Assembly (NCBI GenBank): GCA_963700145.1
Contig: OY969474.1
Coordinates: forward strand, 4,448,001 to 4,512,000
From: an uncultured Acidobacteriota bacterium
GTDB taxonomy: Bacteria > Acidobacteriota > Thermoanaerobaculia > Multivoradales > UBA5704
Length of the DNA stretch: 64,000 nt
Reading direction: 5' to 3'
The translations under genes and the position numbers were made by a program. Below are positions 1-64,000 of the stretch, one piece after another. The notes beneath the pieces are model-generated. The model was not told where the DNA came from, did not search any database, and saw nothing but the letters and a program-made list of their open reading frames with translations. Numbering within the stretch: position 1 is the first letter of the stretch; each line of letters opens with the position of its first letter.

Positions 1-1399
1 CTTCGAGGACGGCGGCGCGGCGCGCGGCGAGAGCCGGATCGGAGCGCGGCGCCTTGCCGGCGGCGACCAGCGCTTCCACCAGCGAGCGCGCCCGCATCCG
101 CTCCGTCACCGAGAAGGCGGCGGCGAGAGTGTCCGGGCCGTGCTCTCTTTGCAGGAGCCGTCCCGAGAGCCAGTGGTAGTCCTCGGCCCAGGTCGAGAAC
201 AGCTCGGCCCTCCGGCCGGTGTTGCGCTGCACGTCGTGCAGCGCCTCGATCACGTCGAGCGCCGCGCGACCCTCGGCGAGCGCCCCCTCCGGCGCGCCGT
301 CGGCCCACGCCAGCCGCATCCGCTCCCGCCAGCAGAGGATCAGCGACCATGGGCTCGCGGCCGCATGCGCCTGCTGGAAGGCGCGCTCGAGGGTCGAGCG
401 CGCCGCCCGCGGGTCGCGCTCGGCGAGGCGGCGGGTGAGGGTGTGGAGGCAGTAGCTGCGGGCGCGGTCGGTCGCCGCGACGTCGAGGCAGCTCGCCAGG
501 TGCGCGAGCGCCGCGTCGCCGGTTTCCGTCATCGCCAGCAGGTGGTGGGCCTGCGCCGCGACGTCGCGGTCGCCGGCGGCGGTCGCTACGGCCAGCGCCT
601 TGCGGGCGAGGGCCTGCGCCTCACGCACCGCGTCCGGCGACGGCAGCTCGGCGGCCTCCTCGAACGCCACGCGGGCGACGCCGTAGCGGGCGTTGCTCTC
701 GCCGAGAGCGTCCTCCGCTTCCGCGGTCAGCGCGGCGAGCCGCTGGTAGGAGTCTCGGGCCTCTCGCCGCCGGCCCAGCTCCAAGGCCACCAGCGCATGC
801 TGCGCGAGCCAATCGCGCCGGGCGTAGTAGTCGCCCGCGGGGAAGATCGCCGTCTCGGCCTGGTCCAGCAGCAGGGCGGCGCGTCCGAGGTCGCCGCCGG
901 TGTCGTAGAGATGGCGCGCGAGCAGCACCTTGGCGCGCGCGGCGAGCTCCGCATCGTCCGAAGCTTCGGCGACCGACACGACGCGCTCGGCCTCCGCGCT
1001 CGCCGCCCCCATTTTTCCCTGTTCCGTGAGCATCACGTAGAGGTTGTTGCGCGCCTTGAGCTCGCCGGCCGCATCGCGCCGGGCGGCGAACGCGGCCGCG
1101 GCGCGACGGTAGGAGGCCTCCGCGCGGTGCGGCTCGGACCACCGGATGTTGCCGAGATAGAAAGGGATCCAGGGAGCGTCTGGAAAGCGCGGCAGGAACG
1201 CTTCGAGGCGGCGGCCCGCTTCCGCCGCGTGCCCCTGCTCCGTTGCCACCGTCCAGAAGCAGGCGGCGGCGTCGCGCGATTCCGGCTTCGCCGCGAGACT
1301 CGCTTCGCAGCGGTCTAGCGCGACGGGGCCGCCGGCCGCCGCCGACAGCGGCCAGAGGAGGAGGAGAGCGCTGAGGGACCGGACCTTCACCCGCCGCAT
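1..1399 (-). CDS. Secreted TPR-repeat protein, probably CHAT-domain (caspase-like) protease; runs off left edge
   Basis: Hand translation from ATG at 1399: signal peptide MRRVKVRSLSALLLLWPLSAAAG, TPR-like helices, and 'AAFSVTERMRARSLVEAL', which typically precedes CHAT domains. The catalytic domain would lie outside the window. Confidence 0.7.
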   Translation of the reverse strand, partial: MRRVKVRSLSALLLLWPLSAAAGGPVALDRCEASLAAKPESRDAAACFWTVATEQGHAAEAGRRLEAFLPRFPDAPWIPFYLGNIRWSEPHRAEASYRRAAAAFAARRDAAGELKARNNLYVMLTEQGKMGAASAEAERVVSVAEASDDAELAARAKVLLARHLYDTGGDLGRAALLLDQAETAIFPAGDYYARRDWLAQHALVALELGRRREARDSYQRLAALTAEAEDALGESNARYGVARVAFEEAAELPSPDAVREAQALARKALAVATAAGDRDVAAQAHHLLAMTETGDAALAHLASCLDVAATDRARSYCLHTLTRRLAERDPRAARSTLERAFQQAHAAASPWSLILCWRERMRLAWADGAPEGALAEGRAALDVIEALHDVQRNTGRRAELFSTWAEDYHWLSGRLLQREHGPDTLAAAFSVTERMRARSLVEALVAAGKAPRSDPALAARRAAVLE

Positions 1400-1446
1400 G
1401 CTACGGGTCTGGGCGGACGGTCTCGCGACCGCCCGCCCAGGCTGGC

Positions 1447-1644
1447 TCAGCGAGCCGTCCTGCCCGTCGGCCCGCCGGTCCCACCCCCGCCCGAGCCGCT
1501 GTTCGTAGTGTTGACCTCCGTCTCCGGGCCGGTCTTGGGGCCGGAGCGGGCGGCGCCGCAGTAGAGCGCGCCGAACTGGAAGCCTCGGGTCGCGTCGCTG
1601 CCCCCGAAGGTGCTGCTTTCACGCTGGCTCTCGTAGCTGAACAT
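1447..1644 (-). CDS. Small Ser/Thr/Gly-rich peptide (65 aa)
   Basis: ATG at 1644 preceded by GGGAGG Shine-Dalgarno; MFSYESQRESSTFGGSDATRGFQFGALYCGAARSGPKTGPETEVNTTNSGSGGGGTGGPTGRTAR. Confidence 0.55.
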   Translation of the reverse strand: MFSYESQRESSTFGGSDATRGFQFGALYCGAARSGPKTGPETEVNTTNSGSGGGGTGGPTGRTAR

Positions 1645-1834
1645 GACTGCCTCCCGAGTTCTGGGTTCCGCCGCGGTGTCCGCGTCGGTTTCCAATCGGC
1701 GGTGGCTTCTTTGCCCCCGCCTGAACAAGATCAACGTCCTGGCGTGCCCCGTCCCCTCAATGTTCACTCCGGACGGTTCGCACTCGTGAACAAACATTCA
1801 TTGTCTTTCGTCGTCGTCAGGGAATCGTCATCTC

Positions 1835-2515
1835 TCAGCGCAGCTCGATGTCGAACGTCTCGGAGCCGATCTCTTCGCCGTCGGCCCGCACGGCCGTGAC
1901 GTGCCAGAACAGCTTGCTGCCCGGAGGGAGACCGGCCAGCTTCGCCGCCGGCACCAGCAGCTCGCGCCGCTCGAGACGGCGGGCGACGGCAACTTCCCGC
2001 AAGAGGTCGTCGGTCGTCACGCGCACGTCGTAGAGCGCGCCTTCGGGGCCCTCCCAGCGGAGGAGGAACCGCTCGCGCGGCAGGGCGTCTCCGACCAGCG
2101 GGCGGATCGCGCCTTGCTCGCCGCCGCGCATGGCGAGGGGCTGGCGCTCCTCGCGCCGCTCCTCGAATACGACGCCGACGACCACCAGGAGGCAGGCCGC
2201 CGCGGCCGCCGGCACGAGGAAGCGGACCTGCCGCGTCCAGGGGCGGCGCAGCGGCACGACCGGCGCCTCGCCGGCCCGCCGCTCCCGCGCCAGCTCGGCG
2301 GCGAGGCGCCAGTCCTCGGCGCAGGCGGCGCAGACCGCGACGTGGTCGAGCAACGCGTCGCGCTCGGCGTCGGGAAGCTCGCCGCGCACCGCCGCCCAGA
2401 GCCGCTCGGGATGCGGGCAGTCTTCTCCCGCGGCGTCCGCGGACGGCCCCTCCGCCGCGAAGGCGCGGCGCAGGGCCTCGAGATCGAGTCGGTTTGAGTG
2501 TGTCCCTTGGTTCAT
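1835..2515 (-). CDS. Zinc-finger (zf-HC2) anti-sigma factor with TM helix and extracytoplasmic domain
   Basis: HVAVCAAC (HxxxCxxC) motif, one hydrophobic helix, start overlaps the ECF sigma stop. Confidence 0.8.
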   Translation of the reverse strand: MNQGTHSNRLDLEALRRAFAAEGPSADAAGEDCPHPERLWAAVRGELPDAERDALLDHVAVCAACAEDWRLAAELARERRAGEAPVVPLRRPWTRQVRFLVPAAAAACLLVVVGVVFEERREERQPLAMRGGEQGAIRPLVGDALPRERFLLRWEGPEGALYDVRVTTDDLLREVAVARRLERRELLVPAAKLAGLPPGSKLFWHVTAVRADGEEIGSETFDIELR

Positions 2516-3033
2516 CTTCGTACCCCCTGCGCTTCCAGGCACCGCCTCAGGTCGGCCATGCCGCGGTAGACCAGGTTCTCTGTCTGCTTGAACGGCCCTT
2601 TCATGAGCTCGGCCACCTCCGGCACGGAGTGCCCCAGCAGGTGGAGGGTCACCGCCCGCCGGCGGGCCGCGAGCAGCTCGCCAAGGCAGTCGCGGATGGC
2701 CTTCCCCAGCTCGCGGCTGGCGGTCCACCGCTCGGGGTCGACACCCGGCGCCCGGAGCGGCAGCTCGGGGTCCTGTTCCAGCGGCACCTCGCGCCGCCGG
2801 CGCAGACGCCGGATCTCGTCGACGACGGCGCTGTAGGCCGCCTTCTTGAGATAGAACGGCGAGAGGTCGCGTTCTCCCTCACGCCGCTCCAGCACGTCCA
2901 TGACCCGCATGAGGGCCGTCTGCGCGACGTCGTCCGCACGGTCGGCGAGCCAGCGCGGGCAGACGCGCCGCACGGCGCGCGCGATGTCTTCGCGCAAACG
3001 CTCGATCTCCTGAGGCGGGAGAGACCAGGCCAT
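2512..3033 (-). CDS. ECF RNA polymerase sigma factor
   Basis: ADDVAQTALMRV (region 2), YLKKAAYSAVVDEIR, region 4 HTH GHSVPEVAELM...VYRGMADLRRCL. Confidence 0.9.
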   Translation of the reverse strand: MAWSLPPQEIERLREDIARAVRRVCPRWLADRADDVAQTALMRVMDVLERREGERDLSPFYLKKAAYSAVVDEIRRLRRRREVPLEQDPELPLRAPGVDPERWTASRELGKAIRDCLGELLAARRRAVTLHLLGHSVPEVAELMKGPFKQTENLVYRGMADLRRCLEAQGVRR

Positions 3034-3109
3034 CGGGGCTGCGTGGATACCGCTAAACTATCATTCCTGGGCGGTTTGCCGCCGGCATCCGTAAACACTC
3101 CGTCACCCC

Positions 3110-4300
3110 ATGACACGCCGTCCGCAGCTCGCCGCGCTCCTCGTGCTCCTGCCGCTCTTGGCCGCGGCGGCGCCGCTCGCCGCCGCCGCCCCCGCTGCGG
3201 CCCCCGCCGGCGCGGCGGACCTCCTCGCCGCCGCCGAGCGCGCCCACGCGGCGGCCGCCGCGGCCGTCGCCGGCGCCCCGGGCTGGATGGGGCCGCGCCA
3301 CTCGGGGCACGCCGCCGTGGCCCGCGGCCTCGACGAGGTCCACGCCGCGCTCGCCGCGGCGCGCGCGGCGCTCGTGGCCCGCGAAGCCGGCCTGCCCCGC
3401 GCCCTGCGGCGGGGGAGCGTGGCCTTGGCCGGGCTGCGGGTCGCCTGGGGCCGTGCCGGGCTCGCCGCGCCGGCGGCGAGCCGCCGCCTGCGCGAGCTGG
3501 CGGTGACGTTCGACGCCCTGCGCGCCTGCTGCGGGCCGGAGAGCGCCCGCGCCCGCCGCGGCGGCCCGCTGACGCCCGCCGAGCGCGAGCGCCTCGCCGC
3601 GGTGCAGGCGGCGCGGCGCGCCTTCGCCACCGCCCTCGAGCCTCTCGGCGCCCGCGCCGCGGCGCGCGGCGACCGGCGGCTCGCCGGCGAGCTCCGGCGC
3701 TGGATCGCGCAGTCGGAGCGCATCGCCGCGGCGCCGCCGGCGGTCGAGACCCTGCTCGAGGCGGTCTGGCTCGCCGACCATCTCCACGGTGAATGGACGG
3801 CCACGACGCCGCACGTCCCGCCGCCGGACCGCGGCGACTGGCTGGCCGCCCACGCGGCGGTCGAAGAGGTGCTCGGCGAGTCGGAGGTGGGCTACCTGGC
3901 GGTGGCCGACCTCGGCGGCGCCTCCGCGCCGTTGGAGGTCGAGCCCGCGGCCCCGGAGGGCGGCGCGACGCCGGCGGGTGTCGAGCTGCAGGTGCTGGCG
4001 CCGACGCCCGCGCCGGTCGTCCTCTTTCAGCCGTCGGAGCTGGAGGAGAGCTGGGCCGAAGAGGAAGAAGAGAAGGAAGAGGAAGCGAGCGTGGAGGCGG
4101 GCGAAGAGCCCGTCGAAGACGCGCCGGCCCCCGCCGCCGAGGAGAGCGCCGAAGCCACCGAGCCGGCCGAGGAGGGCCCCGTCACGATCGAGGTCGTCAG
4201 CGAGTCCGGCGAGGTGCTGACACTCGAGCTCGGCGAAGAGGGCGAGCCGGCCGCCGAGACCCCCGAGCCCGCTCCCGTCCCGCCGCCTCAGCCGTTGTAG
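3110..4300 (+). CDS. Hypothetical exported protein with acidic low-complexity C-terminal tail
   Basis: Signal peptide, GC3-biased codons, Glu/Pro-rich tail. Confidence 0.65.
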   Translation: MTRRPQLAALLVLLPLLAAAAPLAAAAPAAAPAGAADLLAAAERAHAAAAAAVAGAPGWMGPRHSGHAAVARGLDEVHAALAAARAALVAREAGLPRALRRGSVALAGLRVAWGRAGLAAPAASRRLRELAVTFDALRACCGPESARARRGGPLTPAERERLAAVQAARRAFATALEPLGARAAARGDRRLAGELRRWIAQSERIAAAPPAVETLLEAVWLADHLHGEWTATTPHVPPPDRGDWLAAHAAVEEVLGESEVGYLAVADLGGASAPLEVEPAAPEGGATPAGVELQVLAPTPAPVVLFQPSELEESWAEEEEEKEEEASVEAGEEPVEDAPAPAAEESAEATEPAEEGPVTIEVVSESGEVLTLELGEEGEPAAETPEPAPVPPPQPL

Positions 4301-4857
4301 ATCGGCCCGCCGCCGCTGCGGTAGAGCTCCAGCACCTCGCGCGCCTCGGCCCGCAGCACGCCGCGCACGATCTCGACGCCGCGCTCGGCGAGGTATTCGT
4401 AGGACTCCAGGAAGACCGGCCCCTCCTCGAAGGAGAGGCGCGAGGCGTCGTCGCGGTGGGCGCCGCAGACCAGCCGCTTGACGCCGCTCCAAAGCGTCGC
4501 TCCCAGGCACATCGCGCACGGGTCGCAGGAGGTCACCAGCTCGTGCTCCGGCATCCCGGGACCGCCGAGCGTGTAGGAGCCCACCCGCCGTTGCGCCATC
4601 ATCAGCGCCACCATCTCGCCGTGCAGCGTGCAGTTGCCGAGCCGCACGACGCTGTTGACCCCCGCCGCCACCAGCGCGCCGCTGGCGCGCTCGAAGACCG
4701 CCGCCCCGAACGGGCCGCCGGTGCCGCGCAGCACGTTCTCGCGCGACAGCGTCACCGCCAGCCGCATCCGCTCCTCGTCGCCGGCGTAGCGGCGCTCCCA
4801 ATCGACCGCCGCCGGCAGCCAGTCGGGGTAGGTGACGCAGACCTCGGTCGGGGGCAT
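4288..4857 (-). CDS. Nucleoside/guanine deaminase family (cytidine deaminase-like)
   Basis: GGPFGA, HGE, PCAMC zinc motifs. Confidence 0.88.
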   Translation of the reverse strand: MPPTEVCVTYPDWLPAAVDWERRYAGDEERMRLAVTLSRENVLRGTGGPFGAAVFERASGALVAAGVNSVVRLGNCTLHGEMVALMMAQRRVGSYTLGGPGMPEHELVTSCDPCAMCLGATLWSGVKRLVCGAHRDDASRLSFEEGPVFLESYEYLAERGVEIVRGVLRAEAREVLELYRSGGGPIYNG

Positions 4858-4924
4858 GAGCGCGCGAGAGCTTAGCAGGAGCCCGGGGGCAAACTTTTCG
4901 TCTTTCCCCTCGTCTGTAAGGGGC

Positions 4925-7207
4925 ATGTCGCCTGAGATCGGGTGTGCCCGGCGCCGTCCCCTCGCCTTCGCCCTCCTTGCCTTCCTCTCCACCGCCGCCG
5001 TCCTGGCCCAGGACGCGCCGCCGCCGCCGGCCGACACGTCCGGCAGCCCGCCGCTCACCATCCGGCGCGCCGCCGGCGAGATCGTGGTGGACGGCAAGCT
5101 CGGCGACCCCGGCTGGGAGGGCGCCTCGCGGGTGGACACCTGGTTCGAGACCAACCCCGGCGACAGCGTCGAGCCGAAGGTGCCGCACGTCGGCTGGCTG
5201 GCCTACGACGACCGCTTCTTCTACGCCGCTTTCGAGTTCGCCGACCCCGAGCCGGGGAAGATCCGCGCCCCCTACGCCGAGCGCGACAACGTCCCCAGCA
5301 CCACCGACTACGGCGGCGTCATCATCGACACCCGCAACGACCGCAAGTCGGCGCAGATGTTCCTCGCCAACCCGCGCGGCATCCAGTACGACGCGCTGAC
5401 CAACGACGCCGCCGGCGAGGACAGCTCGCCCGACTTCTTCTGGGACTCTGAAGCGAGCATCACCGACAAGGGGTGGATCCTCGAGCTGCGCATCCCGTTC
5501 TCGTCGCTGCGCTACGACGGCGACGCCGACCCGCAGACCTGGGGGATCCTGCTCTACCGCAACTGGCCGCGCGACTTCCGCTACCAGATGTTCTCGGCCA
5601 AGCTGCCGCGCGGCGGCAACTGCTTCATCTGCCGCCGCAACGACCTGACCGGCCTCGAGGGGCTGCCGCGCGGCGGCCACGTGGTGGCGGCGCCCTTCCT
5701 CGCCGCCAGCCAGCTCTCGCTGCCCGAGGCGGGGCTGGGCACGCCGCTCGAAGACGGGGACGCCGAGGCCGAGCCCGGGCTCGACGTCAAATGGATCCCC
5801 GACCCCGACCTGGCGCTCGACGCCACCCTGAACCCCGACTTCTCGCAGGTCGAGTCCGACGCGGCGCAGATCGCCGCCAACGAGCGCTTCGCCCTCTTCT
5901 TCCCCGAGAAGCGGCCCTTCTTCCTCGAAGGCATCGACCTCTTCTCGACCAACTTCCGCGCCGTCCACACGCGCTCGATCACCGCCCCGCGCTGGGGGGC
6001 GCGGGCGACGGGGAAGTGGGGCGACACCGCCTACACGGCGCTGGTCGCCGAGGACCGCGGCGGCGGCCTGGTGATCATCCCTGGGCGGCAGGAGTCGAGC
6101 TTCGCGCTGCAGGACTTCGAGTCGCTGGTAGGTGTGGCCCGCGTGCGCCACGACATCGGGGACTCTTACCTGAGCTTCCTCGCCACCGCGCGCGAGATCG
6201 ACGGCGGCGGCAGCAACCGGGTCTACGGCCCCGACTTCCGCTGGCAGCCCAACGCCAGCGACACGGTCAGCGGCCAGTTCCTGCTCGCCGAGAGCCAGAC
6301 CCCCGAGCGCCCCGACCTCGCCGCCGAGTGGGACGGCCGGCGCCTGTCGGGCTACGCCACCGACCTCTGGTGGTCGCACTCGACGACCGCCGTCGACTGG
6401 TTCCTCGATTACACCGACGTCGACGACGAGTACCGCGCCGACAACGGCTTCCGGCCGCAGGTCGGCTACCGCACCGGCTTCGGCGAAGCGGGCTACACCT
6501 TCCGCCCCACCGGCTTCCTGCGCCGCGTGCGCACCTTCCTCATCGCCACCTACACCGAGGACCACGACGGCGCCCTGCTCAACAGCCAGGTCTCGCCGGG
6601 GGTGGGGATCGACGGCCGCTGGAACTCCTTCCTGCGCTTCCGCTACGCCTTCGACGAGGTGGCGAGCGGCGTCCAGACCTTCGAGCGCGAGCAGTTCCAC
6701 TTCCAGATCGACGCCAGCCCGTCGCGGCGGGTGAGCTTCGTCTCGCTCTTCGGCAACGTCGGCGAGGAGATCGACTTCCTGCACTCGCGCCTCGGCGACG
6801 GCGGCACGGCGTCCCTGCGCGTCACGGTCAACGCCACCGACCACCTCGAGCTGCGTCTCAACGGCGACCGCCGCTGGCTCGACGTGCGCGGCGCGGACGG
6901 CCGCAGCGGGCGGCTCTTCACCGCCGACGTCGGTCGCATCCGCGCCACCTACACCTTCACGGCGCGCGCCTACCTGCGCCTGATCGGCCAGTGGGTGGAG
7001 ACCGAGAACGACCCGGCGCTCTTCAGCTTCCCGGTGGCCGAGCGCACCGGCGACTTCTCCGGCTCGGCGCTCTTCGCCTACAAGCTCAACTGGCAGACGG
7101 TGCTGTTCGTGGGCTACGGCGACAACCGGACGCTCGTCGACGGCGACCGGCTGGAGCCGGCGAACCGGCAGGTGTTCCTGAAGGTCTCCTACGCCTTCCA
7201 GCGCTAG
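4925..7207 (+). CDS. CBM9-like + DUF5916 outer-membrane beta-barrel protein
   Basis: IVVDGKLGDPGW, LDATLNPDFSQVESD, RFALFFPEKRPFFLEG, C-terminal VFLKVSYAF. Confidence 0.85.
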   Translation: MSPEIGCARRRPLAFALLAFLSTAAVLAQDAPPPPADTSGSPPLTIRRAAGEIVVDGKLGDPGWEGASRVDTWFETNPGDSVEPKVPHVGWLAYDDRFFYAAFEFADPEPGKIRAPYAERDNVPSTTDYGGVIIDTRNDRKSAQMFLANPRGIQYDALTNDAAGEDSSPDFFWDSEASITDKGWILELRIPFSSLRYDGDADPQTWGILLYRNWPRDFRYQMFSAKLPRGGNCFICRRNDLTGLEGLPRGGHVVAAPFLAASQLSLPEAGLGTPLEDGDAEAEPGLDVKWIPDPDLALDATLNPDFSQVESDAAQIAANERFALFFPEKRPFFLEGIDLFSTNFRAVHTRSITAPRWGARATGKWGDTAYTALVAEDRGGGLVIIPGRQESSFALQDFESLVGVARVRHDIGDSYLSFLATAREIDGGGSNRVYGPDFRWQPNASDTVSGQFLLAESQTPERPDLAAEWDGRRLSGYATDLWWSHSTTAVDWFLDYTDVDDEYRADNGFRPQVGYRTGFGEAGYTFRPTGFLRRVRTFLIATYTEDHDGALLNSQVSPGVGIDGRWNSFLRFRYAFDEVASGVQTFEREQFHFQIDASPSRRVSFVSLFGNVGEEIDFLHSRLGDGGTASLRVTVNATDHLELRLNGDRRWLDVRGADGRSGRLFTADVGRIRATYTFTARAYLRLIGQWVETENDPALFSFPVAERTGDFSGSALFAYKLNWQTVLFVGYGDNRTLVDGDRLEPANRQVFLKVSYAFQR

Positions 7208-7225
7208 CCAGCGCAGGCGGAGGGA

Positions 7226-7465
7226 CTAGTTGGGCGGGGACTCGCTCTCCAGGGCCTGCAGCCGGGCGAAGGTGGCGCCGGCGAGGAGCGCCGAGCGCCC
7301 CGCCGCCAGCGCCTGCAGCGCCTCGAGCGGCGGCACGAAGTTCTGCGCGTCGCGGCAGAGCGGGTCGGCGCAGTGCCGCCAGCGACCGGCATGGCCGTGG
7401 CGGACGTGCTCGGCCGCCGCGCGCAGGTTGGACCGCACGACGAGGTTGAAGTGGCGGTCGGTCAC
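7226..7465 (-). CDS. Small hypothetical protein with His/Cys cluster
   Basis: GTG start with GGAAGGAG SD; HVRHGH...HCADPLC. Confidence 0.5.
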   Translation of the reverse strand: MTDRHFNLVVRSNLRAAAEHVRHGHAGRWRHCADPLCRDAQNFVPPLEALQALAAGRSALLAGATFARLQALESESPPN

Positions 7466-7550
7466 GCCGTTCTCCTTCCCAAACGGAAAATGACTTCCCT
7501 GATTTTAGGGCAGGCCGGCGGGGATGACTAATCGAAGTGCTGCGATGCGA

Positions 7551-8906
7551 TTAACTTTTTGTTCGCAGCGGCGCGGCGGGCTCGACCACCAGCATGGGCG
7601 CGGTGGTGCCGCCCAGGACGTCGCGCGCCACGGTGACCGGCTCGCTCCCCACCGCCCGCACCCGCGAGAGGACGTCGAAAAGGCTGTCCTCCCAGACCAG
7701 GTCGGGGAGCGGATCGCCGAGGCGGTCGCCGTCGAGCCGGCGGACGCCGCAGGCGGTGGCGCGGAAGCGGAGCTGCATGGGGTCGAAGCTCTCCAGCGGA
7801 TCGAGCGCCCCGATCCAGAGCCCGCCTTCGGCAGCGCGCGCCAGCTCCTCCCAGCCGGCGCCGCCGGGGACGAGGGCGAGGTGGTCGGGGCGCGCCTCGT
7901 CGTGCGAGACGGCGTGCGGGGTGACCGGCAGCCCGAGCTCGCGCCCGAGCGGCGCGTCGACCGCCGGTGTGCGCGCCACGCCGCGGGCGATCAGCTCGAC
8001 CGGCACCGCCGGCGTGCCGGCGATGTCGAAGGGGAACGGCAGGGCGCGCGGATCGAGCGGGTCGTCGCGCAGCGTGATCGCGGGGTGGAAGACCTGCGTC
8101 CCCAGCCGCCCGCGCAGCGCCGCCCGCCCTTCGTGGAAGGAGAGCGCCGAGAGAGTGAGCTGACAGAGGAGGTCGAGGAGGCGCGCCACCGCTTCCTGCG
8201 AGAGGAGGAGGGGCGGCGTCCCCGCCGGCGGCGCCGCCGGCTGCCACGGGGCGTGGCGCTCGCGGGCCCGCGCGAAGACCCGCGGCAGGTCGAGGCCGGC
8301 GAGCGAGCGCGCCGCGGCGTGCGCCGAGCCGGCGCCGGGGCCGCGGCCGCAGCTCACCTGGAGGGTCGCCGCGGTGGCGCGCGCGGCGCGGCGCAGGCCG
8401 CCGCTGCCGACGACCGCCACCCGCCCCTCCATCCAGGCGAGCCAGGCGAGCTCCCCTTTGCCCACCAGCCGGTGGACGCGGTCGCGCGCCCAGGGGCCGG
8501 CCAGGCGGGCGAGCTCGGGGTCGAAGAGCGGCGAGGCGCCGACGGGAATGATAGCCGGGCCCGCCGGCTCCGCCGCGCTCGCCGCCTGGGGCGCGGCACC
8601 GTTGCCCGCAACCGCCGCGCTCGGCGTCATCCGCGCGTGCGCCAGCGCCTGCCGCACCGCCGCGTCGAGGTCGGAGAGGCCGGCGGCGCCGGTGCGGTGG
8701 AGCCCGGTCCGGCCGCGCTCGCGCACCCGCACGAAGACCGTGCGCTCGCGCCGCTCGAAGGTATCGCGCCGGCGCTTGCCGTTGCTCTCGAGGTGGCGCA
8801 CCGCCTCGACCCAGGCCAGCTCGGTGGAGTCGGCGGGGGAGCCCTCGATCACCCGCTCGAGGCGGTCCACCATCTCGTCGAGCGGCGCGAGCTCCGGGAC
8901 GGGCAC
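7551..8906 (-). CDS. TldD/PmbA family protein (PmbA/TldE-like, no HExxH)
   Basis: GRLGTQVFHPAITLRDDP, PFDIAGTP, LIARGV, TTAPMLVV; start estimated. Confidence 0.8.
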   Translation of the reverse strand: MPVPELAPLDEMVDRLERVIEGSPADSTELAWVEAVRHLESNGKRRRDTFERRERTVFVRVRERGRTGLHRTGAAGLSDLDAAVRQALAHARMTPSAAVAGNGAAPQAASAAEPAGPAIIPVGASPLFDPELARLAGPWARDRVHRLVGKGELAWLAWMEGRVAVVGSGGLRRAARATAATLQVSCGRGPGAGSAHAAARSLAGLDLPRVFARARERHAPWQPAAPPAGTPPLLLSQEAVARLLDLLCQLTLSALSFHEGRAALRGRLGTQVFHPAITLRDDPLDPRALPFPFDIAGTPAVPVELIARGVARTPAVDAPLGRELGLPVTPHAVSHDEARPDHLALVPGGAGWEELARAAEGGLWIGALDPLESFDPMQLRFRATACGVRRLDGDRLGDPLPDLVWEDSLFDVLSRVRAVGSEPVTVARDVLGGTTAPMLVVEPAAPLRTKS

Positions 8907-9001
8907 CGAGCCAGTGTAGCAGCGGCGCCGCGCGCCCCCGGATGGCTTATCCTTTGCACCTTGAGCGCACCACGATGCCGTCCGTCCACCGCGGAAACGC
9001 C

Positions 9002-10669
9002 GTGAAATCAATAGTTATGCTGTGCGCGATGGGGCTCGCCGGAGTCGCCGCCGCCACCGCCGAGGACGGCGCCGACCTCATCTTGGAACACGGCGTCTTC
9101 TACCCCGTCGAGCCGCCGGGCCGGGTCGAGGGGAGCCTGGCGGTGCGCGGCGGGCGGATCGCCTACCTGGGGCCGGACGCCGGCGCCGTGCCGCTGCGCG
9201 GACCGGCGACCCGCGTCGTCGACCTGGCGGGGCGGGCCGTCACCCCCGGGCTGATCGACGCCCACTCCCACCTCACCGGTCTCGGCGCCCGCCTGGCGCA
9301 GGTGGACCTCGCCGGCGTTCCGACCTACGAGGAGGTGGTGCGGCGGGTGCGCGCGGCGGCGGCCGCGATCCCGGCCGGCGGCTGGGTGCGCGGCCGCGGC
9401 TGGGACCAGAACCTCTGGCCCGAAAGGGACTTCCCGAACCACGCCGCGCTCTCGGCCGCGGTCCCCGACCACCCGGTCTGGCTGACCCGCGTCGACGGCC
9501 ACGCCGCCCTCTTGAACGCGCGCGCGCTGGAGCTGCTGGGGATCGGCGCCGCCACCGCCGACCCGGCGGGCGGACGCATCCTGCGCGACGCCGCCGGCCA
9601 GGCGACCGGGGTGCTGATCGACAACGCGATGGACCTCGCCGCCGGGCGCCTGCCGGTGCCGTCGGCGGTGGAGCTTGCCGAGGCGCTCACGGCGGCCGCC
9701 CGCCACTGCCTGGAGCGCGGGCTCACCACGGTCACCGACATGGGCGTGAGCCAGCCGGTCTACGAGGCCTACGCCGGCCTCCGCCGCGAGGGGCGCCTGC
9801 CGCTGCGCGCCGCGCTCTTCCTGACCGACGACGAGGCGCTCCTCGCGCGCTGGTTCGAGCGCGGCCCGGAGCTGGACCCCGAGGCGCGGCTCCAAGTGCG
9901 CGGCGTCAAGCTCTACGCCGACGGCGCGCTCGGCAGCCGCGGCGCGGCGCTCGTCGAGCCCTACGCCGACGACCCCGCCAACCTCGGGCTCCTGGTGACC
10001 CCGGGCGGGCGCCTGGAGGAGGTCACGCGCCGCGCCCTCCACCACGGCTTCCAGGTCGGCGTGCACGCGATCGGCGATCGCGGCGCGCTGGTGGCGCTCG
10101 ACGCCCTCGAGCGCGCCGGCGGCGGCGCCCGCCCCGAGGCGCGGCTGCGGCTCGAGCACGCGCAGGTGCTGCGCCTGCAGGACATCGAGCGGCTGGCGCG
10201 GCTGGGGGTCCTCGCCTCGATGCAGCCGACGCACGCCACCTCCGACATGCCCTGGGCCGAGGCGCGCGTCGGACCCGTGCGCCTGGCCGGCGCCTACGCC
10301 TGGCGGAAGGTGCTCGACGCCGGCGGCCGGCTGGCGCTGGGCAGCGACTTCCCGGTCGAGGCCGCCGACCCGCTCCTCGGGCTCTACGCCGCCGTCACCC
10401 GCCAGGACCTCAAGGGGCGGCCGGCGGACGGCTGGCTCCCCGCCGAGCGGCTGACCCGCGAGGAGGCGCTGCGCGGCTTCACGCTCGACGCCGCCTACTC
10501 GCTCTTCCTCGACGGCGAGGTGGGGTCGCTGGCGGTGGGCAAGCGCGCCGACCTCGTCGTCTTCGGCGCCGACCCGATGCAGGTGCCGGCGGCGGAGATC
10601 CCGCGCGTGCCGGTCGACCTCGTGCTGGTGGACGGCGCGGTGGCGTTCGCGCGCCAGGGGGCGCCGTGA
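9002..10669 (+). CDS. Amidohydrolase (YtcJ-like, amidohydro_3)
   Basis: PGLIDAHSH, KLYADGALGSRGA, HAIGD, RLEHAQ, GSDFPVE. Confidence 0.92.
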   Translation: MKSIVMLCAMGLAGVAAATAEDGADLILEHGVFYPVEPPGRVEGSLAVRGGRIAYLGPDAGAVPLRGPATRVVDLAGRAVTPGLIDAHSHLTGLGARLAQVDLAGVPTYEEVVRRVRAAAAAIPAGGWVRGRGWDQNLWPERDFPNHAALSAAVPDHPVWLTRVDGHAALLNARALELLGIGAATADPAGGRILRDAAGQATGVLIDNAMDLAAGRLPVPSAVELAEALTAAARHCLERGLTTVTDMGVSQPVYEAYAGLRREGRLPLRAALFLTDDEALLARWFERGPELDPEARLQVRGVKLYADGALGSRGAALVEPYADDPANLGLLVTPGGRLEEVTRRALHHGFQVGVHAIGDRGALVALDALERAGGGARPEARLRLEHAQVLRLQDIERLARLGVLASMQPTHATSDMPWAEARVGPVRLAGAYAWRKVLDAGGRLALGSDFPVEAADPLLGLYAAVTRQDLKGRPADGWLPAERLTREEALRGFTLDAAYSLFLDGEVGSLAVGKRADLVVFGADPMQVPAAEIPRVPVDLVLVDGAVAFARQGAP

Positions 10670-11382
10670 AGCGCGCGGCCTGCCTGGCCCTCGCCGCCCT
10701 GCTCTTCGCCGGCGCCCCGGCGGCGGCCGCCGACCCCTTCGCGCGCTCGCGCCGGGAGATGGTCGAGCAGCAGATCCGCTCCCGCGGCATCGTGCAGCCG
10801 GACGTGCTGCGCGCCATGGAGCAGGTGCCGCGCCACCTCTTCGCGCCGCGGCCGCTCCAGGAGCAGGCCTACGCCGACGAGGCGCTGGCGGTGGGCGCCG
10901 GGCGGAGCATCTACCAGCCCTACATCGTGGCGATGATGACCCAGCTCCTCGACCTCGACCGCAACGACAAGGTGCTGGAGGTGGGGACCGGCTCGGGCTA
11001 CCACGCCGCGGTCTTGTCGCGCGTGGCGCGCCAGGTCTACTCGATCGAGATCGACGCCGGCGTGGCGCAGCAGGCGATCCGCCGGCTCGGCGAGCTCGGC
11101 TACCGCAACGTCGAGGTGCGGGTCGGGGACGGCTACCTGGGGTGGCCGGCGTGGGCGCCCTACGACGCCATCCTCCTCTCCGCCGCGCCGCCGCACATCC
11201 CGCAGCCGCTCCTCGACCAGCTCCGCGTCGGCGGCAAGATGGTGGCGCCGGTCGGGGAGTTCTTCCAGGACCTGCTGGTCATCACCAAGACCGCCGACGG
11301 CCTGGAGAAGCGGAGCGTCATCCCGGTGGTGCTGTCGCCGATGCGGGGCAAGGTGCGCGATGTGCATCGGCCCCGCCGCTAG
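10666..11382 (+). CDS. pcm: Protein-L-isoaspartate O-methyltransferase, copy 1 (signal-peptide-like N-terminus)
   Basis: VPRHLF, IYQPYIVAMM, VLEVGTGSGYHAA, GDGYLGWP, LLDQLRVGG. Confidence 0.9.
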   Translation: MKRAACLALAALLFAGAPAAAADPFARSRREMVEQQIRSRGIVQPDVLRAMEQVPRHLFAPRPLQEQAYADEALAVGAGRSIYQPYIVAMMTQLLDLDRNDKVLEVGTGSGYHAAVLSRVARQVYSIEIDAGVAQQAIRRLGELGYRNVEVRVGDGYLGWPAWAPYDAILLSAAPPHIPQPLLDQLRVGGKMVAPVGEFFQDLLVITKTADGLEKRSVIPVVLSPMRGKVRDVHRPRR

Positions 11383-12124
11383 GCGGCGGGCGCGGCGGAC
11401 GGCCGGCACCCTGGCCGCTCTCCTGGCGGTCGGAGCGGGATGCGCCATGGCAAGCGACCCCACCTTGGTGGCCCGGCGGCGGATGGTCGAGGAGCAGATC
11501 CGCGGGCGCGGCATCACCGACGCGCGCCTCCTGGCGGTGCTCGCGGAGGTGCCGCGCCACCTCTTCGTGCCGGAGGCGGAGCGGTCCGCGGCCTACGGCG
11601 ACCACCCGCTGCCGATCGGCGCCGGGCAGACGATCTCGCAGCCCTACATCGTCGCCCTGATGACCTCGCTGCTGGACCTGAAGCCCGGCTCCAGAGTGCT
11701 GGAGATCGGCACCGGCTCCGGCTACCAAGCCGCCGTCCTGTCGCGCCTGGTGCGCGAGGTCTACTCGATCGAGATCGTGCCGGAGCTGGGGGAGCGGGCG
11801 CGGAAGACCCTGGGCGAGCTCGGCTACGGCAACGTCCAGGTGCGGATCGGCGACGGCTACCGCGGCTGGCCCGAGGCCGCGCCCTTCGACGCCGTCCTCT
11901 TGACCGCCGCCCCCACCGACGTGCCGCAGCCGCTCCTCGACCAGCTGAAGGTGGGCGGCAAGATGGTGCTGCCGATCGGCCGCTGGTGGCAGGAGCTGGT
12001 GGTGCTGACGAAGACCCCGAAAGGCATCGTGCGCGAAGAGGTCGCGCCGGTCCGCTTCGTGCCGATGACCGGCGAGGCGGAGGACGGGCCGCCCGCGCGG
12101 CCGCCGGAAACGCCCGGCACGTAG
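11360..12124 (+). CDS. pcm: Protein-L-isoaspartate O-methyltransferase, copy 2 (lipobox-like N-terminus)
   Basis: QTISQPYIVALM, VLEIGTGSGYQAA, GDGYRGWPEAAPFD, VRFVPM. Confidence 0.92.
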   Translation: MCIGPAARRRARRTAGTLAALLAVGAGCAMASDPTLVARRRMVEEQIRGRGITDARLLAVLAEVPRHLFVPEAERSAAYGDHPLPIGAGQTISQPYIVALMTSLLDLKPGSRVLEIGTGSGYQAAVLSRLVREVYSIEIVPELGERARKTLGELGYGNVQVRIGDGYRGWPEAAPFDAVLLTAAPTDVPQPLLDQLKVGGKMVLPIGRWWQELVVLTKTPKGIVREEVAPVRFVPMTGEAEDGPPARPPETPGT

Positions 12125-12150
12125 GCCGGGCGCTACGTCCGGTCCGGTAG

Positions 12151-12177
12151 CGCCCGGGCCACGTCCCGGGCGTTTTT
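12151..12177 (+). terminator. Intrinsic terminator
   Basis: CGCCCGGG-ccacgt-CCCGGGCG followed by TTTTT, between convergent genes. Confidence 0.7.
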
Positions 12178-12182
12178 GCGTC

Positions 12183-13243
12183 TCAGCCGCCGGGCGCGCA
12201 GCCGCCGCGCGCCGCTTCCGCCGCAAGCGTCAGGCGCTCCCGCTCGCCGCCGTCCGGCGCCGCGGCGGCGGCCTCGGCGTAGGCGGCCGCGGCCTCGGCG
12301 CAGCGCCCCTGGGCCTGGAGGGCGCGCGCCAGGGTGTCGAGCGGCAGGTGGCGGTCGGCGCCGCCGGCGGCCAGGGCGCGCCGCGCCAGCTCTTCGGCCT
12401 CGGCCTCCCGCCCGTCGTGCTGCTCGAGCAGCAGCCAGGCGAGGTTGTTGAGGGCGTCGCCGCTCGCCGGGTCGAGCGCCAGCGCCTGGCGGTAGGCGGC
12501 TTCGGCCAGCGCCGGCTCCTTGCGGCCGGCTTCGGCGTTGCCCAGGTTGGTCCAGACCAGCGCCGAAGGCGCCTCGTCGAGGAGCTTGCGGTAGAGCGCC
12601 ACCGCCTCCTCGACCCGCCCCGCCGCCTCCAGCGCCACCGCGTAGCGCACCATCCGGTCGGCCGGCGTCTCGGTCGTGCCGGCGGCCGCGTCGGCGGGGG
12701 CGATGAGGAGCGTCGTGTGCTTGGTCGGTCGCCAGGCGCGGTCGAGCTTTTCGAAGGTCGTCCAGCGCGGCGTCTCGTCGCCGAACTGCACGCGCACCAG
12801 GTCCTGGCCCGGCGCGATGCCGTCGGCAACGATGTAATGGTAGTAGTCGTGCGCCAAGCCGGGGGCTTCGAGCACCTTGAGCATCAGGATGGCCGGCCGT
12901 CCCGCCAGCAGCTCGCTCTTCACCAGCTCGGCGCTGCCCTCCACCATGCGCGCGGCGTAGCCGCGGCGGCGAGCCTCCAGCACCAGGTCGAGCGTCAGCA
13001 CGCCGTCGTTGCGCCCTCGCGGCAGCGCCGCCTCCAGCTCCTCGAAGGTCGCCGCGTCGCCGTAGTAGCCGAGGACGACCTTGAGGCTGCCGGCGCCGCA
13101 GCTCTCGACGCCGAAGCTCTGCACCGGCACGCCAGGCAGCACCCGGGCGTCGGCGCCCGGGCGCTGCGAGCGGGGGGCAGGACGGCGCACCCGCCGGCCG
13201 CGAGCCCGGCCAGCAGGAGCGCCGTCGCAGAGGTGAGACGCAC
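12183..13243 (-). CDS. PA2778-family C39-like cysteine peptidase lipoprotein with TPRs; apparent frameshift in G6 run at 13172-13177
   Basis: Lipobox MRLTSATALLLAGLAAGGC is in one frame; VPVQSFGVESCGAGSL, YHYIVADG and TPRs are in another. One extra C in the run restores the frame. Confidence 0.75.
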
Positions 13244-13249
13244 CGGTCG

Positions 13250-13621
13250 CTAGGCGATGGCGACGATCGCCAGCACGATGACGCCCGCGACGACGATCCA
13301 GATCCACCACGGCCACTGCCCGGCGGCCTGGAGCTGCTCGACCTGGTTGGCGAGCGCCGACAGCTCTTCGGGAGCGAGCTGGGCCAGCCGCAGGTTGGCC
13401 TCCTCGCGGGTGAAGCCTTGCGCGGCCAGCGCCGCCGCCACTTCCTCCTGGTCGATGACGGAGGCGAGGCTGGCGAGGTCGCTCTCGCGCTCGACCAGTG
13501 TCTGGTCGGGCGCGGTCTTCGAGGGAGCCGGCAGCGCGTAGGCCGCCGGCGCCAAGGCGGCGGCGAACAGCAGCATTGCGAAGCCGGCGAGGATCAGGTG
13601 ACGGAGCCGTACGCTGTGCAT
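13250..13621 (-). CDS. PA2779-family protein, copy 2
   Basis: Signal peptide, EANLRLAQLAPEEL, QLQAAG followed by hydrophobic tail. Confidence 0.8.
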   Translation of the reverse strand: MHSVRLRHLILAGFAMLLFAAALAPAAYALPAPSKTAPDQTLVERESDLASLASVIDQEEVAAALAAQGFTREEANLRLAQLAPEELSALANQVEQLQAAGQWPWWIWIVVAGVIVLAIVAIA

Positions 13622-13632
13622 TCGAGCCTCCC

Positions 13633-14001
13633 TTAGGCGACCGCGACGATTGCGACGACGATGAGGACCGCGACGAGGATCCAGATCCAGTAAGGCACCT
13701 GCCCGGCGGCCTGGAGCTGCTCGACCTGGTTGGCGAGCGCCCCGAGCTCCTCGGGGGCGAGCTGGGCCAATCGCAAATTGGCCTCCTCGCGGGTGAAGCC
13801 CTGCGCGGCGAGGACCGCCATGACCTCCTCCTGCTCGAGGACGCCGGTGACGGTCGCGAGGTCGGCCTCGCGCTCGGCCAGCGTCTGGTCGGGGGCGGTC
13901 TTCGAGGGCGCCGGCAGCGCGGCGGCCGGCGTCAGGGCGCCGGCGAGCAGCAGGACGGCGAGACCGGCGAGGAACAGATGGGGACGTCGTGAGCTGTGCA
14001 T
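13633..14001 (-). CDS. PA2779-family protein, copy 1
   Basis: Near-identical paralogue of 13250-13621; GAGGAGG SD. Confidence 0.8.
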   Translation of the reverse strand: MHSSRRPHLFLAGLAVLLLAGALTPAAALPAPSKTAPDQTLAEREADLATVTGVLEQEEVMAVLAAQGFTREEANLRLAQLAPEELGALANQVEQLQAAGQVPYWIWILVAVLIVVAIVAVA

Positions 14002-14124
14002 CGGGGCCTCCTCTGTAGGGTCGGTTTTCCGGCGACGCCGGCGCAACCACCCCGCCCCGCCGCCTGTCTGGCCGCTTGGGGCGTGCAAGCCGGGTGCCCG
14101 GACGGAGGGGGAACGCCGGCCCGC

Positions 14125-14697
14125 CTAGGGCTCCCGGCGGAGGCGCACCGTCCAGTCCGCCAGCTCCGCGAGCAGCCGGCCGACGAACTCCCGGGTCTTC
14201 TCGTCGGTCAGCCGGCCTTCGGCGTCGAACTTCTCGTGCGCCCGGTAGACCAGGATCTCCGGCTGCAGCACCGCCGGGTTCTGAGTGAAGACGAAGGCCT
14301 GGCGGAGCTGCGTCTGCGCCCGCGCCGTGCCGGTGACGGCGGGGCTGGCGCCGAAGATCGCCGCCGGCTTGCCGGCCAGCACCGAGGCCCGCGGCGGGCG
14401 CGAGGCCCAGTCGATGGCGTTCTTGAGCACGCCGGGCACGCCGTGGTTGTACTCGGGCGTGGCGATGAGCAGGGCGTCGGCCTCGCCGATCGCGCGCTTG
14501 AGCGCCTGCACCGGCTCGGGGTCGCCCGCGGCCTCCACGTCCTCGTTGAAGAGCGGGACCTCGGCCAGTCGGTCGAAGACCCGGATCTCCATCCCCGCCG
14601 GCGCCAGCTCCTGCGCCGCCCGCAGCAGCGCGCGGTTGTACGACTTCCGCCGCAAGCTGCCGGCGATGCCGCAGACGACGAGCGGGGGCGCGCTCAT
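14125..14697 (-). CDS. NAD(P)H-dependent FMN reductase (ChrR/SsuE family)
   Basis: GSLRRKSYN, TPEYNHGVPGVLKNAIDW, GTARAQ. Confidence 0.92.
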   Translation of the reverse strand: MSAPPLVVCGIAGSLRRKSYNRALLRAAQELAPAGMEIRVFDRLAEVPLFNEDVEAAGDPEPVQALKRAIGEADALLIATPEYNHGVPGVLKNAIDWASRPPRASVLAGKPAAIFGASPAVTGTARAQTQLRQAFVFTQNPAVLQPEILVYRAHEKFDAEGRLTDEKTREFVGRLLAELADWTVRLRREP

Positions 14698-14805
14698 GCA
14701 GTCGAGGCTAGCAGGTCGCCGCTCGCCGCGAGCCGGCGAGTAACCTGTACCGGCCGCCGACGTATCTCTCGGCAGCCGCCAACCTTTCGACCGAGGAGGC
14801 CGACC

Positions 14806-16608
14806 GTGCCCGAGTCCCGCCGTTCGCCGCTGGCGATCCTGCTCTCCCTTACCTTGACGCTCCTTGCCGTCCCGGCCTGCGCGGCGCCGCCGCCGCCGCC
14901 GGCGCCCGCGGCGGGCGACGCCGCGTTCGTCGCCGAGACCCGGGAGTACCTCGGGCGGCTCGCCAAGCTCGGGTTCGCCGGCGTCGTCCTGGTGGCGCGC
15001 AACGGCGCGCCGCTGCTGGCCGAGGGGTACGGGCTGGCGGACCGGGAGCGCGGGATTCCCTGGGGCCCGGGGACGGTCTCCGACATCGGCTCGATCACCA
15101 AGCAGTTCACCGCCGCCGCCATCCTCTCGCTCGCCGAGGAGGGCCGCCTGCGGGTGACCGACCCGCTCACCGCCCACTTCGAGGGCGTGCCGGAGGACAA
15201 GCGCGCCATCACCCTGCACCAGCTCCTCACCCACTCCTCGGGCATCGTGGACCTCGCCGGCGAGGGCGACTGGGACCCGATCCTGCGCGACGAGTTCGTG
15301 CGGCGCATCTTCGCCCAGCCGCTCGCCTTCCCGCCCGGCGGCGGGTACGAGTACTCGAACGCCGGCTACAGCCTGCTCGGCGCCATCATCGAGCGCCTGA
15401 GCGGCGGCTCGTACGAGCGCTTCGTGCGCGAGCGGCTCTTCCTGCCGCACGGGCTCTACGAGACCGGGTACGTGCTCGCCGGCTGGGGCGACAGGCGGAT
15501 GGCGCAGGGCTACGAGGGCGCGGAGAAGTGGGGCACGACCCTCGACCGCCCGCTCGCCGAGGACGGCCCGTTCTGGGTGCTGCGCGCCAACGGCGGCATC
15601 CACACGACGGCCTACGACATGCTGCGCTGGGCCGAGGCGCTGCTCGCCGGGCGCGTGCTCTCGGCCGCCTCGCGCGAGCAGCTGTGGACGCCGCACGTCG
15701 CGGAGGAGCAGGGCGGCGACAGCTTCTACGGCTACGGCTGGGCGGTGCAGGACGTCGAGGGCTTCCGCGTCGTCACCCACAACGGCGGCAACGGCGTCTT
15801 CTTCGCCGACCTGGCGCTGGTGCCGGACGCCGGGATCGTCGTCTTCCTCCAGACCAACGTCCTCGCCGGCAACCGGTACGTGCAGCAGCTCCTCGGCCGC
15901 ATCGGCTTCCGGCTGGCGGCGGGGCGGCCCTACCCGGAGGTCCCCAACGTCGTACCGGCCGACCCCGCGCGCCTCGCTGAGCTGGCGGGCGACTGGGCGC
16001 TGGCGGAGGGCGGCCGCCTGCGCGCCACGGCGGAGGCCGACGCCCTCCTGCTCGAGCCGCTCGACGCGCCGGCCTTCGCCCGTCTACTCTCGATCCCGCC
16101 GCAGGACGCCGCCGACCGGGCGCTCGGCGCCGAGCGCAACCGCCGGCTGGACGAAGCGGTGCCCGCCCTGCTGGCGGGCGACGCGGCGCCGCTCCACCGC
16201 CTCTACGGCGCGGGCGCCGACGTCACCCTGGAGCGGCTGAGCGCGGTGTGGGCCGAACGGCTCGCGGCCTTCGCCGAGCGCCGCGGCGCCGCCCGCGGCG
16301 CGGAGGTGCTGGGGACGGCGCGCCGCGAGGACCGCCACTTCACCGTCGTCCGCTTCCGCTTCGCGCGCGGCGTCGAGGACGTCGCCTTCGTCTGGCAGGG
16401 CGAGCCGCAGGGGCGCCTCCTGGGGATCTCGATCGGCGGCCTCGAGCCGCGCCTGCGCTTCCGCGGCGAGGCGGCCGGCGGCTACGCCGCGTGGGACCCG
16501 CGCTCCGGCGCCACCGTGCCGCTGCGCGTCGAGGGCGCCGGCCCCGCGGCGCGCCTCCTCATCGGCGAGGGCGACCGGGCGGCCGCCGCGACGCGGGCCG
16601 CGCAATGA
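14806..16608 (+). CDS. Serine hydrolase (beta-lactamase/PBP family), probable lipoprotein
   Basis: SITK, LLTHSSG, YSN, HNG motifs; GAGGAGG SD before GTG. Confidence 0.88.
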   Translation: MPESRRSPLAILLSLTLTLLAVPACAAPPPPPAPAAGDAAFVAETREYLGRLAKLGFAGVVLVARNGAPLLAEGYGLADRERGIPWGPGTVSDIGSITKQFTAAAILSLAEEGRLRVTDPLTAHFEGVPEDKRAITLHQLLTHSSGIVDLAGEGDWDPILRDEFVRRIFAQPLAFPPGGGYEYSNAGYSLLGAIIERLSGGSYERFVRERLFLPHGLYETGYVLAGWGDRRMAQGYEGAEKWGTTLDRPLAEDGPFWVLRANGGIHTTAYDMLRWAEALLAGRVLSAASREQLWTPHVAEEQGGDSFYGYGWAVQDVEGFRVVTHNGGNGVFFADLALVPDAGIVVFLQTNVLAGNRYVQQLLGRIGFRLAAGRPYPEVPNVVPADPARLAELAGDWALAEGGRLRATAEADALLLEPLDAPAFARLLSIPPQDAADRALGAERNRRLDEAVPALLAGDAAPLHRLYGAGADVTLERLSAVWAERLAAFAERRGAARGAEVLGTARREDRHFTVVRFRFARGVEDVAFVWQGEPQGRLLGISIGGLEPRLRFRGEAAGGYAAWDPRSGATVPLRVEGAGPAARLLIGEGDRAAAATRAAQ

Positions 16609-16640
16609 AAAACGCCCCCGGGGAGGGCTCCCCGGGGGCG
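16608..16640 (-). terminator. Intrinsic terminator (12-bp stem), U-tract on minus strand
   Basis: AAAAA-CGCCCCCGGGGA-gggc-TCCCCGGGGGCG between convergent genes. Confidence 0.8.
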
Positions 16641-16666
16641 CGATGCTGCGGCGCGAGGGCCTCGGT

Positions 16667-19033
16667 CTAGAGGCTCAGCTTCCAGGTGCCGCGGCCGAGG
16701 GTGCCGGCCACCAGGACGTTGTTCTCTGCGTCGTAGTCCAGGTCGAAGATCGGCACGTTCGGCATACCGGTCCCAAGGGGCGACCAGACGTCGAACCCGT
16801 CGGCCTCGTACGACACGTAGATGCCGTTGAACGTGCTCACCACCAGGGCGTCGTTCGACCCGCGGGGGATGTACTCGATCCCGCGCAAGGCGATGGGTGC
16901 GAACGACTGGATGTTGCCCGAGACGTCGGTCCACGTCGTCCCGCCGTCGAGCGTCTGGAAGACCTGGGTCGTGTTGGTCAGGTAGATGGCGCCCGCGTTC
17001 GCCGGGTCGATGACGATGTCGCGGATCGTTCTCCCCACGGTGCGCGGATAGCTGAGGACCTCGGTCAGGGGAGCCGGATGAGCGGCGGTGCGGATGAAGA
17101 GACGGTCTTGAGCGGTTCCGGGCGGAGAGCCCGCGCCCACCACCAGCAGGTCCGGATTGCCCAGCCCGCCATAGGAGACCGCGTCGACGCCGTTACCGTT
17201 GATTTGGATCGGTGCGAGGAACCGGATGGTGTCCCCCTGGTCGAGCGACTCGTAGACCCCGTTGGCGCCGCCGAACACGATCCGCGTCGGCGTAATCGCA
17301 TTGAGCTCCACCGGCGTCGTGAACTGCCCCACGAACGCCGGGCCGCCCCCGACGACCGTGAGGTTCGGGAAGACGAACGCCACGAGGTCGTTGGTCGCAT
17401 CCCAGAAGCTGCGGAGGAACGCCTGCAGGCCCTGGGCGCTGTCGTAGCGGATCGACTGGCCGGGGGCCGCCGTCACGTTGTCGACCGCGGTGTCGCCGCC
17501 GTCACCGGAGAGCAGCACGAACCAGTCGGTGCTGTCCTCGGAGTCCTGGTGCGGGTCGTCGTTGTCCTGCGTGCCGACGAAGCCGACGTCGGCCAGGGTG
17601 TCGAAGGAGTTGTCGTGCACCTCCGTCACCTGCAGGTCGCCGACGATCGTGAACCAGTTGCCGGCCGCGGTGGCCGGGCTGGTGCGCCGGTAGACGCCGC
17701 CGTCGTCGGTCTCGATGATGTTGCCATTGGCGTCGAAGGTCATCTCCCGCGAGTCGGCGTGCGGCGAGCTGTTCGAGGCGGTGCCGACGTGGGTGAGCGG
17801 CGTGCACTGGCTGCCCGGTGCCAGCGACGCGTCGCAGCGGAACAGGCGGCCCGAGAAGTTCTGGGCGCCGATCGTGTTGGGGAACTGCGGCGGGAACGAC
17901 AGGCCCTCCTCGAGGCGGAACGGCTGCCGGTCGCCGCCGAGGTAGACGAGGTTGTGGTTGGTCCGGTCGGCGAGGATCGACAGGTGGATCGAGCCCTGCG
18001 CGCCGGGATGGATGCCGACGTTGTTGGGGCCGGTCCGCGGAAGGTCCATGGCGGTCCAGGTGGTGCCGCCGTCGCCGGAGCGGAAGAGCCCCGCCAGGCG
18101 TCCGGGGTTGACGATCGCGCAGTAGACGTTGTTGTTCAAGCCCGCCGAGAACTCGGTGTTGCTCGCCGAGTTGGTGAGCACGGCGTCCATCGCCGCGTTG
18201 CTGACCTTGGCCCAGGTGGCGCCGGTGTCGAGGCTGCGGTAGACGCCGTTCGTCCCGCCGACGAGGTTGGCGAAGGTGACGCTGGTGAAGAGCCGCGCCG
18301 GGTTGGTGGAATCGACCACCAAGTCGTGCGTGACGCCGCCGGGAAGTCCCGTCGCCGTGCCGTTGCCGTTGGAGATTTGGGTGAAGGTGGCGCCGCCGTT
18401 GGTGCTGCGCCAGATCCCGAGGCTCGTGACCAGGTTGGGTTCGGCCTCGTTGACCGAGACGACGATCGTGTTGCCCTGCGCCACCAGGCCCGAGATGTTC
18501 TTGAGCAGGAGGACGCCGCCGCCGGTGACCGACGTCCAGCTCGAGCCGCCGTCCGTCGTCTTGTACAGCCCGACCCGGTTGCCGCCCAGGCGGCCGAACG
18601 AGCTGTAGCGGCCGACGCCGGCCCAGATCGTGTTCGACGTCGCGTCCGTGGTGTCGAACGCCATGGCGCCGATCGCCGAGGTCGCCAGCGTGTCGGTGAG
18701 CGGCAGCCAGTTCGGATTGTTGGACTGGGCGTTCGTCGTCTTCCAGATGCCGCCGTTGACGGCACCGATGTAGAGGATCCTGTGATCCGTGGGATGCGCG
18801 AGAACGGTGTGGATGGCCCCCACGATCTTGTTGTTCGGATTCGCGTTTTCGGACTGGCCCTTGACCGCCGGACCGGGGCCCTGCGCCGTCCACGCAATGG
18901 GGCCGATCGGCGGTTGGCCGGAGGCGGCGATGGGCAGCGCCAGCGCCACGGTGACGGCGAAGAGAGCGCACAAACCGGTGACCGCCCGCAGGCGGCCGCC
19001 CGGGAACTCGAAGCGCGAGGTACTCCTCAGCAT
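16667..19033 (-). CDS. Secreted BNR/Asp-box beta-propeller (VPS10/sialidase-like)
   Basis: Signal peptide, multiple (T/S)xDGGxxW Asp boxes, PHADSR, GTQDN, terminal GTLGRGTWK. Confidence 0.85.
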   Translation of the reverse strand: MLRSTSRFEFPGGRLRAVTGLCALFAVTVALALPIAASGQPPIGPIAWTAQGPGPAVKGQSENANPNNKIVGAIHTVLAHPTDHRILYIGAVNGGIWKTTNAQSNNPNWLPLTDTLATSAIGAMAFDTTDATSNTIWAGVGRYSSFGRLGGNRVGLYKTTDGGSSWTSVTGGGVLLLKNISGLVAQGNTIVVSVNEAEPNLVTSLGIWRSTNGGATFTQISNGNGTATGLPGGVTHDLVVDSTNPARLFTSVTFANLVGGTNGVYRSLDTGATWAKVSNAAMDAVLTNSASNTEFSAGLNNNVYCAIVNPGRLAGLFRSGDGGTTWTAMDLPRTGPNNVGIHPGAQGSIHLSILADRTNHNLVYLGGDRQPFRLEEGLSFPPQFPNTIGAQNFSGRLFRCDASLAPGSQCTPLTHVGTASNSSPHADSREMTFDANGNIIETDDGGVYRRTSPATAAGNWFTIVGDLQVTEVHDNSFDTLADVGFVGTQDNDDPHQDSEDSTDWFVLLSGDGGDTAVDNVTAAPGQSIRYDSAQGLQAFLRSFWDATNDLVAFVFPNLTVVGGGPAFVGQFTTPVELNAITPTRIVFGGANGVYESLDQGDTIRFLAPIQINGNGVDAVSYGGLGNPDLLVVGAGSPPGTAQDRLFIRTAAHPAPLTEVLSYPRTVGRTIRDIVIDPANAGAIYLTNTTQVFQTLDGGTTWTDVSGNIQSFAPIALRGIEYIPRGSNDALVVSTFNGIYVSYEADGFDVWSPLGTGMPNVPIFDLDYDAENNVLVAGTLGRGTWKLSL

Positions 19034-19285
19034 GTGCCGTTTCCTTTCTTGTGCATGACGCCCTCGCGGGCATCGTCTACGAAAGGCAACGGCGACTGTC
19101 GAACGCGGCGCGACGCTGGCGATCCAGAGGCTCCTGATCGGTCCCCCGGGTGCGCGCCACCCGGGACGGGCGGAGGGCCTCTCCTCTTGCACTCTGAAGC
19201 CCGTGGAGATTACCATGAGCGAAGCGACGGCGACGACACAGCGAGAGGCGCTGGCAAGGAAGCAACAAAGCAACAAGGAGTCCAC

Positions 19286-20323
19286 GTGAACCAAGCCAAG
19301 CGGTGGCCACACCGGCCGTATCGGAGTCGGTGTGTCCCTTCGTTCGTCCTTCTGTCCCTCCTCGCAATCCTCCTCCTGCCGGGCGCCGCGTTGGGTCAGG
19401 CTAAGTCGTTGCGCTCGGCCGACGGCGCCGCGCTGCTCGAAGGCGTGGTGGTGTCGCCGCGGCACGGCCTCGCGTACGTGATGCGGCCCGGCGGCGGCAT
19501 CGACGCGGTCGATCTCGCCAGCGGCAAGGTGCGCTGGCGCAGCGACCTCGCGGCCAAGCCCGTGGCGCTTGCCGACGACCGGCTCCTCGCGCAGGCCGAG
19601 GGCCGCGGCAACGCCCTCGACCTCGTCGTCCTCGACGCGCGCAACGGCGCCTCCCGCAACAACGTGCGCATGGCGCTCCCGGCCGGCGTTGCCGCTTCCG
19701 TCGTCGACACGCCCGCGGGCTCGTTCCGCGTCCAGGCCGCGCGCGAGGCTTCCGGTCTCGTGGTGCGCTGGGAATCCGTGGGCGCGGCCGGCAAGATGCC
19801 GGCGCAGGGCTACCTCCCCGCCGTCAACGAAGCGGAGGCGCCGGGAGCTTCCCTCGCCGTCGTCACCGGCGCGGCGGTCCTCGACCTGACGGCGCCCTCG
19901 ATGCGCATGCAGGCCCAGCCGTCGGTCGTGACCGGGACGTCCCCGACGCTCAAACGCGCCAGCCTCGAAGAGCTGCGCGCGGAGACGGGCGCCGGGCGGC
20001 AGTTCCTCTCCGCCGACGGCCGCCACTACCTGGTCACCGAGCCGGTCAAGTCGGCCGAGTTCACCCTCTACAAGCACCGCTGGACGGTGTACGAGCGCGC
20101 CGGTGGCGCCCGGCTCGGCTCGGTGCCGGCGCTGGCCGCCGCGACGCCGTTCCTGGTCGTGGGCGAGACGCTCTACCACACGGCCCCGGCCCACGTCATG
20201 GTCAAGGAGGGCAAGCTCGTCGAGCACGCGACGTCCCTCCGCGCCGTGAACCTGGCGACGGGCGCCGAGAAGTGGACCACGGCGGTTCGCGAGACGTCGT
20301 TCCGCGGGCCGTTCCCTCCGTAG
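19286..20323 (+). CDS. Secreted hypothetical protein with PQQ-like propeller repeats
   Basis: AAGGAG SD, signal peptide, AVDLASGKVRW and AVNLATGAEKW motifs. Confidence 0.7.
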   Translation: MNQAKRWPHRPYRSRCVPSFVLLSLLAILLLPGAALGQAKSLRSADGAALLEGVVVSPRHGLAYVMRPGGGIDAVDLASGKVRWRSDLAAKPVALADDRLLAQAEGRGNALDLVVLDARNGASRNNVRMALPAGVAASVVDTPAGSFRVQAAREASGLVVRWESVGAAGKMPAQGYLPAVNEAEAPGASLAVVTGAAVLDLTAPSMRMQAQPSVVTGTSPTLKRASLEELRAETGAGRQFLSADGRHYLVTEPVKSAEFTLYKHRWTVYERAGGARLGSVPALAAATPFLVVGETLYHTAPAHVMVKEGKLVEHATSLRAVNLATGAEKWTTAVRETSFRGPFPP

Positions 20324-20386
20324 CCTGAATTCAGCAGAGCGCGGGGCGCGTCGCGACGAGCGGCGCGCCCCGTCGCTCCGCGGCCC

Positions 20387-20734
20387 GTGCCGACCGATCC
20401 CGACCGCTACGCCCGCATCTACGCCGTCGTCCGCCAGGTCCCCGAGGGCCGCGTCGCGACCTACGGTCAGATCGCGGCGCTGGCGGGGCTCGCCGGCCAC
20501 GCCCGCCAGGTCGGCTACGCCCTGCACGCCCTCCCCGACGGCGCCGACGTGCCCTGGCAGCGGGTGATCAACGCCCGCGGCGAGGTCAGCCCGCGCTCGA
20601 GCGGCGGTTGGGCGGCAGGCCTGCAGCGGCACTTGCTCGAAGAGGAGGGCGTCGCCTTCGACGCCCGCGGCCGCGTCGACCTCGCGCGCTGCCGCTGGGA
20701 GCCGGACGAGCGGCCCACGCGCCGCAGGCGCTGA
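20387..20734 (+). CDS. Alkyltransferase-like protein (Atl/YbaZ, MGMT family)
   Basis: GRVATYGQIA, ARQVG, PWQRV (Trp in place of the catalytic Cys). Confidence 0.9.
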   Translation: MPTDPDRYARIYAVVRQVPEGRVATYGQIAALAGLAGHARQVGYALHALPDGADVPWQRVINARGEVSPRSSGGWAAGLQRHLLEEEGVAFDARGRVDLARCRWEPDERPTRRRR

Positions 20735-20813
20735 AAACGCGCGCGGGGCTTGTAGGATCCGCGGCGATTAGAGCCCGGCGCGAAAGCCTTCGCGCCTAGG
20801 AGGACCCCCCGCG

Positions 20814-23800
20814 ATGACCAGTTTCCGCCGCGTCTCGACGCTGCTTGCCCTTGCCGTCTGCTTCGCCGCCGCCGCGCTCGCCGAGCCGACGCCGCCGGCG
20901 CTCGTCGCCGAGAGGGAGGCCGAGCCGGACAAGGGCCCCCTCCACGGTCTCGAGTACCGGCTGCTGGGGCCGGCGATCGGCGGCCGCGTGTCGCGTGTGG
21001 CCGGCGTGCCCGGCGACCCCTCGACCTGGTTCGCGGCCACCGCGGCCGGCGGCGTCTGGCGCTCGACGAACGGCGGCCACCAATGGCAGCCGGTGTTCGA
21101 CGACCAGCCGGTGTCGTCGATGGGCTCGATCGCCGTCGCGCCGTCCGACCCCAACGTCCTCTACGCCGGCGCCGGCGAGGCCAACATCCGCGGCAACGTC
21201 GGCAAGGGCGACGGCATCTACAAGTCGACCGACCGCGGCAAGAGCTGGCGCAAGGTGCTGGCGCTCGACGGCCAGATCGGGACGATGGCCGTCGATCCGC
21301 GCGACGCCGACGTCGCCTTCGCGGCGGTCCTCGGCAGCCCCTTCGGCCCCGGGCGCCAGCGCGGCGTCTTCCGCACCACCGACGGCGGCGCCAGCTGGCG
21401 CAACGTCCTTTTCGTCGACGAGAAGACCGGCGCCTCCGACGTCACCCTCGACCCGACGAACCCGCGCACCGTCTTCGCCGGCTTCTGGCAGACCCGGCGC
21501 TACCCCTGGAAGCTCGAGAGCGGCGGCCCCGGCAGCGGCTTGTGGGTCTCGCGCGACGGCGGCGACAGGTGGAAGCGGCTCACCGGCGGCGGCCTGCCCG
21601 AAGGGATCTGGGGCAAGGTCGGCGTGCGCGTCGCGCCCTCCGATCCGCGGCGGGTCTACGCCCTGATCGAGGCCGAGAGCGGCGGCCTCTTCCGCTCCGA
21701 CGACGGCGGCGAGAGCTGGACGCTGGCCAACTCCTCGCGCGGCCTGCGCCAGCGCGCCTGGTACTACACCTGCCTGACCGTCGATCCCAAGAACCCCGAC
21801 GTCGTCTGGTTCCCCGAGGTGTCGATGCTCAAGACGGTGGACGGCGGCAGCCAGATTCGCGCGGTCAAGGGCGGCGGCTGGGACTTCCACGACGTCTGGA
21901 TCGACCCGCTCGAGCCGCGGCGGATGATCGCCGGCAGCGACGCCGGGGTGTCGCTGTCGAGCGATGGCGGCGAGACCTGGTTCGTCCCGTCGATCCCGAT
22001 CGCCCAGCTCTACCACATCACGACCGACACCCGCGTGCCCTACCGCGTCCTCGGCGCGGTGCAGGACTGGGGGACGGTGTCGGGGCCGAGCAACAGCCTG
22101 CACGGCGGCGGCGTGCTGCTCTCCGATTGGCACGGCGTCGGCGGCGGCGAGGCGGGGCACGTGGCGGCCGATCCCTCCGACCCGCAGGTGGTGTGGGCCG
22201 GCGAGTACCTCGGCTTCATCTCGCGCTACGACGAGCGCACCGGCATCGCGCCGGCGGTCGGCATCTACCCCGACAACGGCAGCGGCCGCCCCGCCGCCGA
22301 CCTCCGCTACCGCTTCCAGTGGACGGCGCCGATCCTCGTCTCGCCGCACGACCCGAAGACCGTCTATCACGCCGGCAACGTCCTCTTCCGCACCACCGAC
22401 GGCGGCCAGCACTGGCAGGCGATCAGCCCCGACCTGACGCGCGACGACCCCGAGAAGCAGCAGTGGTCGGGCGGCCCGATCACCGGCGACATCACCGGCG
22501 TCGAGTTCTACGACACCATCTTCGCCGTCGCCGAGTCGCCGCTCGCGAAGGGCCTCCTCTGGGCGGGGAGCGACGACGGCCTGGTGCACGTCAGCCGCGA
22601 CGGCGGCGCCAACTGGACCAAGGTGACGCCGCCGGGGATGCCGGAGTGGGCGACGGTGGCGGGGATCGAGGCGTCGCGCTGGGACGCCGGCACCGCCTAC
22701 GTCGTCGCCGACAACCACCGCCTCGACGATTCCCGCCCCTACCTCTGGGTGACCACCGACTACGGCGCGAGCTGGCGCCCGCTGACGCGCGGGCTCGACC
22801 CCGGCGTCTACCTCCACGTCGTGCGCGAGGACACGGCGCGCCGCGGCATGCTCTACCTGGGCACCGAGCGCGGCGTCGCGGTGTCGCGCGACGGCGGCGC
22901 GAGCTGGCAGCCGCTCAAGCTCAACCTACCGACGGTGGCGGTCCACGACCTGGTGGTCAAGGGCGACGACCTCGTCGTCGGCACCACCGGCCGCTCGATC
23001 TGGGTCCTCGACGACCTGACGCCGGTGCGCGAGTGGACCGACGCCGTCGCCAAGGGCGCCGTCCACCTCTTCCCGCCGCGCCCGGCGACCGCCTGGCGCA
23101 TCGCCGACGCGCCCTTCGGCAGTGACGCTGGCGGCGCCTCGAACCCGCCATTCGGCGCCGTCGTCACCTACTGGCTCAAGGAGAAGCCGAAGGCGCCGCT
23201 CAAGCTGGAAGTCCTCGACGCCGGCGGCGCGGTCGTCCGCACCCTGACCAGCGAGGTCGAGACGCCGCCGATCGGCCCCGACCACCCCGACTGGGACCCC
23301 GACTCCAAGCTCGAGGCGGCGCTCTCGGCCGAGCCGGGGATCCACCGCGCGGTCTGGGATTTGGCGCTCGAAGGGGCGCCCTACATCCCCAAGGCGATGG
23401 TCGACACCGGCGACCCGCACGACGGACCGCAGGCGCTGCCGGGGAGCTACACCCTGCGCTTGACCGCCGACGGCACGACGCTCGAGCAGCCGCTGCGCGT
23501 CGAGCCCGACCCGCGGCTCGGCGTCTCCGCCGCCGACCGGGAGGCGCAGCTCGCCTTCCTGCTCGGCCTGCGCGAGCGCATGGCCGAGATCGCCCGCAGG
23601 GTCGAGACCATCCGCAGCGTGCGCGGCCAGCTCGAGGCCCGCGCCGCGCTCCTCGCCGGCGACGCCCGCAACTCCGACCTCGTCGAGCTCGGCAAGCAGG
23701 TCGTCACGAAGCTCACGGCGATCGAAGGGAAGCTCCACAACCCGACCGCCGAGGTGACCTACGACATCCTGGCCGGCCGCGACGGCGGCGCCCAGCTCCA

Positions 23801-24011
23801 CTCCCGCTACTCCTGGCTGAACTGGGGCTCGAATGACCACCCCGGCCCGCCCACGCAAGGCATGCTGGAGGTCAAGGCGACGCTCGACGAGGAGCTGGCG
23901 GCGCAGCGCAAAGCGCTCGACGAGCTGACGGCCGGCGACCTGGCGCGGCTGCAGGCGCTCGCAGCGGAGCGGGGGCTGGGGTACCTGGTCGGGGCGAACC
24001 CCCCAGGCTGA
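20814..24011 (+). CDS. Secreted VPS10/sortilin-like glycosyl hydrolase
   Basis: GPAIGGRV, many Asp boxes, RFQWTAPI, GTTGRSIWVLDD, C-terminal helical region. Confidence 0.88.
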   Translation: MTSFRRVSTLLALAVCFAAAALAEPTPPALVAEREAEPDKGPLHGLEYRLLGPAIGGRVSRVAGVPGDPSTWFAATAAGGVWRSTNGGHQWQPVFDDQPVSSMGSIAVAPSDPNVLYAGAGEANIRGNVGKGDGIYKSTDRGKSWRKVLALDGQIGTMAVDPRDADVAFAAVLGSPFGPGRQRGVFRTTDGGASWRNVLFVDEKTGASDVTLDPTNPRTVFAGFWQTRRYPWKLESGGPGSGLWVSRDGGDRWKRLTGGGLPEGIWGKVGVRVAPSDPRRVYALIEAESGGLFRSDDGGESWTLANSSRGLRQRAWYYTCLTVDPKNPDVVWFPEVSMLKTVDGGSQIRAVKGGGWDFHDVWIDPLEPRRMIAGSDAGVSLSSDGGETWFVPSIPIAQLYHITTDTRVPYRVLGAVQDWGTVSGPSNSLHGGGVLLSDWHGVGGGEAGHVAADPSDPQVVWAGEYLGFISRYDERTGIAPAVGIYPDNGSGRPAADLRYRFQWTAPILVSPHDPKTVYHAGNVLFRTTDGGQHWQAISPDLTRDDPEKQQWSGGPITGDITGVEFYDTIFAVAESPLAKGLLWAGSDDGLVHVSRDGGANWTKVTPPGMPEWATVAGIEASRWDAGTAYVVADNHRLDDSRPYLWVTTDYGASWRPLTRGLDPGVYLHVVREDTARRGMLYLGTERGVAVSRDGGASWQPLKLNLPTVAVHDLVVKGDDLVVGTTGRSIWVLDDLTPVREWTDAVAKGAVHLFPPRPATAWRIADAPFGSDAGGASNPPFGAVVTYWLKEKPKAPLKLEVLDAGGAVVRTLTSEVETPPIGPDHPDWDPDSKLEAALSAEPGIHRAVWDLALEGAPYIPKAMVDTGDPHDGPQALPGSYTLRLTADGTTLEQPLRVEPDPRLGVSAADREAQLAFLLGLRERMAEIARRVETIRSVRGQLEARAALLAGDARNSDLVELGKQVVTKLTAIEGKLHNPTAEVTYDILAGRDGGAQLHSRYSWLNWGSNDHPGPPTQGMLEVKATLDEELAAQRKALDELTAGDLARLQALAAERGLGYLVGANPPG

Positions 24012-24083
24012 GGCTCAAGCGCCCGGGCGGCAGGTGATTGCGCGTGCGACGCAGCAGGGCGATTCGCTCGGTCCCCGTAACCC

Positions 24084-25739
24084 TCAGGGCTTCGAGGTCT
24101 TGTCTCGTCGCACGTACGCCAAGGGCAAGTTCATGTCGAAGCCTTGCTCGCTGTACGATGGGTGCTGTTCTCCTGCCGTCCCTTCCGGCACCTTTGCCCG
24201 GACGTAGTCGACCAGCTCGCTGGCCGTGATCACACCATCGGCAGGATTGTCGTCCGCGGAGCCGCCAAGTCCGAGGAGAATCGCATTTGTAAACACGCCA
24301 TGGGCGAGCGTCGCCATTTCCAGTGAGTTTTCGTGCGCCTGGCTCGCCGTCAGCACCAGCCGTCCTTTCTTCCTCGCCAGCACCTCGAGATACTTGTTGA
24401 AAAAGTTGAGATTCTTGCCGTTATTCACGCCGCCTCGGTCCAGCACGGCGCCGCTGTGGCAGGTGTCGGCAATTACCACGATGCGCTGAGAGCGGATGGT
24501 GTAGTCCATGACGTTGCCCAGGTCCCACATCGGGATTGCCGTTCCCCCCAGATTCCCGACATCGGAGTCGTGAGCCAGGAAGAAGAAATTATCGGGGTTG
24601 CTCGAATCCTGCACGCCGTGTCCCGCCAAAAAGATCAGGACCAGGTCATCCGGTTGCGTTCCAGCCAGGAAGCTGAAGAGCGCCGTGCGGATTCCCTGGT
24701 GGGTCGCGCGCTGGTCGCTGAGGAATTGCACCCGGTCGGGGCGGAAACCTCCTTTCTCGGTCAGGAAATCGCGGATGGCCTGAGCGTCACGGTCGGCATA
24801 CCGGAGGTCGAGGTCGTCCGCCAGATAATCGGAAATTCCAATGACGACCGCCCACTTCTCGCCGGCCACCGCGGTGGGCGCGCTGGGCGCTCGCCGGTAG
24901 ATCCTGTAGATGCTGCGGGAGAGGACTGTGTAACCGTGCACCACCTCGACGTCCAACCGGTTCTGCCCCAGCTCGAGCTCCACGCTGCCCTCCAACGTCG
25001 GCAGGCTCTTGTCGCCAACTTTCACTCCTCTGGCGCCGGATCCACCACTCCAACTGCCGATGGAGAAGGTTCTCTCGACGCCCTCCTCGCCTGCCCAGTT
25101 GACCCGTAGCGACACCGATTCCTCGCGGTGGGGAAAGCGCGCTTGGAGGAAGACCCGCCTGGCCGTCGTGACGCCCTTGTCGAGCCTGCTCAGCCGACCA
25201 TCCTCGAGCTCTTCGAGCACCACCACGCCCTCCGTGCCCATCTCCGCCCGTGCCAGGGAGCCGTCGCCGCCTGCGAGGCGCTGGTGCGTCTGCCAGGCCT
25301 GCGGCTCCTTGGGCGGCGCGATGACCCATCTGGCGTACAGCGGATCGGCCCCGGGTTTGGGCACGACCTTGATCTCCAACGTGTTGTCCGCCGCGTTCAG
25401 GGCGTAGTGCCTTCCCTGGTGGAGCGAGAGATCGATGTCGCAGAGCACTTCGTCCTGGCGAGCCCTGATCGTCTGGACGAGCCCGGTGCCGATGGTGTTG
25501 ATCTTCGGAAACGCCTGATGGACCCGGAGCAACGGGATGTGCAGGACGAGGCGCCGGATTTTCTCGGGCTCGGGGACGCGCAGGACTCCTGGCGCATATC
25601 TCCGCTCGCCGAGCTCCGGCAGCTCGAGCTGGATACCGCCCGGCGGGAGCGTCGCTTCGACACCCTCGCCGGGAGTGGTGGAGACCCACAGCCAGAACAG
25701 CGCCGTTCCCAGCAAGGCGATCCGGGTTGCGGTTCGCAA
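24084..25739 (-). CDS. Exported caspase-family (peptidase C14) protein
   Basis: KWAVVIGISDY, LRYADRDA, FLAGHG, IADTCHSG dyad, HGVFT; N-terminal signal-like segment. Confidence 0.88.
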   Translation of the reverse strand: MRTATRIALLGTALFWLWVSTTPGEGVEATLPPGGIQLELPELGERRYAPGVLRVPEPEKIRRLVLHIPLLRVHQAFPKINTIGTGLVQTIRARQDEVLCDIDLSLHQGRHYALNAADNTLEIKVVPKPGADPLYARWVIAPPKEPQAWQTHQRLAGGDGSLARAEMGTEGVVVLEELEDGRLSRLDKGVTTARRVFLQARFPHREESVSLRVNWAGEEGVERTFSIGSWSGGSGARGVKVGDKSLPTLEGSVELELGQNRLDVEVVHGYTVLSRSIYRIYRRAPSAPTAVAGEKWAVVIGISDYLADDLDLRYADRDAQAIRDFLTEKGGFRPDRVQFLSDQRATHQGIRTALFSFLAGTQPDDLVLIFLAGHGVQDSSNPDNFFFLAHDSDVGNLGGTAIPMWDLGNVMDYTIRSQRIVVIADTCHSGAVLDRGGVNNGKNLNFFNKYLEVLARKKGRLVLTASQAHENSLEMATLAHGVFTNAILLGLGGSADDNPADGVITASELVDYVRAKVPEGTAGEQHPSYSEQGFDMNLPLAYVRRDKTSKP

Positions 25740-25754
25740 GGGAAGGACCTCCCT

Positions 25755-27245
25755 CTAATTTTTGGGCTGCCGTTTCTCTGCCGGCTGGACTTTCCCGTCG
25801 ATTTTCGCGTCCCCCATGAGCTGGTACGGTACGTTGGAGCTGACGTTGTTGACCTTGTACGCGATCCAGCTAAGGTCGCCGGTCAGATCGAGGTAGTCGT
25901 AGACGAACCGCATTTCGGGCGGCAGAGTGCCGCCCATGTTGCGCTGGTAGAGAACGACGTAGCTCTTGAGCGCCCTCTGGATCTCCGGGTAGCGCTGAGG
26001 ATCCTCGCGGCTGAGCAGCTCGACAGCGTACTGGAGATAGACCTCGGGAAAGCGATGGCGTACCTCGTCGAACTCCAGCGCCGACTTGAGGTAGCTCGCG
26101 GCTCGGGCGACGTCCTCGTCGCTGCGGCCCACCGTCCGGTAGAGCACCCCGAGACCGTACATAGTGAGCGGATCGTCCGTGCGCACGGAGGCTGCCTCCT
26201 CGAGATTCGCACGGGCGATGACGAAGAGGTCCCTCTCCAGAGCCAGCAGGCCGTTGTCTCGTTTGAGCTCCGCCATGAGCTGGCTGTAGCGCGGCGAGGA
26301 CATCCTGAATCCATTGCCGCCGAGGATGCGGGCGACGACCTGCTGGTAGGGGCCGCCGAGGAGCTCCTTGACCTTGTCGGAGCGCTGAGGAAGGTCTTCG
26401 GCATTCCCGAAGGCCAGCTCGACGGCCGCGCCGCTGCGGCGGACGATGTCGCCGACCTTCGCCATGAGGGTCGGTGCCTCTCGGGCATCGAAGCCGTGCT
26501 GCAGCAGAGCCTGGGTGGCGAACTCATCGGACTCTAGCTGGATGCTCCTCAGGAAACGGTGATTCCGGAAGGCTGCAGCGATGCTGACTCCGATATGAGC
26601 TCCTCCCAACCCGACCAAGCTCCCTTGAAGGATGTCTTGCTTGCCGCCCACGATGCCGCCGGCCACGGCACCTGCCACCGTTCCGATCATCCGGATCCGG
26701 TCGGCCCTCTTCTGCGCCTTCTCCTCCTCGATGATCTGGTTGAGGTGATGAGAGAGAAAAACGTGACCCGCCTCGTGCATGAGCAGGAAAGCCAGCTGCG
26801 ACTCGTTGTCGAGAAGCGAGATCATTCCTGTGCTCAAGTAGACCGTGCCGGTCGCCAGGGTGTCGGCGTAGGGGAGAGGGTCCTCGACGATCTTGAAGCT
26901 GACGAAGATGTTCTCCGAGGCCTCCCGCGGGATGAGCGACTGCCCCAGCCGGTTGACATAGGCCTGGAGGCTGGGATTGGGGTAGAGCCTGGGGCGGACC
27001 TCGCTCCGATTCCGCGTCTCGGCGGTCTGCGAGTCCTCCATCACCAGCTGAACCCAGCGATCCTTGGCTCTTTCCTGCATCTCGCTCTTCAGGCTGCCGA
27101 GCATCGTTAGCGGATCGCGCTCGTGCAGAAGGGAGCCAAGATCGAGCGTTGTGCTGACTTGGCCAAGCACTCTTGCCGGCGCGACGAGCAGGAGGGATAC
27201 GACTGCCAGAGTGAGGATTGCTTGCCGTCCATGTCTCATGGGCAT
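25755..27245 (-). CDS. M48-family metalloprotease with glycine zipper and TPR region
   Basis: AAAGGAG SD, signal peptide, ESQLAFLLMHEAGH, ELESD-like third ligand region. Confidence 0.82.
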   Translation of the reverse strand: MPMRHGRQAILTLAVVSLLLVAPARVLGQVSTTLDLGSLLHERDPLTMLGSLKSEMQERAKDRWVQLVMEDSQTAETRNRSEVRPRLYPNPSLQAYVNRLGQSLIPREASENIFVSFKIVEDPLPYADTLATGTVYLSTGMISLLDNESQLAFLLMHEAGHVFLSHHLNQIIEEEKAQKRADRIRMIGTVAGAVAGGIVGGKQDILQGSLVGLGGAHIGVSIAAAFRNHRFLRSIQLESDEFATQALLQHGFDAREAPTLMAKVGDIVRRSGAAVELAFGNAEDLPQRSDKVKELLGGPYQQVVARILGGNGFRMSSPRYSQLMAELKRDNGLLALERDLFVIARANLEEAASVRTDDPLTMYGLGVLYRTVGRSDEDVARAASYLKSALEFDEVRHRFPEVYLQYAVELLSREDPQRYPEIQRALKSYVVLYQRNMGGTLPPEMRFVYDYLDLTGDLSWIAYKVNNVSSNVPYQLMGDAKIDGKVQPAEKRQPKN

Positions 27246-27480
27246 CACTCCTTTGGGCGTTACGGTTAGCAGCCGCGGCATTCGCTCGGCAGCGACTTCC
27301 TCATAGAGACAGCATCGCAACCAAAATGTTCGAGCGCATTCCGGCGATCGAGATGCGCGCGGAAGATCCTGCCAGGAGGCTCGCAGCCGATCAGCCGGGG
27401 GATTGAGCTACGTGACCGGGGCGAACGACGCGGGCTGAGGTTCACTCGCCCCGGCGGCGGGGATGCGCTCCCCGGAAGGT

Positions 27481-27959
27481 GGGGAGACTGTCCGCGGCCT
27501 TCGGACAGGCGGTACGGCGTCGGGAACAAGCGTTCCGGTGGGCGGAACACGCGGGAAGACGCCCGGGGAGTGCACCCCGGCCGTTGGGGCAAGCGTACCG
27601 GCGTGCGGGATGCACCCCCCGGCCGCGCGGATGCACCCCCCGGACGCTGGGGAGACTGCACGCGGCCTTTGGGCAAGCGGTACGGCGCCCGGGGCAAGCG
27701 CCCAGAGAGGAAAAATGCACGGGAAAACGCCGGGGTGGTGCATCCCCGGCGTCGGGGCAAGCGTCCGGGCGAGGGAAATGCACCATTTCTTTCTCCGGAT
27801 GCACCATTTTCCCGCCAAAACGACCTCCGACCCTGCGGGGGAGGCCTTCGGAGCCTTCGGGGAGGCCGTACGGACGCTCGGATGGTGCATCCCCGGGCCA
27901 AAATGGTGCATAAACCCTTCGGGGGAGCTTGTACCAGGCGTTTTCTGGTGCATCCCCGG
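27481..27959. repeat. Degenerate intergenic repeat region
   Basis: ~120-bp imperfect direct repeat starting at 27481 and 27649; TGGTGCATCCCCGG at 27736, 27883 and 27946. Confidence 0.6.
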
Positions 27960-27977
27960 CCCTCGGTGGTGCAAAAC

Positions 27978-30872
27978 TCACGAAGTGCCGGTTTGAGCCG
28001 GCGCCTCGGCAAGGCGCCGCTCGAGCCAGGCGACCTCCCGCTCGCGGCGGCCGTAGCCGCAAGCGCGGACAAGCTCGCCAGCGCGGTCGAGGTGGCGGCG
28101 GGCGGCGGCGAGGTCGCCGGTGGCGAGATGGAGGCGGGTCCACTCCAGGTGAGCGTCGGCCTCGAAGAGGCGCATCGAGCCGCGCTCGGTGATCTCTTGG
28201 GCCTCGCGGAGGTCGGCCGCGGCGGCAGGGAAGTCGGCGGCCAGGCGGCGGAGGGCGGCGCGGGCGAGGAGGCCATGTGCGAGATAGTCCTCCTGGCCGG
28301 CCTGCCGCAGCCCGTCAACGGCCCGGTCAAGGTGCTCCGCGGATTGGCGGAAGTCCGGCGACGTGGCGGGCGTCGTCAGCGCCAGACCGAGGTGAGCGCG
28401 GCCGAGGGAAAGGTGATCGAGGGCGATGTCGATTACCGAATCGCTCGGAAGACGCCAGTTGAAGAACTGCTCAGCCCGCTCCCGCACCTTCTCGGCAGCC
28501 TCCCGGTACCGCGCTTCCACCCCCTCCAGCCCCGCCCCGTCCTCCGGCTCCGCCCAGCCGAGCAGGAGGTCGCAGTACCGATAGCCCTGGAACGAGTAGA
28601 GCCGCGGATACTGCGGCTGCATCTCCGCCTGCATCGTCTCGGCCTCGCGGAAGGCCGCCGCGCTCTCCTCCCACCGGCCCGCCTGGTGCAGGGCATCGGC
28701 CAGCGTCGTCCGATTGATCATCCGCTGGCCGGCATCGCCGCTGCGGTCGGCCAGCTCGACGCTCTCCTCACCGGCCGCCACGGCGTCGGCCACCTCGCCC
28801 AGGGTGAGGGTCAACTCGCTGAAATTGCTGGCGGAGATGGCGGCGTTCTCCCAGTTCTTCTCGGCGATGCGGGCCTCCAACCCCGCCCGCATCGGCTGGA
28901 CCGCTTCCGGCAGGCGCCCCAGGGCGCGAAGGTCATAGCCGGCCTCGTTCAAGAGCCACGCCCGGTCCTGCGCGGTAAGCCGGGTGGACGGCTGGTCCCA
29001 GGGACGATCGAAGAAGGCGGCCAGGGCCGTCAACTCGGCGCCGAGGGCCCCGAGCTTCCTCGTGCTGAAGAACTCGTTCCCGCGCATGATCCGCTGCTTA
29101 TACACCTCGTCGCATGCTCCCTGCTCCCGTCCCGCCCGACAGCCATGGACCACCGCGACGTAGAGCGGCAGCATCGCCGCGAGGGTCTCCGGATACTCCG
29201 GCGCCGCCTTCTTGTAGTGCTCATAGAGCCGCTCGTTCCCCGCCCGCCATGCCTCCGGCGCCTCCTGCCGCAACCGCTCCCCGAAGTGCTCGCGCACGAG
29301 CGGATGGGCGTCGAGGGCGCCCTGATCCCGGACGTCGCCGTCCTCGGACGCCGCCACCAGCCGCGCCTGCCGCAGGCGCGCCAGGGCGAGGTTCCACGCT
29401 TTTCCCTCGCCAGCGCCGATCCCCTCCGTCAGCACCGGGATCGCCGGCGCCGCCCGCAGCGCCGCGAGCGCCTTGGCCTCGGCCGGCCGGTCGAAGAGCC
29501 CGAGCAGGCGGAGCACCTGGAGCTCTGGGCCCGATCCGAACCACCGCTCGTAGGAGGCCATCACGTTCTTGGCGTGCTCGCCGCCCTCGATCCCCTCGTC
29601 GAGCACGGCGGCCTCCCAGCGCCGGCGGACGTCGCCGCCGCAGACGTCCCGCAGGTAGGTGCCGAGGAGAGTCAGGGCCAAGCCGTGACCCCGGAGCTCC
29701 TCCGACGCCGCCCGCAGCTCCTTGTCCGAGCCCTCGACCCCGAGCCTCTTCAGCAGCTCCGCCCCGGCCGGCGCCGGCAGCTCGTCGAGGTCCACCGCCT
29801 CCACCTCCGCGCGTCCGGCGACGTCGGTCACCGCCAGGCGGCTGGTGATGACGCAGAGCCCGGGGTTCTCCGCCGCCAGCTCCTTGACCAGCGCCTGCAC
29901 CGCCGGGTCCTTGATCCGCCCGGTCTGCGCACCCGGCGGGTGCTGGAGCGGCTCAAGTCCGTCGAGCACCAGGAGCGTCCGCGCTTCGCGGACAAGTCCG
30001 GCGAGCACCTCCCCCTTCTTCCACGGCGAGGTGATCGGCTCGCCCTTGTAGCCCAGCCAGTCGAGCGCGTACTCGCTGAACGCTTCGCTCGAGGCCCCGG
30101 CAGCCTGGGTTCCCTGGCTGTAGAACGACCACCCGAGCACCCTCTCCGCCCCCCGCCAGCCGTCTCGCTGCATTCCATCGAGCCAGCGGTTCACCAGCGC
30201 CGACTTCCCGGCCCCGCCCAGAGCGACGAAGCTGATGACATTGGTGTCGCCTGCCCAGGCGGCGTCGAGGTGGGCGAGCTCGTCTTCGCGGGCGACGAAA
30301 GTCGGGCCGGTCGAGGGGAGCTTGGCGGTTGAGATGCGCGGCGGCGCCGGTGCTGCCTTGGGGCGGCTTCGCGGAGGCCGCTCTCGCACGGGGCCCACCG
30401 GCGGCTCTACTACATCGGGCTGATCCGTCAGGCGGCGAAGGAGCGCGTCGTAACCTTCTGCGGTGGCAACCCTGTACTTCGGAAAATCACGGAGGAACAC
30501 GGGGATGTGCTCGGCGTCCGACGCATCGAAGATGACGGGGATGAACTTCGTGTTGCGCAGGGCGGCCTCGTAAAGCGCTTGGCTGATGATCGCGCCTTCC
30601 CAGGCCACGCCCAGCCCTTTGCCCGGCTCCTCTCGCCTGCGGAGCCGCCGCTCGTACGTGTCCGTCGCCACCACTAGTACGAAGTCGGCCGCGTCAATCT
30701 GATCCTCCATCCAGAGCCGCCAGCCCTGTTCAGGGACGACTACATACAGATCGAGGCGAGCGTCTAGCCCGTCGCCACGCAACCGATCCGCCAACCCGAG
30801 CACGCGCTCGCCATGGGCGGGGTTGCCCGCCTCATGGGCATAGCTGATGAACACCCTCGCCGACCGCGCCAT
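27978..30872 (-). CDS. SEFIR/TIR-STAND NTPase-TPR protein (NLR-like)
   Basis: VFISYAHE...GWRLWMEDQIDAADFVLVV...GVAWEGAII (SEFIR); Walker A GGAGKS, Walker B LLVLDGLE; C-terminal TPRs. Confidence 0.88.
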   Translation of the reverse strand: MARSARVFISYAHEAGNPAHGERVLGLADRLRGDGLDARLDLYVVVPEQGWRLWMEDQIDAADFVLVVATDTYERRLRRREEPGKGLGVAWEGAIISQALYEAALRNTKFIPVIFDASDAEHIPVFLRDFPKYRVATAEGYDALLRRLTDQPDVVEPPVGPVRERPPRSRPKAAPAPPRISTAKLPSTGPTFVAREDELAHLDAAWAGDTNVISFVALGGAGKSALVNRWLDGMQRDGWRGAERVLGWSFYSQGTQAAGASSEAFSEYALDWLGYKGEPITSPWKKGEVLAGLVREARTLLVLDGLEPLQHPPGAQTGRIKDPAVQALVKELAAENPGLCVITSRLAVTDVAGRAEVEAVDLDELPAPAGAELLKRLGVEGSDKELRAASEELRGHGLALTLLGTYLRDVCGGDVRRRWEAAVLDEGIEGGEHAKNVMASYERWFGSGPELQVLRLLGLFDRPAEAKALAALRAAPAIPVLTEGIGAGEGKAWNLALARLRQARLVAASEDGDVRDQGALDAHPLVREHFGERLRQEAPEAWRAGNERLYEHYKKAAPEYPETLAAMLPLYVAVVHGCRAGREQGACDEVYKQRIMRGNEFFSTRKLGALGAELTALAAFFDRPWDQPSTRLTAQDRAWLLNEAGYDLRALGRLPEAVQPMRAGLEARIAEKNWENAAISASNFSELTLTLGEVADAVAAGEESVELADRSGDAGQRMINRTTLADALHQAGRWEESAAAFREAETMQAEMQPQYPRLYSFQGYRYCDLLLGWAEPEDGAGLEGVEARYREAAEKVRERAEQFFNWRLPSDSVIDIALDHLSLGRAHLGLALTTPATSPDFRQSAEHLDRAVDGLRQAGQEDYLAHGLLARAALRRLAADFPAAAADLREAQEITERGSMRLFEADAHLEWTRLHLATGDLAAARRHLDRAGELVRACGYGRREREVAWLERRLAEAPAQTGTS

Positions 30873-30966
30873 TCGGAGGTTCTCCAGCATTGAGCGTAGC
30901 ACTGGCGCTTACCGCTCACCGCTCATGGAAGAATCACGACCGCCGTCATTCCCGGAGGACTCCCAT

Positions 30967-31395
30967 ATGGCTACACCGAACATCGCCGCGAAGTGGATCA
31001 GTTGGGCCCCGCGGCTCCTCAGTGTGCTCCGCATCGTGGCCGCGTTCATCTTCATCCCGTCGGGCACGATGAAGCTCTTCGCCTTCCCGGCGGGGATCCC
31101 CGACGGCGGCACCGTGCCGTTGCTGTCGCAGATGGGGATCGGCGCCCTCATCGAGGTCGTCGGCGGCGCCTTGCTCCTCGTCGGGCTCTTCACGCGCCCC
31201 GTCGCGTTCATCCTGAGCGGCGAGATGGCGGTGGCCTACTTCCAGTTCCACTCTCCGCAGAGCTTCTGGCCGACCATCAACCAGGGCATCCCCGCGGCGC
31301 TCTTCTGCTTCGTCTTCCTCTACATCTCCTCCGCCGGCCCGGGACCTTGGAGCCTGGACGCGGCGCTGAGGAAGAAAGCCCCGCCGCCTGCATGA
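30967..31395 (+). CDS. DoxX family membrane protein
   Basis: LRIVAAF, GLFTRPVAFILSGEMAVAYF, GPGPWSLD. Confidence 0.9.
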   Translation: MATPNIAAKWISWAPRLLSVLRIVAAFIFIPSGTMKLFAFPAGIPDGGTVPLLSQMGIGALIEVVGGALLLVGLFTRPVAFILSGEMAVAYFQFHSPQSFWPTINQGIPAALFCFVFLYISSAGPGPWSLDAALRKKAPPPA

Positions 31396-32861
31396 CGGAC
31401 CTCTCCGCGCCCGTCGCGCCCGTGCCCTCGGCTGTCGGCGAGCTGCCCGTTCCGGCGGCGCCGCCGGAGAAGCGTCGCTACGACCGCTCGATCGTCGAGG
31501 GCCCGCTACGGCCCGCGGTGTGGAAGATCGCCTGGCCGACGATGCTGACCAACATCGTCGGCGGGCTCCAGGGCATCGTCGATCACGTGCTGGTGGGGAA
31601 CCTCGTCGGCTTCACGGCCAACGCGGCGATCGGCGTCGCCTGGCAGATCTTCCTCATCGTCATCATCTTCATCACGTCGCTGTTCACCGGGATGAGCGTG
31701 CTCGTGGCCCGGTTCGCCGGGGCCGGCGACGAAGACAAGGTCAACCGCACCGTCTACCAGGCGTTCCTGACCGCCATCGGGATCTCGCTCGGCATCATGG
31801 CGCCGATCGGTTACTTCCTGTCGCCGTGGCTGCTCGATCTGGTGAACGCCGCGCCCGCGGTGCAGGCGGAAGCGCTGCCGTTCCTGCGCATCATGTTCGT
31901 CTTCAGCAGCGGCATGCTGGTCTACTTCATGCTGAGCGGCGCCCTGCGCTCCGCCGGCGACGCGCGGACCCCGATGATCCTCGGCGTCACCATGACGGTG
32001 CTGAACGTGGTGCTGAACGTGGCGCTGATCCGCGGGCTGGGCCCGATCCCCGCGTTCGGCACCGCGGGCGCGGCGATGGGAACGGCGATCGCGTCCGGGC
32101 TGGTCGCCGTCTACGCGCTGGTCAAGCTCTGGACCGGCGGCTGGGTCGTCGCCTTCCCGCGCGGCCGCGCTCTCCGCCCGGACTGGGCGATCATCAAGGC
32201 GCTCTTCCGCTTCGGGCTGCCGACCGGCATCCAGGGCATCGCCATGAACGTCGGCGGCGTGCTGCTGCTCGCCTTCATCGGTTCGCTGGCGCAGAGCGCG
32301 GCGGCGCAGGCGGCCTTCGCCGTCTCCTATACCCAACTCTTCTCGCTGATCACCTGGACGTCGGTGGGGCTGATGGGCGCCGCGGCCGCGGTCGCCGGCC
32401 AGAACCTCGGCGCCGGCCAGCCGGACCGCGCCGCCCAGGCCGTGCACATCGCGGCGCAGTTCGGCCTGCTCGGCGCCGCCTGCGTCGGCGTCTTCTTCTT
32501 CTTCTTCCCCGAGCAGCTCCTGGCGATCTTCGGCATGAACGAGCCCGTCGTCGTCGGGATCGGCGTCGAGCTCCTGCGCGTCCTCAGCGTCTCGGGCCTC
32601 CTCATCGCCGTTGCCCTCACCTACACCGGCGGGCTCCAGGGCACCGGCGACACCAAGAGCCCGCTCTACATCTCGATCGTCTCGCAGGTCGTCGTGCCGC
32701 TCGGCATCTGCTTTGTGATCCAGCGGATGGGCCGGCTCGACCCGCTCGACATCTGGCTGGCGATCCTCTTCGGCCACGCCACGCGCTGCGTCCTGAGCGT
32801 GCTGCGCTTCAACCAGGGCCGCTGGCGCGCGATCGAAGTCAGTATCGACCGCTCGCGATAG
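31392..32861 (+). CDS. MATE family efflux transporter
   Basis: IAWPTML, GALRSAGDARTPM, GQNLGAG, GTGDTKSP; about 12 TM segments. Confidence 0.92.
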   Translation: MTDLSAPVAPVPSAVGELPVPAAPPEKRRYDRSIVEGPLRPAVWKIAWPTMLTNIVGGLQGIVDHVLVGNLVGFTANAAIGVAWQIFLIVIIFITSLFTGMSVLVARFAGAGDEDKVNRTVYQAFLTAIGISLGIMAPIGYFLSPWLLDLVNAAPAVQAEALPFLRIMFVFSSGMLVYFMLSGALRSAGDARTPMILGVTMTVLNVVLNVALIRGLGPIPAFGTAGAAMGTAIASGLVAVYALVKLWTGGWVVAFPRGRALRPDWAIIKALFRFGLPTGIQGIAMNVGGVLLLAFIGSLAQSAAAQAAFAVSYTQLFSLITWTSVGLMGAAAAVAGQNLGAGQPDRAAQAVHIAAQFGLLGAACVGVFFFFFPEQLLAIFGMNEPVVVGIGVELLRVLSVSGLLIAVALTYTGGLQGTGDTKSPLYISIVSQVVVPLGICFVIQRMGRLDPLDIWLAILFGHATRCVLSVLRFNQGRWRAIEVSIDRSR

Positions 32862-32868
32862 GCCGGCG

Positions 32869-35067
32869 GTGAGTCCCCCCCTCGTCGGCGGGCTGCCGCC
32901 GGTGCTCTTCGGGGTCGACCTGCCGCGCGAGGGCGACCTGTGTGCCGGGGGAGAGATCGAGGTGGCGGGCTGGGCGCTCGGCACCGGCTCCGCCGTCGCG
33001 TCGGTGGAGGTGCGGGTGGACGGCGAGGCGAGCTGCCTCCTGCCGGTCGGTGAGGTCCGCCTCGATGTCGCCATGTCTGTCGCGCTCCCCGGCGCCGCCG
33101 TCTCCGGCTGGCGTGGGCGCGCGGCGCTGCCGGCGGACGGTGGCGGCGAGGTCGCGTTCGTGGCGCGGCTGGCGGACGGCAGCGAGCACCCCTTGGCGAC
33201 CCGGCGAGTGCGGCGCGTCGAGGGCACGTCGGGGGTCCGCCTCGAGCCCCCCGTGGACGGCGCCGTACCGCGCGGCCTGCTCGGTCTGCGCGCGTGGTCC
33301 GCGCACCCGGTGCGCGAGCTGCGGGCGAGCGTCGACGGCGAGGTGGTCGCGACGCGGCGCGTGGCCGGCGAGCCTCCGCCCTGGGCGCTGGAGGTGGGTC
33401 TCGAGGGGATCGCGGGCGATCGTGCACGCCTGTGCGTCGTGGGCGTCGATGCGGCGGGGGAGCCGACGCCGCTCCTGTTCGACGCGACCTTGCCCCTGCG
33501 GTCCCTAGCGCCGGAGGAGGGCTGGCTCGGCGGGATCGACGTCTGTTGCGTGATGGAGGGGGGCGTGCTCCTCGTTCAGGGGTGGGTCTGCTGCCGCGCC
33601 GCGGAGGTCGCACGCGTCGAGATCTCCGCGAACGACCTGCCGCTGGGCCGCGCGCAGCTCGGGGCGCCGCGGCCCGACGTCGCCGATCGGCTGGCGCTGG
33701 CCGACGCGCCGGTCGCGGGGTTCGAGATGATGGAGCCTCTGCCGGAGCGAGCGGGGGGCGAGTTGATGCTGGTCGTCGCCGCGATGAACCTGCGCGGCGA
33801 GCGCTGGACGATCTCCCGGCGCCTGAGCTCGGCGCCGGCCACGGTGCCGGGAGCGGCAGTCGGCGCCGGTGAGAGGGGCACCGCGGGTCGCGGTCGCTCG
33901 CGATCCGCGGGCGGCGGGCGCGGTGTCCGCCGCGTCCGCGTCTACGCCCACGCCTTGAGCTACGGCGGCGCGCAGCTCTACCTGCACGAGCTGCTGCGCC
34001 GGCTGCTGCCGCTCGGCTCCCTAGAAGTCACCTTCGTCGCCCCGGCGGACGGGCCGCTGCGCCAGAGGACGGAGGAGCTCGGCATCGCGGTGGAGATCTG
34101 CGGTCCCTACCCGCGTCACGGCGGCGACGAGCGCGCGGAGTGGATGCGGCGCGAGGGGGAGCGGCTGCGCGCCGCGGGCTGCGACGTCGTGCTCGTCAAC
34201 TCCCTCGGCAGCTTCGCCCCCGTCGAGCTGGCGCAGGAGCACGGGCTGCCGACGGTCTGGGCGATCCACGAGAGCTTCCCCTTCGAGGTGTTCTGCGCGC
34301 TGTCGCGGATCGAAGGCGAGGCGCGCGAGCAGTTCCGCGCCGCGCTCGGCGGCGTCACCGTCGCCGTTTTCGTGGCCGAGGCGACGCGAGCGCTCCTGGC
34401 GCCGCAGGTGGCGCCCGGCCGGGCGCGGGTGATCCGCTACGGCGTCGACACCGCCGCGATCGCGGCCTTCACCGCCGGCTTCGACCGCGCCGCCTTCCGG
34501 CGGCGCCATGGCATCGGCGAGCAAGACCGCGTGATCCTCTGCGTCGCCAGGACCGAGCCGCGCAAGGGCCAGGCGCGCCTCTGTCAGGCGTTCCGGCTGC
34601 TCGATCGCCAGCCGACCCCGACCCATCTGGTGCTCCTGGGCGACACCGGGAACCCGTACGCCGCGATGGTACGGGAGGCCCTGGCGCGGCGGCCGCCGGC
34701 CAACCCCGTGCACCTGCTACCGCTGACCCCCGACGTGCTCCCCTGGTACGCCGCCGCCGACTTCGAGGTGCTGGCCTCCGACCTGGAGTCGATGCCCCGC
34801 TCCACGATCGAGGCGATGGCGGCGGGTGCGGTGGTGGCGGCCACGGCGGTGTTCGGCGTGCCCGAGCTGATCACCGACGGCGTCGACGGCCTGCTCTGCG
34901 AGCCTAACGACCTGCGCAGCCTCCACGACCTGTTGCTGCGGCTGCTCGCCCTGTCGCCGGAGCGGCGGGCGGCGATCGCCGAGGCCGGGCGGCAGCGGGT
35001 GCTGCGGCACCACGACTCAGCGGGCTACGCCGCCGAATACCACCGGCTGCTGCTGGCGCTCGCGTAG
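32869..35067 (+). CDS. GT4 glycosyltransferase with N-terminal Ig-like repeats
   Basis: LSYGGAQLY, VARTEPRKG, ESMPRSTIEAMAAG, GVPELITDGVDG. Confidence 0.85.
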   Translation: MSPPLVGGLPPVLFGVDLPREGDLCAGGEIEVAGWALGTGSAVASVEVRVDGEASCLLPVGEVRLDVAMSVALPGAAVSGWRGRAALPADGGGEVAFVARLADGSEHPLATRRVRRVEGTSGVRLEPPVDGAVPRGLLGLRAWSAHPVRELRASVDGEVVATRRVAGEPPPWALEVGLEGIAGDRARLCVVGVDAAGEPTPLLFDATLPLRSLAPEEGWLGGIDVCCVMEGGVLLVQGWVCCRAAEVARVEISANDLPLGRAQLGAPRPDVADRLALADAPVAGFEMMEPLPERAGGELMLVVAAMNLRGERWTISRRLSSAPATVPGAAVGAGERGTAGRGRSRSAGGGRGVRRVRVYAHALSYGGAQLYLHELLRRLLPLGSLEVTFVAPADGPLRQRTEELGIAVEICGPYPRHGGDERAEWMRREGERLRAAGCDVVLVNSLGSFAPVELAQEHGLPTVWAIHESFPFEVFCALSRIEGEAREQFRAALGGVTVAVFVAEATRALLAPQVAPGRARVIRYGVDTAAIAAFTAGFDRAAFRRRHGIGEQDRVILCVARTEPRKGQARLCQAFRLLDRQPTPTHLVLLGDTGNPYAAMVREALARRPPANPVHLLPLTPDVLPWYAAADFEVLASDLESMPRSTIEAMAAGAVVAATAVFGVPELITDGVDGLLCEPNDLRSLHDLLLRLLALSPERRAAIAEAGRQRVLRHHDSAGYAAEYHRLLLALA

Positions 35068-35122
35068 CTCGAGGAAGATGCGGAGCGTCAGAGGTACGAT
35101 CCACGCCGGGAGGTGAACCCGC

Positions 35123-35572
35123 ATGGCCACCGACGCCAACAAGGAGCTCGCGGCGGAGCTCTTCGCCCGCATCAGCGCCAACGACGTCCCCGGCGCCCTC
35201 GACACCCTCGCCGACGACGCCACCTGGTGGATCGCCGGCAAGCCCGACGCCCAGCCCGCCTCCGGGATGCACGACAAGGCCTGGATCGCCGGTCTCTTCC
35301 ACCGCATGACGAGCCAGCTCGACGGCCCGATGCGGATGACGGTAAAAGGTCTCGTCGCCGAGGGCGACAAAGTCGCCGCCGAAGTCGAGGGCCACGGCAC
35401 CCTGCGCGACGGCCGCCGCTACGACCAGGAGTATCACTTCGTCATGACGCTCCGCGACGGCAAGATCTCCACCGTCCGCGAGTACCTCGACACCCAGCAG
35501 GTCTACGCCACCTGGTTCGCGCGCCCCGAACAGCCGGCGACTGCGATGCCGGAGGTCGCCGCGCGACCCTGA
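35123..35572 (+). CDS. SnoaL/NTF2-like protein
   Basis: LADDATWW, VAEGDKVAAE, DGKISTVREYLDT. Confidence 0.88.
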   Translation: MATDANKELAAELFARISANDVPGALDTLADDATWWIAGKPDAQPASGMHDKAWIAGLFHRMTSQLDGPMRMTVKGLVAEGDKVAAEVEGHGTLRDGRRYDQEYHFVMTLRDGKISTVREYLDTQQVYATWFARPEQPATAMPEVAARP

Positions 35573-36087
35573 GACGCCTTCCGATCAATTCCCCGTTGCC
35601 CCCGTGGTCCTGGGTGCCAGGCGCCTATTTTTAGGGGCGCGGCGAGCCGGCCCGAGCTCGTACTGGATGTCGTCGAGGAGTTTCACCACCCCCCGGGTTG
35701 TGGTAGATCGAAGCCACCAGCCGAAGCCACCGCTCAGTCGAGCCCTAGGGGTGACGAGACGAGACAGAGGCCGAGGCAGCCTTACCGCTGGAAGTCGTAA
35801 GCGACCTTCGGACTGATCGCCAAGCGCCTAAACCAAAGCCGGTATTCCAAGGTCAACGGCACCGAATTGACCACGGCAGCCTCCTGGTCGAGAGCCGTCG
35901 AGCCTTCTACGGGCGTGCACTTCCGGGCTTTCTTGCCGTCTTCGTATTTGCGCTGGGTAGAAAGGCTAGCGGTCCACCGCGACGATTGAAAAACACGGAA
36001 GTGGCGCCGCGGCGGGAGTGCAGAGGCTCGTGTGCGCTCAGCGCTTCACACCATACCCCGGTCGTCGCCCCCGAAGGCCCTTTCGCC

Positions 36088-38578
36088 TCAGCGAGGAGCG
36101 GAGGGACAGGGAGGCGCCGGCGCTGGCGGCGCCGCGGGCCTCAGCTCCCAGATGCCGCGGCCGAAAGTGGCGATCCGGAGAAGGCTCGAGTCGGGCGAAA
36201 CGTCGATATCCGTCACGCTGACGAGCGGCAGCCGAGCGCCTAGCCGAGTCCAATGTTCGCCGTTGTCCTGCGAGCGATAGAGCCCCAGGTGAGTGCCGGC
36301 ATAAGAGGGTGCCTTTCCTGCCGGGATCTCCGACGACGACGTTGACGGGCGCGCCGGTGGGGAAGCTCCCGCGATCGATGGGCCGCCAGCTCTTGCCGCC
36401 GTCTTGGGAGCGCCACAGGTGGCTCGCCTTCTCGTCGGGCGCCTGGGAGGCGACGTAGATCGTCTTCGGATCGAGCGGGCTGAAGCTGATGGCGCTCAGG
36501 AAGCCGCGGCTTCCCGGCAGCGCTGCGGCGGGGTTCCAGGAGCTCCCTCCGTCGTCGCTCAGGAGCACGGATCCGTCGTGGATCAGCGCACCCATTTTCA
36601 GGGAGTCCGATGCGGCGACGGCGAGGCCTTGGATCCTGCTCGTCAGGCCGGCGCCCGGGAGCTTGTTCCACCGGCTCCCGAAGTCGGTCGACTTGTAGAC
36701 CGCCTCATTCACAAAGGTCAGCACGACGTCGTCGCCTTCCCGAGGCGAGGGGACGATCCGGGTGACGAAGGGAGCGGTTTTGCTGTTTCGAGCCTCGACG
36801 ATGTCAGAGCCGCTGAAGAGCATCGTCTTGCCGCAATCCTCGGACTTGTAGATCTCGGTGAAGTAGAGCGATGCCAGCAGCCGGTTGGGATTGCGCGGAT
36901 GGACGGCGACGTCGAAGCCGTCCGCCAGCAGCCGCTGTGGGAAGACGGAGCCGCCTTTCAATCGCACGCGGGTGCCGTTGTCCTGCAATCCCGCGGCGAT
37001 GACATTCGAGCCTTCCGCCGCGCTGATGGAATAGATCATATGGGTGGCGAGCCCCAGGTTCTCCTGAGTGGAGATGGGGCCGCCTCCTTTCGGCAGCTTG
37101 GCCACGCCGCCGTCGGTACCGATCCACAGATTCCCTTGCCCGTCGAAGGCGGCGGTGTGAAAGTCCGCGTGCACATAGGGTAGACCTCCCTCCGCGTACC
37201 AATCCGAGAGGAGGCGGTAGGTCTTGCCGCCGTCCGCGGTTCGCACCAGGTTGGATTGTCCGGCGAAGTAGACGACATCCGGGTCGTCGGGATCGACGAT
37301 CACCAACTGATCGTAGATGCCCTGCGGGTCCAGCAGAGGATCGTCGTCGGGAGGCCCGAAGAGGCTGCCCAGCCTCTTCGCCGACGGAATGGGATTGTCC
37401 ATGGGGACACCCGCCACCTGCAGCGGCGAGAAGGACTCGCCGCCGTCGGTGGACTTCGCGATGTCGCGGAACATCCCTCGATCATCGGCCGCCAGGGCAT
37501 AGACGATCCGAGGATCCTTGGGTGCCACTCCCAGGCTGATCCGGCTCATCGGCCCCAGTGTCTCCAGCCCCTTGGCGGGCTTCCAGCTCCTGCCGTCGTC
37601 GGTGGAGAAGAAGACGCCGGCGCCGTCGCCCTCCCGTTCCTCCTGCGCGAAGTTTCTGCCCACGGTCAGGAGAAGCTTGCCTCCCGGGATCCACGCGAGG
37701 TCCCGCACGGTCTCCGCGCCGTGAACAAGCGGCAGGGTGACGCTGGAAAATCTCTTGCCGTTGGCGGAACGAAAGAGGCCCGCGTCGGTGCCGGCCAGGA
37801 CGATCGCCGGCTTCTCGGGGTGGACGAGGATCGAGGTGACCTTTCGGGAGTTTCCCAGGAGGGTCGGACGGGTCCAGGTCTTGCCGCCGTCGGCCGACGT
37901 CACAATGCCGCGTCCGGTGCCGCCGCGGAGTCTCTCTCCGACGTCGCCGAGGCCGAGAAAGAGGGTCGCCGGAGTCGTGCGGGTGTCCAGGGCGACGGCG
38001 CCCACGGCCAGGCTGGGGAAGGAGTCGATGTCGGTCAGGGAGCACCACGAACGGCCGCCGTCGGTGGTCTTCCACAGGCCGCCTTCGGCGGCGGCCAGGA
38101 AGAGGGTATTCGGCGCGCCGGGTTGGGCGATGATCTGACTGACGCGGCCGCTGTCCACCGCATCGATCTTCTTGGCGACGGGTGTCCCGTCGGGGTAGGT
38201 CACGTTCATCTCGAGGCCTCCCTCCGTCGGCCCGAGATTGATCCAGGCCGGCTCCGGCGGCTCAAGCTCCGCCGGCGCCCGACCTTGAAGACGGTTGCCG
38301 CGCAAAGTCGAGGGAGCGAGGCGAAGCTTGTCCGCGAAGATCTCGCGCTGCTCCTGCGCCACCTCGAACAGGAATTGCAGATACTCAGGGGACCAGGAAT
38401 CGTCAGACCGCTGGCCTTCGAAGCGTCGCCCCACCTCGCGCTCCGCGCTCAGCCGCTTGGCCTCCGCCTCGGACACCTGCTGCGGGCTTTCGGCAGGAGG
38501 TGCCGCGAGGCATCGATCCGCCGGGCTCACGAGCGCTGCGGCGAGCACGAGGATGGGGAAGCAGCGGGAGCGGTTCAT
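36088..38578 (-). pseudogene. Secreted BNR/Asp-box beta-propeller with one-base frameshift near 36303
   Basis: Removing one T restores LYAGTHLGLYRSQDNGEHW...ATFGRGIWEL to a stop at 36088; the span is 3n+1. Confidence 0.75.
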
Positions 38579-38798
38579 GAGGCGAATCTAGCTTGGGCTA
38601 CGGACGGAATTCGATGGCGGCGCCACCATCGCCCTTCCCTCTGTTGTCTTCTCTTCTCGTGACGCGAGTCTCCAGCTAGTACAGACGGACTCATCCAGAG
38701 AGTTCTTCGCGCCCGAGATTCAGCGATCCCGACATCTATCCCTCTTTCGTTCCGCTAAGGCGGGCAAGCTGCTGGTGAAGGAGAAGAAGGTTGGATGT

Positions 38799-38819
38799 TG
38801 GTGGAGCAGAAGGGATTCG
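38799..38819 (-). other. Displaced 3' fragment of tRNA-Ala (or tmRNA): putative attachment site
   Basis: Minus strand CGAATCCCTTCTGCTCCACCA matches tRNA positions 56-76, with U70, A73 and CCA. Confidence 0.7.
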
Positions 38820-39124
38820 CTCCAAAGCGCGCGAGCCGCAGGCGAGCGCGCGCTGACCGAAGCCCTTCGGCTCCAACAGACCGAGCGAAGCGAGGAATGG
38901 TGGACCAAATCACTCTGAGTTCGAACACCCCAGGAAGTTCGAACACCCTGATTTTCTGGCTCCGGGAAGTCGCGGCAATGAGGCAGGCGGCATGACGTCG
39001 GTGCCGGTGAAAGGCCTGTCTCTGGGTTCCGTGCGCCGTCTCCGGAGGAGCCCGGCAGGGCGCCTCACCGGGACCGGCGTCCCTCTCTGGCATCCGCTGC
39101 ACGGCAGCGGAGCGGAGGGGCAGT

Positions 39125-40081
39125 ATGGCTTGGAAGCCCGCGACCTCGCAGCTCTCGTTGGTCCTCCCTGGCGCCCCGGCGTCACAGTTTCATTCTACAG
39201 ATGTTGAGGTCAGAACCCGCAAGTCCAGGCGCGCTGGCAGCCTGATCCGGCAGGCGCTCTACCTCGACCAGGAGGATGCCTACGCCGCCGGCGAGGTCGG
39301 TTTCCTGGCCCGGGCGCTCGTCCAAGCCACGCTGCCCCACAGCGACCCGAAGACCAACGAGTTCGTGCGGCGGAACGGCCACTTCACGCTGTCGATCATG
39401 GCGCCCAAAGACGTCGGCCTCCCCTACGGCCGCTATCCTCGCTTGGTTCTGGCCTACCTGAGCACCGAGGCGGTCCGGCGAAAGAGCCCCGACGTCGAGC
39501 TCGGCAGCCACTTCTCTCACTTCTGCGCCTCCCTCGGCATCCCACCGACTTCCGGGCCTCGGGGCTCGCTGCCAATGCTCCGCGACCAGATGCAGCGCCT
39601 CTTCGCCTCGACCTTCCAGTGCATCTTCCATGACGAGAGCAAGGGCAGCCACGCCGGCGACGGCTTCCTGGTCGCCGAGAAGCGGGAGCTTTGGTGGGAT
39701 CCGCGACACGACAGGGGTGAGCTCTCGTGGGGCTCGCACGTGGTCCTCTCGGACCGGTTCTTCCGCGAGGCGACTGAGGCACCGGTGCCGCTTGATCTGC
39801 GGGTCCTGCGCGCCCTCCGATCGCCGTTCGAGATCGACATCTACATCTGGCTCACCTGGAGGTTCTTTCGGCTGCGCCGGCCGGTGACCATTCCTTGGCC
39901 GTCGCTGGCGCTCCAGTTCGGCTCGGGGTACGCGAACCCGCGGCACTTCAAGAAGCGGTTCCTCGGCTACCTCCGCGGGGTCATCGACTACTACCCGAAT
40001 GTGAGGCTGGAGAGCTCGTCAGCGGGGCTGCTGCTCAAGCCGTCGCCAACGCACATCGAGCCACGGCCGGCGAAGCGTTGA
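39125..40081 (+). CDS. repA: Plasmid replication initiator RepA (IncW-like RepA_C family)
   Basis: GFLARALVQATLPHSDP, GLPYGRYPRL, PVPLDLRVLRALR, IYIWLTWR, QFGSGY; start uncertain. Confidence 0.88.
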   Translation: MAWKPATSQLSLVLPGAPASQFHSTDVEVRTRKSRRAGSLIRQALYLDQEDAYAAGEVGFLARALVQATLPHSDPKTNEFVRRNGHFTLSIMAPKDVGLPYGRYPRLVLAYLSTEAVRRKSPDVELGSHFSHFCASLGIPPTSGPRGSLPMLRDQMQRLFASTFQCIFHDESKGSHAGDGFLVAEKRELWWDPRHDRGELSWGSHVVLSDRFFREATEAPVPLDLRVLRALRSPFEIDIYIWLTWRFFRLRRPVTIPWPSLALQFGSGYANPRHFKKRFLGYLRGVIDYYPNVRLESSSAGLLLKPSPTHIEPRPAKR

Positions 40082-40096
40082 GCGGGTCCTGATGGT

Positions 40097-40131
40097 TTGC
40101 ACAAAAGTTAACCCTGGGTTAACATTTGCGC
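40097..40131 (+). promoter_or_regulatory. abiE promoter with overlapping inverted-repeat operator
   Basis: TTGCAC-17-TAACAT; 33-bp imperfect palindrome at 40099-40131 (14/16 arm match). Confidence 0.7.
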
Positions 40132-40134
40132 GCC

Positions 40135-40734
40135 ATGGGCACCGTAGCTCCGAAGGCACGGAACCAGCCGGATTGGGATGGCCTCTTCACCGTCGCGCAG
40201 GCCCAGAGCGGCTACTTCACGACGGCTCAAGCCGCCCAGTCGGGCTATTCGCGTCCACTCCTTCACAAGTACCTGGCGACGGGGAAGGTGGCGCGCGTGC
40301 GACGTGGCGTCTACCGCGTCGTTCACTTCCCGGCCAGCGAGCACGAGGACCTCATCGTGCTCTGGCTTTGGGCCGAGCAGGCCGGGGTCTTTTCCCATGA
40401 GACGGCCCTCGCGCTCCACGATCTCTCCGACGCGCTTCCCGGAAAGGTCCACATGACGGTGCCCCCGAGCTGGCGTCGTCGTCGTCTCCGAGTCCCTGCC
40501 GGCCTCGTCCTGCACTTCGCCGACGTCGGCGACGTCGATCGCGCCAGCTACTCGGCGGTGCCCGTCACGACGCCGCTCCGGACCCTGCGAGACTGCATCG
40601 AGGCCAACGTCGCCGCCGACCTCGTGCGGCAGGGGATTCTCCAGGCGCGTCGGCGCGGGATCGTTTCCGCGAAAGATGAAGCTCGACTTCTTGCCGGCCT
40701 TGGCAGCCAGGCTCGAACGGTAGCCGCGCGATGA
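40135..40734 (+). CDS. abiEi: Type IV TA antitoxin AbiEi
   Basis: AQSGYFTTAQA, RVRRGVYR, SHETALALH, VPVTTPLRTLRD. Confidence 0.9.
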   Translation: MGTVAPKARNQPDWDGLFTVAQAQSGYFTTAQAAQSGYSRPLLHKYLATGKVARVRRGVYRVVHFPASEHEDLIVLWLWAEQAGVFSHETALALHDLSDALPGKVHMTVPPSWRRRRLRVPAGLVLHFADVGDVDRASYSAVPVTTPLRTLRDCIEANVAADLVRQGILQARRRGIVSAKDEARLLAGLGSQARTVAAR

Positions 40735-41654
40735 CCGCTCGCCAGTACGCAACGCCTCTGGCCTTCAAGCAGGCCCTCGAGCAACGGCTCAAGTCCTCGT
40801 CTGCCACCGGCGTCGACTTCGCTCGGCGCCGCCAGTTGCTCGTCTTCGATCGCTTCCTCGCTCGCCTGGCCCAGGTCGCTGGCGACGCCGTTACTCTCAA
40901 GGGTGGGCTCGTCCTCGAACTTCGCCTCGCTCGGGCGCGGACCACCAAAGACATCGACCTTCGCATGATGGGCTCGTCCGACGACGTGCTCGAGCGGCTC
41001 CAGGAAGCAGGCCGCCTCGACCTCGGCGACCACATGCTGTTCGAGGTCCAGCCGGATGCGGATCAGCCCGAGATCCAGAACGAAGGGATGCGCTACGACG
41101 GTTTTCGCTATCGCACCGAGTGTCGGCTCGCGGGCATGATCTACAGCCGACCGTTCGGCGTCGACGTAGCCTTCGGGGATCCGCTCGTGGGCCAACCGGA
41201 CATCGTCGTTGCCGACGACATCCTGGCCTTCGCAGGCATTGCCCCTCCGTCGCTGCGCCTGTATCCGGTCGTCTCCCACATCGCCGAGAAGCTTCACGCG
41301 CTCACGATGCCCCGGCCGAGGCCGAACACGCGGGTTCGAGATCTTCCCGACCTGGCACTGCTGGCGACGACCGGCCCGATCGAAGGGGCGGAGCTTCGCT
41401 TGGCGCTCGAGAGGACGTTCGGCTTCCGAGGCACTCACCCGCTGCCTGCATCCGTTCCCGCGCCGCCGGCGTTCTGGGAAGCCCCCTACGCTGCGATGGC
41501 CTCGGGCGACGAACTGATCTGGGGGACGCTTGCGGACGTCACGGGAGCCGTATCAGCCTTCCTTGATCCCGCGCTCGATTCGGCCAGCTGCGGGACCTGG
41601 GAGCCGACGGACTGGCGCTGGGACGCCGCTCGTGAGGCGCCCGCGCACCGATGA
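40731..41654 (+). CDS. abiEii: Type IV TA toxin AbiEii (nucleotidyltransferase)
   Basis: LKGGLVL, RTTKDID, AEKLHA, RVRDLPDL. Confidence 0.92.
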   Translation: MTARQYATPLAFKQALEQRLKSSSATGVDFARRRQLLVFDRFLARLAQVAGDAVTLKGGLVLELRLARARTTKDIDLRMMGSSDDVLERLQEAGRLDLGDHMLFEVQPDADQPEIQNEGMRYDGFRYRTECRLAGMIYSRPFGVDVAFGDPLVGQPDIVVADDILAFAGIAPPSLRLYPVVSHIAEKLHALTMPRPRPNTRVRDLPDLALLATTGPIEGAELRLALERTFGFRGTHPLPASVPAPPAFWEAPYAAMASGDELIWGTLADVTGAVSAFLDPALDSASCGTWEPTDWRWDAAREAPAHR

Positions 41655-41665
41655 AACTGTGACGG
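41647..41665 (+). repeat. Orphan iteron copy, identical to 46685-46703
   Basis: ACCGATGAAACTGTGACGG. Confidence 0.9.
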
Positions 41666-41708
41666 GGCGCCGCCGCGACGCCAGAGGCTGGCGCCGTGCT
41701 CGGGCCGT

Positions 41709-43181
41709 CTAGGTCAGGAGGAACGAGGGGGCGTAGCCCGGCTGCTGATCCTCCATGACCTCAACCTCACGCGCTACAGCGTTCAATTGGTGCCCGAGGA
41801 AGCAGGCGCCGCTAAGCGGGCCGAAGTAGAAGAGCAGAAGCCGCCTGGCGCCGTGCTCTTTCACGAAGGAGCGCATCCGCTCCTTCGTACGTCGCGCGAA
41901 TGCCACTACGTCTGCCGCCGAGCCGAAACACTCGCGGCCGAGCTCCCGGTCAGGGCGTAGGAACAAGACGGCTTGTGCCGCCAGGGTCGCCTGCAGGTAC
42001 CTTCGGACGTCGTCATCGAGCGACCCTGTAACGCTGATTCCGACAGCGACGGAGGAGCGATCGCCACCCTCGATCTGCTCCCGGCCGTGTTCGAGAACAT
42101 CGAGGGTAGACGGCAGCGCATCGGTGCGCCAGAGCTTTCCCTGCTGGTCCACCTCGACCGTGTAGCGCGCGACGTCGGCGAACGTGTGTCCAAAGGCAAA
42201 CCACGCCGACAGCCGCGAGAGTCCTCGCGCGCGAATCAGGCGTGCCGTCGAGCTCGTGTTGAGCTGTCCCTCGAGGGCGCGGAGCTCGGGGAGCATCTTC
42301 TCGTTCCACGCCGCCGGGTCCAGGACGCGGTGTCCTCTCTTCTGCTCGTCGCCTTCGAAATATCCTCGCCAGTCGAGCAGGTGATCGGGAGGCACTTCGA
42401 ACCGCTGCTGCTTCACGGTCGAGAGGTAGACGGTAGTCGCTGGCTCGCTGCTGGCCGGCAGGTGAAGGCCATGCTCGGCCAGTAGCGCCTCAACGTCAGC
42501 GCGCCGCCGGGCTCCTCGCGCTGCCTTGACGAGGTTCCTCACGATGCCGACGCCGATCAACAGCGCCGCTGAGTCGTGCCGGAGGCCAAGGTGCTCCATT
42601 CGTTCGGCGACGCGCGCCTCCAACTCCTCCGCACAGTCGAAACCGAGGCGTAGCCGTAGCGAGCCGGCGAAGGCGCGGAACTCTTCCTCCTTGATCGAGA
42701 GGTGACTCAGCCACTGGTCGCGCGCCTTCCCGAGGGCGCCTCCCGGCGACGCCGTAAAGAAGTCCTCCGACAGCGCGCAGTCCGTACCCCGAATGCATTC
42801 TCTGACGCGGTCGGCTGGATCCCACGTCCAGTTGCTGACCAGCCGCAACTCGATCGGGAACTCGGCGTCAGTGCGCAGTGCCCGCCACGTCTCGTGGAAC
42901 TTCCTGAGCAGGCTCCTGCCCTTGCCTCTTGCATCGAGGAAGGTGTCCGTGGAGTACTGACTGCGCTGGTCGACGTGGTACTTCACCTGGAGGAACAAGT
43001 TAGGCCGAGTTGCCTGCTCCTCGTACTCCATCGTGATGTCGTCAACGAAGGCGGCATCCGGGTCCTCGATGGTGACGCTCCGGAGGTGACTCTTCGGCAT
43101 GAGCAACTCCAGCAGGTGCAACCAGCCGATCAGATGCTGGTAGTCGTCACCAGCGAGCCGGGCCGCAACCTGGTTTGCCAT
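41709..43181 (-). CDS. CBASS effector: Cap4-like PD-(D/E)xK endonuclease fused to SAVED domain
   Basis: GDDYQ, VDD...LQVKYH nuclease motifs; C-terminal LLLFYFGPLSGACFLGHQLN (SAVED); start overlaps the CD-NTase stop. Confidence 0.85.
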   Translation of the reverse strand: MANQVAARLAGDDYQHLIGWLHLLELLMPKSHLRSVTIEDPDAAFVDDITMEYEEQATRPNLFLQVKYHVDQRSQYSTDTFLDARGKGRSLLRKFHETWRALRTDAEFPIELRLVSNWTWDPADRVRECIRGTDCALSEDFFTASPGGALGKARDQWLSHLSIKEEEFRAFAGSLRLRLGFDCAEELEARVAERMEHLGLRHDSAALLIGVGIVRNLVKAARGARRRADVEALLAEHGLHLPASSEPATTVYLSTVKQQRFEVPPDHLLDWRGYFEGDEQKRGHRVLDPAAWNEKMLPELRALEGQLNTSSTARLIRARGLSRLSAWFAFGHTFADVARYTVEVDQQGKLWRTDALPSTLDVLEHGREQIEGGDRSSVAVGISVTGSLDDDVRRYLQATLAAQAVLFLRPDRELGRECFGSAADVVAFARRTKERMRSFVKEHGARRLLLFYFGPLSGACFLGHQLNAVAREVEVMEDQQPGYAPSFLLT

Positions 43182-44071
43182 CAGGACAGCGGGAACAACG
43201 GGCCGAGCAGTGCCCGCCACGCGCTGAGAGCGGCGCCGCCCTTCCCTCCCCGCGCCAAGTGGATCGCCTCCGTTGCCGCACCGCCGGCCGAGCTGAGGGC
43301 TGCTCTCGCGGACGCACACAGGTTGGCGTCCATCTTGTCGCTCACAGGTGGGCCGAGACCGGCCGGGTCAGCCCAGGTTTCGTGGATGCGGTCTGCGAGC
43401 GCGTGGAAGAAGCCCTGCATCTCGCGATCGAACTCGCCCCCGAAAGGAGGGTGCAGAACCTCGAGCGCCATCACTTCGACTAGGAAGGACGGCTTGACAA
43501 CCTTCCCCTGGTGGTTGTTCCAGTACTTCATCATTCTGACGAGAGCCTTCCACTCGCCGCTGTACGCTTGCTGTGCGTCAACCGCCTTCTGCTCGTGCAC
43601 CTTCGGGTTCGTGCTGGTCCAGCCTGAGCTCGCCTGCGTGTCTGGGATCTCGAAGTAGTCGTCCTTCGCGAACGCCGGCACAACATCGAAGCTCATCACT
43701 TGCTCGTCGGTCTGGTCGTCGGTCGAGACGACGCCGAAGTCAACGCTGACAGACCGGCGCTGCATCGCCACGCAGTCGCGGCCGTACTTTTCAGCGAGTG
43801 CCGACTCGACATCAGCGAGGAGTACAGTCGGCACCTTCGACCGATAGTGCCGCTCCTTCGCGCCCAGAACGCAGAAGATGTCCACGTCCTTCAGCGGCTT
43901 CGTTTTCGTCCAACGCTTGTAGGAGCCGGTGAGGAAGTCCGTCTCGATGTCGAACTTCGTGTCCATGTGCTCGCGGATCTCCCGCTGGCGGCGCGAGGCG
44001 TCCTTCTGCTCCTTGTCGGTCAGCTCCAGCCGGCTCTTGAACTTCCGGAATGCCTCGTCGATCGTCAGCAT
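43181..44071 (-). CDS. cdnD: CBASS CD-NTase (CdnD-like oligonucleotide cyclase)
   Basis: MLTIDEAFRKFKSRLEL, FLTGSY...KPLKDVD, FDVVPAF, KPSFLVEVMA, WADPAGLGP; closely resembles P. aeruginosa CdnD as recalled. Confidence 0.92.
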   Translation of the reverse strand: MLTIDEAFRKFKSRLELTDKEQKDASRRQREIREHMDTKFDIETDFLTGSYKRWTKTKPLKDVDIFCVLGAKERHYRSKVPTVLLADVESALAEKYGRDCVAMQRRSVSVDFGVVSTDDQTDEQVMSFDVVPAFAKDDYFEIPDTQASSGWTSTNPKVHEQKAVDAQQAYSGEWKALVRMMKYWNNHQGKVVKPSFLVEVMALEVLHPPFGGEFDREMQGFFHALADRIHETWADPAGLGPPVSDKMDANLCASARAALSSAGGAATEAIHLARGGKGGAALSAWRALLGPLFPLS

Positions 44072-44075
44072 CGCT

Positions 44076-44579
44076 TTACACTCTCCGGTAGTACGTCGCG
44101 CCGGCACCGAGCCCGCTGGCATCCACGGTGGTCCCGATGCTCTGCCGGACGAAGCCAGCCGTTGACCGGTAGGTCGTGCTTGACCAGCCGGAGACGTTAG
44201 GGCGCCCCGCCTTGGTGTGCACCACCACGCGATAGTCGCAAGTCGATGGCCACAAGCCCTGCTTCTGGATCGCATATCGAATCTGGTCGGTGTCGATCCA
44301 GAAGGCACCGGAACCGTCGGTCCATCCGTAGGCGATCGAGAAATCCCACCGTCCGACAAGCGCATCGGTCCGCGGGTTGAATACTTCGAGCGTGACAGTT
44401 TCGAGATCACGCGTCGTGATCCAGGTCGAGAGCCCTCGCTCGAGGTTCGTCCAGTCGTCCGCGATCTTGCTCGGATCCAGGCCGCTCTTCTTGATGATCT
44501 CTTGGAGGCAGTACAGCAGGTTGTTCGTCACGTAGGTGACGGAATGGGTGTACGTGTTGACGGCGACGAAGGTGCTCAT
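44076..44579 (-). CDS. cap7: HORMA domain protein Cap7 (HORMA2)
   Basis: YTHSVTYVT...SGLDP...RWD...YGWTDGSGAFW..YRST; resembles P. aeruginosa HORMA2. Confidence 0.88.
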   Translation of the reverse strand: MSTFVAVNTYTHSVTYVTNNLLYCLQEIIKKSGLDPSKIADDWTNLERGLSTWITTRDLETVTLEVFNPRTDALVGRWDFSIAYGWTDGSGAFWIDTDQIRYAIQKQGLWPSTCDYRVVVHTKAGRPNVSGWSSTTYRSTAGFVRQSIGTTVDASGLGAGATYYRRV

Positions 44580-45046
44580 GGCCGCAGGAAGGACTCCAGG
44601 TTGATGCTCGCCTCCGAAGCGGAGGTCTTCTCTTCAGTGTCAGGGGGAGACGTCTCCGCGAGGTCGCGGGCGGTGACCCGTGACGAGTGTCGCTTGAGGC
44701 TGGCATTTACCCAAGAGAGATCGTCTGTGGGGCAAGGTAGCGACATGGCCCAGGTTTCCGATTCGGCGGGCGAGCTAGGCAGAGCTGCCTCGTTCACGCC
44801 CTCACCCTCGATCGCTGCCTCTCCGTATACGCAGTACAACCGGATACGGGGGCCATTCCCGGTTACCACGATGGGAGACTCCTTCATCGCCTCGCGCGTG
44901 ATGAGGGATGACGCGATCCCGGTCACGCGCCGCAGTTCATCTTGGGCCGAGGTGTTCGTCGGCGCCACGAGGTCGATGACACGAAGCCACGTCTCGCTGG
45001 CGAGTCGGGCCGGAATCGACGCGAGCCTGCGCGCGACAACCGTCAT
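44576..45046 (-). CDS. cap8: HORMA domain protein Cap8 (HORMA3)
   Basis: MTVVARR...GPRIRLYC...SLPCP...LKRHSSRVTARD; resembles P. aeruginosa HORMA3. Confidence 0.85.
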   Translation of the reverse strand: MTVVARRLASIPARLASETWLRVIDLVAPTNTSAQDELRRVTGIASSLITREAMKESPIVVTGNGPRIRLYCVYGEAAIEGEGVNEAALPSSPAESETWAMSLPCPTDDLSWVNASLKRHSSRVTARDLAETSPPDTEEKTSASEASINLESFLRP

Positions 45047-45972
45047 CGGATCTTCTCCGTGCTGCTCTTCTGCTCTGCCTTGGCCGCTTGCGCTGCCGCG
45101 AGGATGTCGGCGCCGGTCAGGGATGCTGGGTCGACAGCAACTTCCTTTCGCCGAGCGCAGGCGGAGACGACGACCTTCCGAATCTGGCGGCCGTCGAGCC
45201 CTTCGCAGACCGTCGCCGCCTTGGTAACGTCCTTGTCTCCATTCAGGCTCTTCAGCCGCGGGTACGCCTCGGCGAGCGCTGCGATCGTCGACAGGAGGAT
45301 CGAGTGACACGCCTCTGGGGTCGGAAGGCCGATCGTGCGCACGAGGTCGGCTCGCGACACCAGAGCGGAGTCGATCGCCCCAGGGAAATTGCTCGTGGCG
45401 ATGAATAGCAGCTTCTTCTGCTTCGCGGCGAGGTAATCCAGCTGCGCAAGGACCGCATCCGTCGCCCGGTGGACGTCGATCGGATTGGCTTCCAGGCTCA
45501 TCTTCGAGCGGTCAGCAGCGAGCGTCTCGACTTCATCGAGGAGAACGATGAGGGGGTCGCCCGCCTGCTCCGCGATGGTCTGCCCGAAGAGTTCGGTGAC
45601 GGCCTTCTGGCTCCGTCCCAGCCTCGCGCTTGCCAGCCCATGTGGCTCGACCTCGAGGTAGCGAAAGGCACCGAGTCCCTTCACAGCCGCGGCGATTCGA
45701 GAGGCAAGACCGCGTGCGAGAGAGGTCTTGCCGGTGCCCGGCGGCCCAACGAGGAGGAGTACACCGTGAAGCGGCACGAGTGCGGGGTTCACCCGGGGGC
45801 GGAGGGTGAAGTTGAGAACACCCTGAGCCAGGAGTTCGTCCTTCAGAGCCGGGGCGACAACGATGGCGTCCCACAGCGCATCGAAGTCGGCGTCCGGCAG
45901 TAGCCTGCTGTCGAGGATGCCTTCTGCCTCGACCCGCCACTCCTTCTTCGCTGCCGCCTGGTTGCTACGCAC
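45043..45972 (-). CDS. cap6: TRIP13/Pch2-like AAA+ ATPase Cap6
   Basis: GPPGTGKTSLA, VLLDEVETLA, ANPIDVHRATDAVLAQLD, ATSN. Confidence 0.92.
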   Translation of the reverse strand: MRSNQAAAKKEWRVEAEGILDSRLLPDADFDALWDAIVVAPALKDELLAQGVLNFTLRPRVNPALVPLHGVLLLVGPPGTGKTSLARGLASRIAAAVKGLGAFRYLEVEPHGLASARLGRSQKAVTELFGQTIAEQAGDPLIVLLDEVETLAADRSKMSLEANPIDVHRATDAVLAQLDYLAAKQKKLLFIATSNFPGAIDSALVSRADLVRTIGLPTPEACHSILLSTIAALAEAYPRLKSLNGDKDVTKAATVCEGLDGRQIRKVVVSACARRKEVAVDPASLTGADILAAAQAAKAEQKSSTEKIR

Positions 45973-45975
45973 TCT

Positions 45976-46623
45976 TCACTCGCTCTCTTTTGGGATCGTG
46001 GCGACGACAACACCCTGAAGCCGGAAGTCGGGGCCAACCACGATCGGTCGGTGCACAGGGTTCGTCGACATCGGTTCGAGCAGGATCGCGTCTCGCCCGA
46101 CGCGAAGGCGCTTCACGGTCGCGCTGTCGTCGATGAGTGCGACGACGTGCTCACCGGGCTCTGCGGTGTCCTGTTGCCTGACGAGCACAAGGTCACCGTC
46201 CTGGATCCCTACGCGGTCCATGGAGTCGCCCCGGACCCGGAGAATGAAGTAGCTCCAGCGCCCTCGAGCGAGGCTCGTCGAGACGGGGATATAGCTCTCG
46301 ACATTCTCAACAGCGAGGATCGGCTGGCCGGCCGCAACCTGGCCGATGACGGGCACCGGCACGGTATCGGTGCGGTCTGGTACTTCGGTGCCGGTATAGC
46401 GCCGCAGGACGCGGACGTTGCGCGCCCCCGCCGCGCGGTCGATATATCCGGCCTGTTGGAGGGCATCGAGGAACTGCGCGACGCTGCGTGGCGAGCGGAA
46501 CCCTCCTAACGCCTGCATCTCGCGCACACTCGGTGGTACCCCCTCGCGGGCCTGGTACTGGACGAGTCGCTCGAGGAAGAGCGACTGCTTGGGTGTGAGT
46601 TTCTCGGGACGGTCTTCTCCCAT
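45976..46623 (-). CDS. lexA: LexA-family self-cleaving transcriptional repressor
   Basis: LTPKQ...PPSVREM wHTH, VAAG cleavage site, GDSM (Ser), TVKR (Lys). Confidence 0.92.
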   Translation of the reverse strand: MGEDRPEKLTPKQSLFLERLVQYQAREGVPPSVREMQALGGFRSPRSVAQFLDALQQAGYIDRAAGARNVRVLRRYTGTEVPDRTDTVPVPVIGQVAAGQPILAVENVESYIPVSTSLARGRWSYFILRVRGDSMDRVGIQDGDLVLVRQQDTAEPGEHVVALIDDSATVKRLRVGRDAILLEPMSTNPVHRPIVVGPDFRLQGVVVATIPKESE

Positions 46624-46631
46624 GGAGCAGG

Positions 46632-46637
46632 ATTATA
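46632..46637 (-). promoter_or_regulatory. Perfect -10 box (TATAAT) 8 nt upstream of lexA ATG; probably leaderless transcript
   Basis: Minus strand TTTGTG-TATAAT-CCTGCTCC-ATG; no SD. Confidence 0.6.
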
Positions 46638-46684
46638 CACAAACGCGCCAATCCGCCGGAGTCGGCGTCGGGCCCGCGCCAGTA

Positions 46685-46933
46685 ACCGATGAAACTGTGA
46701 CGGTCAGACGCGCCCCTCTTTCCACAGCGGCCTGCGGATTCAGAGGAGTTTTCCAGATGAAACGGTGACGCCCCCACCGATGAAACTGTGACGCCCGTCG
46801 GCCTGGCACCGATGAAACGGTGACGCGGGCCCGATGATTCGGTGACGCGACCTCGGTGCAAGTCATTGATGCTGCGGCACCTGCGCCGTCCCCCTGTAGT
46901 TCCCTGTAGATACTCCTCTAGCTCACCTCGTAG
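46685..46933 (+). repeat. Iteron array / putative oriV
   Basis: GATGA(A/T)(A/T)C(T/G)GTGACG at 46688, 46756, 46779, 46811, 46833; DnaA-box-like CTTTCCACA at 46718; periodic CCTGTAG-like units at 46893-46933. Confidence 0.75.
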
Positions 46934-47022
46934 CAGCGCGACGGCGGCTGCGGAAAACAGCCAGGACCTGAGTCCGCAAGACCAGGGATCCGCGTGACGC
47001 TGCGCTCTCCCCCTCAACGCAC

Positions 47023-47112
47023 GACCAGTCTCATCAGCCGCTCCGGGGCGTCAAGGCCGAGCCCTCCGGGTGGCCTGCGGCCAGCCTTGACGCTTCCTCG
47101 CGGCCGGACTGG
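47023..47112. promoter_or_regulatory. Long hairpin, ssi/Frpo-like single-strand element upstream of ardC
   Basis: GCGTCAAGGC (47048) ... GCCTTGACGC (47084) perfect arms plus outer pairing. Confidence 0.55.
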
Positions 47113-47186
47113 CTCTTCAGGTGCGTTGAGGGGAAGCCCTCAGGTTCTCGGAATCCACCGAGAACGGCACCGAGAGGAGAGCGGCG

Positions 47187-48119
47187 ATGTCGAAGGTCTA
47201 CGAGGTGATCACCGGTCAGATCGTGGAGCAGTTGGAGCGCGGGGTGGTTCCGTGGGCGCGGCCGTGGAAGGTGGATGGACTGGCGCCGTCGAACTTGGTC
47301 TCGCGGCGGCCGTACCGCGGGATCAACGTCTTTCTGCTCGGCTTCCGCGCGGCGACGACGCCGTGGTGGCTGACGTTCCGGCAGGCAAAGGCGCTGGGTG
47401 GCAGCGTGCGCGCGGGTGAGCGGTCGACGCCGGTGATCTTCTGGCGCTGGATCGACCGGGCCGAGCGCGGGATCGACGATGCGTCCTCCGGCAGCGAGCG
47501 GCGGCGCGAGCGCCTGCCGGTGCTGCGCTACTACTCGGTGTTCAACCTCGACCAGACCGAGGGGATCGACGTCTCGAAGGTCCCCGCAGTCGATGCTTCG
47601 GCTATCGACGGCGTACCGACCGCCGAAGAGATCGTCGCCCGGTTCCCGGATCCGCCGGCGATCGAGCACCTGGCGCAGCCACGGGCTTTCTATCGTCCGT
47701 CGACGGACAGCGTGACGATGCCGCCGAGAAACGCGTTCGAGCGGGCCGAGGGTTACTACTCGACGCTCTTTCACGAGCTCACGCACGCAACCGGCCACGC
47801 CAAGCGCCTGGCGCGGCCCGGCTTCGACAAGAACCACGCTTCGCCGTTCGGCTCCGAGCCGTACGCGCGCGAGGAACTGGTGGCGGAGTTGGGCGCCGCG
47901 TTCTTGTGCGGCGAGGCCGGCCTCGAGCCCGACATCTCGAACTCGGCGGCCTACATCGACCACTGGCGCCAGCAGCTCTCGCGCGACTCGCGCCTGGTGA
48001 TCACCGCCGCGCAGCAGGCGCAGCGGGCCGCCGACTTCATCCTCGGCCGCGTCGCGCGATCCGCCGAGGAATCGGAATCCCACTCGATGGAGGAAAGCCG
48101 AGAAGAAGAAGCAGCTTGA
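47187..48119 (+). CDS. ardC: Antirestriction protein ArdC (ssDNA-binding + zincin-like domain)
   Basis: PWARPW, RPYRGIN, WLTFRQA, YSVFNLDQ, HELTHATGH, YAREELVAE. Confidence 0.93.
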   Translation: MSKVYEVITGQIVEQLERGVVPWARPWKVDGLAPSNLVSRRPYRGINVFLLGFRAATTPWWLTFRQAKALGGSVRAGERSTPVIFWRWIDRAERGIDDASSGSERRRERLPVLRYYSVFNLDQTEGIDVSKVPAVDASAIDGVPTAEEIVARFPDPPAIEHLAQPRAFYRPSTDSVTMPPRNAFERAEGYYSTLFHELTHATGHAKRLARPGFDKNHASPFGSEPYAREELVAELGAAFLCGEAGLEPDISNSAAYIDHWRQQLSRDSRLVITAAQQAQRAADFILGRVARSAEESESHSMEESREEEAA

Positions 48120-48165
48120 CTCGGAGCAGCGGGCTCGGTAGCGTCCGCAAGTCAACAAACGTTGA
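48116..48165 (+). promoter_or_regulatory. ssb promoter with TCAAC-N4-GTTGA operator
   Basis: TTGACT-17-TAGCGT; palindrome at 48152-48165. Confidence 0.65.
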
Positions 48166-48190
48166 TATAGAGACCGAAAGGGGAGATTCC

Positions 48191-48538
48191 GTGCTGAACA
48201 AGGTGCAGCTCATCGGCCACATCGGACAGGACCCGGAGATTCGCGAGACGCCGCAGGGCACCAAGGTTGCCGACCTTCGCCTGGCTACGAGCCGTTACTG
48301 GCGCGACGGCGAAGGCAACCGCCAGGAGGAGACGGAGTGGCACCGCGTCGTCTTCTGGGGCAAGACCGCTGAGAACGTCGCGTCGGTGCTCGCCAAGGGG
48401 CGGCTGGTCTACGTGGAGGGCCGGATTCAGACTCGGTCCTGGGAGGACGAGAGCGGCAAGCACTTCCGCACCGAGGTGATCGCGGAGAGTTGGCAGGCGT
48501 TGACCCGGGCTGCGGGCTCGGGAGAAGCCGCCGCGTAA
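48191..48538 (+). CDS. ssb: Single-stranded DNA-binding protein (short, no acidic tail)
   Basis: LNKVQLIGHIGQDPE, TEWHRVV, KGRLVYVEGRIQTRSW. Confidence 0.92.
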   Translation: MLNKVQLIGHIGQDPEIRETPQGTKVADLRLATSRYWRDGEGNRQEETEWHRVVFWGKTAENVASVLAKGRLVYVEGRIQTRSWEDESGKHFRTEVIAESWQALTRAAGSGEAAA

Positions 48539-49130
48539 GCACTGAAGCGACGGGGCTGCTGGTTTCTCCAGAGGACCAGAGGCCGCGATCCCATTCCTTC
48601 TCGACCGCCGAGTCGGGAGAACTCTCGCCAGGAGGCGCAATGTGCGACAACGATCGAAGCTATTCAGTGACGGTGGGGCCCGAGCGGTCGTCCGAGTCCT
48701 GCTCATTCTCTTCGCCCTGCCACTCGTCATCCTCGCGGCAGTCGCCGGTGGGGCACTGTCGGGACTCCGAGCTCGGCCGCGGTTCTGAAGGGCGTTCGAC
48801 TAGGGCCGATTCGTACCCGATGCCACTCGTCACGGCCGAGCGGATCTATCGCTGTTTGGGTGCTGGTCGAGCGGCGCGTGCGGGGGATGTGCTCCTTCGG
48901 CCTGAGGGAGTGAGCCGGTCCACGCTTCGGAGGTGGCTGCGGTCGGGCTGGATCGTGCACCGCGATCGAGTCGTTCTCACCGCCAAGGGTTGTTCTGCGC
49001 TCCCGGTTCACCAGGAGGTCGTGGCGTTCGCTCGACGGTCTGGTCGAAGCACCCTGTTTCTGTAGGCCCACTCGGTGACACCCATCCGGACCCTGAGCCC
49101 ATCCGTCCCCCTCGCCCGCATGTCTTGGAA

Positions 49131-49209
49131 GGCCCGGCGAAGGCGGTCGGGTCAAGGGCGGTCGAAAGACCGGCGCCAGCGAACCCTTGACGCGATCGAC
49201 TGTCGGGCC
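49131..49209. promoter_or_regulatory. Second ssi-like hairpin
   Basis: GTCAAGGG (49151) ... CCCTTGAC (49184), same architecture as 47048-47093. Confidence 0.5.
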
Positions 49210-49329
49210 ACCCTTCAGCGCGCGAGGGGGCGACCGGTGTTGTGCTACCCCAGCGTCTCTGCCTGTTCTTCAATTCGACCGCTCCCGGAGCTTCGAGGCC
49301 ACTCCGACTGCTGGTTAGGAGCCAGCCAT

Positions 49330-49490
49330 GTTTCCCGGCCCGGGAAACCTCGCCGCCGCTCTCGCGGCAGGCGGGTTTCTCCCGGGCAGGCAACGGCTGG
49401 CCGCGGCTCGCTTGGGCTCGCAGGCGGTATCGGCGGGCTCGAGTTGCAAATTTGCAACTCCCTGCCGAACGCCGCCAACCGGAGTCCGGT
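49330..49490. other. Putative oriT region
   Basis: Intergenic region directly upstream of mobC; perfect 20-bp palindrome GAGTTGCAAATTTGCAACTC at 49441-49460. Confidence 0.5.
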
Positions 49491-49853
49491 GTGACCCGCC
49501 GGGGGCGTCCGCGCAAGGACCCGGCGCGGGCGCGCGTCGTCAAGAACGGCGCGCATTTCACGCCGGCTGAAGACGGCCGCTTGCGAGATCGTGCCCGATC
49601 CCTCGGCATCACCGTCGCGGAGTTGTTGCGGGAGGCCGCCCTCGGTCGGCCCCTTCCCCGGCGTCACCAGCCCGACCCGATCGCGTCGGACCAATGGGTC
49701 GAGCTCGGCCGGCTCGCGGCGAACCTCAATCAGCTCCAGCGCGCGATCAACCGCGGACAGACCGAAGGCGTTCCGGTGGCGCTCGTCGAGGAGCTTCGCC
49801 GGTTGCTTCACGACGTCCGCCAGTCGCTGATCGGCAAGGCGGGCGCCGCGTGA
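49491..49853 (+). CDS. mobC: Relaxosome accessory protein MobC
   Basis: RHH-like N-terminus, ELGRLAANLNQL motif, overlaps relaxase start. Confidence 0.85.
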   Translation: MTRRGRPRKDPARARVVKNGAHFTPAEDGRLRDRARSLGITVAELLREAALGRPLPRRHQPDPIASDQWVELGRLAANLNQLQRAINRGQTEGVPVALVEELRRLLHDVRQSLIGKAGAA

Positions 49854-52096
49854 TTCAGAGCATTCACAAGGGGAAGGGCTTTCGCGGTGTCCTCAACTAC
49901 GTCTTCGGCCGCGCGAAGTCGCCGGAGCTCGTGGGCGGCAACATGTACGGCGAGGACCCGCGCGCCCTCGCGCAGGAGTTCGGCGAGTGGCGAGAGCTGC
50001 GGCCTGGATTGACGCGCGCCGTCTTCCATTCCTCTCTCTCCCTGCCGCACGGACCCACCGGGCGCGAAGAGCTGAGCGACGCGCAGTGGCGCGACGTTGC
50101 GGAGCGCTACCTCGAACACCTTGGCTACGGGCGCTCGCCGTTCGTCGTGGTGCGCCATCGCGACACCGAGCACGACCACGTCCATATCGTCGCGGCGCGC
50201 ATCGGCGCCGACGGTCGCGCTGTCTCCGACTCGCACGACTACCGTCGTGGCGAGGAGGTCCTCCGTCAGCTCGAGCGCGAATACGGGCTCACCCAGGTCA
50301 AGTCGGCGCACGAGGTCGAGAAGACTGCGATGCGCCCCGGCGAGATCCGCCAGCTCGAGCGCACGGGCGAGGTAAGCACTCGTCTTCGCCTGCAGGATCT
50401 GCTCGATCGCGCCGCCGCGGATCGGCCTTCGATGACCACCTTCCTCGATCGGCTGCGTGAGGCGGGTGTCGAACCGGCGCCGCGGGTGGCGACGACGGGG
50501 CACGTTTCGGGCATCTCCTACGGCCTCGACGGCACGAGCTTTCGCGGCTCGGCGCTCGGACGCGCCTATTCGTGGCGTGGTGTTCAAGAGCATCTCGGTG
50601 TCGACTACCAACCCGAGCGAGATCTCGGAGCGGTGCGCGCAGCGGCTAGGCCGGACCGCGGCACAAGCCACACGCCGACGCCTTGGTCGCCCGCGAGTCT
50701 CGAGGCGCTTCAGAAGGAGCTGCGGGTGCTTCCGAGCGTTGCGCGTCGCGGTGTCGTCTCGCGGGCCGCGTCGGGCCTGGCTCGAGCGGGAGCCGGTGCG
50801 CTCGACGGACCGGCCGATGCCGTACGCCTTGCGTACGCCCTGCGTTCTCCTCGGTCGGCGGTGCGCCACGTAGCACGCCGCACTCCGGGTCTCGGTGCCG
50901 TGGCGCCGATCCTCGACCTCGCCAACGCGGCGCGTTCGCCCCTCGGACTTCTGCTCTATGGCGCCCGCCTGGCGACAACTGCGGGTCGGCTGGCTCTGCC
51001 GGCGCTCGCGAAGAGCGCGGCTCCGAGTCCGCTGTCGCGCAGCGTTGCTGCGGCCTACGTCCGGGCGGCTGCTACAGGAGCGCCCTCGATGGGACTCTTT
51101 CTCGACCGCCTCGAGGCCGCTGGCGTCCGAGCGCTCCCGCTGCTCGGCCGTGCTGGCGACGTGCGGGCCATCGTCTACCGCTTGGGAGATGAGCTGATCC
51201 CTGGCCAGGAGCTGGGGCCGTCCTTCACCTGGACCGGCCTTCAACGGCGTCTCGGAGTGACCTATGAGCCGACGAGAGACCTTCCTCGAATCCGCGAAGG
51301 CCGCGAACGACCAGGCCCTGAGCCCGGCGCCGGTGCTCGCGACCAACGCCCCCGCGAGGAGCGAGCTGGCCGCGATCCTGGCCGCCGCGGTGGAGACGAA
51401 CCGGAGATTGGAGTCGGTGGAGCGAGCCCTTCGCGAGGCCCTGCCGGCGACGCGCGAACACGCGGCGCCGAAGGCCACTCGGAGCCGCGCGGCGTCGACC
51501 GTGGTGTGGGCGCTCGTGGCGGCCTTGGCCACACTGCTGGGGATCACGCTGCTTCGCCCCGAGTGGGCGCTGCGATCCCATCAGCGGGCCGAGCTGCTTC
51601 TGGGCCAGAGGCTCTACCAGCGACTCCAGCACATGGAGGAGCCGGACCGGCTCGAGGTGCTGAAGTCGCTCTGGGCGGATCTGCCACCGACGAGCGACTA
51701 GCGGCGGCGGCGCTTCGCGAGTCCTTGCGGCGAACGGGGACGCCGCCGTTGGCGAGCTACCACCGCCATCCCGCCTACTCGGCCAGCCTCGATCGGGCTG
51801 ACGCCGCCTGGGCGACCGCGGCCCTCCGGCGTGGGGTCGAGCCGCACGTCGTGCTTCGCGAGGTGGCGGAGCGCGGTGCGCGGGCCGCGGCCTCGAAGGA
51901 TGCCGCGTTGGCGCACGGCACGCGCGTCGTGGCGCGCGCGCTCGCGACGGTGCAGCCGGGTCGTGCCGTCGAGAAGACGGTGTCGATGACCGTCCAGGCG
52001 CTCGCTACCGCGGTCAAGGCCCCGATCGCGGTGGTCAAGGCACTGTTGATTGTCCGCAGCATCGTGCGCGAGCTATCGCAGGAGCGAGGCCGATGA
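49850..52096 (+). CDS. MOBP-family relaxase
   Basis: GKGFRGVLNY, VFHSSLS, RHRDTEHDHVHIV. Confidence 0.9.
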   Translation: MIQSIHKGKGFRGVLNYVFGRAKSPELVGGNMYGEDPRALAQEFGEWRELRPGLTRAVFHSSLSLPHGPTGREELSDAQWRDVAERYLEHLGYGRSPFVVVRHRDTEHDHVHIVAARIGADGRAVSDSHDYRRGEEVLRQLEREYGLTQVKSAHEVEKTAMRPGEIRQLERTGEVSTRLRLQDLLDRAAADRPSMTTFLDRLREAGVEPAPRVATTGHVSGISYGLDGTSFRGSALGRAYSWRGVQEHLGVDYQPERDLGAVRAAARPDRGTSHTPTPWSPASLEALQKELRVLPSVARRGVVSRAASGLARAGAGALDGPADAVRLAYALRSPRSAVRHVARRTPGLGAVAPILDLANAARSPLGLLLYGARLATTAGRLALPALAKSAAPSPLSRSVAAAYVRAAATGAPSMGLFLDRLEAAGVRALPLLGRAGDVRAIVYRLGDELIPGQELGPSFTWTGLQRRLGVTYEPTRDLPRIREGRERPGPEPGAGARDQRPREERAGRDPGRRGGDEPEIGVGGASPSRGPAGDARTRGAEGHSEPRGVDRGVGARGGLGHTAGDHAASPRVGAAIPSAGRAASGPEALPATPAHGGAGPARGAEVALGGSATDERLAAAALRESLRRTGTPPLASYHRHPAYSASLDRADAAWATAALRRGVEPHVVLREVAERGARAAASKDAALAHGTRVVARALATVQPGRAVEKTVSMTVQALATAVKAPIAVVKALLIVRSIVRELSQERGR
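51264..51701 (+). CDS. Nested out-of-frame MobB-like membrane-anchored protein inside relaxase
   Basis: GGAG SD, helical protein-like composition with one TM helix, while the relaxase frame is low-complexity here. Confidence 0.6.
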   Translation: MSRRETFLESAKAANDQALSPAPVLATNAPARSELAAILAAAVETNRRLESVERALREALPATREHAAPKATRSRAASTVVWALVAALATLLGITLLRPEWALRSHQRAELLLGQRLYQRLQHMEEPDRLEVLKSLWADLPPTSD

Positions 52097-52620
52097 TTCG
52101 ATTCAAGACGACGGCGCCTCTCGTGGCGGTCGGTCTCTTCCTGGTGATCTATCTGGTTCCGCAGGCCACGGGCCTCCGGATCAACACGTCGACGAGCATG
52201 CCGCGGGGCCTGTACCGGTCGGTCGTCGGTGCCGTTCGACGAGACGCCGTGGCGGCCGTTTGCCTGCCGCCGGCGATCGCGAGGTTTGGAATGGAGCGGC
52301 ACTATCTCGGCGCGGGCTCGTGCCCCGACGGCTCGGAGCCTGTCGTCAAGGTTCTCGCCGCCGTGGAGGGCGATCGCATCGAAGTCACGGCGAGCGCGGT
52401 CTTGGTCAACGGCGTCCGGTTGCCTCACAGCCGGTCCCTCGACCGCGACCGAGGTGGGCGGGAGTTGCTGCCCTTCGCAGCGGGCGAGCATCGGCTGGAG
52501 CCAGGCGAGGTCTGGCTCTACTCGCCCTACGAGGAGCGGAGCTGGGACAGCCGGTACTTCGGGCCGGTTCGGATCGAGAACGTCACCACGATCGTCGAGC
52601 CGTTAGTGACGTTCCGATGA
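52093..52620 (+). CDS. traF: Conjugative pilin-processing peptidase TraF (S26)
   Basis: INTSTSMPRGLY, VVKVLAAVEGD, SWDSRYFGPV. Confidence 0.92.
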   Translation: MIRFKTTAPLVAVGLFLVIYLVPQATGLRINTSTSMPRGLYRSVVGAVRRDAVAAVCLPPAIARFGMERHYLGAGSCPDGSEPVVKVLAAVEGDRIEVTASAVLVNGVRLPHSRSLDRDRGGRELLPFAAGEHRLEPGEVWLYSPYEERSWDSRYFGPVRIENVTTIVEPLVTFR

Positions 52621-54710
52621 GCGCCCAGCCTTCCTACAGGCTCACGCCAGGCGGCGGGCTCACGGCCAAGGGCGTCGTCGCCCGGGGTCTCGCGGCGGTT
52701 GTCGGCGTCGCCACACTGACGGCCTGGGCGCTCACGCAGCACGCGGCGCTCCGGCTGGGGTTCCACGCCGCGCTTGGCCGTCCGTGGATCCCTGCGCTCG
52801 ACGGCCAAGAGGCGATGCTGAACATCGCCGCGTGGGCGCTCTGGGGAGCGGCGCTGCTCCTCCTCGCCCCGAAGCGCACGCGCTTGCTCGCACCGATCGC
52901 CGCGGTGCTCGGCGCGGGCGCCTTCGCCTGGTCGCTCGGACCGCTCTTCACGCCGTTCCATCTCTTCGTATGGGCACAGCGACTGAGCTCGACCGCAGCG
53001 GCGCACGAGTTCTGGCGATCGGCCTTCCTGGCGCTGGGCCTGACGACAGCAGCTTGCGCTGTCGTCGCAGCCATCGTCGTCACAGTGGCCATCAAGCGCC
53101 TCGATCCGCAGTCCGACCTCCACGGCTCCGCCCGGTGGGCCACGGAACGAGAGGCCAGAAACGCGGGGCTCTTCGCCGAGAACGGCCTCATCCTGGGGCA
53201 GTGGCCCGGTAGGAAGGGCCGGACACTTCGGCACGATGGACCGGAGCACGTCTTCGTCTTCGCTCCCACGCGGAGCGGCAAGGGCGTATCCCTCGTCGTA
53301 CCAAACCTGCTCACCTGGCCGCACTCGGTGCTCGTCCACGACATGAAAGGAGAGAACTGGGTGCTGTCGGCGGGCTGGCGGAGCCGCGAGCTCGGCAGCC
53401 TCTGTCTCAAGTTCGATCCCACTTGCTCGGACGGCTCGGGCGCGCGGTACAACCCGTTGCTCGAGATCCGGATGGGCGATCAGGAAGTGCGCGATGCGCA
53501 GAACGTCGCCGACATCCTCGTCGATCCGAACGGCGACCGCATTCGCGACCACTGGGACCGCACCGCGCATTCGCTCCTGGTCGGGCTCATCCTGCACGTT
53601 CTCTACGCGGAGAAGGAGAAGACGCTTGCCGGGTGCGCGCACTTCCTGGCGCGCCCCGACCGCCCGATCGACCTGAGCCTCGAGGTGCTGCTCGCCACCG
53701 AGCATGCGCCACCGGGGCACCCCGGTTGGCTCGATCCGATCACCGGCGAGTCGCTGCGGACGCACCCGACGGTCGCTGCCGCGGCGCGAGCGCTGATGGA
53801 CAAATCGCCGAACGAGCGCTCGGGTGTCCTGTCGACAGCCCTCAGCTTCCTCGATCTCTACCGCGATCCGATCCTGGCGCAGAACACCGCGGTCTCGGAC
53901 TTCGCGCTCGAGGACCTGGTGAGCCACGAGCGGCCAGTCAGCCTCTACCTCACGGTCCCGCCGTCCGATCTCAGCCGTACCCGGCCGCTCGTTCGTCTGC
54001 TGCTGAATCAGGCGTGTCGGCGACTGACGGAGCGCATGGACTTCTCGGAGGGTCGCGGCAGGGGAGCGGGCAAGCACCCACTCCTCCTGATGCTCGACGA
54101 GTTCCCCGCGCTCGGCAAGCTCCAGTTCTTCCAGGAGTCGCTGGCCTACCTCGCCGGCTACGACATCCGGGCAATGCTCATCACGCAGGATCTCTCGCAG
54201 CACCAGGGCGTCTACGGCAAGCAGGAGTCGATCACGGCGAACTGCCACGTCCGGATCGCCTTCGCCGCCAACAAGCCGGAGACCGCCGAGATGCTCTCCC
54301 AGATGGCAGGCGACACCACGGTGTCGCACAAGCAGGTCTCCTACCGCGGCGGGAGCCTGATGATGGGCGACAGGAACACCACACAGCAGGAGATTCGTCG
54401 TCGGCTTCTCACTCCGGACGAGGCGATGCGACTCGATCCGGACCACGAGGTCGTGTTCGTGGCCGGGCAACAGCCGATGTACGCGGGTAAGTCGCGCTAC
54501 TTCCAGGATCGCGAGCTGTCGAGGAGAGCCAACCTGGCGGCTCCGGCGTCATCAGGTCGGACCGGTCGCTGCGCCACGGCCTGGGGAGCCCTGCCACCCG
54601 CTTCGTCCGCCGTGCCGCCCACGGCCAGCCACGCTGGCGAGCTCAGTGCCCTGGCCTCGGCGCTCGACCGGGAACGAGCTCCCGAAGACGCGGTCGACCG
54701 CCAGGCCTGA
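52617..54710 (+). CDS. traG: Type IV coupling protein TraG/VirD4
   Basis: LHGSARWA, APTRSGKG, LMLDEFPALG, RRLLTPDE. Confidence 0.95.
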   Translation: MSAQPSYRLTPGGGLTAKGVVARGLAAVVGVATLTAWALTQHAALRLGFHAALGRPWIPALDGQEAMLNIAAWALWGAALLLLAPKRTRLLAPIAAVLGAGAFAWSLGPLFTPFHLFVWAQRLSSTAAAHEFWRSAFLALGLTTAACAVVAAIVVTVAIKRLDPQSDLHGSARWATEREARNAGLFAENGLILGQWPGRKGRTLRHDGPEHVFVFAPTRSGKGVSLVVPNLLTWPHSVLVHDMKGENWVLSAGWRSRELGSLCLKFDPTCSDGSGARYNPLLEIRMGDQEVRDAQNVADILVDPNGDRIRDHWDRTAHSLLVGLILHVLYAEKEKTLAGCAHFLARPDRPIDLSLEVLLATEHAPPGHPGWLDPITGESLRTHPTVAAAARALMDKSPNERSGVLSTALSFLDLYRDPILAQNTAVSDFALEDLVSHERPVSLYLTVPPSDLSRTRPLVRLLLNQACRRLTERMDFSEGRGRGAGKHPLLLMLDEFPALGKLQFFQESLAYLAGYDIRAMLITQDLSQHQGVYGKQESITANCHVRIAFAANKPETAEMLSQMAGDTTVSHKQVSYRGGSLMMGDRNTTQQEIRRRLLTPDEAMRLDPDHEVVFVAGQQPMYAGKSRYFQDRELSRRANLAAPASSGRTGRCATAWGALPPASSAVPPTASHAGELSALASALDRERAPEDAVDRQA

Positions 54711-54740
54711 GCGGGGTGCAGCTTCGTCCGAGCGCTGTTC

Positions 54741-54779
54741 TCAACAACTGTTGACATACTCTCAACGCTTGTGTAGTGT
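54741..54779 (+). promoter_or_regulatory. trb operon promoter with TCAAC-N4-GTTGA operator over the -35
   Basis: TTGACA (54751)-17-TAGTGT (54774); palindrome at 54741-54754. Confidence 0.7.
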
Positions 54780-54787
54780 CCCCCGCC

Positions 54788-55780
54788 ATGCGGCCGGCAC
54801 CACACGACGAGCAGCGGCAGCGCTGGACTGAAGGCCTGATCCGCGAGCTGGGAGAAACCATCGTCGGCGCCCTCGGCAACGACGACGTGGTGGAGATTCT
54901 CCTCAACCCGGACGGTCGGATCTGGCTCGACTCGCGGACCGAGGGGATGTACGACAGCGGCTACCGCCTTCTCCCGCAGGAGGGTGAGGCGATCCTCGCC
55001 TCGATCGCCGGAATGCTCGGCACGCAGATCGACTCCGAGCACCCGATCATCGAGGCCGAGCTGCCGCTCGACGGGAGCCGCATCGAGGGGATGGTCCCAC
55101 CGCTAGTGGCGAACCCCAGCTTCGCGATCCGCAAGCGCGCCACCCGGGTGTTCCCGCTCTCGCACTACATCGAGTCCGGCTCGATGACGGTGACGCAGGC
55201 CGAGTTGCTCCGGGCAGCGATCGCCGAGCGGCGGAACATCCTGGTGTCCGGCGGTACCGGCTCCGGCAAGACGACGCTGGTCAACGCGATTCTCGACGAA
55301 ATGGTCCGGCTCGGCGAGCCGAGCGAGCGCTTCATCCTGCTCGAGGACACGGTGGAGCTTCAGTGCACGGCCGAGAACCACACGGCGCTCCGCACCACGC
55401 GCCACGTCGACCTCGCCACCCTGGTCAAGGCAACGATGCGCCTCAATCCGGACCGGATCATCATCGGCGAGGTTCGGGGCCGCGAGGCCCTCGACCTGCT
55501 CAAGGCCTGGAACACCGGGCATCCCGGCGGTTGCACCACCGTCCACGCCAACAACGCGGTCGCCGCTCTCCAGCGTCTCGACCAGCTCGCGCAAGAAGCG
55601 GGTGTTCCGACCCAGCGAGCGCTCATCGCCGACACCGTCGGCCTCGTCGTTCACATCGAGGGAGGGAGCCGCGGGCGTCGCGTCTCCGAGCTCGTCCGCG
55701 TCGCCGGCCTCGCCGGCGACGGCAGCTATCAACTCGAGCCCACCGCGGCTCGGACTACCGAGGAGGAGTTACAGCCATGA
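54788..55780 (+). CDS. trbB: P-type conjugative ATPase TrbB (VirB11)
   Basis: [37 protein letters not shown]. Confidence 0.95.
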
Positions 55781-56097
55781 AGCAATGGAGGGAGAAGGGA
55801 ATGAAGCTCGGGGCGCTCGTGGGCCTCTGGATGGTCACCTCGCCGGCCGCGTTCGCGACGACCGGCGGCACCTCGATGCCGTGGGACGAGCCGCTCATCC
55901 GCATCCAGGAGAACCTCACCGGGCCCGTGGCGAGCGCGATCATCATCATCGCCGTTGCGCTGGCCGGCGTGATGTGGGCGCTCTCCGATCACGGCACCGG
56001 CATGCGCCGCGTCTCGCAGGTCATCTTCGGCGCCGGGGTCGCCCTGGGTGCGGTGAGCTTCGTCACGGCGCTCGGATTCTCCGGGGCGGTGCTGTGA
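55777..56097 (+). CDS. trbC: Pilin TrbC (VirB2)
   Basis: MPWDEPL...LTGPVA, two hydrophobic segments. Confidence 0.9.
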   Translation: MKQWREKGMKLGALVGLWMVTSPAAFATTGGTSMPWDEPLIRIQENLTGPVASAIIIIAVALAGVMWALSDHGTGMRRVSQVIFGAGVALGAVSFVTALGFSGAVL

Positions 56098-56423
56098 AGA
56101 GACGGTCTCTCCGCACCGTACCGTTCCACAGCTCGCTCACGAGGCCGATTCTCTTGGGCGGGGCCGAACGCGATCTCGTGATCATCGAGGTGAGCCTGAT
56201 CGCCGCGCTGCTCTTTGGCGTTGGCTTTCGCTTCGCGAGCCTGACCCTGGCCCTGCTGCTCGGCACCGTGGGACACCGGCTCCTCGTCTGGATCGGCCGC
56301 CAGGACCCGCAAGCTACGCGTGTCTTCGCGCGGCACCGGCTTTACCAGCCGTTCTACCCGGCAGCGGCGGCGGTCGGCGCCCCGCTGCCGCGGGTCCCGG
56401 CCTTCCGGGGGGACACGCGGTGA
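56094..56423 (+). CDS. trbD: TrbD (VirB3)
   Basis: HSSLTRPILLGGAER, DPQ...RH..YQPFY. Confidence 0.9.
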   Translation: MKRRSLRTVPFHSSLTRPILLGGAERDLVIIEVSLIAALLFGVGFRFASLTLALLLGTVGHRLLVWIGRQDPQATRVFARHRLYQPFYPAAAAVGAPLPRVPAFRGDTR

Positions 56424-58870
56424 TCCTGCGCGAGCATCGACCCAAGCCGCAGGGCCTTGCCGACTTGCTGAACTGGGCCGCGCTGGTCGGGGAGGGAATC
56501 GCCGTCAACAAGGACGGCTCGTTCCTCGCGGGCTGGAGCTACACCGGCCCCGATCTCGACGCGGCAACTGCGGAGGAGCTGGCGCTCCTCTCGCAGCACT
56601 TCAACCAGGCTCTCCTGCCGCTCGGCGACGAGTGGCTGCTCAACGCCGACGCCATCCGGCGACCGAGCCGGGACTACCCACCGCCGGGCCCGTTTCCGGA
56701 TCCAACTTCGGGGCTGCTCGATGACGAGCGCCGCGAGCAGTATGAGTCGGGCCGGCGCAACTACGAGACGACCTACACGCTGTGCGTCTCGTGGTTGCCA
56801 CCCGACGAGCTCCAGTCGAGCCTCGCGCGGTGGTTCATCAGCGGCGAGGACCGCAAGGGACCGGATTGGCGGGCGCAGGTCGAGACCTTCGTCGACCGGC
56901 TCGAGGACATCGAAGACCGACTCTCGGCCTCGCTCGCGCTCACCCGCCTGAGCTCCGAGGCGTTGCTCACCCATCTCCACACCTGTCTCACCGGGCTCTA
57001 CCACCGCGTGGCGGTACCGGATACGCCTTGCTACCTCGACGTGCTGCTCGCCTCCCAAGACCTCTACGGCGGCTTCAGCCCGCGGGTCGGCGACAAGCAC
57101 CTGAGGGCGATCTCGATCACTGGCTTCCCCCACGAATCGCATCCGGCGATGTTCGACTTCCTTCACCGCATCCCGATGGAGTACCGCCTCTCGCATCGCT
57201 TCCTGCCACTCGATCCCGAGTCCGCCGCGAAGCACATTCGGCTCTACCGGAGGAACTGGTGGCAGAAGCGCAAGGGCCTCGGGGGGCTGATCAAGGAGGC
57301 GATCACGACCGAGGAGAAGGCGGCTGAACCGAAGTTCGTGAACCGCGACGCCGTGCGCATGGCAGAGGACGCTGACGAGGCGCTCGCCGAATGCCTCGGC
57401 GGCGCGGTTCGCTACGGCTTCTACACGACCTCGGTGGTGCTGATGGCGGAGGACGAGGAGGCCGTCGAGGCTTCGGCGCGGCAGGCCCTGAAGGAGATCC
57501 ACAACCGTGGCTTCGCGTCCCGGATCGAACGGGTGAACGCCTTGGAGGCCTTCCGATCGAGCCTGCCTTCCCACGCCCACCCGAACGTGCGCCGGCCGCT
57601 CATCAGCACCCTCAACCTGGCTGACCTCATGCCCACGACGAGTGTCTGGCCCGGGCTGCCGATCAATCCCTGCCAGTACTACCCGACAGGGAGTCCAGCG
57701 TTGCTCTGGGCGGCGACCAGCGGCTCGACCCCGTTCCGCCTCAACCTGCACGTCTCGGACGTCGGCCACACCCTCGTCCTCGGGCCGACGGGAGCGGGGA
57801 AGAGCACGCTGCTGGGGCTCATCCAGGCCCAGTTCTTCCGCTACCCGGACGCCCAGGTCTTCACCTTCGACAAGGGCTACTCGTCCTTCCCACTCGTCGC
57901 CGCGTGCGGTGGCCACCACTACGACATCGCCGCCGAGTCGCTCGACTCGCTCGCGTTCTACCCGCTGGCCAGCATCGATCGGCCGACCGAGCGCGCCTGG
58001 GCGGCGGAGTGGATCGAGACGCTCATGGCACTCCAGGGGGTGGTCATCACGCCGGCACACCGCGGCGCCATCGATCACGCCCTCGGGCTCTTGGCTGCCT
58101 CGCCGTCACGCACGCTGACCGACCTCCAGGTGAAGCTCCAGGATCCGAACCTGCGCCAGGCGCTCCGGCCCTACACCCTCAAGGGCAACTTCGGGGCACT
58201 GCTCGACGCGCAGAGCGACGGGCTCCGCGACGGCCGCTTCCAGGTCTTCGAGATGGCGCACTTGATGGAGCTCGGGGATCGGATCGTCATCCCGGCGCTC
58301 CTCTATCTGTTCCACCGCATCGAGCAGCGGCTCGACGGCCGGCCGACGCTGATCATTCTCGAAGAGGCGTGGACCTACCTCCTCCACGAGCTGTTCGCCG
58401 AGCGTATCCAGCTCTGGCTGAAAGAACTGCGCAAGTACAACGCGGCGGTCGTCTTCGTCACACAGAGCCTGGCGGACATTCACTCCTCGCCGAAGCGCCA
58501 CGTCATCTACGAGAGCTGCCCGACAAAGATCCTCCTGCCCAACAGCGAGGCGGCATCGGACCAGGGCGCCGCGATCTACCGTGCGATCGGGCTCAACGAG
58601 CGCGAGATCGAGATCGTCGCGCAAAGCGTCAAGAAGCGCGACTACTACTACACCTCGCCGCTCGGCAACCGGCTCATGGACCTCACGCTCGGCCCGCTGG
58701 CCCTGGCCTTCGTTGGTGCCACCGGCCGCGAGGACCTGCGGGCAATTCACGAGCTGCGCACCACCTACGGGCCGGATTGGCCCCGGGCCTGGCTGAGGCA
58801 AAGGGGTCTCGACCGCTGGGCCGACCAGCTCACCGACCGCAACGAAAGGAGCGTCGCATGCGCCGGATGA
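56420..58870 (+). CDS. trbE: TrbE (VirB4) ATPase
   Basis: NKDGS, DVGHTLVLGPTGAGKS, FDKGYS, LEEAW, WLKELRK. Confidence 0.95.
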   Translation: MILREHRPKPQGLADLLNWAALVGEGIAVNKDGSFLAGWSYTGPDLDAATAEELALLSQHFNQALLPLGDEWLLNADAIRRPSRDYPPPGPFPDPTSGLLDDERREQYESGRRNYETTYTLCVSWLPPDELQSSLARWFISGEDRKGPDWRAQVETFVDRLEDIEDRLSASLALTRLSSEALLTHLHTCLTGLYHRVAVPDTPCYLDVLLASQDLYGGFSPRVGDKHLRAISITGFPHESHPAMFDFLHRIPMEYRLSHRFLPLDPESAAKHIRLYRRNWWQKRKGLGGLIKEAITTEEKAAEPKFVNRDAVRMAEDADEALAECLGGAVRYGFYTTSVVLMAEDEEAVEASARQALKEIHNRGFASRIERVNALEAFRSSLPSHAHPNVRRPLISTLNLADLMPTTSVWPGLPINPCQYYPTGSPALLWAATSGSTPFRLNLHVSDVGHTLVLGPTGAGKSTLLGLIQAQFFRYPDAQVFTFDKGYSSFPLVAACGGHHYDIAAESLDSLAFYPLASIDRPTERAWAAEWIETLMALQGVVITPAHRGAIDHALGLLAASPSRTLTDLQVKLQDPNLRQALRPYTLKGNFGALLDAQSDGLRDGRFQVFEMAHLMELGDRIVIPALLYLFHRIEQRLDGRPTLIILEEAWTYLLHELFAERIQLWLKELRKYNAAVVFVTQSLADIHSSPKRHVIYESCPTKILLPNSEAASDQGAAIYRAIGLNEREIEIVAQSVKKRDYYYTSPLGNRLMDLTLGPLALAFVGATGREDLRAIHELRTTYGPDWPRAWLRQRGLDRWADQLTDRNERSVACAG

Positions 58871-59664
58871 AGCACGTCATCGCCTGCTTTCTCCTGCTGC
58901 TGCTCTGCCAGGTCGCCGTGCCGCCGCGAGCGCAGGGACAGGTGCTGGTGGAGGACTTCCTCAACTGGGTCGAAAACGCCCTGCAGGTCATCCAGCAGGC
59001 TTACGAGATCTACCAGAAGTACATGCAGCTCTACAACGACTACCAGCGCTACGCGACGATGGTCAAGAACCTCGAGCAGTTCGACGAGCTGACGTTTCAG
59101 AACCTCATCGGCCTGACGTACGCGGTCAACGACATCATCCAGTACGGGGAGTCGCTCGGCCATACCCTCTACGACTTCGACGCCCAGTTTGCCGAGACCT
59201 TCCCCGGTTACGAGCCGATCCTCGAGGAGGACTGGCTCGCGACCTTCGAGTACCGCAATCGCCGCACGCTCGACACCATGCGCTACTCGCTCGGCGCGCT
59301 CCACCGGATCGCCGAGAACAGCGTCGAATCCCAAGAGATCCTGGAGCGCCTCGCCAGCGACGCAGCTTCCGCCGACGGCAACCTCGAGGCCCTCCAGTCG
59401 GCCAACGAGCTCCTGCATCACCAGGGCAGCGAGCTCGCCAAGATCAGTCAACAACTCTCCGTTCAGACCAACGCGCAGGCGGTCTTCTGGGCGTACCAGG
59501 TAGACCGCGAGGCCTCCGATCGCGCGACGACGAGCGAGTGGATCGCCAACGGTGTCGGCGAGATCCCACCCTACGACAGCGCGGGTGGTTCTCGCGGCGT
59601 GCCCTATGACTGGCCATGGGCGTGCCTCGGTTGCGCTCGCAGAGAGGCGGGAGGTTCACGATGA
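58858..59664 (+). CDS. trbJ: TrbJ (VirB5-like)
   Basis: Signal peptide, helical, ADGNLEALQSANEL motif, position in operon. Confidence 0.8.
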   Translation: MRRMKHVIACFLLLLLCQVAVPPRAQGQVLVEDFLNWVENALQVIQQAYEIYQKYMQLYNDYQRYATMVKNLEQFDELTFQNLIGLTYAVNDIIQYGESLGHTLYDFDAQFAETFPGYEPILEEDWLATFEYRNRRTLDTMRYSLGALHRIAENSVESQEILERLASDAASADGNLEALQSANELLHHQGSELAKISQQLSVQTNAQAVFWAYQVDREASDRATTSEWIANGVGEIPPYDSAGGSRGVPYDWPWACLGCARREAGGSR

Positions 59665-60062
59665 GCGCTCCGTTCCATCGCGTCCTGTCCGCGCTCGTCC
59701 TGGTGGCCGGCCTCCTCGTCGGCTGCGGTCAACCCAGCGCCGAGGAGCTCGCCAACGGCGACGATCCGCTCACCGCCTTGCGCTCGCCGGTGCGATCGGC
59801 GCGCTATGACGGCGCGTTCTGGAACCGCGAGGCGGTCCAGTCGACCGAGCTGTGGCGGGACGCCGTCGCCTACTGTCGGACGCCCGGCAACTCGACTGCC
59901 CCGAACTGCCAGACGGTCGGACTGGTGCTTTCGACGATCGAGCTCGAGAAGGCCGCTCGCGAGGCCAAGCGGCAGCTCGAGGCGCTCATGGAGCAAAGCA
60001 GGCGCTTGGGGCCGCGACGTTCAACGCGTCCCCCTGGCGCCTTTGGGTCCGGCCGGAACTGA
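59661..60062 (+). CDS. Lipoprotein, probable entry exclusion (TrbK-like)
   Basis: Lipobox LLVGC, C-x(9)-C pair, position between trbJ and trbL. Confidence 0.6.
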   Translation: MSAPFHRVLSALVLVAGLLVGCGQPSAEELANGDDPLTALRSPVRSARYDGAFWNREAVQSTELWRDAVAYCRTPGNSTAPNCQTVGLVLSTIELEKAAREAKRQLEALMEQSRRLGPRRSTRPPGAFGSGRN

Positions 60063-60068
60063 CCCGTC

Positions 60069-60890
60069 ATGGAGACCCTGGGAATCCTCGACGGCATCGT
60101 CCAGACGTTCGAGCTCGCCACGCAGACGTGGTTCTCGACGCTGTTTCCGATCGCGCAGAACCTGTTCTTCGCGCTCATGGTCATCCAGATCGCATGGGCC
60201 GGAATCTGGTCGACACTCGTTCGGCACGAGAGCGGGGAGCAGGTTCTGGTCCACCTGCTCCGACAGGTCTTCGTCCTCTCCGTGCTCTACACGGTGCTCA
60301 TCTTCTCGCCGATCTGGGTGCCCACGGTTATCGGTTCCTTCGAGCAGGCTGGAGCGGCGGCGGGCGGGATCGACAGCATCAATCCGTCGTCGATTTTCAG
60401 CGGCGGCTTCCTTCTGGCGCTCGGGTTGCTCGACGGCCTCAACAACTGGGGCCTGCTCAACCCCATCACCGGCCCGATGATTCTTTTCACCTGCCTCACG
60501 CTCATCCTCTGCTACGCCTGGATGGCCGGAGTGCTCCTCATCTACTTGGTCGAGAGCTACGTCGTTCTCGGCGGTGGCGTGGTGCTCCTCGGTTTCGGCG
60601 GCTCGCGCTTCACTGCCGGCCTTGCGGACGGTTACCTGATCTACGTCTTTCGCGTGGGCGTCAAGCTCTTCGTCTCTTACCTCATCCTCGGGATCGCCGG
60701 CTCCCTGGCCGCCCAGTGGGCCGGTCTCCTCAACTCCGTAGCGCTCGACAACCCGGGCCCGCTCTTCGAGGTCCTGGGCGGTGCCGTGGTCTTGGCGCTC
60801 GTCACCACCAAAGTGCCGCTCTTTGCGAGCCAGATGCTGGGCGCGGGCACGGGCTTCAGCCTGCGTTCGCTGTTCACGGAGGGTCCATGA
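60069..60890 (+). CDS. trbL: TrbL (VirB6), short form
   Basis: Polytopic membrane protein, LVESY...LLGFGGSRFT...GVKLF. Confidence 0.85.
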   Translation: METLGILDGIVQTFELATQTWFSTLFPIAQNLFFALMVIQIAWAGIWSTLVRHESGEQVLVHLLRQVFVLSVLYTVLIFSPIWVPTVIGSFEQAGAAAGGIDSINPSSIFSGGFLLALGLLDGLNNWGLLNPITGPMILFTCLTLILCYAWMAGVLLIYLVESYVVLGGGVVLLGFGGSRFTAGLADGYLIYVFRVGVKLFVSYLILGIAGSLAAQWAGLLNSVALDNPGPLFEVLGGAVVLALVTTKVPLFASQMLGAGTGFSLRSLFTEGP

Positions 60891-61579
60891 GCCTTAGCCG
60901 TCTCCTTCGACGCCAGCAGGTCGAGTCGGAATCATCCGCGTCGGATCTGAATCTCTCTCGCGGGCGGCGCGAATGGAATGACCGGTACGCCGGCCTCGCG
61001 CGCGGCAAACGGAACTGGCAGCTCGTGGCGTTGGGCCTTCTGGCCGTGGACGGCCTCCTGACCGCCGGGATCATCCACTTGGCGAGCCAGAGCCGCGTGT
61101 CGCCCTTCATCGTGGAGGTCGACCGGCTCGGCCAGGCCGTCGCGTTCGGCCCGGCAGAGCAGCTCCGGAAGACCGACGAGCGCCTCATCCGCTACCAGCT
61201 GAACCTCTTCATCCGCGATGTCCGCTCGGTCTTCTCTGACGCGGAAGTCCAGAAGACCGTGATCAACCGCGCCTACGGCCACGCCAAGGACAGCGCGCTC
61301 GGCTTCCTGAACGATTACTTCAAGAAGAGCAACCCGTTCCTCCGCGAGGCCGAAGGCACGATCACCGTGCAAGTGCAGTCAGTCCTGCGGCTCTCGCCGT
61401 CCAGCTGGCAGGTGCAATGGCGCGAGACCCAGATCGCCCCGGCCGGCCGCGTCGTTTCCGACACCGCCTGGCAGGCGATCCTGGGCGTCGAGCTCACACC
61501 GCCGGAAACAACCGACGTCCTACTCGTCAATCCCCTCGGCCTCTACGTGACCGAAATCAACTGGACCCAGACCCTTTGA
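60887..61579 (+). CDS. trbF: TrbF (VirB8)
   Basis: EWNDRY, PFIVEVDRLG, SWQVQWRE, NPLGLYV. Confidence 0.92.
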   Translation: MSLSRLLRRQQVESESSASDLNLSRGRREWNDRYAGLARGKRNWQLVALGLLAVDGLLTAGIIHLASQSRVSPFIVEVDRLGQAVAFGPAEQLRKTDERLIRYQLNLFIRDVRSVFSDAEVQKTVINRAYGHAKDSALGFLNDYFKKSNPFLREAEGTITVQVQSVLRLSPSSWQVQWRETQIAPAGRVVSDTAWQAILGVELTPPETTDVLLVNPLGLYVTEINWTQTL

Positions 61580-61590
61580 GGAGAATCTCG

Positions 61591-62502
61591 ATGAACCGAT
61601 CGAAGCGCTTCGCTCCAATCTGTCTCACCCTTCTCGGAACGCTCGCTGTCCTCGGAGCCGGCACTGCCAGCGCCGGCTCCCGGCCCGAGGCAGCGATCCG
61701 GGACGCGACCCAGCAGTTCGCTACCACCGGTAAGGCCCCCGTCATCGAGCGGAGCGATTCGGTGGTCTACCCCTTTGGCGAGAGTCAGCCGGTTCTTCAA
61801 TGCACGCCGCTTCGGGCCTGCGACGTCGAGCTCGAGGCGGGGGAGGTCGTGCACGGCGTGGCTCTCGGCGACACCGAGCGCTGGATCTCGAGCCCGCTCT
61901 ACTCGGGCGACCCCGACGCCCTGGTGCCGCACGTGGTGGTCAAGCCGAGGGACTACGGCGTCGCCACGAACATGATCGTGACGACGACGCGCCGGACCTA
62001 CCATCTCAACCTCGTCGCCCCGGCGAAGGGCAAGACCGACGAGACGGAGGGCGCCTACCTCCGTCGCGTCCGCTTCTACTACCCGGGAGACGTCGTCGAG
62101 CAGTGGTCCGACGCCGCTCAGCTCGAAGTGGCGCGCGCCAACCGGCACAGCGAAGCGACCATCGCGAGCCTCAGTGGCGCCATGAACCCGGGGCGGATGA
62201 ACTTCGACTACGCGCTGTCGGGTGGCCACTTCTCGGGCTTCCGGCCGGCGACGATCTTCGACGACGGCCACCACACCTACATCCAGCTGCCGGCTGGGAC
62301 GGCCGCCGGCGACGCGCCGGCCTTCCTGGCTCGCTCGCAAGCAGGCGAGGAGGCGATCCTCAACTACCGCATGAACGGCCCTTGGATCATCGTCGACGGG
62401 CTCTTCGAGCGCGGTGAGCTCGTGGCCGGCGTCGGACGCTCGCGCAAGACGGTGAAGATCACCAACCGCGGTTTCCGCCGCGCCATGGCGGAGAGTCGCT
62501 GA
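61591..62502 (+). CDS. trbG: TrbG (VirB9)
   Basis: CTPLRACDVELEAGE, GDTERW, TTTRRTY, FDDGHHTYI, LNYR. Confidence 0.92.
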   Translation: MNRSKRFAPICLTLLGTLAVLGAGTASAGSRPEAAIRDATQQFATTGKAPVIERSDSVVYPFGESQPVLQCTPLRACDVELEAGEVVHGVALGDTERWISSPLYSGDPDALVPHVVVKPRDYGVATNMIVTTTRRTYHLNLVAPAKGKTDETEGAYLRRVRFYYPGDVVEQWSDAAQLEVARANRHSEATIASLSGAMNPGRMNFDYALSGGHFSGFRPATIFDDGHHTYIQLPAGTAAGDAPAFLARSQAGEEAILNYRMNGPWIIVDGLFERGELVAGVGRSRKTVKITNRGFRRAMAESR

Positions 62503-63773
62503 TGGAGACCGGGACCCCGGCTGCGGAGCCGAAGGAGGGCGAGCTGGAGCTCACCCCACGGCCCCGCATCAAGAAGCTCAGCTCGGCGATCGTCTGGATC
62601 GCCGCCATCTTCGCAGTCGCCGTTCTCTGGCTTGTCGGCTACCTCGTGAGCTCGAAGGCCCGCCGGCCCAGCCAGGAACGGCGGGTGGCCGCGGTCCCGC
62701 CGCCGGTCGATGACCTCGCCGAACGAATCCAGCGCGCGGCTCAGAGGGAGGCAACGCTCGCCGCGGAACACGCTGCGATGGAACGAGGCAGGCAGCTCCA
62801 GGAGCCTCATGACCTGCCTCCCGGGTTCGAGGAGCTTCTCGCCGAGCAGCAGGCCCTGTCGGCCGGGCCGCCTGCCGGCGCTTACGGCCGCGAACCCGTC
62901 CGTGCTGGCTCCAGCGCCGAGAACGCCCGCTCGCCGTTGCAACGTGCATTCGACTCGGAGCTGGTGCCCGCGGCATTTCGATCCACCAGCCCTCGTGCCG
63001 TAGGTGGCCGGGAGCACGGAGAAGCCGACGACGGCAATCCTTCGGCCCCACCGGATCTCGCGACACTGCGCGCGGAGTTGGTGCGCGCGTTCGAGGCGAA
63101 GACCCAGCCACCGTCGCAGCCGCAGGAGACGCCGGCGAAGGAGTCAACCGTAGGCGCGTTGCTGCCGGCCGGATCTCCCTTCCGGATCTCCGCCGGCACG
63201 CTGATCCCGGCGGTTCTCACGGCCGGCATCAACTCCGACTTGCCGGGCCAGACGACGGCTCTAGTGCGCCGCAACGTCTACGACAGCCGCACGGGCCGGT
63301 TCCTTCTCGTGCCGCAGGGAAGCCGGCTCATCGGCGAGTACGACAGTCGGGTCGCGTTCGGGCAGAAGCGGGTGCTCGTCGCCTGGAATCGGCTGGTCTT
63401 CCCGGACGGCCGCTCGATCGACCTTGCGGGCATGCCGGGTGTCGACCTCGCGGCGGCTGCCGGCCTCCGCGACAAGGTCAACAACCACTTCGTCCGCACG
63501 TTCGGCAGCGCGTTGCTGATCGCCGCGGTGTCGGCCGGCGTACAGCTATCGCAGCCCGAGGACGACGGTGCGTTCCGCTCCAACCCATCGCCGTCGCAGC
63601 TCGCCGCAGCGGCCGTCGGCCAGGAGCTGGGGCGCGTCGCAACGGAGTACCTCCGCCGCAATCTCGACGTGCGACCGACGATCGAAGTTCGACCCGGCTA
63701 CGAGCTGAATGTGGAGGTCACGGCCGACCTCGATTTGCCGGGTCCCTACGACCAGGCCGCCGCAGCGTACTGA
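62502..63773 (+). CDS. trbI: TrbI (VirB10)
   Basis: AGTLIPAVL..GINSDLPG, VPQGSRLIG, DKVNNH, PTIEVRPG. Confidence 0.93.
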   Translation: METGTPAAEPKEGELELTPRPRIKKLSSAIVWIAAIFAVAVLWLVGYLVSSKARRPSQERRVAAVPPPVDDLAERIQRAAQREATLAAEHAAMERGRQLQEPHDLPPGFEELLAEQQALSAGPPAGAYGREPVRAGSSAENARSPLQRAFDSELVPAAFRSTSPRAVGGREHGEADDGNPSAPPDLATLRAELVRAFEAKTQPPSQPQETPAKESTVGALLPAGSPFRISAGTLIPAVLTAGINSDLPGQTTALVRRNVYDSRTGRFLLVPQGSRLIGEYDSRVAFGQKRVLVAWNRLVFPDGRSIDLAGMPGVDLAAAAGLRDKVNNHFVRTFGSALLIAAVSAGVQLSQPEDDGAFRSNPSPSQLAAAAVGQELGRVATEYLRRNLDVRPTIEVRPGYELNVEVTADLDLPGPYDQAAAAY

Positions 63774-63780
63774 GGGCAGC

Positions 63781-64000
63781 ATGCGGATCGTCACGGTGAC
63801 CAACCAGAAGGGCGGGGTGGGGAAGACCACGCTCGTTTGCCACCTCGCCCTCGCGGGTATCGAGCGCGGCCTCCGGACGCTGGTGGTCGACCTCGACACG
63901 CAGGGCAATGCGAGCACCATGCTCGCGCGAGACGCCGCGGTCGCCGGCCAGCCCGGCGGCGCCTCGGCGCTCTTCGCGGATGCGCCGCTCGTTCCGACGG
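63781..64000 (+). CDS. parA: ParA/IncC-family partition ATPase (partial)
   Basis: MRIVTVTNQKGGVGKTT...VVDLDTQGNAS. Confidence 0.9.
   Translation, partial: MRIVTVTNQKGGVGKTTLVCHLALAGIERGLRTLVVDLDTQGNASTMLARDAAVAGQPGGASALFADAPLVPT

Follow-up and report, generated by a model that had tools for sequence, protein, structure and literature searches.

The window analysed here, a 64,000-nucleotide stretch of the genome of an uncultured Acidobacteriota bacterium, contains six minus-strand genes laid out as one operon, in which a lexA gene comes first (Table 1). Judged from their matches to PADLOC and Pfam models, the five genes behind lexA make up the complete gene set of a type III CBASS system, with a CD-NTase, HORMA proteins, a TRIP13-like ATPase and an effector carrying a SAVED sensor. 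All six genes are full length, and their junctions are tight: 3 nt separate the lexA stop from the cap6 start, the cap6/HORMA and HORMA/bacHORMA_2 junctions are ATGA overlaps, 4 nt lie between bacHORMA_2 and the CD-NTase gene, and the latter overlaps the Cap4 gene by 1 nt. This agrees with the first-pass annotation, which had described a LexA ending 3 nt before a tightly coupled CBASS gene set. A consensus promoter scan listed no promoter-like site inside 41400–47300, although the same scan also missed the TATAAT discussed below.

Table 1. Features of the lexA-CBASS operon and of the flanking element backbone, with positions in the window (G559, related element described in the text)
Feature	Position	Strand	Matches and remarks
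RepA	39125–40081	plus	Pfam RepA_C; far-side backbone
AbiEi	40126–40734	plus	Pfam AbiEi_4; far-side backbone
AbiEii	40731–41654	plus	Pfam AbiEii; far-side backbone
Lone 16-nt repeat copy	41648–41663	minus	Far boundary of the exchangeable cargo
Cap4-type effector, PD-(D/E)xK endonuclease-SAVED fusion	41709–43181	minus	PDLC02007, 3e-94; Pfam SAVED PF18145
CD-NTase, cyclic oligonucleotide synthase	43181–44071	minus	PDLC00809, 6e-130, model 1–295 of 295; Pfam SMODS
HORMA protein bacHORMA_2, cap7-like	44076–44579	minus	PF18173, 1e-73; PADLOC PDLC00882
HORMA protein, cap8-like	44576–45046	minus	PADLOC PDLC00881, 8e-52
cap6, TRIP13-like AAA+ ATPase	45043–45972	minus	PADLOC PDLC00915, 6e-126; Pfam AAA
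lexA paralogue, 215 aa	45976–46623	minus	Winged helix of the LexA type and self-cleaving S24 peptidase; heads the operon
Candidate lexA promoter	46624–46650	minus	TATAAT at 46632–46637, within the G559-conserved block GGCGCRTTTGTGTATAATYCYGCTCC
Five direct repeats GTCACNGTTTCATCGG, 16 nt, iteron-like	46686–46846	minus	Copies at 46686–46701, 46754–46769, 46777–46792, 46809–46824 and 46831–46846; all five kept in G559
ArdC	47187–48119	plus	Pfam; transcribed away from lexA
SSB	48161–48538	plus	Pfam; transcribed away from lexA
NikA-like	49242–49853	plus	Pfam; transcribed away from lexA
MobA/VirD2 relaxase	49694–52096	plus	Pfam; transcribed away from lexA
Type IV coupling protein (T4CP)	52050–54710	plus	Pfam; transcribed away from lexA

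An intact LexA with an Ala-Gly cleavage site and a Ser/Lys dyad had also been proposed, and both the Pfam matches and the alignment to solved LexA structures bear this out. With 45.6 bits, the N-terminus is well above the cut-off of 23.7 for LexA_DNA_bind (PF01726; residues 7–67, 6e-12), and the C-terminus matches Peptidase_S24 over the whole model (PF00717; 3e-28). From residue 8–9 onwards the protein aligns with full-length solved LexA at an E value of 3e-26; in E. coli LexA, the counterparts of its VAAGQP, GDSM and TVKRL motifs are VAAGEP, GMSM and TVKRL. As far as can be read from the sequence, every feature needed for self-cleavage is present. The host genome carries recA and a LexA of its own, 38% identical to the one described here, so that the operon-heading LexA is a paralogue, a second copy. 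The two proteins share family and domains, and the cleavage site and dyad of the paralogue align with those of solved LexA structures; unlike the chromosomal LexA, however, the paralogue is carried by a conjugative element, where it is the first gene of an abortive-infection operon.

Residues A98-G99, S134 and K171 are unchanged throughout the 36 members of the clade, and Ala-Gly or Cys-Gly, Ser and Lys are kept in the five CBASS-linked LexA-like proteins that were compared. This conservation would be unexpected if self-cleavage were irrelevant, and it therefore weighs against the idea that LexA is only a negative-feedback dose controller, comparable to the C proteins of restriction-modification systems, which would keep CBASS steadily low, permit a surge when the element reaches a new cell and leave RecA no role. 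Such a controller would fit the place of the repressor at the head of its presumed target operon, a conjugative element that repeatedly enters cells lacking the repressor, and the related lexA genes that also head methylase and restriction genes; even so, we regard it as improbable.

The lexA gene is one of the backbone genes of an integrated conjugative element, alongside those for RepA, AbiE, ArdC, SSB, relaxase and T4CP. A related element in another family (G559) encodes a LexA that is 92% identical, and its backbone proteins share 86–97% identity with those of the window (86–94% on the RepA-AbiE side and 94–97% on the ArdC-T4CP side). Behind its lexA, after 3 nt, follow genes for TIR-SAVED, CD-NTase and Cap2, which constitute a type II CBASS. 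Homology between the two elements breaks at the lexA stop codon and just past the lone 16-nt repeat; the cargo in the slot behind lexA can be exchanged, being a type III CBASS here and a type II in G559. Contrary to the first-pass description, this LexA is not the CBASS operon's own: it comes first in the operon, but the gene belongs to the element backbone and the CBASS behind it is cargo. Contigs from three other metagenome runs span the lexA-cap6 junction, those of X3 and X6 at about 94–96% likeness. The exact junction at the lexA stop illustrates how defence cargo can be swapped into a regulated slot that a mobile element already provides.

Since lexA is a backbone gene facing transfer genes, the element itself could be its main target. 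LexA would then be a master repressor like SetR, directed at ardC-ssb-relaxase or at replication, with CBASS as cargo in a permissive site and its co-transcription incidental. SetR of SXT-type elements and phage CI are S24 self-cleaving repressors on mobile elements that are inactivated through RecA; they have a CI/XRE-type helix-turn-helix, and their targets are transfer or lysis genes, whereas the LexA described here has a LexA-type N-terminus (PF01726) and a defence system directly behind it. As with SetR, this is an element-borne S24 repressor beside transfer genes. It moves with the backbone rather than with the cargo, and it diverges from the oppositely running ardC-ssb-nikA-relaxase-T4CP genes across a common 563-nt region. 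The far cargo boundary is an insertion hot spot, where contigs from three other runs (X3, X4 and X6) leave the window sequence at 41641–41648, that of X6 with a 4007-nt insertion, and relaxase-like genes lie a few kb from related lexA genes at loci L015, L026, L031 and L047. Yet the CBASS of both elements begins 3 nt past lexA, in the same orientation and without a promoter-like site of its own, and tight lexA-CBASS pairs also occur at loci without tblastn matches to the backbone proteins of this particular element. We consider it unlikely, though deserving of some weight, that LexA serves the element in place of CBASS. Control of the element is in any case compatible with CBASS gating, as one repressor could serve both directions, and LexA may control transfer functions too because it faces the ardC-ssb-relaxase genes.

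The perfect TATAAT that the first-pass annotation placed just upstream of lexA was located 8 nt before the ATG, which would make the transcript leaderless or nearly so; it went unlisted by the promoter scan because a matching -35 is absent. The host lexA promoter has a leaderless layout as well. The block overlapping the -10 is kept in G559 although its flanks diverge. A search of 46624–46700 found no LexA operator, and the conserved promoter block contains no clear palindrome; nor is this lexA preceded by the ATAC-N5-GTAT box, which stands upstream of lexA at 26 of 59 related loci. The 16-nt repeats farther upstream resemble iterons more than LexA sites, because two repA operons also have them at their ends, and are possibly RepA sites.

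The pairing of lexA with CBASS recurs elsewhere. When the best 80 LexA matches, ranked by similarity and belonging to several phyla, were inspected, a CD-NTase gene adjoined lexA at 13 loci, from Patescibacteria, Bacteroidota, Omnitrophota, Zixiibacteriota and Pseudomonadota and comprising CBASS types I, II and III. All but one of these 13 pairs have both genes on one strand with the CD-NTase gene downstream, and the distance is mostly between a few nt and about 300 nt. From the CD-NTase side, a LexA-like gene was found within 6 kb at 8/18 loci in Patescibacteria and at 2/18 in Acidobacteriota. No LexA pairing was seen at 40 Bacteroidota CD-NTase loci, nor any CBASS pairing at 80 viral and 27 metagenome LexA loci. 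Mobile elements do cluster defence genes, AbiE being a neighbour here, and together with the unpaired Bacteroidota loci this could point to chance adjacency through defence-island shuffling, devoid of regulatory meaning. However, the frequency, orientation and spacing of the pairs, the Patescibacteria loci and the conservation of the pairing across samples and CBASS types make such an explanation very improbable; the pairing is beyond chance, recurring in other samples, in a related element whose CBASS is of another type and in other phyla.

On a tree of 60 LexA rows, 14 of them CBASS-linked, 12 changes were needed against a shuffled mean of 12.8; since 12 changes are required for 14 linked rows, the CBASS link was gained or swapped many times. 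Related lexA genes elsewhere head Thoeris, caspase-like, methylase/restriction and TPR-GreAB-PIN genes. The genome search suggested by the first-pass annotation has thus found LexA homologues adjoining CBASS and other defence operons. In the Bacteroidota genomes G1168 (Gillisia lutea), G763, G764 and G1169, the CBASS-linked lexA encodes the sole full-length LexA found; in the cultured isolate Gillisia lutea M10.2A, genes for CD-NTase, Cap2/Cap3 and NucC begin 5 nt behind the only lexA detected.

To our knowledge, three CBASS regulator modules have been described, CapW, CapH/CapP and CapK/CapS, which respond to DNA damage and bypass the classical SOS switch. Identity with any of them was ruled out for the LexA paralogue, whose Pfam matches were LexA_DNA_bind and Peptidase_S24 only, with no WYL domain, and for which PADLOC matched no family. 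According to the available part of the preprint, CapH/CapP resembles it in that a repressor encoded at the head of CBASS and other immune operons is lost through proteolysis upon DNA damage, but it consists of two proteins, an ImmA/IrrE-type metallopeptidase that itself senses ssDNA and the HTH repressor that it cleaves (10.1101/2022.04.27.489752). The LexA described here, in contrast, unites a winged helix and an S24 serine peptidase in one protein, which RecA on ssDNA would activate. CapW/BrxR, in the accessible portions of its descriptions, is likewise a defence-linked repressor that usually has CBASS or another system as its neighbour and reacts to ssDNA or DNA damage (PMC9122588; PMC11662680); it has a wHTH-WYL-WCX architecture and ligand-induced release, whereas relief of LexA repression would come from irreversible cleavage. 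CapK/CapS, as presented in the part of the paper at hand, combines a DNA damage-activated kinase with a repressor and works by phosphorylation; its reporter was tried in strains lacking uvrA, uvrB, uvrC, uvrD, recA or recB, and the mitomycin C response depended on uvrA and uvrB (PMC13373217), while the LexA system would depend on RecA. The word LexA does not occur in the available text of the CapH/CapP preprint (10.1101/2022.04.27.489752) or of the CapK/CapS paper (PMC13373217). Our literature search likewise found no description of a LexA that regulates CBASS from within the same operon, in agreement with the first-pass annotation.

The reading that we favour, with some reserve, is that the element-borne LexA paralogue is the first gene and the transcriptional gate of a six-gene transcript, lexA-cap6-HORMA-HORMA-cdnD-cap4. 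Transcription would start at the leaderless promoter, and LexA would repress its own promoter through a putative operator, so that the toxic CBASS proteins stay low. RecA on single-stranded DNA, as generated by DNA damage, phage replication, prophage induction or the entry of transferred DNA, would stimulate self-cleavage of LexA at Ala98-Gly99 via the Ser134/Lys171 dyad. The operon would then be derepressed, yielding more CBASS sensor and effector, which may affect immunity, and defence cassettes exchanged behind the lexA stop codon would inherit LexA control. What counts against this reading, besides the operator search and the unpaired loci described above, is that in the available part of an E. 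coli survey defence-system expression was negatively correlated with recA transcription (10.64898/2025.12.14.694197). The recurrent LexA-CBASS pairing suggests an undescribed tie of suicide-type immunity to the SOS signal.

More tentatively, as a possibility that we would neither press nor dismiss, LexA-family self-cleaving repressors may be a further class of regulators of defence operons, the fourth and a widespread one, with the slot behind lexA as a hot spot where swapped cassettes come under RecA-dependent control. The cassettes seen behind lexA include CBASS types I–III, Thoeris, caspase-like proteases, methylase/restriction and TPR-GreAB-PIN genes. In some bacteria, Gillisia lutea among them, the cell's sole LexA would drive CBASS and thereby place abortive infection in the SOS regulon, and in Patescibacteria LexA could be the commonest regulator adjoining CD-NTase genes.

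CBASS kills the infected cell, and the restraint of its expression is for that reason a practical question. We rate LexA-CBASS as a further variant among the DNA-damage-responsive CBASS regulators. If the proposed gating is true, an operon-head LexA would plug CBASS, and apparently other defence systems too, straight into RecA sensing, and immunity would be coupled to DNA damage from antibiotics, to prophage induction and to the arrival of conjugative DNA.

The gene at the head of the operon encodes a LexA of 215 aa that aligns over nearly its full length with solved LexA structures (E 3e-26), its VAAGQP, GDSM and TVKRL standing opposite VAAGEP, GMSM and TVKRL of Escherichia coli LexA. An alignment of 36 clade members shows no variation at A98-G99, S134 or K171. 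The coordinates and profile matches of the operon (see the table of features) bear out the first-pass annotation, which had described an intact LexA 3 nt before tightly coupled CBASS genes. Judged from these features, an intact LexA paralogue of cleavable architecture shares one operon-like block with CBASS.

The perfect TATAAT lies 8 nt 5' of the lexA ATG, and therefore the lexA transcript would have little or no leader. The same layout is found at the host's own lexA (TTGCAT, 17 nt, TATCCT, 7 nt, ATG). The window lexA promoter has no -35 element. A consensus promoter scan of 41400-47300 returned no promoter-like sites, where shuffled sequences lead one to expect 0.4; therefore, a search for a separate cap6 promoter gave no sign of one. 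Across 41000-50000, no structured RNA was matched by Rfam.

Features of the lexA-CBASS region and other window intervals discussed in the text
Feature	Position	Strand	Match or remark
Low-G+C stretch	24001-28000		upstream of the element
AbiEi/AbiEii pair	40126-41654		adjoins the CBASS cargo
Single GTCACNGTTTCATCGG repeat	41648-41663		16 nt; far cargo boundary
Endonuclease-SAVED Cap4	41709-43181	minus	PDLC02007, 3e-94; 1-nt overlap with CD-NTase
CD-NTase	43181-44071	minus	PDLC00809, 6e-130, full model length; 4-nt gap after bacHORMA_2
bacHORMA_2	44076-44579	minus	PF18173, 1e-73; ATGA overlap with HORMA
HORMA	44576-45046	minus	PDLC00881, 8e-52; ATGA overlap with cap6
cap6/TRIP13	45043-45972	minus	PDLC00915, 6e-126; 3-nt gap after lexA
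lexA	45976-46623	minus	PF01726, 6e-12; PF00717, 3e-28
TATAAT	46632-46637		-10 of lexA
Five GTCACNGTTTCATCGG repeats	46686-46846		direct, 49-214 nt upstream of -10
Two CTACAGGG copies	46895-46925		direct, 10-11 nt apart
Hairpin	46985-47190		206 nt just 5' of ardC
tRNA-Asn call	55492-55588		97 nt; ARAGORN

This LexA is distinct from the host's own. The window's genome (G000), a single contig of 5.46 Mb with one recA, also encodes a LexA at 1.95 Mb, just 38% identical to that of the window. On one flank of the window gene lie RepA, AbiEi and AbiEii, and on the other, transcribed away from lexA, lie ArdC, SSB, a NikA-like protein, a MobA/VirD2 relaxase and a type IV coupling protein. The G+C content is about 0.62-0.70 between position 35 kb and the end of the window and 0.70-0.81 in the first 24 kb. 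The lexA region is an integrated conjugative element. Upstream of it, a separate stretch of low G+C (0.63-0.66 vs 0.70-0.81 before) may be another acquired island. The tRNA-Asn call within the transfer-gene region overlaps long ORFs and may be spurious, given its unusual length.

Members of the close LexA clade abound in metagenomes (at least 120 clusters among those listed, at 51-100% identity, the named ones being Acidobacteriota or Thermoanaerobaculia). In representative genomes they are rare: the phylum sample of 400 other genomes gave a single hit (46% identical), and the class sample gave one in 400, G559. Scanning metagenomes with the single LexA protein gave 27 loci, of which one, L083, is close (73 residues at the end of a contig) and the others are 36-64% identical. 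The LexA genes of the plasmid collection were at most 41% identical to the window LexA.

The G559 bacterium belongs to the same order as that of the window and to a different family, and it carries the same element backbone, with 90% identity for RepA, 94% for AbiEi, 86% for AbiEii, 92% for LexA, 96% for ArdC, 95% for SSB, 97% for the NikA-like protein and 94% for the relaxase. Between AbiEii and lexA, G559 has no Cap6, HORMA or related CD-NTase. Its cargo, which begins 3 nt past the lexA stop as in the window, is a type II CBASS comprising a TIR-SAVED protein (PDLC02012, 2e-62), a CD-NTase of another clade (PDLC00822, 7e-107), a Cap2 E1-E2 protein (PDLC00848, 4e-175) and an ankyrin-repeat protein of 685 aa. 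DNA homology between the two elements covers the whole lexA-ardC spacer and lexA and ends at the lexA stop codon, and on the far side it ends just past the single 16-nt repeat. This places lexA in the backbone and makes the stretch behind it a slot for exchangeable cargo, filled in both elements by a CBASS of the same orientation. The AbiEi/AbiEii pair directly adjoining this cargo is conserved in G559, which gives the element a small defence island.

Logan contigs from four DNA runs were compared over 41400-47400, leaving out X1, which may be the source sample. A 10.3-kb wastewater contig (X6) spans 41641-47073 unbroken with 320 differing letters and a 3.3-kb soil contig (X3) spans 43791-47081, both bridging the lexA-cap6 junction; the same genes occur in pieces in activated sludge (X4), and no piece there bridges the junction. 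Left of 41641-41648, the X3 and X4 contigs pass into unlike sequence, while in X6 the interval 41544-41641, between AbiEii and the single repeat, contains 4007 other letters. Therefore, the 41641-41648 boundary is a recurrent recombination point, and 41544-41641 is an insertion hot spot. These comparisons show where backbone and cargo meet, and the pairing of lexA with CBASS is kept across samples and CBASS types.

Palindromes and common motifs were sought upstream of 62 related lexA genes, and this search identified no operator for the window lexA. An ATAC-N5-GTAT palindrome lies directly 5' of lexA in 26 of 59 related loci, the window gene not being one of them, and may be the LexA box of that group. 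Its right half is TTTGTAT in many loci; upstream of the window lexA, TTTGTGTAT is present and the left half of the palindrome is missing. The loci with the palindrome (within L006-L061, and L110) come from Bacteroidota, Nitrospirota, Acidobacteriota and others, and Patescibacteria lexA loci show a different upstream pattern, GTATAG...TATAC. At the window lexA, apart from the repeats farther upstream, the operator candidate is GGCGCRTTTGTGTATAATYCYGCTCC, a block over the -10 and the start that is conserved in G559.

The five direct GTCACNGTTTCATCGG repeats are all kept in G559, though the adjacent spacer sequence has diverged. Further single copies lie at the far cargo boundary and at 1.90 Mb (L199, G000:C1:1901998-1902013), the latter right at the end of another RepA paralogue. 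As LexA operator these repeats were dropped, because the same repeat stands at the ends of two repA operons. By analogy with plasmid biology, the cluster of five and the single copy, tied to repA, would read as RepA iterons rather than LexA sites. Besides an iteron role, this distribution of copies points to a remnant of a second, related replicon in the chromosome. Elsewhere in the lexA-ardC spacer, the two CTACAGGG copies lie near its middle and are largely kept in G559. The stretch just 5' of ardC is near-identical in the two elements (2 differences in about 220 nt) and folds as ssDNA into a long imperfect hairpin (-62.5 kcal/mol, z -4.9, none of 200 shuffles as good); placed before ardC-ssb, it could serve a conjugative leading region as single-strand promoter or priming site.

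The link between LexA and CBASS recurs well beyond these two elements. Among the best 80 of 524 confirmed LexA relatives in genome contigs (37-53% identical, a biased sample), 13 loci have a CD-NTase gene beside lexA, so that a check for homologues linked to defence operons was positive. In 12 of the 13 the CD-NTase lies downstream on the same strand, from overlapping to about 930 nt away (see the table of loci). No CD-NTase match was found at 80 viral-contig LexA loci (phmmer) or at the 27 metagenome loci, many of these contigs being short. The CBASS-linked LexA is a spare copy in two genomes (G766 and G767, whose second full-length LexA scores 138 and 143 bits vs 228 and 227 with the clade profile); in G763, G764, G1169 and the Gillisia lutea isolate G1168 it is the sole full-length LexA found.

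CD-NTase genes beside lexA among the best 80 of 524 LexA relatives
Locus	Taxon	Arrangement
L009	Saccharibacteria	after lexA: CD-NTase
L039	Patescibacteria	after lexA: CD-NTase, HORMA
L019	Saccharibacteria	after lexA: CD-NTase, 2TM effector
L041	Paceibacterota	after lexA: 303-aa unknown protein, CD-NTase, 2TM effector
L022	uncultured bacterium	after lexA: CD-NTase (phmmer match only)
L044	Omnitrophus	after lexA: CD-NTase, 4TM effector
L052	Zixiibacteriota	after lexA: TM protein, CD-NTase
L027, L028	Bacteroidota	after lexA: CD-NTase, E2, 4TM effector, second CD-NTase
L033	Bacteroidota	after lexA: phospholipase, CD-NTase, Cap2
L055	Gillisia lutea M10.2A	after lexA: CD-NTase, Cap2/JAB fusion, NucC
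L081	Wolfebacteria	CD-NTase about 930 nt downstream; LexA profile matched in S24 part only
L020	Proteobacteria	type II system, divergent from lexA

Starting from CBASS, we searched about 390-400 genomes per phylum with PF18144 (SMODS) and compared 6 kb on each side with the LexA-clade profile; these samples are incomplete, as PF18144 missed the CD-NTase of G765. In Patescibacteria (18 loci in 18 of 401 genomes), eight loci have a LexA-like gene within 6 kb, five on the same strand and three divergent, and both domains were matched in seven, L266 matching in the S24 part only. Acidobacteriota gave 18 loci in 17 of 390 other genomes (20 matches in 18 of 391 with G000, whose own locus was left out together with a 2.3-kb contig). 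Two of these have a LexA-like gene, on the same strand across a 50-nt gap at L246 and divergent at 1.65 kb at L254; a 70-aa S24 fragment at L252 was excluded from the count. None was found at the 40 loci from 38 of 385 other Bacteroidota genomes (42 distinct loci less the two weakest matches). LexA and CD-NTase genes are commonly paired in Patescibacteria, occasionally in Acidobacteriota and rarely in Bacteroidota.

In a FastTree phylogeny of 129 rows, with local support only, a clade of 94 rows unites the element-borne clade with a many-phylum sister group, within which the CBASS-linked LexAs are scattered. The LexA of the host, the second G767 copy and the Firmicutes and viral LexAs fall outside this clade. 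Of its 60 rows of known context, 14 are CBASS-linked, and the CBASS label requires 12 changes on the tree vs a shuffled mean of 12.8. On this tree, CBASS linkage was not passed down as a single block and was gained, lost or exchanged many times; LexA-CBASS pairings arose repeatedly and independently across phyla.

What follows other lexA genes was scanned in 93 downstream ORFs from 46 LexA loci without a CBASS label and with a qualifying downstream ORF (among them L055, which does have a CBASS), the results being ORF tallies and not per-locus assignments. DUF2188 (PADLOC candidate PDC-S16) accounts for 11 ORFs, DNA methylases for 5 (N6/N4), 3 (C5) and 3 (D12), ThsB TIR for 4, SIR2 for 3, STALD for 2, caspase for 3, Abi_C for 2 and restriction endonucleases for 2. 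Classical SOS genes are also found behind lexA; the tallies include polymerases (Y-family 4, DnaE2-type 3) and RecA (2). The small DUF2188 gene, of about 80 aa, starts some 10-26 nt after lexA at 11 loci (e.g., L015, L031, L035, L042 and L047). Per-locus checks placed Thoeris (ThsB-ThsA-ThsB) after lexA at L048, caspase-like C14 proteases at L030, L037 and L045, methylases at L010, L013, L021, L051 and L056, and a 1260-aa TPR-GreAB-PIN protein at L004. Therefore, with Thoeris, caspase-like and methylase genes behind lexA, defence cargo there goes beyond CBASS.

By what is established for the LexA family, the window LexA would repress its own promoter and would be cleaved on RecA-ssDNA filaments, and CBASS expression would therefore rise with the SOS signal. 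The same LexA may also control the divergent transfer genes. A published survey reports that the expression of E. coli defence systems is negatively correlated with recA transcription (10.64898/2025.12.14.694197); therefore, SOS induction of defence is not a general rule.

The first-pass annotation knew of no co-operonic LexA as a CBASS regulator, and our search of accessible main texts likewise found none; supplements to such papers may name regulator families adjacent to CBASS. In the available texts on known CBASS regulators, LexA appears only in a reference title for CapW (PMC9122588) and is absent for CapK/CapS (PMC13373217) and CapH/CapP (preprint 10.1101/2022.04.27.489752). DNA-damage-responsive repressors of CBASS are a kind already known, and the new part would be a co-operonic LexA as candidate regulator. 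The initial idea of an SOS-wired CBASS thus held in its genomic linkage and gave way on ownership, as the LexA belongs to the mobile element and is not CBASS's own. On this genomic evidence, the LexA of a mobile element would offer a regulated slot for exchangeable defence cargo.
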